64,000 bases of DNA from Macrostomum lignano (taxonomy: Eukaryota). The stretch covers positions 7,253-71,252 of the forward strand of contig NIVC01000912.1 in the NCBI GenBank assembly GCA_002269645.1, given 5' to 3'. The position numbers and the translations under genes are program-made. Below the pieces are notes generated by a model, which saw nothing but the letters and a program-made list of their open reading frames with translations, was not told the origin of the DNA and did no database searches. Below, piece after piece: positions 1 to 64,000 of the stretch (position 1 is its first letter; every line of letters starts with the position of its first letter).

Positions 1-600
1 TAGCAAGTTAAACTGAAGCATTTCAATGTACTTTTAAAGACCAGGCTTATTTATTGGCTCTTACCCCCAAGCTTAAACACTCAAACTCCACACAGAACCT
101 CTACCCCTGCCCCGCCACCCAACTTTTATTACCTTCCTCGGTTGTTCCAGCCTAAACCCGTTTTGTACATCTTAATTGCTAATGTACATTATAGCTGAGC
201 AAATTAGCAAGCTGTTTAAGTTTGCAAGCTTGACTTCTAAACTTAAGAGCGTATAAAGTCATCTCAGCTGCCTTTATTTATATAAAATAGCTTATGTATT
301 CTTCATAGCTACTGAACTGAAAGTAGAGAGCTATTTTGCTAAGTATATATGCCCGAGTGGCCAATCTATAGATTTTATAGTATCTGTGATCATAATCGAG
401 AAAGATGTAGAATATACCGTATTTCCACACATTCTCTTTAGCCTATGCAGTGGCGGTTCCAGGACTTCTTTTCTTCTTCTAGGGTGTTCAGAAGTATCTA
501 AATTTTTGAGGGAGGGGCGCCACAGAGAGGGGCCATGAGTGTCACACAATGAGACGAACGCCATGCTTGGCTATTGCTCGTAGACAGCTTTAACGCTTAC

Positions 601-1635
601 CGCGATGGCATTGAGCCGGTGCGGATGCCAGCTGTCCAGCAGAAGTGCCACCATCTCCGTGCTGCCATTGTTGACGGCAATTACCAGGCCTTCATCTTCG
701 CGTTTCGAACCGGCTTTGAGCAGTGGGCGGGCGCACTGGGCGCGGTTCATCTGCACAGCCCGGTAGAGCGGGCTTCGTCCTTCGCTGTCCAGTGCGTCCG
801 TGCGGGCACCAAAGGTTATGAGGGTGTCCACCACTTTTTCGTGGCCGCGAAAGCTTGCTAGATGCAGCGCCATTCTGGTATAAAATTATAAACTTATAGT
901 AACAGTTTTACGAGTATTAATCAGCACAGAAGTATTACGAGATATTCCATATATTGCAGTTTATTTTCTAAAGTGGAAAAATGCATTTTTTGTGTCTAAG
1001 AGCAGTGAAGAGACTGAAATTTATTTTCAATTACAAAGGGAGCTGATCATCTATAGCTATTCACTAAAATTAATTGTACTATTAACTTTAATAGAAGGAA
1101 AACAAAAACTATTGAAAGCTGTTTTATTCCTTATAATTAATTATAGGCTACATTTATCAATCCTGTAAGTTATTCTTTGAGAAGTTTGAACAATTGTTTT
1201 CTGTCAATTAAATAAAATAGATTAAATCGAGTAATAAATACTTTCCAAGCTTACTTTCCAAATAATTTAAGTAACTTTTCACCACTCTTTCAAAATACAT
1301 AAGTAAGCTTAGACAAAGAATCTTTTTTATTGTATTTTAGTCATTTCAGATGGTGATAAATAAAATGATGTCAAATGAAACGGAAACCTGCTCAAGCGAG
1401 AAAACGACCACTTAAATCAACAAAAATACTCAAAAGTGCATTACCGTTGCTCGGAATCCGGAGTATTGACATCCTGCTGAAATGTAGCAATCTTTTTGTG
1501 ATCACCAATCCATGCCGCTTTATGTATCTTGGGAAGAGACTTTTCTTTTATATCATTATAGCCACCCCCACCTTTTGCAGAACTAGATGCATTAGAGTCT
1601 TTTCCCGACTTTCCCTTTCCAAAAAGCTTCTTCAT
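601..1635 (-). CDS. Ankyrin-repeat protein, ANKRD26/POTE-like N-terminus; exons 1635-1445 and 874-601, probably continuing past the window start
   Basis: MKKLFGK...LPKIHKAAWIGD and ALHLASFRGHEKVV/SPLYRAVQ ankyrin motifs resemble the ANKRD26 start. GT donor at 1444 and AG acceptor at 876-875 join in frame (CG+A=Arg). Likely next donor GTAAGC at 600; otherwise the exon stops at 571. Confidence 0.75.
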
Positions 1636-4043
1636 TTTAATGTGTTGCTCAGCTCTGCTGCTCTTCTACATTATCAAAGTACCGTTAAAAATTTTGGAAA
1701 GTTGCAATGTTAAATTATCCACATCAAGCAAATATAAACTATTATTTTATTTGAAAGCATTGCTTATACTCGTAGGTATAATAAAGTCATGAAAACACCT
1801 TTCATTAGTTTAGCTAAACTCTTATTAAATTAGAATCAGCTGACTAAAGCGCTTAGTTTAATCGATGTAAAATCGTTAAAGTAAGTCCGGTATTGTTCAT
1901 ATAAAATAAACTAGTAAAAGTGAAATTATTCGGCACAACTGTTTAATTGTAGACTATTCTTATTAATTTTTTCAGTAAGCTATGCGGTTTAGTTTTACAG
2001 CGATGGCTAAAAAATTGACTTCTTGAGAACAATATTTTGAACGCATAAACTTTATGCTAAATGATAGTATTACTTTAATAATATTTAAAAATGAACAAAA
2101 TGGTTGCTTGGAATGATATATATATATATATGTAAAATAAATACAAAAATACAGATTACCAAATAGAGTCATAAGGCATTTATAAAAAAAACTTTATTAT
2201 GTATATGATCCAATACGTACAGTACAGTAGGTGAAATGGATCAGATGAATTGTCGAAGAAAATGGTTTGATCATTCCATGCTGTCATCTGCAATAAGTTG
2301 CTGCATAACCAACGAATATTAATATTAATTAGGTCTCTCGATTGGGAAAAAAATTCTACATTTTCTTTGAAAGTTTTTCCTTTTCTATTATAATGGCGTC
2401 ATTTTAGAGTGGATGCAAATTGTCAAAATTTGATTATTAAGAGATAAATTTGTTTGACAGAAAGCGCCACAAAGGCGTGATATGAAAGCCCAGTTCAGCA
2501 AAGTTGAGTTCAAATTGTCAATGCACGTAGCTTGATAGTTAATAGGCCTACTCAGTATTGCCAGCAACAGCAAGGAATTTTGCTGGGACGTAGCTAGGAT
2601 TTTTATCGGGTGCGTTTTTGAGGCCCTAGATTATTTCTCCAGTGCCAGTGTCGCCAAGATGTCAAACAATCTTGAGTCGATTGGGTGTGGGGACTTCGTG
2701 GCTATATAAAATATTTTATTTACTTTTTAATGATACAACTCAGACTTCTAAACTAAAAAGGTTAGGATAATTAAATAAACGACAGAGCATTTATTCATCT
2801 TAATTGAATTAATAAAGTATGGCGAGAATATGAAATTATATTTAACGTTTTTGGATTATACGCAATAAAAGCAGCTAAGATAGCAATATCGATTTGTGGA
2901 ATGCAATTTTTAATTTTTTTGTGCTTCTAGCCAAGACTCGAAGAATGGGTGCTAAAAAGAGTTTGACCTAAATTTTTGTACTGCACCATACCATAAATAT
3001 TTGGATTACACTTTGTGCTATTGTACTTGTAATAAGTTAGAAAAGCGGTTAAAATATTCACAAGTGCTATTTTTCTCATTACTCTACTTTAAGATAAAAG
3101 AAATAGAAATCCAAGATCAAATTGAAGTCAGTGTGAAACCCATATTCAACTGTCCACTATCTTTACACGAGAGGAGTGCAAACTTTGGCAGAAAATAATG
3201 CCAGGCAGGCTGGTCACTCGAACTCATTCTTGAGCCACCCTAGCAACCCTGCGTTGCTCTGGGCAGCGTCCGAGCTGCCCTGGCGCGCCGCTCCAGCTCG
3301 AGCAGCAGCACCTGCAGCCGCCGCAGTCGCAGCCAGCGAGTTGACGGCTCATCTTCCATGGGATTCCGCTTCGCCTCGTTGGACGCTGTGTCATCTGCTC
3401 CGGGGTGTTCATCCCGCAGCTCGACTCGCCGAGCTTCTTGAGAGCCAACACTGCAGCTCATTGCCTTGACTGCGCGCTGCAGGAGAAACTCGGTCTGCTC
3501 AGATTAAGGAATTTTACTGCCCCAACGCTTGGCAAGGTTGGGGCTTAAGTCTGCAAAGTGGGACAGCGGCGGCGGGGGGCGGCGGCAAGGTAACAAATGG
3601 CGGTTATCGATTTCCTCAGTTCAAATTCCCCACCCATACTTCCGTTGCGAGTTTTTAGGGAGAAATTTCCTTGCCGCCTAATGCTTCCTACCTTAGGGAT
3701 CAAGGTTTTCAGGCAGATTTTTATTGAGTGCATAAAAACCCTTGTGTGCTTCGCTCTCTTTCTTGCATTTCTCCCTGCAGATTAATCAAGGCAAACTTTC
3801 AGAGTAAGCAGGTTAGGCATGTTCCATACTTGTATAGCTCTATAAAAATCCATGAAAGGCGAAATAACTTACAGGACCATTTTTTCAAAAATCATTGCTT
3901 GAATATTCTTCTGAAAGCAGCTAGACATGTCTATTGAAATGTTATTGATTTAAAAGTGTTATTGGAAGTGTAATTCCAAGCTTTTAAAACTCCCTTCGCA
4001 AGAGTTCTTCACCCTCAACTGGAATCAATGCCAATCATTCCAG

Positions 4044-5919
4044 TTCGTGTTCGAGCCCTGCGGCCCGCACCCGGTCGGAGCGCTCGACCTGCTGACCGGG
4101 CCCGCCTCCGACAATGGCGGCGGTGTGTTGGCGCGCCTATTCTACCCCGCGCTAGCCGCGCCAGACGCCGGGCACCCCTACACGGAGCCGGAGTACGTGC
4201 GCGGCCTGCTGGCTTTCTCCAACTGGGGCTCCTGGCTGTCCGCCTTCCTCTGCTGGGGCTTCGGCCGGCTGCGCCTGAACTGCGCTTTGCAGGCCGAGCC
4301 GCTGCGGCCTGCGCAGCCTCTCCCCGTCATCATCTTCTCGCACGGCCTGGGCGCCCAGCGTCACATCTATTCGTCGCTGTGCCTGAAGCTGGCCTCGCGC
4401 GGCTTCCTAGTGGCTGCCGTTGAACACCGCGACGGCTCCGCATCGATGTCCTTCGACGTTGTCGATGGGCAACGCCGCTGGCTGCCTATGGAGGCGGGCC
4501 AGTTGAACGACTTTCCTCGGCGGCACGCGCAGGCTCGGCGGCGGGCCGGCGAGTGCCTTCAGCTGACGGAGGCCGTCTTGGCGCTGGGCAGGGGGCAGCC
4601 GCCGGTGGCCAATCGCTTGCCCGAGGAGCTGGGCGGCTGCCCCGACAGCCTGCTGGCCAGCTTCCGGGTGAGTCCTGCTGGGGGCGCTTCTGGGTGCTCA
4701 GCTTCGCGAGGTGCCAGTTCAGGTGCTTGGTGTGCCAGTTCAGGTGCTAGGTGTGCCAGTTCAGGTGCTTGGTGTGCCAGTTCAGGTGCTAGGTGTGCCA
4801 GTTCAGGTGCTAGGTGTGCCAGTTCAGGTGCTAGATGTGCCAGTTCAGGTGCTAGGTGTGCCAGTTCAGGTGCTTGGTGTGCCAGTTCAGGTGCTTAGTG
4901 TGCCAGTTCAGGTGCTAGGTGTGCTAGTTCAGGTGTTAGGTGTGCCAGTTCAGGTGCTTGGTGTGCCAATTCAAGCACCTTCGACGTCATTTTAGTTGCT
5001 ACGAATTGAGTTTTGGCGTCTGTCCACATCAATAGTCATTATTGCGGCTTTCACTCTCCGACACGGGCGCTCTTCATCTCCCAGACTGGAGGCTTTTGGT
5101 CTGAAAAAAAACTTTCCAGTTTTTATACTTTTCTTTCTTTTATCACTGCACAGGGCCTAATCGACCCGAATCGGGTTCATCTGATGGGCCACTCGTTCGG
5201 CGCCGCCATCGCATTAACGACGCTTGTCACAACGCCTGAGGCAGTGTACAAATAAGAATATTATAAATATTGGGAAAAATGGGGTGGGTGAGGAGTGGGG
5301 TGGGTAAGCAGTGGGGTGGGTGAAAATTGGGGTGGGTGAGGAGTGGGGTGGGTGAGGAGGAGTGGGGTGGGTGAGGAGTGGGGTGGGTGAGGAGTGGGGT
5401 GGGTGAGGAGTGGGGTGGGTGAGGAGTGGGGTGGGTGAGGAGTGGGGTGGGTGAGGAGGAGTGGGGTGGGTGAGGAGTGGGGTGGGTGAGGAGGAGTGGG
5501 GTGGGTGAGGAGTGGGGTGGGTGAGGAGGAGTGGGGTGGTTGAGGAGTGGGGTGGGTGAGGAGGAGTGGGGTGGGTGAGGAGTGGGGTCGGTGAGGAGTG
5601 GGGTGGGTGAGGAGTGGGGTGGGAGAGGAGTGGGGTCGGTGAGGAGTGGGGTGGGTGAGGAGTGGGGTGGGTGAGGAGTGGGGTGGGTGGGGAGTGGTAG
5701 CCGCTGCGACTATAACCGCTCGCTGCCATCTAACCACAGAACTTGCAGCCTGCTGGACATCTGGATGCACCCGGTTGACCCCGAGCACTACAACAACGTG
5801 AAGATCCCCGTGCTGTTTCTTAGCAACGAAATTTTTCACTGGGAGGCCAACGCCCAGCGGGTGCAGGCGGTGCTGGATGCCATCGAGAGCGAGGAGATGA
5901 AGGCCAACCTGAGCATCAG
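4044..5919 (+). CDS. Platelet-activating factor acetylhydrolase family (PLA2G7/PAFAH2-like); exons 4044-4667, 5154-~5251, 5740-5919; incomplete model
   Basis: GPHPVG, FSHGLG...YSSLCLKLASRGFLVAAVEHRDGSA, nucleophile elbow GHSFG and LDIWM (catalytic Asp). Canonical splice sites at 4668, 5153, 5739 and 5920. No in-frame ATG and no catalytic-His exon found. Confidence 0.85.
4711..4973 (+). repeat. 21-bp minisatellite (GGTGTGCCAGTTCAGGTGCTW), about 12 copies, PAF-AH intron
   Basis: Direct inspection; source of the ASSGARC/VPVQVLG pseudo-ORFs. Confidence 0.95.
5280..5697 (+). repeat. 16/19-bp G-rich minisatellite (GGGGTGGGTGAGGAGT), about 25 copies, PAF-AH intron
   Basis: Direct inspection. Confidence 0.95.
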
Positions 5920-5959
5920 GTACAATGTGGCATAGTGAGCTTCAAACACTCGCAACTAA

Positions 5960-6360
5960 GAATCGCACTCTCTTAAACTAAGAATCACTCTCTCACCCAA
6001 AGAATAACCTCTCACCCAAAGAACCACTCTGTCACCCTAAGAATCTGAATAATTCCTCTGTCACTCTCATTCTCAATCACTCTCACACTACGAATGACTC
6101 TCTCACACCCTAGGAATCGCCCTAACCCTACAAGAATCAGCCTCACCCTACGAAAATCGCACTCACCATACGATAAGCACTACGAGGATCACTCTCACCC
6201 TACGAGAATCACCCTAACCCTACGAGAATCATCCTAACCCTACAAGGATCATTCTCACCCTACAAAAATCACTCTCACTCTACGAGAATCACTCTCACCC
6301 TTACGAGAATCACTCTCTCCCGAAGAATCACTCTCTCTACGAGAATCACTCTCACCCAAT
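5960..6360 (+). repeat. Degenerate ~20-bp minisatellite (CTCTCACCCTACGAGAATCA)
   Basis: Direct inspection; lies between the PAF-AH donor at 5920 and the sHSP promoter. Confidence 0.85.
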
Positions 6361-6497
6361 GAATGCTTGAAGTCTGCTGGCAAATATGAAATGTTTACAT
6401 TAAAATGAATTTTAGTGAAGATTATTAACGCGCGGTTTTCGTCTACTGTAAGTAGAAATACAATAATTTTATCTTATTTTATAAAAAGACTTCTGCA

Positions 6498-6568
6498 TTT
6501 CTAGAAATTTCCAGAACCAATCCAGTGACACAAGGCTTCTAGAAACTTCCTCCGCGCAGTCTATATAA
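6498..6568 (+). promoter_or_regulatory. Heat-shock promoter: two HSEs (6498-6517, 6536-6550) and a TATA box (6562-6568)
   Basis: TTCtaGAAatTTCcaGAA (4 alternating nGAAn units), TTCtaGAAacTTC (3 units), then TATATAA about 110 nt upstream of the sHSP ATG, with an A-rich leader. Confidence 0.9.
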
Positions 6569-6676
6569 GCGCGACAGGCTGATTCTCGCAGAGTCAAGTT
6601 GCAAGTCAAGCAAACAAGCAAATTGCAAGCAAAGCAAGCAAAGCACTCGGAAACTTCACCAATCGAATTCGCCAGA

Positions 6677-7468
6677 ATGTCTCTCTGGATCGCGCCAAGC
6701 AACGTGTACACGCCGTTCTCGCACGCCCTGCCACTTGCGGCAGCCTTGAACGAGCTGGACGACTGGCTGACGCCCGAGTACGACCCGCTGGTGCAGCTGC
6801 TGCGCCACCGGGGTCCAAGGCGACCTCGGCAGTGGAGCCGGACTGTGGACCTTCGCGGCTTCTCTCCGAAGGACGTGTCGGTGAAGCGGGAGGACCGGAA
6901 GGTGCGCGTGGTGGCTCGGATCGAGAATGGCGAGGATACCACGGAGGTGAAACGGACGGTGGAGCTGCCGGAGGAGGTGGACGCTGAGAAGCTGAGCAGC
7001 GGCTTCACCCAGGACGGCATGCTAGTGCTGAAGGCGCCGCTCAAGGAGCAGCAGCTGAAACAGCAGCAGCAGGACTCGGTGTGGGACGAGCTGCGCGGCC
7101 TGCTGCGAGGCGACCTGCAGTCCGGCCAGGTGGTGGAGGCCAGCGACGGCAGCAAGCGGTTCAAGGCGGAGCTGTCGGTGCGTGAGTTCAAGCCGGACGA
7201 GATCCGCATCAAGCAGCAGGGCGACTGCGTGCGAGTCGAGGCTGAGCACAAGGACGAGTCGAACGGGCAGCGGATCCACAAGCGGCTGGAGAGAGTGTTC
7301 CAGCTGCCCGCCGGCACCAAGCTGGACCAGGTGGCCAGCAAGCTCAGCCAGGACGGCCGGCTCTGCATCGAGGCGCCGTTCGAGGCTCCGCCGGCCAAGG
7401 AGAAGCCGCAGCTCAAGAATGTACCCATGGAGATTGACAAGCCAAGTGAAGCCAATGAAGCCAAGTGA
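6677..7468 (+). CDS. Intronless small heat-shock protein, 263 aa, with two alpha-crystallin domains (flatworm p40/Tsp36 type)
   Basis: Two ACD motif sets: VDLRGFSPKDVSV...LPEEVDAEKLSSGFTQDGMLVLKAP and LSVREFKPDEIRI...FQLPAGTKLDQVASKLSQDGRLCIEAP. First ATG at 6677; the ORF-track start at 6599 is a TTG in the leader. Confidence 0.93.
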   Translation: MSLWIAPSNVYTPFSHALPLAAALNELDDWLTPEYDPLVQLLRHRGPRRPRQWSRTVDLRGFSPKDVSVKREDRKVRVVARIENGEDTTEVKRTVELPEEVDAEKLSSGFTQDGMLVLKAPLKEQQLKQQQQDSVWDELRGLLRGDLQSGQVVEASDGSKRFKAELSVREFKPDEIRIKQQGDCVRVEAEHKDESNGQRIHKRLERVFQLPAGTKLDQVASKLSQDGRLCIEAPFEAPPAKEKPQLKNVPMEIDKPSEANEAK

Positions 7469-8322
7469 TTTGACAAAGACCTTTGCTGACTAAACTGACC
7501 ATTATCCCGTGTGAAGTGCAGTGCAGTGCAGTGTGAAGTGCTTTGATGTACTATCTATTGTACTCCAGTTTCACTGATCTAGTAATCTGAAAAAGCTTTT
7601 AGTATTTGTACTGCTAGCCTACTGTATTTTTTTACCTGTATGCCATTACCGCGTGTTCCACCTGCTATAGTATTTAGTATGTTACAATGAAAGTAGCACT
7701 GACAGCATTTACTCCAGGATTTTTGATGCTGCATCAATAGCCAGCTCAGCTCAATAGCCACCCTAATGTATTCTCATAATATCATTGTTACTGATACATG
7801 TAGTAGTAAATTATTTAGTATATTCAGATTTACATTATAAATAAAAACAATATACTGTAAGCATTCGCCCTAATCTTTAAGTCACCTTGTTTAATCAGAA
7901 ATTGACGTTAATAAGAATTGGTCAGTGTCTTCTGATAAAAAATTAACATAGAATCCTAATTTTCTGAATGAAAAGCTTAATGAATATCGATAGAGCACAA
8001 CATATCAAAAGATAAACATTGGGTCTGCTTCCTATCAAAAGCAATATCAAATTTTGTGCTGAAAAAAAGAAAAATCTTATCTCCGTAATGTATTTTTTGG
8101 AAAAACCTGCTTCCTAAAATTTTTTCCAAGAAACGAGGTTTCCAGTCCTTCTACAGTTCTACTTTAGTAGTCCTTGATTAGTTCGTGAATGGGACTGTCG
8201 TAACTTTTTAAATCATTTCTTCAGTTCACTCGCCCTCTGTTTATCTCTCTGTCTCTGTTTATTCTGTTTTCTCTCCCTCTGTCATGTCTTGTTTATTCTT
8301 ATCTCTTCCCTCGCGGCCTTCT

Positions 8323-8338
8323 GATTGGCTGTCCAATC
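8323..8338. promoter_or_regulatory. Inverted CCAAT-box pair (GATTGG-ctgt-CCAATC) upstream of the NHE gene
   Basis: Motif seen directly; function inferred from position only. Confidence 0.35.
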
Positions 8339-8993
8339 TCGCCTCTTTCCTCAGTAGAGTAGCGCACTCCACCCCTCCCTTTTCTTATCTGCACTCAACC
8401 CCTTCTCCCTAATTTAATGTCTTAAGAAGTACACCCGCTTGAGCTCTGCGCCTCGCTTTTTTTTATTCCAATTAATCTATTGTAATTAAAGTAACCAAAT
8501 AATTTTAATACTTATGTCCCAATACAGGGGCTGAATGTGGCTCCAATGGCCGGTGAAGTAAATTCATTAAACTAAGATTTGAAACTTAACAATGAGCATA
8601 TTGCCGGAGTCATTAATTTGCACCTTAACTTTGAGACGCTTCGTTTGAAGACGTGATTTTGTTTGACAAGCACGGAGTTAACCAAGCGAAAATAGTATAT
8701 AATGAATTCAGATAATCATATAATTGATATAGCAGTGCTTTTATGAGCAATCATTCCTAGATCGTATTTGTCTATTGCAGACTGCAGATGATGTTTCATG
8801 ATTACTTACAATGTAAAGTTGGAGCCAAATGGGATTCGCCCAGTAATGCGACACGCAGCGGGGGTGTCCTGAGCTGGTCTTCTCGATCAGTCATCTCTCC
8901 ACCCTTAGAGTCGTCACGAGGGAGCCGCGTGCGCGTCAGACACCGGACACCCGCCGGCAGCCAACGGGAGCAGGAAGCACCGCTAGCAGTGCT

Positions 8994-16878
<7,885 letters not shown>

Positions 16879-17114
16879 AGACCGCATTTTCTGATGGGTG
16901 TCTTTCGTCTAAAGTATTGAAAAGCAGGAGTAAAGATTGTAGTTTTAGTGATGATAAAGTCGTCGAATTCGAAAAAAACAATAACTAGTATTATTTTTTC
17001 TTTGTCGTCGAGTATTAAATGAAAATGCGTTGAACGCAAAAGACCTATTTAAAATTACGTAATATATTTCGCCGACTGATTTCATAACGGGTCTTTGTTC
17101 TGCCCCACTAGTCA

Positions 17115-17176
17115 GGGGTACTAGCTCAAATGGTAGAGCATGCGAGAGGTACAGGGATCGATGCCCTGGTACTCCA
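17115..17176 (+). pseudogene. tRNA-Ala-derived gene lacking about 11 nt, including the anticodon
   Basis: Acceptor stem GGGGTAC/GTACTCC-A with G3:U70, D stem GCTC/GAGC, T arm CAGGG-ATCGATG-CCCTG, and a T7 run at 17181. 62 nt versus the usual 73. Confidence 0.85.
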
Positions 17177-17869
17177 TGAATTTTTTTACTTTTTTCTTTA
17201 ATTGTCTTATTATGTTTTTTTTCAGTAAACATTAACTGCTATTTAAGAGTTCTCAATTGAATAGTTTTCCTTATAGTAATTTTATTCTTCTATAACTACG
17301 AGCGTATAATCGATTTTAATTAAATTTCTGGTAATATTCTTGCGTTAAGCTCTACTTAAACCAAAAAAGTTTTTTACACAACATATCGGAGAAAGAGGCC
17401 ATTTTAGGTTAAATCATTTTTCGGCTATAAAATCATGGGGTTTTTAGGTTTTTGGGAAATCGAGACGAAATTTCATTCATTGATACCCCGAAAAGGGACA
17501 CTTGAGCAATGACAATGATGAGCAGCTGGTGCCGATATGTGTCGATAGTATTCAATACAACAGCAAAGGTTAGTTAAGTGTACAATGATTCTACACGCTT
17601 ATGGTTTCTATAGCAACCAAAATCGCACGCTGAGAGGCGTCGGATCAATCAAGCTCTCAAGGCTTGGCGCGCATGGGTGTGCGGGCACAGCGGAAGCTAC
17701 TTGAGTTGGATAGAAAGTTTGCTCAGCCGTTTCCAACAGGTTTTAGCCAGAGCAGGGAGTCACGAAATTCCGCCAATGAATGGCTCTAAAAATACTTTTG
17801 GGCCCAAAAACGTTTAAAGTCTGTGTTGGCTGTTTGCTGGCAGACTTTGAATTCCGGAGCTGAGTCTGC

Positions 17870-18321
17870 ATGGCTACTGAAATTGGAGAAGCATTCGACA
17901 GGCGCGAACACGAGCGACCGTCTACCGTTGGGTGAGTGTCCGAGTTGTGTCCGAGTAGACATGAATTCTCTCGTTCTTTCTGATCTTTCTGATTCTCGTT
18001 TTTCTTTCTTTCTTTCTGCAGAATAAAAAATAATAAATTCCCAGCTGTTTATTCGCAATACACACAATAACTTATGAATTGGAGATATTAGTTGTAGGAG
18101 CGTCAATTAATAGATAATTGAGTGAAGGAGATGGAAATTCTCTGGATCAATCAGCTGTCGGCCTATCACGTATAATTGGCCAATTAAGAAATTAAACGAA
18201 CAAATTAATGATTGAGTCAACCATTCAACGAATGAACCAATCAAAAAAATCTAGCAATCAATCGATCAATCAATCTATCAATCAACAAATCAATCAATCA
18301 GTAGCTCAATTAATCAACCAG

Positions 18322-18362
<41 letters not shown>

Positions 18363-18620
18363 CAATAAATCAGTCGCTCAATCAATCAATCAATGAATCG
18401 ACCAATCGATCAATCAATCAAATAACAATTTATCGATCTATCAATCAACCACATACACAGGCCGCACTCAATGCATATCCAGCCTCAGGATCATCATCAG
18501 CATCATCAGCATCAGCATCAGCATCATCATCATCAGCATCAGCAGCATCATCATCAGCATCAGCAGCATCAGCATCAGCATCAGCATCAGCATCAGCATC
18601 AGCATCAGCAGCATCATCAT

Positions 18621-18651
<31 letters not shown>

Positions 18652-19187
18652 CGCTGCCCCGACTTCTTTGCTGCCCGCCGCCCAGCCTGTGGTGTCGACG
18701 CCGCCGTCAGCGCTGCCATCTGGCGCTGTTTCTCCTGACTTTCTACACCGGCCTGGCCGCCCTGTTGGCCTCGGCAGCCGCCCTGTCGGTGCTGCTGGCG
18801 CTGCAGCATCCGCGATGGCCTGAGCGGGGTGCCGAAGCATCGCAGCAGCGGGCGGAGGTTTACCCGCTCAGTCTGCTGGGCGGCGCCGTGGCCGGTGTCG
18901 GCCTCCTGCTGGCCGCGTACGTCCTGGCCATCGACCTCCGGGGACGTCGATTGGGCGCTTTTCGACGTCGACGAAAGCGTCACCGAGAAACCGACGCCGT
19001 CAACGACAGGCGAAACGAAGTCGATAGTCGCTGGCCGCAGTCGTCGTCGTGGATGACGGACCTGAATGTCCCGTCTGCCGTTGTGGCCGACTACTATGGA
19101 GCGGCCGCGGTGACGGCGCACAGTCCGGCCATGTCCATGTCGGAGCTGAGACCGCCGGCGCCGGCAATGCCGGAACCCGTGGCTTAG
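17870..19187 (+). CDS. Orphan 262-aa protein with His/Gln-rich N-terminus and two predicted TM segments; exons 17870-17931 and 18461-19187
   Basis: gcATGG start; GTGAGT donor at 17932 and acacAG acceptor at 18460 join in frame (MATEIGE...TVG-PHSMHIQ); hydrophobic stretches LALFLLTFYTGLAALLASAAALSVLLAL and LSLLGGAVAGVGLLLAAYVLAI; CCAAT at about 17773. Confidence 0.75.
18240..18450 (+). repeat. Degenerate (AATC)n microsatellite in the intron of the orphan gene
   Basis: Direct inspection. Confidence 0.85.
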
Positions 19188-19283
19188 GGCGATGCCGGAA
19201 CCCGTGGCTTAGGGCGATGCCGGAACCCGTGGCTTAGGGCGATGCCGGAACCCGTGGCTTAGGGCGATGCCGGAACCCGTGGC
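19167..19283 (+). repeat. 25-bp tandem repeat (ATGCCGGAACCCGTGGCTTAGGGCG), 4.7 copies, spanning the stop codon
   Basis: Direct inspection. Confidence 0.95.
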
Positions 19284-19627
19284 CTGGGGTCTCAACTGAG
19301 TGTAAACAAGTTTATTGTTGCCAAGTCTTTTTGGATATATAATTGGCAGCAAAACAGTTTACCGAAATCTTTCCTGTGCAGATTGCAACTGTTATTGTAG
19401 CCATTTTGTACAGTAGTGCATCCAAATTACTTATAAATAAGTCCATTAGTAAAAGAGCTAATGTATTTGTTAGATTCTTTGAAAGGTGATTTTTTCGAAG
19501 CAAATATCCTAAACTGTTTGTCGTATAAAGACTTGGTTGTTTTTGTAGGAAGCTGTGCTGAAGAACTGAGTTATTGCTTTTTATGACTAGCTGCCTAACA
19601 TTGAATGGCCCTTCTGAACCACTGTCT

Positions 19628-20010
19628 CTGATTGGTCGGGATGGGTGAAGGAAGCTTATCAGTTTTCCTGCCTACCCCTCAAACCCGTAATCTTATCCTC
19701 GCTAACCCCACTTTATCGCTGATTGGCTAGAATTGGGTGGAGGCTTATCAGTTTTCCTGCCTACCCCTCAAACCCGTAATTTCTATCCTCGCCAACCCCA
19801 CTTTATCGCTGATTGGCTAGAATTGGGTGAAGGAGGCTTATCAGTCTTCCTGCCTACCCCTCAAACCCGTAATCTTATCCTCGTTAACCCCACTTTATCG
19901 CTGATTGGCTAGAATTGGGTGGAGGCTTATCAGTTTTCCTGCTTATCCCCTCAAACCTGTAATTTCTATCCTCGCTAACTCCATTAAATCGCTGATTGGC
20001 TAGGATTGGT
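19628..20010. repeat. ~91-bp tandem repeat, about 4 copies, between convergent genes
   Basis: CTGATTGG recurs at about 19628, 19719, 19809, 19901 and 19992. Confidence 0.9.
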
Positions 20011-20279
20011 TAATTTTTGTTTTAAACGATCCACATTTTCTACGAGCATATAAGATTTTGGCTGGTGGGATTCGCTGATGATCGAAGGCCAGCCATTATT
20101 AAAAATATTTGTAATGAAAGAACAAACGATGAATTTTTATTGAATTGAAAATCAAACACATTCGGTTTAAAACTACACGCCTTCACACAGACGATTAGTC
20201 ACCGTCGTGTATTGTCATGAAACGCAAATTAAAAAGAAAATTTCCCGCTGTTAATCAAACGGAGCGATTCTGTCTCGTT

Positions 20280-20732
20280 TCAAGCGCGTCGCTCCTTGCG
20301 AAACCAGGTGATGAAGTCTTCTGTGTTGAAGGTGGTTACCGAACGACCAACCGCGTGGTGAAACCGCCGCAGGTCGTTTTTGTAGACGCCGAGGGCCACT
20401 CTCTGGCCGACATTCGTGGCGAAGTAGCGCTCCACCTCGGCGAAAGTCGTCTGGCCCGTGCCCTCCTCGTCGACGCTTTCAAACACAAGTCGCCAGGTCT
20501 CCTCTTCGCGTTCATTCTCCGGGTAGATGTCCAGAAGCAGCATGTACTCCCGCTTTGTGATCTTGCCGTCGCGGTTTGCGTCAAGAATCTCGAACATCTC
20601 AACGGCTGACGATTCGTCTAGGCCGTCGCGCTGGCAGACGGCCTTGAGACCCTCGAATGTGATAAAGCCATTGCCCTCGGTGTCGATCTCGGTGAACCAG
20701 CGCAGAAGCTGCTGTTTATCTGGCCTGGACAT
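20280..20732 (-). CDS. Intronless calmodulin-like EF-hand protein, 150 aa (three recognisable loops, fourth degenerate)
   Basis: Loops DTEGNGFITFEG, DANRDGKITKRE and DEEGTGQTTFAE. Confidence 0.9.
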   Translation of the reverse strand: MSRPDKQQLLRWFTEIDTEGNGFITFEGLKAVCQRDGLDESSAVEMFEILDANRDGKITKREYMLLLDIYPENEREEETWRLVFESVDEEGTGQTTFAEVERYFATNVGQRVALGVYKNDLRRFHHAVGRSVTTFNTEDFITWFRKERRA

Positions 20733-21835
20733 GGCTATCTCTCACTCTCACTCTTAATCTCTCGCTCTATCGATTGAATTAAAGCTTCTCTAATATAATA
20801 TTAAATCCTCGACTATTGAGCCAGACGAAAGTCTAAGTCGGCTCTGGTACTGGACACGATTGCGGCGCACTATTGGCCATAGACATCTGGCGGGCGACTC
20901 GGCTGACTTGAGTCCGCCAATGTGACGCTGCATGGAAATTTTTATGTGCGAATTTGCAACAGTTTTTTAATTTGAGTTATTTGTTATTTAGTTCACTTTT
21001 CATTAATTATTTAGGTGAAAAGCTATAATCAGTGTTGATTGAATCTTTATTTAGGGCAATTTTCCTAGCCATTCAATTCCAGTTTGTTTGGCGCCACTGA
21101 ATTCAAGTTAGGTGCTAGATTGCGACACGATTTTGGCCCCAAACTAAATTAGCCTAACATTTTTTCATCATCCTACTGACGAAGCCATTAGTAGTAAAAT
21201 GGAGACATTAATTAACCAGTAATATTCTATTTTAAAAATAAGCATCAAACGCCCAATATAAGCCGTGCACCTCGCTCACCGCACTGAACAATTTTATTAT
21301 TTTGCTTTCTACCAGCAGGGGACGCCGCGCAATGATCGAGTTTGCCAGAAATACTCGGCCTGCCGCAGTCTGGGACAGAAAGTGCTCGGTAGAAGACGCT
21401 GCCAGCAATTCTCGCAGGCACACCGCATAAGGGAGGATGGGATTAAGCGGATAGACCGGCCGAGAACTAGCTTGAGTGGGGGTTGGGGGAGACGGAAGAC
21501 CTTCATTTCCAATCCGCCCACTTTAGCCGAGATCCCGGACTGGTCGACCAATTTTATCTATAGCCAACTCGCTTTAGTATGGCACACTCTGGCAAATATA
21601 ACTGTGCAGTGCCCCCCCCCCTTCATCGCCCCCCCCCCAGCACCCAGGCTGCGTAATTAAAGCTTTGGACCAATTTTCTGACAAATGCCCTACCCGGCTG
21701 CAAGGCCTGGCGGACAGACGGGCGGGCGGAACCCATGGCTGTATGGACTCGGCGAAAACAGACTCAGATGATAATGATTGAATGGTACACGACTGCTATC
21801 CATTGTTCGAATACTAGCACCCAAGAGCGATTATT

Positions 21836-23277
21836 CTGCATTAGAAATCTATGGAATCTGGATTGGAAACTGCATTAGAAATCTATAGAGTGTGGATTAG
21901 AAACTGCATTAGAAATCTATAGAATGTGGATTAGAAACTGCATTAGAAATCTATAGACTCTGGATTAGAAACTGCATTAGAAATCTATAGAATCTGGATT
22001 AGAAACTGCATTAGAAATCTATAGAGTGTGGATTAGAAACTGCATTAGAAATCTATAGAATGTGGATTGGAAACTGCATTAGAAATCTATGGACTCTGGA
22101 TTGGAAACTGCATTAGAAATCTATAGAGTGTGGATTAGAAACTGCATTAGAAATCTATGGACTCTGGATTGGAAACTGCATTAGAAATCTATAGACTCTG
22201 GATTGGAAACTGCATTAGAAATCTATAGAATCTGGATTAGAAACTGCATTAGAAATCTATAGAGTGTGGATTAGAAACTGCATTAGAAATCTATAGAATG
22301 TGGATTGCAAACTGCATCAGAAATCTATAGAGTGTGGATTAGAAACTGCATTAGAAATCTATAGAATGTGGATTAGAAACTGCATTAGAAATCTATAGAA
22401 TGTGGATTAGAAACTGCATTAGAAATCTATAGACTCTGGATTGGAAACTGCATTAGAAATCTATAGAATCTGGATTAGAAACTGCATTAGAAATCTATAG
22501 AGTGTGGATTAGAAACTGCATTAGAAATCTATAGAATGTGGATTGCAAACTGCATCAGAAATCTATAGAGTGTGGATTAGAAACTGCATTAGAAATCTAT
22601 AGAGTGTGGATTGCAAACTGCATCAGAAATCTATAGAGTGTGGATTAGAAACTGCATTAGAAATCTATAGAATCTGGATTAGAAACTGCATTAGAAATCT
22701 ATAGAGTGTGGATTAGAAACTGCATTAGAAATCTATAGAATGTGGATTAGAAACTGCATTAGAAATCTATAGAGTGTGGATTGCAAACTGCATCAGAAAT
22801 CTATAGAGTGTGGATTAGAAACTGCATTAGAAATCTATAGAATGTGGATTAGAAACTGCATTAGAAATCTATGGACTCTGGATTAGAAACTGCATTAGAA
22901 ATCTATAGAATCTGGATTAGAAACTGCATTAGAAATCTATAGAATGTGGATTAGGAACTGCATTAGAAATCTATAGAATGTGAATTAGAAACTGCATTAG
23001 AAATCTATAGACTCTGGATTAGAAACTGCATTAGAAATCTATAGAATGTGAATTAGAAACTGCATTAGAAATCTATAGACTCTGGATTAGAAACTGCATT
23101 AGAAATCTATAGAATGTGAATTAGAAACTGCATTAGAAATCTATAGACTCTGGATTAGAAACTGCATTAGAAATCTATAGAATGTGGATTAGAAACTGCA
23201 TTAGAAATCTATAGAATCTGGATTAGAAACTGCATTAGAAATCTATAGAATGTGAATTAGAAACTGCATTAGAAATA
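21836..23277. repeat. 34-bp minisatellite (GCATTAGAAATCTATAGAATGTGGATTAGAAACT), about 42 copies
   Basis: Direct inspection. Confidence 0.97.
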
Positions 23278-24019
23278 TAGTATCTATAATAGCTAAACAA
23301 AGCAAAGGCACTCGGAAGACAATATGAATAGAATTAAATAAAAACATTCTTGTATCACAATACAGTTGCATATTATAAATAGCTGTATATTAAGTAATGT
23401 AATATTTCATATATAATTAGCAATTACATGAGCCGCATTCAACACTCCAAGCATTCACAATAAGCGGGTTACATTAGTGTGCCAGCCTGTTTATAACAAA
23501 TTTATTTAATAACAAAAGAGAAAAGTAAAACAAAAGCGCACACATATTTAATAAATATTTGAGTAAGTAGTACGCTTGCATTTTGAGTAAAGAGTAGCCA
23601 TCCATTAAAAATTATCCTAACTAATGAATAAATTAATATGTAGCTGAGACCTCGTTATTAAGAGTGAGAAATGCTTTTAAGAGTGACAGATGCGAACTGG
23701 GTTTCATTTAAGCAAAAGAGGCAGACGGAGGAAAACAAACACAGAGGAGTGATTAAGGTTGATGAAAACATCATGCGCTCGTAAATCGATAAATTTCTCG
23801 AGTCTCTAGTGAGTTTTATAGTAAATTTTCTATAATTCAGTCCGAACAGACGTTAGAATTTTTCAAATATGAGCGAATTTCTAACACGTGGCAATAAGAC
23901 AGTTTATTGATTTTTCTAATTGGAGTATAAATTTGTTCGACAACAATAAATAACTAATTAATATCCATCATAATTAGTATCAATCGACTTTGTTGTACAT
24001 ATAGAGATCCGCGACTGAC

Positions 24020-24362
24020 GGAGGGAGGGAGGGTGAGATATAGAGAGGAAAGGGTGAGCTATGGAGACGGAAGGGGGAGATATGGAGAGGGAAGGGTCAG
24101 ATATGGAGAGAGAGGGTGAGATATGGAGAGATAGAGGGGAACATGGGGAGAGAGGGGGTGAGATTTGGAGAGGGAAGGGTCAGATATGGAGAGAGAGAGA
24201 GAGAGGGTGAGATATAGAGAGGGAGGGTGAGATATTGAGAGGGAAGGGGGAGATATGAAGAGAAAGGGTGAGATATGGAGAGAGAGGTGAGATATGTAGA
24301 GAGAGGGTGAGATATGAAGAGAAAGGGTGAGATATGGAGAGAGAGGTGAGATATGGAGAGTG
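24020..24362. repeat. GA-rich degenerate ~20-bp repeat (GAGATATGGAGAGAGAGGGT)
   Basis: Direct inspection. Confidence 0.85.
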
Positions 24363-24754
24363 AGAGTTTTCAAAATCAAATTAACAGCATGCAACATGGG
24401 AATCGAGGCGCACATGACACTGAGAGGCGAGCGAGTCCAGAGACAATAGAAAAAAAACAATATTGACAGCTGAGCGCGTATAATTCGCAAGTTATTTACA
24501 ACGCGAGTTTTCAACAACGGTGAGTATAGCTGAGTCAACTCAATTCGATTTATAAAAATTAGCAGCAAGCAAAAACAAAAATGTATTGCAAAATTGCCAT
24601 AAAAGTATGCAGCTTGATAAGTCACAGGTAAAATTGTTCGTTTTTTGCCAAAAAAGCTTTCATCAATGCTATGCAATAAGCGGTATCTAGACTACGGGAA
24701 TATCAGGCCCGAATCACACTTGGAATGAGAAAATCGACATCTCATCACTCAAAA

Positions 24755-25258
24755 TCTGACTCCTATGAGTCTCAACCTATGAATCTCAACCCTATGAATC
24801 TCACCCCAATGAATCTCACCATTATGAGTCACATTCCTATGAGTCTCACCCCTATGAATCTCATCCCTAGAAGTCTCGCCTCTATGAGTCTCACACCTAT
24901 GAATATATCCTTATGAATCTCACCCCTATGGATCTACACCCCTTTGAGTCTCACCCTATGAATCTCACCCCTATGAGTCTAACCCCTATGAACCTCACCC
25001 ATATGAATCGCACCCCGATGAAGCTCACCCCTATGAATCTCACCATTATGAGTCTCACCCCTATGAATCTCATCACTAGAAGTCTCACCCCTATGAGTCT
25101 CACACCTATGAATATATTCCTTATGAATCTCATCCCGATGAATCTCACCATTTATGGCTCTAACCCCTATGAATCTCATCCCTATGAATCTCACCCCATG
25201 AATCTCACCCCTATGAATCTCATCATAATGAGTCTCGCCTCTAGAAACCTCAACCCTA
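24755..25258. repeat. 15-bp minisatellite (CTATGARTCTCACCC)
   Basis: Direct inspection; source of the MNLTP pseudo-ORFs. Confidence 0.92.
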
Positions 25259-25454
25259 GATCAGCAATCGATCAAATTATTAATTAGCTTTCGATGGCAG
25301 CGGGCCAGCTTGCGCGTGATTGGCTGCCTTCTTGCTGCCGCCTTCCGGTGCGGAAGTTTCCGGCGAAACAGATCCCGAGCCGCCAGCGCCGTTTCCGCCG
25401 TTTGTAGCGAGAGTGTTCTGTCAATTAGTGGTTGTAAGTAGTTATAGGGCAGTG

Positions 25455-25645
25455 AGCTAACGAGGAGGTGGGGTGGGCGTCACTAGGATACCTCAATAAG
25501 CTAACAAAGAGGTGGGGTGGGCGTCATGAGGATACCTCAGTAAGCTAACAAGGAGGTGGGGTGGGCGTCACTAGGATACCTCAGTAAGCTAACGAGGAGG
25601 TGGGGTGGGCGTCACTAGGATACCTCAGTAAGCTAACGGAGGGTG
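25455..25645. repeat. 44-bp tandem repeat, about 4 copies
   Basis: GGTGGGGTGGGCGTCA...GATACCTCARTAAGCTAAC recurs every 44 nt. Confidence 0.9.
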
Positions 25646-26145
25646 TCATGAGGATTTCTGAGTCCAAATGCGAGTCCCAGAAGTCCCATTTTAAGCAAAC
25701 TCAGCTTCAACACAGTGCACATGGAGAAATAACACACGAGGCCAGCAGACGCAGCTATAATGCCCTGTGTTGTGAACGGGCCACGGACGAATTAATCAGG
25801 CAAATTTTCGGCTGAGCTCAAAGCGGATTGCCAGGAGGGATCGGCAAGGAGGGGATCCGGAATCGGGTCGGCAGGGAAGTTGAACGCGGCTTCTCAGAAG
25901 AGAGAGCGAATCGGCAAGATTGAATTGGTGAGGGGATGGCGGATAGATACCAGCCACCTTACCGACGAGCCTGCCCCCCCCCCCCTATCGGAGTCCGCTG
26001 GGGATTCAGGACGGCTACCAGGGACCCCGGATCCGCCGCTGTCTGAGTAGGGTTAGGCAGGAGATGGCCAAGATGAAGAGCAGCCATGCAGACTTTGGAA
26101 GCTGGTAGGAGGCGATAAAAGTGCATCTAGCAGATTGCTTCCTAA

Positions 26146-26180
<35 letters not shown>

Positions 26181-27677
26181 AAATTATAATGCCGAATGTT
26201 GGTTGTTAAGCTGATAAAACCGCAACAAATACTGCATTTTCGATAAAAGATCACCAATGCCTAACTGGAAGCGCAGAATTAGTTATAACAAACTAATATC
26301 AGACTTGGACTCGCATTGAGCGGATTAAACGGAGCACAGGGGGTGACAAAACACAGTTTACATGTAGGAGAGGCGGGGGCCTCAGCTGTTGAATAATTAA
26401 AAACTGCAGGAGCTCCTCATCCAACAGTCCCGGTGAGCGAGAGAGGAGCGGACAGGAGGAGAAAAGAGCTGGATGAAAATCGCGGGATGCCGTATGTTAT
26501 AGCGTAGCCTTCGGCTTACCGCTAACTGTGTCAACAGAGCAAAGTTACCAAAGTGGCAGTTCCTATTAAAAATACTTGATATAATATATATAAGGATTCT
26601 AAATGTCCTACGGACTGGTACTGAAGGAGGAGTGGACGAAGACACAAGTCAAGTGCCTGAGATCTTGGATATTACGCTCGGTAGTTACAAGTAGTTCGCA
26701 AAGGGGGACCCAAACTCCATGCTCACACTGGGTGTACAGCGCCCCTGACTAAAGCTCCCCGACTCCGAGGCGTTAGTCCTGCTCTACAATATTTAGTGAA
26801 ACTTTACTTTTCTCTCCGCGTTACTAAGGGAAACGAAGAGTAGTGAGCTCTCGACACGCGAATTTCTCAGCTCAAGCAAGCGAGGATCTCATTTATCTTA
26901 CCTGTCAACACGAGCTAATGGGGGGCTGGAAACTCTCCAGGGTTCTCTGGATGAAAAGACCTGGACTAGAGCAAGCAAACGGATTATAACAGCCGAACTC
27001 TTCAACAATAATTTCTCCATAGATCACAAAATTATCACAGACTATCACAGAGTACTCGTTGTCGTTTTGCGTGAATTTTTTGAATTCGGAATGCATATAC
27101 TAGTCTAGCTATCCAAAAGTCCTTGGCCTCGTTCTTTCTCTCCTCGCTGCTATCCAATTTCTCTCGATCGCGCATAATATTTGAGCAGCTCCGAGCTCGT
27201 AAAGTGAAAATAAGTAAGAGCCGGCATCAAAACACGCACACTGAGGAGCGCACGCATGGAGACGCGGCACAAACCAAACGACAAACAGTCCGCACTAGTT
27301 ATTTACTGAGCAGAAACACGGGTTTACAGCGAGACTAATCGTTTTTCTTAGAAAGAGTCGACGGCTGTCCAGCCTCTTACTCTCTTCTAATCATCAATTA
27401 CATTGCAGAGGCGCGGAGAAAAGTTCCCACGCTTGTCAAACTGCGATCCGACAAATGAGTTGAGTAGCTCTACCGAGTCTGCTGCGAGTAAATTAGAGAC
27501 ACACCTGAGCAGCATCTACTGCGTCTCATTGTGCGGCTTCTTTTACTTCAATAGTAGCAATTAAAGAGAATACGAGTACCCGCAGAGCTCATTAGCAACT
27601 TTATTCATACAGCCTAATAGCAAATTTGAGCAACAGCTAAGACAGACAGACAGACAAATCTCTGAGTTATCACTCTG

Positions 27678-29180
27678 AAGGGAGTAACGATGCCTTTGAA
27701 CTTCCATTTTTCAGGGAGTGACAATGGCTCTGAACTTCCACTTTTCAGGGAGTGACAATGGCTCTGAACTTCCACTTTTCAGGGAGTGACAATGGCTCTG
27801 AACTTCCACTTTTCAGAGAGTGACAATGGCTCTGAACTTCCACTTTTCAGAGAGTGACAATGACTCTGAACTTCCACTTTTCAGGGAGTGACAATGACTC
27901 TGAACTTCCACTTTCAGGGAGTGACAATGGCTCTGAACTTCCACTTTTCAGGGAGTGACAATGGCTCTGAACTTCCACTTTTCAGGGAGTGACAATGGCT
28001 CTGAACTTCCACTTTTCAGAGAGTGACAATGGCTCTGAACTTCCACTTTTCAGAGAGTGACAATGACTCTGAACTTCCACTTTTCAGGGAGTGACAATGA
28101 CTCTGAACTTCCACTTTTCAGGGAGTGACAATGACTCTGAACTTCCACTTTTCAGGGAGTGACAATGGCTCTGAACTTCCACTTTTCAGGGAGTGACAAT
28201 GACTCTGAACTTCCACTTTTCAGGGAGTGACAATGGCTCTGAACTTCCACTTTTCAGGGAGTGACAATGACTCTGAACTTCCACTTTTCAGGGAGTGACA
28301 ATGACTCTGAACTTCCACTTTCAGGGAGTGACAATGACTCTGAACTTCCACTTTTCAGGGAGTGACAATGACTCTGAACTTCCACTTTTCAGGGAGTGAC
28401 AATGACTCTGAACTTCCACTTTTCAGGGAGTGACAATGACTCTGAACTTCCACTTTCAGGGAGTGACAATGACTCTGAACTTCCACTTTTCAGGGAGTGA
28501 CAATGGCTCTGAACTTCCACTTTTCAGGGAGTGACAATGGCTCTGAACTTCCACTTTTCAGAGAGTGACAATGGCTCTGAACTTCCACTTTTCAGGGAGT
28601 GACAATGACTCTGAACTTCCACTTTTCAGGGAGTGACAATGGCTCTGAACTTCCACTTTTCAGGGAGTGACAATGACTCTGAACTTCCACTTTTCAGGGA
28701 GTGACAATGGCTCTGAACTTCCACTTTTCAGGGAGTGACAATGACTCTGAACTTCCACTTTCAGGGAGTGACAATGACTCTGAACTTCCACTTTTCAGGG
28801 AGTGACAATGACTCTGAACTTCCACTTTTCAGGGAGTGACAATGACTCTGAACTTCCACTTTTCAGGGAGTGACAATGACTCTGAACTTCCACTTTCAGG
28901 GAGTGACAATGGCTCTGAACTTCCACTTTTCAGGGAGTGACAATGACTCTGAACTTCCACTTTCAGGGAGTGACAATGGCTCTGAACTTCCACTTTCAGG
29001 GAGTGACAATGGCTCTGAAATTCCGACTTTTAGAGAGTGACGATGACTGAACTTCCAAATTCTAGAGAGTGACAATGACTCTGAACTTCCACTCTTCAAG
29101 GAGTGACAATGACCCTAAAATTCAGACTTTCAGAGAGTGAAAATGACTTTGAATTCCGACAACCAGAGAGTGACAATCAA
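27678..29180. repeat. 34-bp minisatellite (GAGTGACAATGRCTCTGAACTTCCACTTTTCAGG), about 44 copies
   Basis: Direct inspection; degenerate 3' edge. Confidence 0.97.
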
Positions 29181-29656
29181 CCTTGAAATCTCACACGTAT
29201 CAGTCTAAACGACTCTGCGCTCGTAAAAAACCTTCATAAACAGCAAGCGATGTCACAGGCACATTGACCGGCCCCACACAGCTGCATCATGCAGACAAAT
29301 CCCAAATAAAACGACACAAAAAATCGATTCACCAGGCAGAAATTTTCGCTGCACCATGCCACCCATGCCAGCCCTCAGCCGATGACTGCGGACAGAGATA
29401 AGGGAGACGAGCCGGGCAAAACAGTTTAGCGCCCGCAACTGCAGCTGGGTAGGCAGAGGCCCGCAGTGAAACTGCACCGGACCAAATCTATTTATTGTTA
29501 TTGCTTTAAACTAAGCCAATTTTTCTTAGACTGACAGTCTGCGGCAATGCGAAAAAATGCAAATTTGAAAGAATCAATAAAATTAAGGATAAACCGTTTG
29601 CAGCTGATCTTTTCCTGCAGTGCTGGCGTTTTATTGCCCATTTGCTCCTTCCTATT

Positions 29657-29675
29657 GCCTGCCTGCCTGTTTGCC

Positions 29676-29728
<53 letters not shown>

Positions 29729-29766
29729 GCCTGCCTGCCTGTCTGTCTGTCTGTCAGTCTGTCTAT

Positions 29767-29806
<40 letters not shown>

Positions 29807-29822
29807 ATGTCAGTCTGTCTAT

Positions 29823-29869
<47 letters not shown>

Positions 29870-29907
29870 CCTGCCTGTCTGTCTGTCAGTCTGTCTGTCT
29901 GTCTGCC

Positions 29908-29960
<53 letters not shown>

Positions 29961-29983
29961 GTCTGTCTGTCTGTCTGTCTGTC
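29657..29983. repeat. (CTGT)n microsatellite
   Basis: Direct inspection. Confidence 0.97.
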
Positions 29984-31260
29984 TTAGCGTCAATCAATCT
30001 CAGTATACTCTATTACTCAACCAATTGGCCAATCAATCAATCCATTAATTAGTCCACGAAAATCAGTCTACGTCTATCAGTCTCTCAGCCTGTCCGTCTC
30101 GCCCTCTCTACCCAACTTCTCTGCCAAGCCGTCTCTCTTCCACTCCTTCTCCCCTTTCCTCCCCATTTCCTAAATAGTCGATCCCAGCCACTTTGCACAG
30201 CCAGCATGGAGAGTAGGTAGCTGCACTCCCGCAGTGTTTCTCTCCCAGCTTCCACACCTACTGATTGACAGGCCGGTGTAGAAGGGGGAAATTAGCTTCA
30301 TCTGCCTGCGTGTCCGTTTCTAGAAGCCCGGAAATCTTAGGGGAAGGCGGTTGGGGCAGGTTGAATGCAAATAACTAATAGCTAGGATTGACTGCATCGG
30401 GAGACAAAAGAATCCAACATTGTGGCAGTCGAGCTTCATCATCGGCTCGGCCAGCTTCCCGGCGCTAAATACCCGCCGCCTGATGGCATCTAAGCTGCTG
30501 CTGCTGCTGCCAGTAGAGTCTGCAGAGCACTACGAGAAGAAGGAAGAGGAGAGAAAGGAGAGGGCACTGAGAAGAAAATCGATATTGCTCCGGTCGAGCA
30601 GCTGGAATGGGGGGAGGATGAGGGAGACTGCAGGAGGGTTGGTGCATCATCAAGGCCGACCGCACAGATTCACACTCGCTCGCATGAGGCGGCGGAGAAA
30701 TCTGATAGATGAGAGAAAAAGAGGGAGCGGGGCGCTATGGTAGGATGAGGAGAGCTGCCGGATCTCGGCTTAGAGAGCGAGCGGGACTGGGAGAAAAGAT
30801 CGAGCACGGCGAAGGCCCTCCGTCCCCGCCCCACCCCCTCCGGAGTGCCGCATCTGTTGTGGTCCAGCGCGGCGCTCTGATGTACCAGCGGCCCAGGCTC
30901 GATTCCCAGTGCAGTCACATTAATTTGGAGCTAAATTGGAGTTTCGGCTTGGCTCTGCTCGTGCAATTAACGGCCTTGAGAGCCAAACCCCCAAGGCACA
31001 GTGAAGTGTACATGCCTAATAATGATAAATAAAGTTACGGGCCGCTGTGCACTCCTGTGTAACTGCGTACCTATCCGCGCGCTTGTGTGCCTGCTCAGGG
31101 GAGTCGGCAGAATGGGCAGTAATGCATCTCACCGGTTGTGTGACAATGTCGCTTAAAGTGCTCTAGGGTGCACACAGCCCCTGCCTCTAACTAAAAACGT
31201 ATGTACAATCTTTACAAAGCTTTGCAAAAATCAATAAAGCAATAAGACGAAATTTTATAC

Positions 31261-31438
31261 CCCATCGAGCATGTCGGGGACTTCCTAAAACGCAGCATTC
31301 GAAAAGAGAATCCATCACAGAATGTTTTCAGAGCTGCGTCATGCCATTGAAAACGCAATAACACGAAAGCCCCAGGACTTGCTGCGCCGCCTCATCCTCG
31401 GGATGCCCCGCAGGCAGAGATCCCACACGCGTTATTAG
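31261..31438 (+). mobile_element. Tc1/mariner transposase C-terminal remnant, frameshifted
   Basis: Reads PIEHVGDFLKRSIRKENPSQNV/(fs)SELRHAIENAITRKPQDLLRRLILGMPRRQRSHTRY*, matching the Tc1 terminus PIEH.W...L...IPQ....LI.SMPRR......GHTRY*. No TIRs identified. Confidence 0.8.
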
Positions 31439-32249
31439 GCATCGCGATTCTAACTGCATATTGCATAAAAAATTAACCGTTATGATTTTGTCGTCTATTA
31501 TTGATTCAATCCACTTTCCCTTCCTCGCGGCGGCTTAGTTGCCTTTGTGCCTTTTTTCCCGTAAGTCGTACTCGCGAAGAGCATGTTAAGTCGCCTCCTC
31601 ACCGTGCCATGCCTGGGAGTCGAACCCCGGCCCATTGGAACATTCTGACTCAATATAATGAGTGCAGGAATTGGGCGGAGTTTCTACTTTCATGAAATCA
31701 TTAGCAAATTAATGAATCTCAGTTGCTATTCTTTACCTACTAACCCTTAGCCGCAAGCCAGACTAGCAGATAGATAATCTTAAGGATGAAGTGGCTAGAT
31801 AGAAATGCCGGATTAGCTGGTAATCCTAAAGATTCCCATTGAAATCTGTGGCTGAGAGCATTGGCTGAATTTCCAATATCGACAGAACTGGTGATAATTA
31901 TTTGGCAAAAAAGGTCTTCGTTACGATTTCTGTGATCGTGTCTTGTTCAGGGTGGGAGGGCATGCGACCCCGGGTCACATGCAATATCCCTCAGTGGCCT
32001 GTCAGTCCCAGCCTCAGCATCCGCCATCCAGCCAGTCTCTCACTGCATCAACAGGCTTCAACTCTAAACTGGCAGTGATAAACGTTTGTAAAATAGAAAT
32101 ATCTGGATTGATAGTCCTGGGATCGGGAGGGAGGGGTTGGGGCTTATGTGGCGCTGTACACCCTGAGTGAGCGTGGTATGAGTGCTGTATTCCATTCATT
32201 GTTGGCTCCCCAACGGGGGGGGCGCTGATTAGTTAGCTAAGCAGCTCAC

Positions 32250-35200
32250 CTGCCGTCTACCTAGAGTAGACGCCTGGTCCAACACAGTCAGCAGCAGGTG
32301 TCCCAGCTCGTTAGTCACAACGCATCTCCAAGTGTCCAGGAATGCGTCAAGATTCTCCTGCGCCACTTTCGACGCCGGGGTCAGCACCTCCAGAGCGCGC
32401 ATCGAGGTCAGCAGCATGTTGCCGAGGGTTTGCACGTAGTACTCCAGCCAGTCCGCGGCAGCCCACCAGCACGGCGGGCAGGAGTGCAACTGCGAGATCA
32501 GCAGGCAGACGGTCAGGCAGCGCTCCCACGCCAGCTCGAAGCCATGCCAGTCCAGCGCCTGTGCCACCTGCACCGAGTGGCCGATCAGACCGCGTTCGCT
32601 GGCCAGCTGTCCGAGAATTTGGTGATCGGGCAGGCGGGGACTGCTGCGGGACTGCCGCTCCTGCTGGCGTCTGGCGGGAAGGTGAGAGTTGAACTACTGA
32701 GTCTTCAGTGTGCCGCCTGCTGCCACCCTCCATGAGTCTTCAGTGTGCCGCCTGCTGCCATCCTCCCTGAGTCTTCAGTGTGCCGCCTGCTGCCACCCTG
32801 GAGTCTTCAGCCTGCCGCCTGCCGCCACCCTCCCTGAGTCCTTGAGTCTTCAGTGTTCTGCCTGACGCCACCCTCCGTGAGTCCCTGAATCTTCAATGTG
32901 CCGCTTGCTGCCACCCTCCCTGAGTCTTCAGTGTGCCGCGTGGTGCCCAACCCCCCCTTCTGAGTCCCCGAGTTCTCAGTGTGCGCCGCCGCTGAAACCT
33001 CTCACAGATCCTTTTAAAAGACAAAGGTTAGCGCGAGCCCCACCTTGCCACCACATCGGCCAGACTGTCCAAGCTCAGCCGCATGTGAGCAAGGACGTCG
33101 GCGCGCAGACGCTGAGCGCAGGTGTTGTCGGGATGCCGCAGGTACAGCTTGGAGGCTGTCAGCTGTAGCCCGACCGCCTTCTCCAAGGCCGAGCGCATGT
33201 GAGCCAGCTTGCAGCGGGCGATTTCGCATTTCACGTCTGCCTGACGCTCCCCGGACAGCTGTCCGAGCTGCACCATGTGCTGGCCGAGCTCCGCGAATTG
33301 AGACATGAACTCAGCGAAACTGCGGGACGGATGGGGCGTGGGATCGCTATCCAGTCATGAGATCCTCATTCTCTACCCACTCTCAGATTCATAGTCTCCC
33401 ATTCTCTCTGTCGGATCTCTTATCCTATCCCCTCTTTATGATCCTTACTCTCAATTCTCTCTCAGATAAAAATTTTCTAAGTTCCCTCTCTCTGATCCCC
33501 ATTCTCTCTTCCCGTTCTCTGATCCCCATTCTCTCTTCCCGTTCTCTGATCCCCATTCTTTCGTTCCCCTTCTCTGATCCCATTCTCTCATTCCCCTTCT
33601 CTGATCCCATTCTTTCAATCCCTTCTCTGATCCCATTCTTTCAATCCCTTCTCTGATCCCATTCTCTCATTCCCCTTCTCTGATCCCATTCTTTCAATCC
33701 CTTCTCTGATCCCATTCTTTCATTCCCTTCTCTGATCCCCATTCTCTCATTCCCCTTCTCTGATCCCATTCTCTCATTCCCCTTCTCTGATCCCATTCTT
33801 TCAATCCCTTCTCTGATCCCAATTCTCTCATTCCCCTTCTCTGATCCCATTCTTTCATTCCCCTTCTCTGATCCCATTCTCTCATTCCCCTTCTCTGATC
33901 CCATTCTCTCATTCCCCTTCTCTGATCCCATTCTTTCAATCCCTTCTCTGATCCCATTCTTTCATTCCCTTCTCTGATCCCCATTCTCTCATTCCCCTTC
34001 TCTGATCCCATTCTTTCATTCCCCTTCTCTGATCCCATTCTCTCATTCCCCTTCTCTGATCCTATTCTTTAATTCCCCTTCTCTGATCCCATTCTTTCAT
34101 TCCCCTTCTCTGATCCCATTCTTTCATTCCCCTTCTCTGATCCCATTCTCTCATTCCCCTTTCGCTGGGATCCAGTCCCTAATTCTCTCTCTAATCCCCA
34201 ATATCCCATTTATCTCGAATTCCCAATATTCTCCGCTTGATTATGATTTTCTATATCAATTGTTGCAACATATCGGTAGCCAACACAACCGCAGCTACTC
34301 TACAGTTTAGAAGCTCACCTACTCCGCTTGGCCAGCTCAGTTAGGCAGGCGGTCACCCTGTCCTTAGCGGCCAGCAGCTGCAGCACAGTAGCCTGATCGC
34401 CCAGCACCAGTACCCTGGTGACCGCCTGCACCAGCCGCTTAGCCGCTTGCACTAAGCTGTGCCGATCGCAGGCGTAGACAACCCCTCTGCCCGGCTCCAT
34501 CTGGTACTGAGTCTGCTGGACAATGGCCTGGCCAGCCTGCCTAGCCAGGTGGCAGGCTTCGCTCAGCTCGGCTGCCAATTGCGGATTCTCGCCAGCCACC
34601 AGCTGACCAGCCGAGACAAACTGCTCAACAGCTTGGCCAACTCGGACGCCCATCTCGCTGACTAATTGAGCTATTCGCTCAGTTTTGCCCAGGTCGCATC
34701 GGCTGCTAAGCAGGCTTTGAATCTAAGGCAGGGAGTTGGGAAAATTTTGTAGCAAGCTATGCTGCAGCTTTTGTAGGCTGTCAAAACCCCAGCTAGAAAC
34801 AATGAAAATCATTTGACCCACCCTAACACTGAAACAGGCTTGAAAGCTAAATTGCGTTGAGCTGATAAAAACCAGCACTTACCTACCTTATATATTTTAA
34901 TGAATGTCCCTTAGATATAACAAGCATAATCAAAATATCAATTTTTTAATAAAGAAGCTAATATGTCACCTTCAGACCCTTTGCAACTTTTTATATATTC
35001 CTAAAAGATAAATAATTTATTTTGCATAAATTCCTAGCTACTTTTGATATTTTGTAAACAATCTGTAGAAATAAGTGATTTAAAAAAGTAAGCAAAGAGA
35101 AAACTCAGAATATTTTTTATTTTAAATGATCTAAGCAACAATAAGCATTTAATTATAAAATCATTTGATTATTTTAGTAATTTACTCCTCTTGTATCTAC

Positions 35201-35431
35201 ACGTATCACTCACTATATACAATTGTGGATGTACTCCTACTTTGCAATAAGGAAAAAAGACAATCTACCATAGGGTGCCTAAATTTGGTGAAAGAAGCAT
35301 ATTGCTGATTTCGAATTAAAATCTTTGTCTTTACTTACGTGTTTTACAAATGGAAACAAAGCCTTTTCAATTGACTTTGAGTGAACATGGGCAATTAATG
35401 CCGTCACATCATCATTACTGAGAGTGCTCAT
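32250..35431 (-). CDS. CTNNAL1: Alpha-catulin-like (vinculin/alpha-catenin family); exons 35431-35339, 34722-34319, 33319-33044, 32670-~32250; 3' end unresolved
   Basis: HSKSIEKALFPFVKH/IQSLL, VGQAVEQFVSAGQLVAGENPQL, AAKRLVQAVTRVLVLGD, LTASKLYLRHP and PASKVAQENLDAFLDTW parallel alpha-catulin. First three introns are GT-AG and phase-consistent. Confidence 0.82.
32697..32980. repeat. ~35-bp degenerate repeat (GAGTCTTCAGTGTGCCGCCTGCTGCCACCCTCCCT), catulin intron 3
   Basis: Direct inspection. Confidence 0.85.
33490..34160. repeat. 27-bp minisatellite (CTCTGATCCCATTCTYTCATTCCCCTT), catulin intron 2
   Basis: Direct inspection. Confidence 0.95.
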
Positions 35432-36247
35432 TTTTTGTATTATATATCCTCAAGTCAACTTGCAGAAAAATACACGAATAAAAAGCGATTATTCATGCCC
35501 TCAATACACAACTTTTTAGCAGAGGGTGCTGAAACTCGTATAAAAGATCTGAATACATTGATAAAAATCGATCATTATGCTCTCGAGTATTTCAGTTGTC
35601 TTAATGCACAGTTAAGTGAATAAATTTTAGCAGCCGAAGCAAATACTAACGTATACTTTCAGGTACCAGCTCTATAGCTCTAGTCTACTGTCGGTAGGCT
35701 AGGCTCTAGCTTGATGAGCTGATTTTAAATTATTTTTTAACGTGAAAACACAAATTAAAATTAGATATACGCGTAAGAAATGTCCATAGCTATGAAGACA
35801 GATTTTTTTATTGAAATAAAAGGATACAGCTATCAATTTAGTGCAGTATTATAAATATTTATGCCAGTATAGAAAATTATACTTTAAGTTTTGCTATAAT
35901 TTATGGTGTAACCCGTTAATAATTTAACGTAGCCCGGTGTTTCTAGAATAATTTGCAAGCTTGTAACCAGACTTTTTATTTGTAGTATTTCCTGGAAAGT
36001 ACAAGCGTAATAATCCAGTTCCTTATGTGATAAATAGGCAATTAGATAATAGCATGCACGGTAAGCAATTATTTAGGCCCTAGACAAACCTACTTGGAGC
36101 GTTTGGAGATTTTAAAGCTATTAATCCTAATCGCCTATCGCCGGTCGGCGAGTCCTACCAGTCTTTCTCCAATAGCCGCAGGTACAGTACAAGAAAATAA
36201 AGAACACGAGGGAACACAACCGAAAGATTTAGAGAGTGATAATCCTA

Positions 36248-37208
36248 TGTGATACAACTGATAATTGGCTAGACGATTTAATTTGATTACTCAAGTTACA
36301 GGATTCAAGCAAATTCGCGACGCAGATAATTAGACTGATGATAACGAATAATAACGATTAATAATAATGATTATATTACGCACTGACAAGCGGATCTCAG
36401 CTGAGGAAGAAGAAGGAGGCACCGAACACAACCACGGAGAAGACTCCTAACCCCTGGCCTAAGCCAGAACCTACACTCAAACGAGAGCCCTGCCGAACCG
36501 ACCGTTCAACGGAGTACCGACTAAATTCTATCGGCACTGCCCTTCAGTGTAACACTGAGGCCCTCGGGTCGAGGCCGCGTACTTGATCAGATCCGACAGT
36601 CTCTATCTAACCGCGCTTGATAGCGACGACTTCAGACAGAAATTTGCCGTAGACGTTACGCCACAAGACTACTGCGGTTGGGCGGGAACAAAGATATGGA
36701 CCGGGGGTGATGAATTCAGGCGCCTCAAAGCGCGAACCAAAGGGAAACAGCTAGGCCACCGGCCGGGAGACAAGACAAAACCGGGGAAAGAGAGCAAGCA
36801 GGAAAAAGGCGAGATCCGATTGCCAAAACACACTTTCATTTATAGTCAGAGTCACAACCCCTCAAAACCCCCCTCAAGCCGGGTGGTGGTCGTCTGGCCG
36901 GCCGCTTGCTTAAGCCGAATTGCACTGTGCCCGCGGCGCCGGGTAGAATTGGAACTTGCCGCGTGCCAGGGTCCAGGCCGGTTCTGATTGGCTGGCCGCG
37001 CAAAGCTGGGGTTCGCAGACAAACTCAACCCTCCGCTGAGTCACAGATAGCGTCTGACTTCTAGCCTGTTTACGCAAAATTGATTCTAACTAACAAGGAA
37101 AAAGTACACCAAAAACGTATGACTAAACTAAAGCAAAATAACAATTCAATAACAATATAGAAACTAATGCAGTCAATTTACAACAAAATACACGCAAAGA
37201 TGCTCACA
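36248..37208 (-). mobile_element. Probable solo LTR, about 960 bp
   Basis: Bounded by TGTGA...TCACA and flanked by CTA on both sides (imperfect 4-bp TSD ccta/cta). GC-richer than its AT-rich flanks. Minus-strand CCAAT (~36990) and TATAAAT (36844-36838). No coding content. Confidence 0.45.
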
Positions 37209-39908
37209 CTACACTTAAGTGGGGACCTATATAATTATTCATAATAGTGTTTATGTATGAATCTAATTTTTTAACATTTTGTCCCTTTGGAATTTCAAGT
37301 GTAAGACCAACAAACTTTTTGCTTTATCTAGGCAGGCCTAGTAGGCCTAAGCAATACAATACAATATGTCAATAGATCCATTTTGCAAGTGCATAGCCAG
37401 AAATTTCCTTTGGGGGTTGGGGATAAGATAGGCCACCTCTAGGGAGGGTCGTGGAGGAATAGGCCACCCCTAGGTTAGGAAAAACGAAATATACTAAAAA
37501 ATAGGCTTCAAAATTTTTTGCTGTTTAGTTTGGGTGGATCTACATTCCCCTGGCCCCTATCTGGGCCCTCCCTAAGCCCTAGTATAGGCCCCTGCCCTGT
37601 CCACTTGTTGAAACAGTGCTTGGGACTTGGTTAAATTGACAGCTTGCAAGTTGCATTTTTTCTAAATTAAATTAAATAGGCCTATGAAAATTGATATGTA
37701 TACAACTTTGTTGGCTAGGCCTAATCATTTTTGGCTTTTAGGCCTACCAATATTAAAACAAAATTAATTAATTAAATTTAAAATGTACATAATGGGAGTG
37801 GGGTGGCTATACATTAGACAACAATCAGAATAAGGTTGCTGATCAAGAATAAGGGGTAAGTAAATCATTATGCAAAATTGCAAAATCATACCATTTGCTT
37901 AATATTTTAATGTTGGTTTAATTTGATGTTAGGCCTAATAAAAACTAATTGGCCAAAGTTGTACATATGCTAGGAAAATAGATATAAATCTAAGTATAAT
38001 GTTAAGACCTAAAAGAAAGTAGAAATAGGCTAGGTCTATATTTTATTAATATATTTTTGCTATATTTTTGCTAGCTAGCTTTATATTTGTTTTTCTCTTT
38101 TTGCAAATTTTTATAAGGCCATAGGCTAAGGCCTAGTATTTTTTCAAACCAAAAAAATTGGCTATTACTTTGTGCTTTGCCTTTGTTGAATTAAATCTTT
38201 GACTTTAATAAGCTAATAATAAGCTATATTAAGTATAGGCCCTAGCTAAATGCTATAAAACTTTTTAGAAAATAGTTTTGTTTAGAGTATCCTAATTTAT
38301 AATTCTATTTTAGTTTTTCATAACATAAGCAAAACTTATTATCTATATTTATATCTATTAGAACTATCCAAAAGCAAAAGTTTTTTGAAGAGATTGAGGG
38401 CCTAAAATGTTTTGTTTAAGCCTATTTAAAGTTTTAGTTATATATATATATGTATATAAATCTAACCTTATAAAATTTTAGGCAAGAAAACATTAAATTA
38501 ATAGCAATTCTATTTGTTTTGCACTTTGTTTACGCCAATATTATAATCTCTAACCTTGCTAGTATTTAGCAATATATATTTTCTATCATTGCTACTACTC
38601 ATATAAGTAATTATATATTGCATCATTAATAATGCAATTATCCACTTATGTAAGAGTAATATTATAACTAATGATATTTGTATATATTAAAAATATTGAA
38701 CCCATATTTTTGCATATTTCTTAATAGATTTGCTAGTTTGGTTATATACTTATCTATAGAAGTGCTTGTCTATAGCCTAATCTATTAGGGAGGTACAATC
38801 ATAGCATACATGCGCAACAGTCAGCCGAGTCGGCCAATCTGGCTCACTGATTTGGCAGCCAACCAAGGTAAATCACAAAAATGCCCACCCAAATAAATAC
38901 CCAAGTAGTACTAAATAGATAATGAGGCATTTTGCCTTGATAAGACAGTTATAGTTATTCCTGCTGTTTACCCAAGTAGCATTAATTTTGCTCCAAGTTT
39001 TCTTTTACATGTAAGTTGCATTTTTGGCCAAAAACTATATCACATTTTTTGTTAAAACTAAGTTGCACGGCTGACTAAATTTTGGAGGTTGCATGTGTAT
39101 GAATTATAGTCCCTAGTCAGAGCTTTTGTCCTATATCTAAGGGATATACAAAGAGAAATAAGAAAGTTATAATTGCAAAGCAGATTACAAAGTGAGATAA
39201 TATATATTCTCATTAAGGGAGAATTGAAAAAATGTCCAACAAATTATATTTTTTCATTTGTTGATAAATCTTATGTCACTTTGTATAGTGAGGATAGAGT
39301 TGGGATAATTATTAAATTACTTAATTATTTAAGGAAAACTATAAGGCTAGGGTCTATATTTTTGGAGAGACTAGGAGAGACAAGATAGTATATGCAAGAA
39401 AAATACAAGGGTACAATAGTACAAAAATTTTATATTATCATTCAAAGAAGTAATTTAATTCAATAGCCTAGTGTAAGATTATACCCTTTATGAATTGCTT
39501 TTATCATTGTAATTGATGATTGCAAAGTGCAAGTTTCTTTATTTTTAATGTTTTTATATGAATGCTACTTATTTACTTGCTAATAAAATAAATAGTTTTT
39601 CAACAATAATAATAACAACAATAACTAATACTTCTACTATTAGTATTACTATTACTACTATTACTACTACTTACCAGTTAGCTATGTTTATATTGTCTGA
39701 ATTGTGTTGGTAGCCAATTGGCATCACAATGGACTTTTAAAACTACTAACTAGTAGGCACTACAGATTACATAGAACAATTTTAGCCAGCCAACAAGAAT
39801 TTAATTGACAGTACTATTTAAGCACCGCAGGCAATATTTATTTAAGATGAAAGCTTATATTTAATCTGACAATCCACCTTGCAGCTTGCTAGTGTCAGCC
39901 AGCCAGCC

Positions 39909-42900
39909 ATGTCCGACATGGATGAAGTTGATGGCACCGGATCGGCGGCCAACTCCGCTATTGGCGCCAGCGCCGCCGGCAGCGACTGCGGCGACAGCGA
40001 CGTCGGTGCCGACGCGGCCTCTCTGTCGCCCAGCCGGATGACGCTGCGCCGCAAGCTGGCCCAGGTGATGCACGAGGCTGTCGTGCTCGATGCCGACGGT
40101 CCCGATGGCAAGTCCCGCGTTATCTGCCCGTCCTGCGACAAGTCGCTTTATGACAAAGCCGCACTGCGCGTCCACTTCAAGTCGGTGCACCTGAAGATTG
40201 TTTACAGGTGCACCGTGCCCCGCTGCCCGCTCTGGTTCAACACCAAGTGGTCCCGGAATCGCCACGTGGCCAATAAGAACCCCGGCGTGCACGACGGCCC
40301 GCCCAAGCCGCTGCCCGAGGGCGCCATCTTTGCCGACGATGACGACGCACCAACGCCTGGCGTGATGCAGAGCGCCGGCTGCGGCGACTCGCCCGCCTCA
40401 ACCCCAACTAAGAGGCCGGCGTCCGCGTCCAATTCTTTGATGTCGCCGCCTCCACCTCCGCCGCCGCCGCCACTGCCTCCTCCGCCGCTGCAGCCGCCGG
40501 CGCCAACGTCCGGTTCGTCGCTAGCTCCACCGCAGCCGCAGCCGTCGCAGCCACAGCCGCCTCCGTCAGCGGCGCCTTCAGTAACAACACCGTTGGCCAA
40601 CCAGGCACCTCTAGCCACCGGCTATTTGCCGTTGCGCCAGGCTCTGGAACGGCTGGTCGACGCTTTGCAGCGCACCGACCCAAGCCAGCATTTCGCTTAT
40701 CCACCTTTGGACGCCGCTGGAGCTTCGGCCGCAACTGTCGGCAGCCGGCCGCCAACCGATTTGCACAGCATGCGGCTGATGATTCGCGCCGGTCGCTACG
40801 TCACCTACGGCGCGTTTCGGCGCGACCTGTTGGCCATGGTGGAAGCGTTCAGACGGCGGCACGCGCGGGATCCGGCTCTGCGCGAGGCCGCTCAGGTTCG
40901 GGATTTGAAAATAATGAACAACGCCTTTAAAGCCTATCAAAACTGGCCCGCCTCTGCGATCAGCCCTCCCTTTTACACCCCATCGAGATCCACTCCCTTA
41001 CACCCTATAGAGATCCACTCCCTTACACCCCATCGAGATCCACTCCCTTACACCCCATCGAGATCCACTCCCTTACACCCTATAGAGATCCGCCCCCTCT
41101 ACGCCCTATAGAGATCCGCCCCCTTACATCCCAGAGGTCCGCTCCCCTCCACTACACCTCATAGAGATCCGCCCCCCTTACACTTACACCCTATAGAGGT
41201 CCGCCCCCTCCCTTACACCCCAAAGAGATCCGCCCGCCCCCTCTTACACCCCATAGAGATCCGACCGCCCCCTCTTACACCCCAAAGAGATCCGACCGCC
41301 CTCTTACACCCCAAAGAGATCCGACCGCCCTCTTACACCCCAAAGAGATCCGACCGCCTTCTTACACCCCAAAGAGATCCGCCCGCCCCCTCTTACACCC
41401 CATAGAGATCCGACCGCCCCCTCTTACACCCCATAGAGATCCGACCGCCCCTCTTACACCCCAAAGAGATCCGACCGCCCTCTTACACCCCAAAGAGATC
41501 CGACCGCCCTCTTACACCCCAAAGAGATCCGACCGCCCTCTTACACCCCAAAGAGATCCGACCGCCCTCTTACACCCCAAAGAGATTCGACCGCCCTCTT
41601 ACACCCCAAAGAGATCCGACCGCCCTCTTACACCCCAAAGAGATCCGACCGCCCTCTTACACCCCAAAGAGATCCTCCCTACACCCCTTACACCGCCGCC
41701 TCCCGCATACCCGATCGGTAACTGCCCCCATAAAGCGATACGGCCACTCGCCAATGTAACCGCAGGTGATGTCGGAGAACCTGGTCGCGCTGGAGTCGCA
41801 GATAGTCCGAGCGGCCAACGGCACCAACCAGTTCGGCCTTAATCCCCAGCTGCTGGCCAATCCGGACCAGCCTGAGCCTGGCACAGCCGAGTCTGCGGCT
41901 GCATCAACAGCTACTGTCAAAGTCGACCAGTCGGCGGCGGCCTCGGGCTGTCGGGATTCGTCGAATCAACCGCCAACAACTCTGACAACTTTGACCACCG
42001 CGTCTCAGCAGCAGCAGCGTCGCGCAGGCGGCGGCGGCATGACGATTGGCGAGCAGGTGGGCCGGCTGCAGAGCGGCACACCTTGCCTGGTGGGATTCAG
42101 AGAGGATAAACGGAATCGAGTTGCGCCGTTTAAGTAAGCATCGCTTGTTTATTTAACTTACGAGTAAAAAAGTTTGAAAAGTGTGGTTAATATTCCCGAA
42201 AAATAAACATAAAAGCTACCATTCAAACGCCGAAACTACCATCCCAACCCGAAACTACCATCCCAACCCAAAAATACCATCCAAAACTCGAAACTACCAT
42301 CCCAACCCGAAACTACCATCCCAACCCAAAAACTACCATCCCAACCCAAAAACTACCATCCCAACCCGAAACTACCATCCAAAACTCGAAACTACCATTC
42401 AAACGCCGAAACTACCATCCCAACCCGAAAATACCGTCCAAAACTCGAAACTACCATCCGAACCCGAAACTACCACCCCAACCCAAAACTACCATCCCAA
42501 CCCGAAACTACCATTCAAACGCCGAAACTACCATCCCAACCCAAAACTACCATCCCAACCCAAAACTACCATTCAAACGCCGAAACTACCATCCCAACCC
42601 GAAACTACCATCCCAACCCAAAACTACCATCCCAACCCAAAACTACCATCCCAACCCAAAACTACCATCCAAACGCGAAACTACCATCCAACCCCCGAAG
42701 CTAAGTGCAGAGAAGACGGCGGCATGCATTCCAAAAAGTGTCGCTGTCCCACCCGCAGGCCAGTCTACTACGATCCATTCTCCTCGTTCGGTCCCTGCTA
42801 CGATTCCGGCAAAGCTTCGGCCACCCTGGAGGATACGCAGCTGCTGTCCGAGCAGGTGCCGCCCGGCTGCACCCTGGATTACCGGCCGGAGCACCCGCCC

Positions 42901-43092
42901 GGAGGCGACCATTTCGCCTTCCACTTTCTGGCGGCCTACGCCCGCGACCATCCGGACCTGTTTCTGGAGGAGTCCCGCCAGCCGCTGGAGGCCTCTCTGC
43001 AAGGCTCCAACTCCACCTCCGACCAGCTGAGATTGGCCAGGCAGGTGCTGGAGAACGGGCTGGACTGCGACGCCGCCTTGGGGCCGCCTTGA
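39909..43092 (+). CDS. Chimeric protein, ~562 aa: basonuclin/disco-type C2H2 pair, Pro-rich linker, degenerate bromodomain, BRD7/BRD9-type DUF3512; exons 39909-40895, 41766-42133, 42759-43092
   Basis: CPSCDKSLYDKAALRVHFKSVHL-CTVPRC...SRNRHVANKNPGVH (BNC/disco); PLRQALERLVDALQRTDPSQHFAYP (BRD7/9 bromodomain start); GRLQSGTPCLVGFREDKRNRVAPFK-PVYYDPFSSFGPCYDS (BRD7/9 GRLQSG...FKEDKRNKVTP...SSYAP.YDS). Phase-consistent GT-AG junctions. Confidence 0.88.
40970..41665 (+). repeat. ~29-bp C-rich minisatellite (TTACACCCCAAAGAGATCCGACCGCCCTC), intron 1 of the ZF-BRD gene
   Basis: Direct inspection. Confidence 0.93.
42215..42692 (+). repeat. 19-bp C/A-rich minisatellite (CCCAACCCRAAACTACCAT), intron 2 of the ZF-BRD gene
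   Basis: Direct inspection. Confidence 0.93.
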
Positions 43093-43263
43093 CTGGCTGG
43101 CTGGCTGGCTGACTTTCTTGGGGTTTCTGGGAAGTCACTTTGGTTATTGCACAGGTTTTGTCAACTACTTATTCGATATTGAGGGTTTTGGGCTTTTAGT
43201 GTCAATTGAGTTTGACCATCCTCTTATTTCTAGGCCTGCATTTCTGGCTTGTGTTCTACTGCC

Positions 43264-43307
43264 TTTCTGTCTGTCTGCCTGTCTGTCTGTCTGTCTGCCT
43301 GTCTGCC

Positions 43308-43347
<40 letters not shown>

Positions 43348-43360
43348 AGCCTGTCTGTCC
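43264..43360. repeat. (CTGT)n microsatellite
   Basis: Direct inspection. Confidence 0.95.
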
Positions 43361-43930
43361 ATCTCAGTCCATCTTCATCTTCAATGCAGCTCTTCCTAAC
43401 GGAGTGGCTCCGTATAGTTCTTTAAAACCCGTAGCTATCGAAACAAGCAATATTCCGCATTAAATAAAGAACTATTGGTTAAATATAATTCCATTTCCAA
43501 AACTCGCAACGGCTTTTTGATTGATTCAACAGATTGTTTGAATTTTCGTTGCAAGCAGCTCTTGTATTTTGGCAGTGCAATTAAGCTTTACGCCACGCTA
43601 GCAGCTGTCTAATAGCAGACTTACTACTCATAGTAGTTGCATTTCGTCATTTTTGCTAAGTCTGACTGCAGCGCGGGCGCGTCCTGTTATTGGGCCTTTT
43701 TAATGAATGCCTACCCGACCTGTGGTTACAAGCTGCTCTATTCAAACAGTAATATTCTGTCCGTCTATAGATTGCTTGCTATATTAATTTTTATTGCTAT
43801 CTTTTAATTCATTACTATTTACTGTAGCCTAACTGCTGCGATTAAAACATTTCCTCTGCTGAGTCTTATATGCACCGTATGCGCACTTTGAGTTTGGCTA
43901 TGGCTTTCTGTACATCTCAGCATCTCTGTC

Positions 43931-44437
<507 letters not shown>

Positions 44438-45179
44438 CCCCATCTCTCAGCCTCCTCTGTGTACGCGTAAAATCTATAATGTCACTGATTGCGTTTGAAT
44501 TCCTGAGCAACATTCTTAGTACATTCTGCCATCTGAGGCGCGGTCTCTCAAATCAGTGCGTTATTATCGTTAGCGAGTAACTGCACCATAAAATTCCTTT
44601 TATAGCCTGTGCCGTGTTTAAGTTAAGCAGTTTTCTCTCCGCTCTCGATCTCAAGTGTCTTCATTTATTTACCCTGCAATTATCAGTTTCACACTGCGGT
44701 AATTTTGTGCGTTTTTTATTACACTAATTATCTTATCAACATGTACTCTGTTTAATAATGCTGCTATACTACTTATCGAGTAGTTACTACAGTAAAGATG
44801 CACATTTTGGCAACTTTAAAAAAACAATAAGAGCACACAAGATTCTTTATTGCGATTTTATAACATTTATTTAATACGGCTTGCACAGGACTGGTTAGTC
44901 TGTCTTGTTTCTCTCTCTGTCGGTCACTCAGTTCTCTGCGGCAGATTTGCTGTCTGACTGTAAATAATTATGGCCACCTGGTAGTCCTCTTGAATACCGC
45001 ACTTGTTTATGCTTATATCATGCGAAATTCAACTACTTAAAATAATTTAATGTGACTATTTCATTTTCTTTTCTTTCACGGTTCTTGTTTTAGAGCTTGA
45101 AACTACTTCTGTCATTTTATATTTCTAGCTGTATTTCCGTTTTTGGGCAAATTCGTTCAAATGACCCGAGCGGGACAGC

Positions 45180-45935
45180 GGAGGACCATTAGAAGGGCCT
45201 GAAGGTTGTGGCGAAGGACCATTAGAAGGGCCTGAAGGGGCAGCAAAGGACTATTAGAAGGGCCTGAAGAGTGTGGCGAATGACCATTAGAAAGGCCTGA
45301 AGAGTGTGACGAAGGACCATTAGAAAGGCCTGAAGAGTGTGACGAAGGACCATTAGAAAGGCCTGAAGAGTGTGACGAATGACCATTAGAAGGGCCTGAA
45401 GGGTGTGGCGAAGGACCATTAGAAGGGCCTGAAGGGGCAGCAGAGGACCATTAGAAGGGCCTGAAGGGCAGCAGAAGACCATTAGAAGGGGCTGAAGGGC
45501 AGCGGAGGACCATTAGAAGGGCCTGAAGGGCAGCAGAAGACCATTAAAAGGGGCTGAAGGGCAGCAGAAGACCATTAAAAGGGGCTGAAGGGCAGCAGAG
45601 GACCATTAGAAGGGCCTGAAGGGCAGCAGAGGACCATTAGAAGGGCCTGAAGGGCAGCAGAGGACCATTAGAAGCGGCTGAAGGGCAGCGGAGGACCATT
45701 AGAAGGGCCTGAATGGCAGCAGAAAACCATTAGAAGGGGCTGAAGGGCAGCGAAGGACCATTAGAAGGGCCTGAAGGGGCAGCAGAGGACCATTAGAAGG
45801 GCCTGAAGGGCAGCAGAGTACCATTAGAAGGGCCTGAACGGGCAGCAGAGGACCATTAGAAGGGGCTGAAGGGCAGCAGAGGACCATTAGAAGGGGCTGA
45901 AGGGCAGCGGAGGATCATTAGAAGGACCTGAAGGG
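45180..45935 (+). repeat. ~31-33-bp minisatellite (GGACCATTAGAAGGGCCTGAAGGGCAGCAGA) just upstream of neuferricin
   Basis: Direct inspection. Confidence 0.93.
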
Positions 45936-46013
45936 TCCTGAGCTTTCTTTCTGTCAGACTTTAAAATCGTAGCAATAATGCTAATCCCATTACCCAAGAA
46001 AGCAATACTTTAA

Positions 46014-47573
46014 ATGGCATTTCTACTCATGCCAGAAAGTACAATGCGCACTTCAGCCTGGTGTCTGTTGCTATTCGGTGCTTTGCTATGCGGCCTAGTT
46101 GCCGTGCTGTTGCCAACTGGCGGTCTCGGCTCTGCGGGCCTCACCCGCCGCCTGCTCCCGGCGTACCTGCGAGTGCACCGGCTTGTGGCCGAGTTCTCCA
46201 GACAATTGTTTGGCCGCAGCAATAAAGAGGGATTTGCCGAGAAGAATGCGCAGAACAGCTGTTTGTACTTTCTGTTCGACGATACCCAGCTGCAGCGTAA
46301 TAGGCACCTGTCCATACTGGGCACCGTGTTCGACGTTAGCGAGTCGGCCTTCTATAAGCCTGGGGGCGAGTACGAGCAGTTCACTGGACGAGACGCTTCG
46401 AGGAATTTCGCTACTAGCGATACGGGCGCCGAGAGTGGCAGCTTCTCTGATAATTTGGACGGCTTGAGCGGAGCTCAGCTAGCGGACCTGTTCGAGTGGC
46501 AGAGGTTCGTGTTGCTTTTTTGGGGGCGCTTTCTGGGTGCTCGAAATTAACGGTGACTGATTGTCCCATGGGTCATGGAGGGATGGATGACTGATTGTCC
46601 CATGGGTCATGGAGGGATGGATGACTGATTGTCCCATGGGTCATGGAGGGGTGGATGACTGTCCAATGGGTCATGGAGAGAAGGATGACTGATTGTGTCT
46701 AATGGGTCATAGAGGGGTGGATGACTGTCCAATGGGTCATGGAGAGAAGGATGACTGATTGTGTCTAATGGGTCATAGAGGGGTGGATGACTGTCCAATG
46801 GGTCATGGAGAGAAGGATGACTGATTGTGTCTAATGGGTCATAGAGGGGTGGATGACTGTCCAATGGGTCATGGAGAGAAGGATGACTGATTGTGTCTAA
46901 TGGGTCATAGAGGGGTGGATGACTGTCCAATGGGTCATGGAGAGAAGGATGACTGATTGTCTAATGGGTCATAGAGGGGTGGATGACTGTCTAATGGGTC
47001 ATGGAGAGAAGGATGACTGATTGTCTAATGGTTCATAGAGGGGTGGATGACTGTCTAATGGGTCATGGAGAGAAGGATGACTGATTGTCTAATGGTTCAT
47101 AGAGGGGTGGATGACTGATAATCCAATGGGTCATAGAGGGATGAATGACTGATTGTCCGATGGACCACATCGTCAGGTTCTACTTCAGCAAGTACAAGTG
47201 CGTTGGCTACAGCCGCGGCCGGTTCTACCACCCCTCCCTGCTGGAGACCGACTACTTGCGCGGCATGAAAGCCGCCGCCGACGCGCACCTGGCGCGCAAA
47301 TCTCAACTAGCCGAAAACTTTCCGCCGTGCGATGCCACCACTATAGACGGCAAAACCGTAGTGTATTGCAACGGCGCCCTGAACTTGGATCCGAACAACG
47401 TGATGCCCAACACTCGGTATCCGAGGATCTTCTATAATAAATTCGACGCCACATCTGGCTGCGCCTGCGTCCTGCGGGACATGCGCTCCGACGGCAGGGT
47501 GGCCGTCTACGAGGCCTGCTCGCCAGACGCGCTGCAGTGCACAGTGCTGAGGCCGCCTCCGCCGCGTGATTGA
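46014..47573 (+). CDS. CYB5D2: Neuferricin (MAPR family cytochrome b5-like heme/steroid-binding protein); exons 46014-46504 and 47177-47573
   Basis: N-terminal TM; LSILGTVFDVS...FYKPGGEYEQFTGRDASRNF; W..FY..KY..VG...GRFY; Cys-containing C-terminus (FPPC, PR.F...GCACV). In-frame phase-2 intron. Confidence 0.9.
46552..47160 (+). repeat. Minisatellite with alternating 36-bp and 30-bp variants (66-bp dimer), neuferricin intron
   Basis: ATGGGTCAT at 46666, 46702, 46732 and onward. Confidence 0.93.
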
Positions 47574-47644
47574 GGGGCGGTCTGAGTCTTAGGGAAAGTG
47601 CAGGACTGCTGGCTTTGGGATGCTCAATATCCTTCCCTTTTCTT

Positions 47645-48625
47645 TTCCTCACATTCTCTCCTGTGCTGTCCTCTCTTCTCTCCTCTCTCCTCTCTTCTCC
47701 CTCTCCCCTCTCCTCTCGTCTTCTCTCTCTCTTCTCCCCTCCTATCCTCTCCTCTCCTCTCCTCTCCTCTCCTCTCCTCCCTCTCCTCCCTCTCTTCTCC
47801 CCTCTTCTCTCTCTCTTCTCCCCTCCTCTCCTCTCCTCTCCTCTCCTCCCTCTCTTCTCCCTCTCCCCTCTCCTCTCGTCTTCTCTCTCTCTTCTCCCCT
47901 CCTATCCTCTCCTCTCCTCTTCTATCCTCTCCTCTCCTCTCCTCTCCTCCCTCTCCTCCCTCTCTTCTCCCCTCTTCTCTCTCTCTTCTCCCCTCCTCTC
48001 CTCTCCTCTCCTCTCCTCCCTCTCTTCTCCCCTCCTCTCCTCTCCTCTCCTCTCCTCTCCTCTCCTCTCCTCTCCTCTCCTCTCCTCTCCTCTCCTCTTC
48101 TCTCCTCTCCTCTCCTCTCCTCTCCTCCCTCTCCTCCCTCTCTTCTCCCCTCTTCTCTCTCTCTTCTCCCCTCCTCTCCTCTCCTCTCCTCTCCTCCCTC
48201 TCTTCTCCCCTCCTCTCCTCTCCTCTCCTCTCCTCTCCTCTCCTCTCCTCTCCTATCCTCTCCTCTCCTCTCCTCTCCTCTCCTCTCCTCCCTCTCTTCT
48301 CCCCTCTTCTCTCTCTCTTCTCCCCTCCTCTCCTCTCCTCTCCTCCCTCTCTTCTCCCCTCCTCTCCTCTCCTCTCCTCTCCTCTCCTCTCCTCTCCTCC
48401 CTCTCCTCCCTCTCTTCTCCCCTCTTCTCTCTCTCTTCTCCCCTCCTCTCCTCTCCTCTCCTCCCTCTTTTCTCCCCTCTTCTCTCTCTCTTCTCCCCTC
48501 CTCTCCTCTCCTCTCCTCTCCTCTCCTCTCCTCTCCTCTCCTCTCCTCTCCTCTTCTCTCCTCTCCTCTCCTCTCCTCTCCTCTCCTCTCCTCTCCTCTC
48601 CTCTCCTCTCCTCTCCTCTCCTTCT
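47645..48625. repeat. (CTCCT)n-based pyrimidine-only tract, about 1 kb
   Basis: Direct inspection. Confidence 0.97.
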
Positions 48626-49229
48626 CCTTTCCCTCTCCCACTTTCCTTGTTTACCTCTTTCTCTTCCTCTCCTCTTCGCCTCTATTCTCTCTCCCTCTAC
48701 CCTACTCCATCTTATCTCCCTTCAATATCAAACGGTTATTCGATCGATTATTTAATTTTATTTCTAACTCTAACTAATACTTGTAGTTATCGCCGCCTGT
48801 GTGGCATGCAATCTTCAGCTGGGCAGTGCATGGAAACATGACATTCCTGCTGAGTATTCACTTTCAACTCAAATCATGCCTGCTGCCAAGCAATATTGAT
48901 AGATTTTGTTTGTTCTGACTTTTGTTGAATTTGATGCTGCCCAAGCTTTGATTATAGTAATAAGTGTATTTCCAATAAATCTAAATAATTTTCACGCTTG
49001 TACGTCCCGGTATGATCTTCTTTACTGGCTTTGCTTGTTTTCTTTGCTTTGCTAGCAACATAAAAAATCAGCGCGTCTTATTCCCACTGTTATCGTGTAC
49101 ATTCCATGGCGTTGAAAATATACACGGAAAACGATTTGTAAAACTGTTTTACACATACGGTGGTGAATGTTTGTACTTTTCAAGACAATGATTCACCTTT
49201 TTGTTATTTACCGATCTCGTGTGTCTTTA

Positions 49230-49938
49230 GATTGGGATTTTTATCCCCATTATTTACGGGTATGCAGATAATTCTAGATTGGCATTTTTATCCCTATCCT
49301 TAACGCGGGTTCTGGATTGGGATTTTATCCCTATCTTTTAGTCAGATTATAGTTTAGGTTTTTTATTCCCTTCCTTTAAGTAGATCCTAGATTGGGATGT
49401 TATCCCGATCATTTATGCGGGTTCTAGATTAGGATTTTTATCCCCATCCTTTATTTGGATTTTAGATTGGGATTGTTAACCCCATCCTTTTTGTGGATTC
49501 TAGATTGGGATTTTTATCTCAATCCTTTATGTAGATTCTAGATTAAGATTATCATCCCTATCTTTTAGGAGGATTCTAGATTAGGATTTTTATCCCGATC
49601 CTTTATGCAGGTTCTAGATTGTAATATTTATCCCAATCCTTTTGGCAGATTCTAGATTAAGATTTTTATCCCCATTCTTTAGTCATATTCTAGATTGTGA
49701 TTTTATCCCCATCCATTATTTGGATTCTAGATTGAGATTTCATTCCCATCCTTTTTTACGGGTTCTAGATTTGGATTTTTATCCCCATTTTTTAGTCATA
49801 TTCTAGATTGTGATTTTATCCCCATCCATTATTTGGATTCTAGATTGAGATTTCATTCCAATCCTTTTTTACGGGTTCTAGATTTGGATTTTTATCCCCA
49901 TCCTTTGTGCAAGTTTTAGATTAGGATTTTATCCCATC
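49230..49938. repeat. Degenerate ~40-bp repeat (CTAGATTGGGATTTTATCCCCATCCTTT...GATT) upstream of epsilon-tubulin
   Basis: Direct inspection. Confidence 0.88.
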
Positions 49939-50006
49939 ATATTGCTTGTTTAATCTAGCTGTCCCAGGTTCGTTTCGAAGTGCCATTGTCTTAAAGCGAA
50001 TTGGGG

Positions 50007-53000
50007 ATGCAAATCCCGCAGACGCAGAGCATTGTAGTCCAGGTTGGCCAGTGCGGCAACCAGATCGGGTCCCGGTTCTGGGATCTGGCACTGCGGGAGC
50101 ACGCGTCCGTCAGCCGGCGGGGCGACTTTGACGATTCTCTGGGGACGTTTTTTCGTCAGCAGCCCGGCGAGGGTCAGGTGAGGGAGGGAAGCTGTGGGGG
50201 ATTTTGGGGAGAAATTTAAGCTTAGCTTATCTGGATTTAGGTAAGAAACGGTCAGGATAGCAGGCCAGCAACCGTCAGGTAGAATAAAATTTTCAAACGG
50301 GGGATAAAAATAGTCAGGGGATTGTCATGAGTCAGAAATGGTCAGGGAGAATCGCCATGAGTCAGGAATGGTCAGGGAGAATCGCAATGAGTCAGGAATG
50401 GTCAGGGAGAATCGCAATGAGTCAGGAATGGTCAGGGAGAATCGCAATGAGTCAGGAATGGTCAGGGAGAATCGCAATGAGTCAGGAATAGTCAGGGAGA
50501 ATCGCCATGAGTCAGGAATGGTCAGGGAGAATCGCCATGAGTCAGAAACGGTTAGGGAGAATCGCAATGAGTCAGGAATGGTCTGGGAGAATCGCAATGA
50601 GTCAGGAATGGTCAGGGAGAATCGCAATGAGTCAGGAATGGTCAGGGAAAATCGCAGAGTCAGGAATGGTCAGTGAGAATCGCAATGAGTCAGGAATGGT
50701 CAGGGAGAATCGCAATGAGTCAGGAATGGTCAGGGAGAATCGCAATGAGTCAGGAATGGTCAGGGAGAATCGCCATGAGTCAGGAATGGTCAGTGAGAAT
50801 CGCCATGAGTCAGGAATGGTCAGGGAGAATCGCAATGAGTCAGGAATGGTCAGTGAGAATCGCAATGAGTCAGGAATAGTCAGGGAGAATCGCCATGAGT
50901 CAGGAATGGTCAGGGAGAATCGCCATGAGTCAGGAACGGTTAGGGAGAATCGCAATGAGTCAGGAATGGTCAGGGAGAATCGCAATGAGTCAGGAATGGT
51001 CAGTGAGAATCGCAATGAGTCAGGAATGGTCAGGGAGAATCGCCATGAGTCAGGAATGGTCAGTGAGAATCGCCATGAGTCAGGAATGGTCAGGGAGAAT
51101 CGCCATGAGTCAGGAATGGTCAGTGAGAATCGCAATGAGTCAGAAATGGTCAGGGAGAATCGCAATGAGTCAGGAATGGTCAGGGAGAATCGCCATGAGT
51201 CAGGAATGGTCAGGGAGAATCGCAATGAGTCAGGAATAGTCAGGGAGAATCGCCATGAGTCAGGAATGGTCAGGGAGAATCGCCATGAGTCAGGAATGGT
51301 CAGGGAGAATCGCAATGAGTCAGGAATAGTCAGGGAGAATCGCCATGAGTCAGGAATGGTCAGGGAGAATCGCCATGAGTCAGGAACGGTTAGGGAGAAT
51401 CGCAATGAGTCAGGAATGGTCTGGGAGAATCGCCATGAGTCAGGAATGGTCTGGGAGAATCGCCATGAGTCAGGAATGGTCTGGGAGAATCGCCATGAGT
51501 CAGGAATGGTCAGTGAGAATCGCAATGAGTCAGGAATGGTCAGGGAGAATCGCCATGAGTCAGGAATGGTCTGGGAGAATCGCCATGAGTCAGGAATGGT
51601 CAGGGAGAATCGCCATGAGTCAGGAATGGTCAGTGAGAATCGCAATGAGTCAGAAATGGTCAGTGAGAATCGCCATGAGTCAGGAATGGTCAGGGAGAAT
51701 CGCCATGAGTCAGGAATGGTCAGTGAGAATCGCAATGAGTCAGAAATGGTTAGGGAGAATCGCCATGAATCAGGAATGGTCAGGGAGAATCGCAATGAGT
51801 CAGGAATGGTCAGTGAGAATCGCCATGAGTCAGGAATGGTCAGGGAGAATCGCAATGAGTCAGGAATGGTCAGGGAGAATCGCAATGAGTCAGGAATGGT
51901 CTGGGAGAATCGCCATGAGTCAGGAATGGTCAGTGAGAATCGCCATGAATCAGGAATGGTCAGGGAGAATCGCAATGAGTCAGGAATAGTCAGGGAGAAT
52001 CGCCATGAGTCAGGAACGGTCAGGGAGAAGTTTCGCAGGTGCGAGTGAATTATCATGGTTAGTTGCGATCAGGATGAGGATTCCGAGCCACAATTCCTTG
52101 TCCGCAGGCTCTGAAAGCTCGCGCAGTGCTGGTGGACATGGAGGAGGGCGTGGTCGGCGAACTGTTGAAAGGCCGACTACGCGGTGTGTTCGATCATTCC
52201 GCGCTGATCACGGACGTGTCGGGGTCCGGCAACAACTGGGCTGTCGGGCACTGCGAATACGGCCTCAGGCACCGGGAGGCCCTGTCTGAGTCCATTCGGA
52301 GATGCGCCGAGCAGTGCGACTGCCTGCAGTGCTTCTTCCTGCTGCACTCCATGGGCGGCGGCACCGGCTCCGGCCTGGGCACGGCCATCCTCCAGCTGCT
52401 GCGGGACCAGTATCCCGAAGTGTACAGGTGGGGGTGCAGTGAGCTAGGCATTGATCTGGGCCTGGTGCACAAAAACAACACCTCAAACGCAACCCCTGTA
52501 CAACCTCTCCGCTAACTCAGGTTCGTCACCGCTGTCTACCCGTCTGAAGATGATGACGTCATCACTAGTCCATACAACAGCGTGCTGGCAATGCGCTGCC
52601 TGACAGACTACGCCGATTGCGTTATGCCCATAGACAATGCCTGTCTGGCTGGCATCGCGCAGCGGGTGCAGGACTCGGGCCGCACCGCTGCCGGGTCTTC
52701 TGCTGCTGCCGGGGCTGCGGCGGTCAGTGCTGCATCGGGGCATTTGAGCTGATTTGAGTGATGGATGGGGAAGAATGAAGGCTGATCTTCATGGCTAAGG
52801 ACTGGGAGGAGCCATGAAGATAACTGAGATGGTATCGGGAGAGAGCGGATAACTGAGGATTGGGAGCTGGGAGAGAGCGGATAACTGAGATGGTATTCGG
52901 AGGGAGCGGATAACTGAGATGGTATCGGGAGGGAGCGGATAACTGAGATGGTATTGGGGAGAGCGGATAACTGAGATTGTATTGGGAGAGAGCGGATAAC

Positions 53001-55903
53001 TGAGTTGGTATGGGAGAGAGCGGATAACTGAGGATTGGGAGCTGAGAGAGAGCGGATAACTGAGATTGTATTGGGAGGCAGCGGATAACTGAGTTGGTAT
53101 GGGAGAGAGCGGATAACTGAGATGGTATGGGAGAGAGCGGATAACTGAGATGGTATGGGAGAGAGCGGATAACTGAGATTGTATTGGGAGAGAGCGGATA
53201 ACTGAGATTGTATTGGGAGAGAGTGGATAACTGAGGATTGGGAGCTGGGAGAGAGCGGATAACTGAGGATTGGGAGCTGGGAGAGAGCGGATAACTGAGG
53301 ATTGGGAGCTGAGGGAGAGCGGATAACTGAGGATTGGGAGCTGGGAGAGAGCGGATAACTGAGGATTGGGAGCTGGGAGAGAGCGGATAACTGAGGATTG
53401 GGAGCTGGGAGAGAGCGGATAACTGAGGATTGGGAGCTGGGAGAGAGCGGATAACTGAGGATTGGGAGCTGGAGAGAGCGGATAACTGAGGATTGGGAGC
53501 TGGGAGAGAGCGGATAACTGAGGATTGGGAGCTGGGAGAGAGCGGATAACTGAGGATTGGGAGCTGGGAGAGAGCGGATAACTGAGGATTGGGAGCTGGG
53601 AGAGAGCGGATAACTGAGGATTGGGAGCTGGGAGAGAGCGGATAACTGAGGATTGGGAGCTGGGAGAGAGCGGATAACTGAGGATTGGGAGCTGGGAGAG
53701 AGCGGATAACTGAGGATTGGGAGCTGGGAGAGAGCGGATAACTGAGGATTGGGAGCTGGGAGAGAGCGGAAGGATGCGTCAAGAAGCACACTAGAAAGCG
53801 CTCACTTCAACCCCAACTCCAACCCTAAGCAGAAGGACGCCAAGCCATTCGACGCGATGAACAGCATAGTGGCCAACCTGCTGCTGAACCTCACGGCTTC
53901 CGCCCGCTTCTCCGGCACGCTGAACGTGGATCTGAACGAGATCAGCATGAACCTGGTGCCGTTCCCCCGCCTGCACTACCTGCTGGCCGCGCAGAGTCCG
54001 CTGTCCCCGGCCCTGCCGCCCAGGCGGCCGGATCAGGCATTCAACGAGTCGTTCGGCAAGGAGGCTCAGTTGTTCTCGGCCGAGCCGCGATCGCATCTCT
54101 ACCTGGCCTGCGCCCTCCTGCTGCGGGGTCGAATCGATCTAAGCGACGTCCGGCGCTGCGTCGATCGGCTGGGAAATCGGCTGGCATTCGCGGACTGGAA
54201 TCCGGACTGCTGGAAGATCGGGCACTGCGCCGTGCCCCCGGCTGGGCAGCAGTTCGCGCTGCTCAGTCTGGCCAACAACACTGCCATTGGGGCCAGCCTG
54301 CACCTGCTCGGGGACAGGTTCAGCCGGCTCTATAAGCGGAGGGCGCATCTGCATCACTATACCCAGGCAGGTTTGCAGCTAATCTGTTTGAGTCCGCTAG
54401 GAATCTGTTTGAGTCAGCTGGGAATCTGTTTGAGTCAGCTGGGAATCTGTTTGAGTCAGCTGGGAATCTGCTTGAGTCAGCTAGGAATCTGTTTGAGTCC
54501 GCTAGGAATCTGTTTGAGTCCGCTAGGAATCTGTTTGAGTCCGCTATTAATCTGTTTGAGTCCGCTAGGAATCTGTTTGAGTCAGCTGGGGATCTGCTTG
54601 AGTTAGTTGGGAATCTGTTTGAGTCAGCTGGGAATCTGTTTGAGTCAGCTGGGAATCTGTTTGAGTCAGCTGGGAATCTGTTTGAGTCAGCTGGGAATCT
54701 GTTTGAGTCAGCTGGGAATCTGTTTGAGTCAGCTGGGAATCTGTTTGAGTCAGCTGGGAATCTGCTTGAGTCAGCTAGGAATCTGTTTGAGTCCGCTAGG
54801 AATCTGTTTGAGTCCGCTAGGAATCTGTTTGAGTCCGCTATTAATCTGTTTGAGTCCGCTAGGAATCTGTTTGAGTCAGCTGGGGATCTGCTTGAGTTAG
54901 TTGGGAATCTGTTTGAGTCAGCTGGGAATCTGTTTGAGTCAGCTGGGAATCTGTTTGAGTCAGCTGGGGATCTGCTTGAGTTAGTTGGGAATCTGTTTGA
55001 GTCAGCTGGGAATCTGTTTGAGTCAGCTGGGAATCTGTTTGAGTCAGCTGGGAATCTGCTTGAGTCAGCTAGGAATCTGCTTGAGTCAGTTGGGAATCTG
55101 TTTGAGTCAGCTGGGAATCTGTTTGAGTCAGCTGGGAATCTGTTTGAGTCAGCTGGGAATCTGTTTGAGTCAGTTGGGAATCTGTTTGAGTCAGCTGGGA
55201 ATCTGTTTGAGTCAGCTGGGAATCTGTTTGAGTCCGCTAGGAATCTGTTTGAGTCAGCTGGGAATCTGTTTGAGTCAGCTGGGAATCTGCTTGAGTCAGC
55301 TGGGAATCTGCTTGAGTCAGCTGGGAATCTGCTTGAGTCAGCTGGGAATCTGTTTGAGTCAGCTGGGAATCTGCTTGAGTTAGTTGGGAATCTGTTTGAG
55401 TCAGCTGGTAATCTGTTTGAGTCAGCTGGGAATCTGCTTGAGTCAGCTGGGAATCTGCTTGAGTCAGCTGGGAATCTGCTTGAGTCCGCTGGGAATCTGC
55501 TTGAGCCAGCCAGTTTGGTTCTGCATCATTTGAGCTTTATGGATCCTTCTTAGCCACCTGAGACGATTCTGAGTCATTTCAGTAGTCTGGGATCGTTCCG
55601 GGTTACGAGTATTTCAGTAATTGAGGATCATACAGAACTGAGTCATGTGAAATAATTATTGAGTCATGAGTAGTCAATCGGAAATATTGGTAACAATTTC
55701 GGCCTTACATAATTCTAAAATATATCTTTTCTCCGTTATTCGCTTCCTCGCCCGCGCAGGTTGACGGCTTTGAGGCCGCCACCTTCGATTCCGCATTCGC
55801 TTCGCTCAACGATCTGCGCGAGGACTACGCAGCTCTAGAGAGGCGCCACGCGGCCGGGGCCTCGGCTGAGCCGCCTTTGCCTCGGCTGAAGATCGCCTCC
55901 TGA
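50007..55903 (+). CDS. TUBE1: Epsilon-tubulin, ~457 aa; exons 50007-50177, 52108-52427, 52521-52722, 53830-54366, 55760-55903
   Basis: TQSIVVQVGQCGNQIG..FWDLALREHA, LKARAVLVDMEEGVV, GSGNNWAVGH, HSMGGGTGSGLG, DDVITSPYNS, KPFDAMNSIVANLLLNLT, AHLHHY and LPRLKIA are characteristic of epsilon-tubulin. The last intron needs a GC donor. Confidence 0.96.
50327..52028 (+). repeat. 30-bp minisatellite (ATGAGTCAGGAATGGTCAGGGAGAATCGCM), about 57 copies, TUBE1 intron 1
   Basis: Direct inspection. Confidence 0.98.
52815..53770 (+). repeat. 32-bp (5' part 29-bp) minisatellite (GGATAACTGAGGATTGGGAGCTGGGAGAGAGC), TUBE1 intron 3
   Basis: Direct inspection. Confidence 0.96.
54383..55510 (+). repeat. 21-bp minisatellite (GGGAATCTGTTTGAGTCAGCT), about 53 copies, TUBE1 intron 4
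   Basis: Direct inspection. Confidence 0.97.
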
Positions 55904-56019
55904 GTCACAGGAGTCGCCTGAGTCACCCGAGACTCGAGGAGTCACCTGAACCTATTGAGCCTTCTAAACTTTGAAAAATCTAGCTTTCTGAAATATGAAC
56001 ACGCTTGAATTTGAACCAT

Positions 56020-56955
56020 ATGAACCCACTGATTCCTGAGCCCACTGATCCCTGAACCCACTGATCCCTGAACCCACTGATCCCTGAGCCCACTGATCCC
56101 TGAGCCCACTGATCCTTGAACCCACTGATTCCTGAGCCCACTGATTCCTGAGCCCACTGATCCCTGAACCCACTGATCCCTGAACCCACTGATCCCTGAA
56201 CCCACTGATCCCTGAGCCCACTGATCCCTGAGCCCACTGATCCTTGAGCCCACTGATCCCTGAGCCCACTGATCCCTTAACCCACTGATCCCTGAACTCA
56301 CTGATCCCTGAGCCCACTGATCCCTGAACCCGCTGAACCCTGAACCCACTGATCCCTTAACCCACTGATCCCTGAACTCACTGATCCCTGAGCCCACTGA
56401 TCCCTGAACCCGCTGAACCCTGAACCCACTGATCCCTTAACCCACTGATCCCTGAACTCACTGATCCCTGAACTCACTGATCCCTGAACTCACTGATCCC
56501 TGAACCTACTGATCCCTTAACCCGCTGAACCCTGAACCCACTGAACCCATGAACCCACTGATCCCTGAACTCACTGATCCCTGAACTCACTGATCTCTTA
56601 ACCCACTGATCCCTTAACCCACTGATCCCTTAACACACTGATCCCTGAACTCACTGATCTCTTAACCCACTGATCCCTGAACCTACTGATCCCTTAACCC
56701 GCTGAACCCTGAACCCACTGAACCCATGAACTCACTGATCCCTGAACTCACTGATCTCTTAACCCACTGATCCCTGAGCCCACTGATCCCTGAACCCACT
56801 GATCCCTGAACCCACTGATCCCTGAACTCACTGATCTCTTAACCCACTGATCCCTGAACCCACTGGACCCATGAACCCACTGATCCCTGAACTCACTGAT
56901 CCCTGAACCCACTGATCCCTGAACCCGCTGAACCCTGAACCCACTGACCCATGAA
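56020..56955. repeat. 16-bp minisatellite (CCCACTGATCCCTGAR) downstream of TUBE1
   Basis: Direct inspection. Confidence 0.96.
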
Positions 56956-58343
56956 CCACCTCAATCTTGAGCCTCCTAAACAGAGCCTAAACCTGCTAAA
57001 TCCATCTACCTAAAAATCTTGAACTCTGTTTTGTGTTGCACGAAAAATGTTTTAAATGCCTCGCATTTATATAAAAGCTTCTTTGTGTCGAACGTCACAA
57101 TTAATTTCAAAATTTGACTCTGTTTTAGCGAAACCGTTATCTCCGTCCTCAAAGATGCTTGTTCTCGGCCAACTAATAATTATTATTCCTATTTTACATA
57201 CTTATCTCTAGTTTTTTTCCTGTTCATTTAGTGCGAACCAATTAAGAGAACAAACGTTTAGCATGTGTCCAAACTTTCGAAACACTTTCTTGTACTTTTC
57301 TAGCGTTTATTTATTTAGTATAACTACTTACAGGCTTCTCATCGTTAGTAGTCTATTTGCGCATATCGAGCGAATACTCGTAGCTGGCAGCATAGGACAA
57401 TTCGGCATTCTGCGGCTAAAGAATGGGTCTTGAATGACGAAAAGATGCGTTTATAAAGTCACATAGCCTGACATATTGAATAATTGACAGGTGTACGTTG
57501 TGGCTTTGCCCTCTTCATTATATACAGCTTAGTGCCTGGTTTCCAATGCTCCAGCATAGCCTTCAGCGGCTGAATTTGTTCAATGAGACGGTCTCAACAC
57601 ACAGCCAGTCGCAGTCGAAGAGTTCCTCCGTCGGTCTGGCTAGAAACAAATATTTGCAATTCAACGACTTACTAATTTATTACCTGTGTCTGCGAGTATT
57701 TGTAGCATAATTTCCCAAACTTTAAAGCCGATTGTTATATGTCGAGTCGGTTCTTTTTACGATATTTTCAAATACGACAGATGCCTCACTACACATTGAA
57801 TAAATGAACGGACATCTGCAGTTTCTTCAGCCCATTAAATTTTTGATACTTCCATATTAAGAAATAGATTGCATGAATGCTTTGTATACCCTATATACTC
57901 GTACTCTATCTTTTTGACTTCTTGCCGATGGTCGAGAAGTAGGAGACTGAGGAATTGGGATTTTGGCTTCGGCTTAAAATACAAATATTGGCGCTCTGTG
58001 TTAGCTCAATTCTCTGTAGTCAACCACGGCATGCTGTGTGGTCCCTACACAACACTTCCTAAGACTCAAGGCATAGAATGTTTGAAAAACACGCAATCTC
58101 CTACATATATAGTAGTGTCTATGGTTACATGTAGGCCGCAACCGCTAAAAGTCGCGCTTGATCTCTGAGCCATAATTTATAAAAGCCTTTCCTAATCAAC
58201 ATTCATCGTTAATTTTTATGGCCAAAAATTACGTTATTTAACTTCAACGCTACAAAATAACAAGTCTAAAACATGTTCCTTGAAGTAACCAAACTATACG
58301 GATTTTATAATACCGTTGCTTTGTATTAAAAAGCTAAAAGCAT

Positions 58344-61300
58344 ATGGAAAGAAAATCTTCCGAAAAAGCTTCAAAGCAGCCGCCAGAGAAGCAGCACCGA
58401 CCAGCGCGGCTGTGACGGAGCTGATGATCTCGAGGCTGAACAAGTTGAAGGCGTCTGGACTGTATGACGAGTCGGTGCTGACATCTGTCGGAATGGCACG
58501 GGCTCTGCTGTCGAGTGGTGCAACACCCGGATCGATGGAACGCCTCGACGGTGCGTTGGATTCTTACAAGAAGCAAGCGTCAGATAGAGACGCTCTTCTG
58601 GCCGCGGCTGTCGTTGACAAGGAAGATGGCGTACAACCGGACGAGACTCCAAAGTCAGAAGCTCCTGCAGCTGAGGTCGAGAAGCCACAGGTTTCCACGG
58701 ACGAGGTTGGAAAGCGTGTCGAGTCAAAGCAGCCGCCAGAGGAAGCAGCACCGACCAGCGCGGCTGTGACGGAGCTGATGATCTCGAGGCTGAACAAGTT
58801 GAAGGCGTCTGGACTGTATGACGAGTCGTGCTGACATCTGTCGGAATGGCACGGGCTCTGCTGTCGAGTGGTGCAACACCCGGATCGATGGAACGCCTCG
58901 ACGGTGCGTTGGATTCTTACAAGAAGCAAGCGTCAGATAGAGACGCTCTTCTGGCCGCGGCTGTCGTTGACAAGGAAGATGGCGTACAACCGGACGAGAC
59001 TCCAAAGTCAGAAGCTCCTGCAGCTGAGGTCGAGAAGCCACAGGTTTCCACGGACGAGGTTGGAAAGCGTGTCGAGTCAAAGCAGCCGCCAGAGGAAGCA
59101 GCACCGACCAGCGCGGCTGTGACGGAGCTGATGATCTCGAGGCTGAACAAGTTGAAGGCGTCTGGACTGTATGACGAGTCGGTGCTGACATCTGTCGGAA
59201 TGGCACGGGCTCTGCTGTCGAGTGGTGCAACACCCGGATCGATGGAACGCCTCGACGGTGCGTTGGATTCTTACAAGAAGCAAGCGTCAGATAGAGACGC
59301 TCTTCTGGCCGCGGCTGTCGTTGACAAGGAAGATGGCGTACAACCGGACGAGACTCCAAAGTCAGAAGCTCCTGCAGCTGAGGTCGAGAAGCCACGGTTT
59401 CCACGGACGAGGTTGGAAAGCGTGTCGAGTCAAAGCAGCCGCCAGAGGAAGCAGCACCGACCAGCGCGGCTGTGACGGAGCTGATGATCTCGAGGCTGAA
59501 CAAGTTGAAGGCGTCTGGACTGTATGACGAGTCGGTGCTGACATCTGTCGGAATGGCACGGGCTCTGCTGTCGAGTGGTGCAACACCCGGATCGATGGAA
59601 CGCCTCGACGGTGCGTTGGATTCTTACAAGAAGCAAGCGTCAGATAGAGACGCTCTTCTGGCCGCGGCTGTCGTTGACAAGGAAGATGGCGTACAACCGG
59701 ACGAGACTCCAAAGTCAGAAGCTCCTGCAGCTGAGGTCGAGAAGCCCACAGGTTCCACGGACGAGGTTGGAAAGCATGTCGAGTCAAAGCAGCCGCCAGA
59801 GGAAGCAGCACCGACCAGCGCGGCTGTGACGGAGCTGATGATCTCGAGGCTGAACAAGTTGAAGGCGTCTGGACTGTATGACGAGTCGGTGCTGACATCT
59901 GTCGGAATGGCACGGGCTCTGCTGTCGAGTGGTGCAACACCCGGATCGATGGAACGCCTCGACGGTGCGTTGGATTCTTACAAGAAGCAAGCGTCAGATA
60001 GAGACGCTCTTCTGGCCGCGGCTGTCGTTGACAAGGAAGATGGCGTACAACCGGACGAGACTCCAAAGTCAGAAGCTCCTGCAGCTGAGGTCGAGAAGCC
60101 ACAGGTTTCACGGACGAGGTTGGAAAGCATGTCGAGTCAAAGCAGCCGCCAGAGGAAGCAGCACCGACCAGCGCGGCTGTGACGGAGCTGATGATCTCGA
60201 GGCTGAACAAGTTGAAGGCGTCTGGACTGTATGACGAGTCGGTGCTGACATCTGTCGGAATGGCACGGGCTCTGCTGTCGAGTGGTGCAACACCCGGATC
60301 GATGGAACGCCTCGACGGTGCGTTGGATTCTTACAAGAAGCAAGCGTCAGATAGAGACGCTCTTCTGGCCGCGGCTGTCGTTGACAAGGAAGATGGCGTA
60401 CAACCGGACGAGACTCCAAAGTCAGAAGCTCCTGCAGCTGAGGTCGAGAAGCCACAGGTTTCCACGGACGAGGTTGGAAAGCGTGTCGAGTCAAAGCAGC
60501 CGCCAGAGGAAGCAGCACCGACCAGCGCGGCTGTGACGGAGCTGATGATCTCGAGGCTGAACAAGTTGAAGGCGTCTGGACTGTATGACGAGTCGGTGCT
60601 GACATCTGTCGGAATGGCACGGGCTCTGCTGTCGAGTGGTGCAACACCCGGATCGATGGAACGCCTCGACGGTGCGTTGGATTCTTACAAGAAGCAAGCG
60701 TCAGATAGAGACGCTCTTCTGGCCGCGGCTGTCGTTGACAAGGAAGATGGCGTACAACCGGACGAGACTCCAAAGTCAGAAGCTCCTGCAGCTGAGGTCG
60801 AGAAGCCACAGGTTTCCACGGACGAGGTTGGAAAGCGTGTCGAGTCAAAGCAGCCGCCAGAGGAAGCAGCACCGACCAGCGCGGCTGTGACGGAGCTGAT
60901 GATCTCGAGGCTGAACAAGTTGAAGGCGTCTGGACTGTATGACGAGTCGGTGCTGACATCTGTCGGAATGGCACGGGCTCTGCTGTCGAGTGGTGCAACA
61001 CCCGGATCGATGGAACGCCTCGACGGTGCGTTGGATTCTTACAAGAAGCAAGCGTCAGATAGAGACGCTCTTCTGGCCGCGGCTGTCGTTGACAAGGAAG
61101 ATGGCGTACAACCGGACGAGACTCCAAAGTCAGAAGCTCCTGCAGCTGAGGTCGAGAAGCCACAGGTTTCCACGGACGAGGTTGGAAAGCGTGTCGAGTC
61201 AAAGCAGCCGCCAGAGGAAGCAGCACCGACCAGCGCGGCTGTGACGGAGCTGATGATCTCGAGGCTGAACAAGTTGAAGGCGTCTGGACTGTATGACGAG

Positions 61301-64000
61301 TCGGTGCTGACATCTGTCGGAATGGCACGGGCTCTGCTGTCGAGTGGTGCAACACCCGGATCGATGGAACGCCTCGACGGTGCGTTGGATTCTTACAAGA
61401 AGCAAGCGTCAGATAGAGACGCTCTTCTGGCCGCGGCTGTCGTTGACAAGGAAGATGGCGTACAACCGGACGAGACTCCAAAGTCAGAAGCTCCTGCAGC
61501 TGAGGTCGAGAAGCCACAGGTTTCCACGGACGAGGTTGGAAAGCGTGTCGAGTCAAAGCAGCCGCCAGAGGAAGCAGCACCGACCAGCGCGGCTGTGACG
61601 GAGCTGATGATCTCGAGGCTGAACAAGTTGAAGGCGTCTGGACTGTATGACGAGTCGGTGCTGACATCTGTCGGAATGGCACGGGCTCTGCTGTCGAGTG
61701 GTGCAACACCCGGATCGATGGAACGCCTCGACGGTGCGTTGGATTCTTACAAGAAGCAAGCGTCAGATAGAGACGCTCTTCTGGCCGCGGCTGTCGTTGA
61801 CAAGGAAGATGGCGTACAACCGGACGAGACTTCAAAGTCAGAAGCTCCTGCAGCTGAGGTCGAGAAGCCACAGGTTTCCACGGACGAGGTTGGAAAGCAT
61901 GTCGAGTCAAAGCAGCCGCCAGAGGAAGCAGCACCGACCAGCGCGGCTGTGACGGAGCTGATGATCTCGAGGCTGAACAAGTTGAAGGCGTCTGGACTGT
62001 ATGACGAGTCGGTGCTGACATCTGTCGGAATGGCACGGGCTCTGCTGTCGAGTGGTGCAACACCCGGATCGATGGAACGCCTCGACGGTGCGTTGGATTC
62101 TTACAAGAAGCAAGCGTCAGATAGAGACGCTCTTCTGGCCGCGGCTGTCGTTGACAAGGAAGATGGCGTACAACCGGACGAGACTCCAAAGTCAGAAGCT
62201 CCTGCAGCTGAGGTCGAGAAGCCACGGTTTCCACGGACGAGGTTGGAAAGCGTGTCGAGTCAAAGCAGCCGCCAGAGGAAGCAGCACCGACCAGCGCGGC
62301 TGTGACGGAGCTGATGATCTCGAGGCTGAACAAGTTGAAGGCGTCTGGACTGTATGACGAGTCGGTGCTGACATCTGTCGGAATGGCACGGGCTCTGCTG
62401 TCGAGTGGTGCAACTTCCGGATCGATGGAACGCCTCGACGGTGCGTTGGATTCTTACAAGAAGCAAGCGTCAGATAGAGACGCTCTTCTGGCCGCGGCTG
62501 TCGTTGACAAGGAAGATGGCGTACAACCGGACGAGACTCCAAAGTCAGAAGCTCCTGCAGCTGAGGTCGAGAAGCCACAGGTTTCCACGGACGAGGTTGG
62601 AAAGCATGTCGAGTCAAAGCAGCCGCCAGAGGAAGCAGCACCGACCAGCGCGGCTGTGACGGAGCTGATGATCTCGAGGCTGAACAAGTTGAAGGCGTCT
62701 GGACTGTATGACGAGTCGGTGCTGACATCTGTCGGAATGGCACGGGCTCTGCTGTCGAGTGGTGCAACACCCGGATCGATGGAACGCCTCGACGGTGCGT
62801 TGGATTCTTACAAGAAGCAAGCGTCAGATAGAGACGCTCTTCTGGCCGCGGCTGTCGTTGACAAGGAAGATGGCGTACAACCGGACGAGACTCCAAAGTC
62901 AGAAGCTCCTGCAGCTGAGGTCGAGAAGCCACAGGTTTCCACGGACGAGGTTGGAAAGCGTGTCGAGTCAAAGCAGCCGCCAGAGGAAGCAGCACCGACC
63001 AGCGCGGCTGTGACGGAGCTGATGATCTCGAGGCTGAACAAGTTGAAGGCGTCTGGACTGTATGACGAGTCGGTGCTGACATCTGTCGGAATGGCACGGG
63101 CTCTGCTGTCGAGTGGTGCAACACCCGGATCGATGGAACGCCTCGACGGTGCGTTGGATTCTTACAAGAAGCAAGCGTCAGATAGAGACGCTCTTCTGGC
63201 CGCGGCTGTCGTTGACAAGGAAGATGGCGTACAACCGGACGAGACTCCAAAGTCAGAAGCTCCTGCAGCTGAGGTCGAGAAGCCACAGGTTTCCACGGAC
63301 GAGGTTGGAAAGCGTGTCGAGTCAAAGCAGCCGCCAGAGGAAGCAGCAGCACCGACCAGCGCGGCTGTGACGGAGCTGATGATCTCGAGGCTGAACAAGT
63401 TGAAGGCGTCTGGACTGTATGACGAGTCGGTGCTGACATCTGTCGGAATGGCACGGGCTCTGCTGTCGAGTGGTGCAACACCCGGATCGATGGAACGCCT
63501 CGACGGTGCGTTGGATTCTTACAAGAAGCAAGCGTCAGATAGAGACGCTCTTCTGGCCGCGGCTGTCGTTGACAAGGAAGATGGCGTACAACCGGACGAG
63601 ACTCCAAAGTCAGAAGCTCCTGCAGCTGAGGTCGAGAAGCCACAGGTTTCCACGGACGAGGTTGGAAAGCGTGTCGAGTCAAAGCAGCCGCCAGAGGAAG
63701 CAGCACCGACCAGCGCGGCTGTGACGGAGCTGATGATCTCGAGGCTGAACAAGTTGAAGGCGTCTGGACTGTATGACGAGTCGGTGCTGACATCTGTCGG
63801 AATGGCACGGGCTCTGCTGTCGAGTGGTGCAACACCCGGATCGATGGAACGCCTCGACGGTGCGTTGGATTCTTACAAGAAGCAAGCGTCAGATAGAGAC
63901 GCTCTTCTGGCCGCGGCTGTCGTTGACAAGGAAGATGGCGTACAACCGGACGAGACTCCAAAAGTCAGAAGCCTCCTGCAGCTGAGGTCGAGAAGCACAG
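58344..64000 (+). CDS. Putative giant repeat protein of 118-aa units; frameshifted in this sequence, function unknown
   Basis: Unit length is a multiple of 3 and stop-free in one + frame (708 aa uninterrupted at 60179-62305). ATG at 58344 (MERKSSEKASKQPPE) merges into the repeat phase if one missing G near 58387 is restored. Confidence 0.5.
58371..64000 (+). repeat. 354-bp tandem array, about 16 near-identical copies, continuing beyond the window
   Basis: Unit recurs every 354 nt with rare 1-nt indels and substitutions. Confidence 0.98.

What the first reader, a model, noticed from the sequence alone, without database searches (positions are those of the whole stretch)
58344..64000. 354-bp array encoding an unrecognised 118-aa module: giant repeat protein or gene-derived satellite
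Seen: at least 16 copies, over 99% identical. The unit reads AAPTSAAVTELMISRLNKLKASGLYDESVLTSVGMARALLSSGATPGSMERLDGALDSYKKQASDRDALLAAAVV (helical-looking) plus DKEDGVQPDETPKSEAPAAEVEKPQVSTDEVGKRVESKQPPEE (acidic, Pro-rich linker), with no Cys, Trp or Phe: a beads-on-a-string design of over 1,880 aa if intact. A unique 9-codon leader with ATG at 58344 enters the repeat phase, and no signal peptide is present. An R/H variant is shared by 4 non-adjacent copies (~59772, 60125, 61895, 62602), showing real homogenisation. Giant repeat proteins are known in flatworm adhesion, but I do not recognise this unit as one. A viral or transposon origin, or a dinucleosome-length satellite (2 x 177 bp), are alternatives.
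Basis: partly seen in the sequence, partly recalled or inferred. Interest (0 to 1): 0.7.

Follow-up and report, generated by a model that had tools for sequence, protein, structure and literature searches.

The report
Giant flatworm repeat-protein gene, first array
The 354-bp array is real and is the first third of a roughly 28-kb, probably single-exon gene of the flatworm Macrostomum lignano, which strings together about 87 near-identical copies of an unclassified three-helix module; it is a lineage-specific curiosity, not a satellite or a virus.

Summary

As given, the window is not an intact ORF. It has five 1-bp deletions and two 1-bp insertions, and the ATG at 58344 reaches a stop after 23 codons.

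The organism is Macrostomum lignano. The unit is 100% identical to GenBank PAA54909.1, a fragmentary "hypothetical protein". On public Mlig_3_7 contigs of the same locus the frame is open, for at least 6,743 codons on one contig.

The layout there is: leader, array A (118 aa x 16.6-25.6), a 373-aa unique domain X1, array B (91 aa x 18-47), a homologous 377-aa domain X2, array C (97/98 aa x 12-24), an acidic tail, then stop.

- Modules A, B and C are homologous at 36-37% identity.
- All unit lengths are multiples of 3.
- AlphaFold predicts a three-helix bundle followed by a disordered acidic linker.
- No Pfam, PDB, viral or non-Macrostomum relative was found.
- No signal peptide or transmembrane segment is present.

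Best reading: a transcribed, giant, intracellular beads-on-a-string scaffold. Its function is untested. The satellite, transposon and viral readings are not supported. Interest is moderate.

The parts
58344..58370 (+). ATG and 9-codon unique leader (MERKSSEKA) in front of the first, partial unit
   Evidence: The ATG is conserved in the window and in all three public copies. It is in phase with the array in L001 and L002, with ORFs of 2,324 and 2,323 aa. It is out of phase in the window and L003 because one G of a GG is missing at 58388.
58371..64000 (+). Array A: 15.9 copies of the 354-bp (118-codon) unit, cut by the window end about 250 bp before the array ends
   Evidence: TRF gives period 354, 99% matches, score 11108. 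The unit is 100% identical to M. lignano PAA54909.1. The same array has 16.6 copies in L001 (same haplotype; the 4.8 kb upstream is 99.7% identical), 19.6 in L002 and 25.6 in L003.
60158..60388 (+). One example of the folded part of the module (77 aa, AAPTSAAV...LLAAAVV): predicted three-helix bundle
   Evidence: AlphaFold2 predicts helices 5-22, 27-40 and 46-77, with block-mean pLDDT 80-94 over residues 1-70. All 19 residues invariant across A, B and C lie here: R15 L16 L19 G23 D26 S28 V29 T31 S32 V33 R37 A38 L40 A44 R51 L52 L56 Y59 A71.
60389..60511 (+). One example of the linker (41 aa, DKEDGVQPDE...SKQPPEE): disordered and acidic, with a Glu/Pro/Val/Lys-rich composition
   Evidence: Block-mean pLDDT is 49-63 and no secondary structure is predicted. 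Net charge is -7 and pI 4.3, with E 22%, P 15%, V 12% and K 10%. Linker length and sequence are not conserved in B and C, but the acidity is.
58388..58388 (+). 1-bp deletion (GAGGAAG to GAGAAG) in the first partial unit; it puts the ATG at 58344 out of phase
   Evidence: The same loss is present in L003 and absent in L001 and L002. It could be an allele or a recurrent homopolymer error; this is undecided.
58828..62226 (+). Four further frame-breaking 1-bp deletions, at 58828, 59396, 60109 and 62226, plus a compensated +C/-T pair at 59747/59752
   Evidence: None is present in the public copy of the same haplotype (L001), where all 16 full units are identical. The unique flank shows seven 1-bp indels in 1.4 kb between the two assemblies, so consensus errors are the likely cause.
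63342..63972 (+). In-frame 3-bp insertion (63342-63344) and two 1-bp insertions (63960, 63972) in the last units of the window
   Evidence: (sequence contexts).
59776..62606 (+). R-to-H variant (CGT>CAT) at 59776, 60129, 61899 and 62606; also P94S at 61832 and P53S at 62415-62416
   Evidence: Every substitution among the units is missense and none is nonsense. These variants are absent from L001, where polishing may have erased them.
60108..62333 (-). Antisense open frame across the array (741 codons in the intact stretch): by-product, not a gene
   Evidence: It lies in a different relative frame from the open antisense frames of arrays B and C, which are open in 31-49% of codon shuffles of those units. 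No Pfam stretch passes on its own.

Best explanation
The array is the 5' (N-terminal) third of one very large protein-coding gene of Macrostomum lignano. GenBank annotates it only in fragments, as the hypothetical proteins Mlig011518 and Mlig012374.

Shown here:
- The locus reads: ATG leader, array A (118 aa x 16.6-25.6), unique all-alpha domain X1 (373 aa), array B (91 aa x 18 to about 47), X2 (377 aa, homologous to X1), array C (97/98 aa x 12-24), a 155-aa acidic Ser-rich tail, then stop.
- No intron is needed anywhere in this layout.
- The A, B and C modules are homologous.
- Module A is predicted as a roughly 70-residue three-helix bundle followed by a disordered acidic linker. The B and C units share its conserved core and carry 25- to 32-residue acidic linkers.
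- The protein has no signal peptide and no membrane segment.

Inferred:
- The product is a cytoplasmic, micrometre-scale beads-on-a-string protein of roughly 9,000-9,500 residues.
- It carries about 87 essentially identical bundles that present the same conserved surface (the G-[LP]-[FY]-D-x-S-V-[LV]-T-S-V turn and helix 2). This would make it a multivalent scaffold or elastic tether for a partner that is still unknown.
- The acidic linkers would act as spacers that keep identical neighbouring domains apart and soluble.
- X1 and X2 would act as anchoring or assembly domains.
- Near-identity of the units and the differing copy numbers among homeologous copies point to ongoing unequal exchange or gene conversion.
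- The frameshifts in the window are most likely consensus errors of the assembly it comes from.
For: Identity and transcription:
- The unit is 100% identical to M. lignano PAA54909.1.
- The Mlig_3_7 annotation that produced these gene models is built from RNA-seq and a de novo transcriptome (PMC5730564).

Open frames in public copies:
- L001 ATG 4751-11725, 2,324 aa.
- L002 10837-20868, 3,343 aa, spanning B-X2-C-tail.
- L003 has at least 6,743 stop-free codons spanning A-X1-B and running off the locus.
- The X1-to-B junction is in frame in L003.

Protein-level constraint:
- Unit lengths of 354, 273 and 294/291 bp are all multiples of 3.
- The modules are 36-37% identical with 19 invariant positions, all in the fold region.
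- About half of the conserved residues use different codons (13 of 28 for A versus B, 13 of 25 for A versus C).
- X1 and X2 are 25% identical with E 3e-33, and both are open.
- Every unit substitution seen is missense and none is nonsense.

Fold and composition:
- AF2 block-mean pLDDT is 80-94 for the three helices, and the linker is disordered.
- The folded parts are near neutral and the linkers carry net -7 to -11. There is no transmembrane segment or signal peptide.

Error reading of the frameshifts:
- L001, from the same haplotype, has 16 identical 354-bp units.
- The unique flank differs from the window by seven 1-bp indels in 1.4 kb.
- Frame breaks lie at different places in each copy.
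Against: - No direct RNA or peptide evidence was seen here. Transcription rests only on the nature of the annotation pipeline.
- No single public copy is open from end to end. L001 and L002 have stops between X1 and B, and L002 has breaks around the A-X1 junction. On the window's own haplotype (L005), X2 is split over three frames, array C carries many 1-bp indels and the scaffold ends in a gap.
- The G loss at 58388 is shared by the window and L003, so it may be real.
- The intracellular scaffold function is inference from composition and architecture only. The AF2 alignment had only 3 sequences. The X1 model was unusable (pLDDT 38.6). The true 5' end could be an upstream exon or a trans-spliced leader.
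- The near-perfect unit identity in Mlig_3_7 could partly be a polishing artefact.
Confidence: 0.72

Rival explanations
1. There are two adjacent genes rather than one giant ORF: gene 1 is leader-A-X1 (about 2,300-3,400 aa) and gene 2 is B-X2-C-tail. They might be co-transcribed and separated by spliced-leader trans-splicing. The window array would then be the bulk of gene 1.
For: - L001 has a stop at 11725, 46 bp before array B. L002 has a stop at 10963.
- The annotation uses two gene identifiers, Mlig011518 and Mlig012374.
- Every B unit begins with Met.
- M. lignano has operons and a spliced leader that ends in ATG (PMC8629364).
Against: - L003 reads straight through X1 into B in frame.
- The L001 and L002 stops arise from 1-bp length changes in C and A runs, at different positions in the two copies.
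- The frame used in L003 is the one conserved with X2, in the shared D-F-D-x-T-[RK]-x-Y-I-L-S-T-G-[LV]-W stretch near the C-terminal end of X1 and X2 (DFDHTRNYILSTGLW in X1, DFDTTKTYILSTGVW in X2).
- The analogous X2-to-C junction is continuous in frame in L002.
Confidence: 0.22
2. The product is a polyprotein precursor in the manner of filaggrin or the nematode polyprotein antigens. The long chain would be cut in the linkers to release many copies of a small helical protein that acts as a monomer.
For: - The units are near-identical, separated by exposed disordered linkers, and vary in copy number.
- The array A linker contains a G-K-R site.
Against: - No signal peptide is present.
- The G-K-R is not conserved in the B or C linkers, and it is the site of the R/H variant.
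- No conserved linker motif of any kind exists.
- The large X1 and X2 domains have no obvious place in such a precursor.
Confidence: 0.07
3. The array is a decaying gene remnant or a gene-derived satellite. It would be non-functional DNA whose open frame merely reflects recent amplification of one open unit.
For: - The window copy and every public copy carry frame interruptions somewhere.
- The genome is 15% simple and tandem repeats (PMC5730564).
- One open unit automatically makes a whole homogeneous array open.
Against: - Three independently diverged arrays all keep unit lengths divisible by 3, an open frame and the same hydrophobic pattern.
- The roughly 375-codon non-repetitive X1 and X2, of low G+C, are open and conserved at 25% identity.
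- The interruptions are only 1-bp length changes, which is the error signature of long-read consensus, and never nonsense substitutions.
- RNA-based gene models exist for the locus.
- Array periods of 273 and 294 bp do not fit a 177-bp nucleosomal rule.
Confidence: 0.06
4. The product is a secreted or extracellular structural material (adhesive, mucus, rhabdite, eggshell or seminal component) whose true N-terminal signal lies on an exon upstream of the window's ATG.
For: - The same species makes giant repeat-rich secreted adhesion proteins. Mlig-ap2 has 21 x 255 aa plus 25 x 221 aa repeats (PMC6410801).
- The gene models are 5'-partial.
Against: - The ATG and its short leader are conserved and directly precede the array in all copies, after 1.4 kb of 37% G+C sequence in which no ORF of 150 aa or more was listed.
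- The modules contain no Cys and match no extracellular domain.
- None of three predicted tryptic peptides, nor the gene names, occur in the held supplementary mass-spectrometry files of the adhesion study. Those files may be truncated.
Confidence: 0.1

Closest known systems
Mlig-ap2 and Mlig-ap1, the giant adhesion proteins of Macrostomum lignano (PMC6410801)
   Same: Same species. Each is a very large lineage-specific protein with no database homologues. Mlig-ap2 also has two successive arrays of long repeats (21 x 255 aa, then 25 x 221 aa).
   Different: The adhesion proteins are Cys-rich and secreted. They carry vWD, TIL, LDL-receptor, TSP1, lectin and EGF domains, and ap1 has extremely basic Lys/Arg regions. 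This protein has Cys-free acidic modules, no recognisable domain and no signal peptide. There is no sequence relationship.
Three-helix-bundle repeat and adaptor domains (spectrin repeat PF00435; MIT domain; TPR-like hairpins)
   Same: The predicted fold is a three-helix bundle. The best, non-significant, structure matches are MIT domains. Weak sub-threshold Pfam hits are to Spectrin (modules B and C) and TPR_19 (module A).
   Different: Nothing reaches significance: Foldseek best E is 0.65, and the Pfam hits are below gathering scores. Spectrin repeats are contiguous, about 106 aa long, and share a continuous helix. Here roughly 70-aa bundles are separated by 25- to 41-residue disordered linkers and are essentially identical to their neighbours.
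Titin PEVK and similar entropic-spring segments (my own knowledge)
   Same: Folded beads alternate with Pro/Glu/Val/Lys-rich unstructured segments in a giant intracellular protein. The A linker is 59% P+E+V+K.
   Different: The B and C linkers are Glu/Ala- or Asp/Gln-rich rather than PEVK. There are no Ig or FnIII domains and no kinase. The resemblance is by composition only.
Giant repeat scaffolds that bind many copies of a small partner, such as the giant proteins of the Spirostomum contractile apparatus (PMC9946354, abstract seen) and Sfi1-centrin (my own knowledge)
   Same: Megadalton intracellular proteins made of many similar tandem units, each offering one binding site.
   Different: No partner is known here and there is no sequence similarity. 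This is only a model for how the protein might work.
Profilaggrin and other tandem polyproteins (my own knowledge)
   Same: Near-identical long units, allelic copy-number variation, a very large single exon, and exposed linkers.
   Different: There is no S100 head domain, no conserved cleavage motif, and large internal unique domains are present.

Membership tests
Flatworm adhesion proteins (Mlig-ap1/ap2 type) | Extracellular interaction domains (vWD, TIL, TSP1, C-type lectin, EGF, LDL-receptor) | tested here: not met
   Pfam scans of modules A, B and C, of X1 and X2, and of the tail found none of these domains.
Flatworm adhesion proteins (Mlig-ap1/ap2 type) | High cysteine content, or extremely basic Lys/Arg regions | tested here: not met
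   The modules have 0 Cys and unit pI is 4.4-4.65. The family features are taken from PMC6410801.
Flatworm adhesion proteins (Mlig-ap1/ap2 type) | Secretion: a signal peptide, and presence in adhesive footprints | tested here: inconclusive
   The conserved ATG leader has no signal peptide. Predicted tryptic peptides are absent from the held supplementary files of PMC6410801, but those files may be truncated and the true 5' end is unverified.
Spectrin repeat (PF00435) | Score above the Pfam gathering threshold; contiguous ~106-aa three-helix repeats | tested here: not met
   B scores 23.0 bits and C 18.1 bits against a cut-off of 29.9, and A gives no hit. The bundles are about 70 aa and separated by disordered linkers.
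MIT domain | Significant structural or sequence match to MIT three-helix bundles | tested here: not met
   The top Foldseek PDB hits are MIT domains, but at E 0.65-1.7, probability 0.14-0.35 and TM 0.28-0.40. No Pfam MIT hit was found.
TPR | Pfam TPR model above threshold; stacked helical hairpins forming a solenoid | tested here: not met
   TPR_19 scores E 0.013, 16.3 bits against a cut-off of 25. The phmmer hits to TPR proteins are inflated by repeats: 5-7 short stretches of roughly 27-35 residues.
Non-coding satellite DNA (dinucleosome-length) | No coding constraint; period tied to nucleosome spacing | tested here: not met
   All three related arrays have periods divisible by 3 (354, 273, 294/291) and open frames. 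Conservation is at the protein level with synonymous codon differences. The array is embedded in one frame with unique domains.
Non-coding satellite DNA (dinucleosome-length) | High genome-wide copy number at many loci | not testable with these tools
   No M. lignano genome search tool was available. Only one locus, in three homeologous copies plus one rearranged contig, was recovered through the protein databases.
Viral or transposon-derived gene | Detectable relatives among viral or mobile-element proteins, or element hallmarks | tested here: not met
   phmmer against 1.84 billion representatives found true hits only in M. lignano. Foldseek against BFVD gave a best E of 0.57. Pfam found no transposase, reverse transcriptase or integrase in the locus pieces scanned.
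Polyprotein precursors (filaggrin, nematode polyprotein antigens) | Conserved proteolytic site in every linker, plus an N-terminal targeting or head domain | tested here: not met
   The linkers of A, B and C share no motif. G-K-R occurs only in A and is polymorphic. There is no signal peptide and no S100 domain.

The most novel reading that the evidence does not exclude
A single uninterrupted exon of about 28 kb encodes a protein of about 9,400 residues made of roughly 87 three-helix bundles. Within each of the three arrays the bundles are about 100% identical to their neighbours. This would be an extreme exception to the observation (my own knowledge) that adjacent domains in natural multidomain proteins are usually kept below about 40% identity to avoid domain-swapped misfolding. 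The long acidic linkers would be what makes it tolerable. The protein would form a macrostomid-specific cytoskeletal tether or multivalent scaffold, and its length would be tuned by array copy number, which differs between homeologous copies (16.6, 19.6 and 25.6 for A; 18 to about 47 for B).
Probability: 0.3. Interest if true: 0.55.

Novelty: new member of a known kind. Interest (0 to 1): 0.4.

Why it matters
If the reading is right, a tractable model flatworm with working RNAi, in situ hybridisation and transgenesis carries an uncharacterised megadalton protein. Its module and its two spacer domains have no detectable relatives anywhere else.

The current annotation splits this gene into fragments. 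That would mislead expression and orthology analyses.

For protein science, it would be a natural test case for how a cell folds dozens of identical neighbouring domains, and for whether disordered acidic linkers protect against inter-domain misfolding.

For genome biology, it gives a clean example of three sister coding arrays. Each is homogenised within itself, but they have diverged from one another to 36-37% identity. Copy number differs between the homeologous copies of a recent polyploid.

For the scan itself, the lesson is practical. The frameshifts in the window look like assembly errors rather than biology, so the locus should be judged on a polished copy.

Tried and rejected
- Family and structure searches on the module. 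Pfam on modules A, B and C gave only sub-threshold or repeat-inflated hits: Ish1, TPR_19, Spectrin and HBM. PDB sequence searches with one sequence and with the module profile found nothing significant. Foldseek against PDB and BFVD found nothing below E 0.5.
- X1, X2 and the tail. Pfam found nothing. The PDB profile search found nothing. The word-index homologue search returned only the query's own protein. The AlphaFold model of X1 had pLDDT 38.6 and was not used for fold search.
- Homologues outside M. lignano. Three word-index searches and one exhaustive phmmer search were run. Hits to a phage-like repeat protein, TPR proteins and a moth "filaggrin-like" protein were inspected and rejected as repeat or low-complexity inflation.
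- Literature. The gene names and predicted tryptic peptides were not found in any main text, nor in the held supplements of five M. lignano papers.
- Antisense ORF as a gene. Rejected, because its relative frame differs between the arrays.
- Tubulin link. A tubulin-family gene is the upstream neighbour. A few weak three-helix matches are to tubulin cofactors and MIT domains. None is significant, so I do not claim microtubule binding.
- SL trans-splicing idea. Trans-splicing at the AG at 58331-58332 would put the leader's terminal ATG in phase with the window/L003 version of the array. The SL sequence comes from PMC8629364. This is a speculation I could not test.
- No Rfam family is present in the window.

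Full report
**1. The observation**

Tandem Repeats Finder reports one array at 58371-64000 with period 354, 15.9 copies, 99% matches and score 11108. It runs off the end of the window. Anchoring on the unit start gives 16 units with spacings of 354 (nine times), 353 (five times) and 357 (once).

The consensus unit is open in one sense frame only.

The window copy, however, is not an intact reading frame:
- 1-bp deletions at 58388, 58828, 59396, 60109 and 62226
- 1-bp insertions at 63960 and 63972
- a compensating +C/-T pair at 59747/59752
- an in-frame 3-bp insertion at 63342-63344

The longest clean stretch is 60179-62305. Because of the missing G at 58388, the ATG at 58344 reads MERKSSEKASKQPPEKQHRPARL and then stops. 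So in this sequence the leader does not enter the repeat phase.

The R-to-H variant is real (G>A at 59776, 60129, 61899 and 62606). It sits in units 4, 5, 10 and 12, so two of the four copies are adjacent.

One antisense frame is also open. Its relative frame differs from the open antisense frames of the sister arrays, and those are open in a third to a half of codon shuffles. I treat it as a by-product.

**2. Whose DNA it is**

A search with four clean units returned one protein at 100% identity: GenBank PAA54909.1, "hypothetical protein BOX15_Mlig011518g2, partial" from Macrostomum lignano. Two sister entries, g1 and g3, fall in the same cluster.

The rest of the window fits a metazoan chromosome arm. 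It holds exons of a PAF-acetylhydrolase, an EF-hand protein and a tubulin-family gene, among dozens of minisatellites. The published genome paper reports that 15% of this genome is simple and tandem repeats (PMC5730564).

**3. What lies beyond the window**

I fetched the public Mlig_3_7 contigs that encode these proteins.
- L001 (NIVC01002842.1) is the same haplotype as the window. Window 53591-58370, the 4.8 kb that ends at the array, is 99.7% identical to it, and the 1.4-kb unique flank next to the array is 99.3% identical.
- L002 and L003 are homeologous copies, whose 1.4-kb flanks are 98.7% and 97.9% identical to the window.

In L001 all 16 full units are identical and each is 354 bp long. 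The frame is open from the ATG corresponding to window 58344 for 2,324 codons.

The array does not end the gene. It runs without an intron into a 373-residue non-repetitive segment that contains Cys, Trp and Phe. I call this segment X1.

A second array starts immediately after X1. It has a 273-bp period and units 100% identical, with 17.9 copies in L002 and about 46.9 on the window's haplotype. Its 91-residue unit is visibly related to the 118-residue unit.

In L002 this second array continues in frame in four steps:
- a 377-residue segment, X2
- a third array of 294/291-bp units (97/98 aa), with 11.7 copies there, 17.5 in L004 and at least 23.6 in L005
- a 155-residue acidic Ser-rich tail
- a stop codon

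That is one ORF of 3,343 codons.

In L003 the X1-to-B junction is in frame. That contig has a stop-free run of at least 6,743 codons spanning A, X1 and B.

X1 and X2 are homologous: 25% identity over 336 residues, E 3e-33.

The locus spans about 28 kb, or roughly 9,000-9,500 codons on the window's haplotype. That figure is an estimate from coordinates, not a demonstrated ORF.

**4. Is it coding?**

Several independent lines say yes.
- All three arrays have unit lengths divisible by three.
- The modules have diverged to 36-37% identity yet keep 19 invariant positions. All 19 lie in the predicted folded part (R15 L16 L19 G23 D26 S28 V29 T31 S32 V33 R37 A38 L40 A44 R51 L52 L56 Y59 A71). The linkers differ in length and sequence but stay acidic.
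- About half of the residues conserved between modules are encoded by different codons.
- X1 and X2 are about 375 non-repetitive codons each, at 42% G+C. Both are open and still recognisably related.
- Every substitution seen among the units is missense and none is nonsense.
- The GenBank gene models come from an annotation built on RNA-seq and a de novo transcriptome (PMC5730564). This is indirect evidence that the locus is transcribed.

**5. Are the frameshifts real?**

Probably not, but this is not proven.
- The same-haplotype public copy lacks all of them.
- The unique flank between the two assemblies also differs by seven 1-bp indels in 1.4 kb.
- Several array changes are length changes in short base runs, including one compensating pair 8 nt apart.
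- The public copies themselves carry 1-bp frame breaks, but each at different places: near the end of X1 in L001, around the A-X1 junction and just before B in L002, and in X2 and throughout array C in L005.

One exception deserves notice. The G loss at 58388 is shared by the window and L003, while L001 and L002 have GG. If that loss is real, translation in those alleles could not start at the conserved ATG. The M. lignano spliced leader ends in ATG (PMC8629364). Trans-splicing at the AG at 58331-58332 would put that ATG in phase with the array. I could not test this.

**6. What the protein looks like**

AlphaFold2, given the three paralogous modules as its alignment, predicts helices at residues 5-22, 27-40 and 46-77 with 10-residue block-mean pLDDT of 80-94 over residues 1-70. 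Residues 78-118 are predicted disordered.

The folded parts are near neutral. The linkers carry net -7 to -11. The A linker is 59% Glu+Pro+Val+Lys.

Nothing in the locus looks like a signal peptide or a membrane segment.

X1 and X2 are predicted all-helical, but the X1 model has pLDDT 38.6 and is unusable.

**7. Comparison with what is known**

No Pfam family reaches its threshold for any piece. The Ish1, TPR_19, Spectrin and HBM hits are weak or inflated by repetition.

Other searches also found nothing:
- PDB sequence searches
- Foldseek against PDB, best E 0.65, to MIT three-helix bundles
- Foldseek against viral models, best E 0.57

An exhaustive phmmer search of 1.84 billion representative proteins found true relatives only in M. 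lignano. These are the protein itself and PAA71394.1 (Mlig012374g1), which is array C. A profile search added only another fragment from the same locus.

The M. lignano adhesion proteins share the species, the giant size and, in Mlig-ap2, the pattern of two successive repeat arrays. But they are Cys-rich, secreted and full of extracellular domains, or are extremely basic (PMC6410801). This protein is none of those.

No paper in the library mentions the gene names or the predicted peptides. The supplements of five M. lignano papers that I could search do not contain them either.

**8. How it most likely works**

Shown: the architecture, the homology among its parts, the predicted bundle-plus-linker anatomy, and the absence of secretion signals.

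Inferred: a cytoplasmic, micrometre-scale, flexible chain carrying about 87 copies of one small three-helix domain. The most conserved feature of that domain is the turn and second helix (G-[LP]-[FY]-D-x-S-V-[LV]-T-S-V). This would be a multivalent scaffold or elastic tether. The acidic linkers would act as spacers, and X1 and X2 as anchoring or assembly domains.

The near-identity within arrays, the divergence between arrays, and the copy-number differences among homeologous copies (16.6, 19.6 and 25.6 for A; 18 to about 47 for B; 12-24 for C) point to ongoing unequal exchange or gene conversion within each array. Polishing may exaggerate the identity.

Rivals are scored in the report sections: two genes instead of one, a polyprotein precursor, a decaying remnant or satellite, and a secreted material with an unseen signal exon.

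**9. Verdict**

This is a real, almost certainly coding, lineage-restricted giant repeat gene. It is already present in GenBank, but only as unconnected hypothetical fragments.

It is incomplete in extent and wrong in some details. The satellite, viral and transposon alternatives can be set aside.

It is a new member of a familiar class, the giant tandem-repeat proteins, with an unclassified module. I score interest as moderate (0.40). It would rise if the single roughly 9,400-residue ORF and a defined cellular structure were demonstrated.

Noticed in passing
window 1-57000 (for example 50326-52029, 21836-23276, 27679-29157, 13345-14012, 47656-48638): The region is extremely dense in minisatellites and microsatellites, with periods of 4-113 bp and often 25-200 copies. 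The long ORFs that run through them (such as 50507-52048, 513 aa) are repeat artefacts, not genes.
   Followed up: partly
window 52126-52515 (+) and 55669-55908: A tubulin-family exon with the GGGTGSG motif. Further downstream, 55669-55908 is 99% identical to the 3' end of the tubulin gene model in L002. So a tubulin gene whose introns are filled with minisatellites is the upstream neighbour of the giant gene in both homeologues.
   Followed up: partly
window 4047-4895 (+), 8994-9785 (+), 20283-20732 (-), 39879-41108 (+), 46014-46547 (+): Ordinary host exons by Pfam: PAF-acetylhydrolase (E 2e-35) and an EF-hand protein (E 1e-12) are clear. The Na/H exchanger, C2H2 zinc finger and cytochrome b5 hits are weak or near the threshold.
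   Followed up: no
L004 (NIVC01001166.1) 1-13723: C-like and B arrays on the minus strand abut, head to head at about 8560-8575, a C array on the plus strand that then runs into the normal tail. This is either an inverted duplication of part of the locus or an assembly chimera.
   Followed up: no
L005 (NIVC01002842.1, the window's haplotype) 5304-12161: Array C here mixes 294-bp units with a 291-bp subtype (3-bp deletion plus linked substitutions). It is peppered with 1-bp indels and ends in a run of N, so the 3' end of the gene is not assembled on this haplotype.
   Followed up: partly
L001, L002 and L003: arrays versus X1 and X2: Within one reading frame the arrays have third-position G+C of 0.59-0.68, while the unique X1 and X2 domains have 0.40-0.41. 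This would fit GC-biased gene conversion acting on the homogenising arrays, but it was not tested.
   Followed up: no
window 58316-58343: In the window and in L003, the frame that is in phase with the array is open back to 58316 and passes an AG at 58331-58332. The M. lignano spliced leader ends in ATG, so a trans-spliced start is conceivable for the alleles that lack the G at 58388.
   Followed up: no
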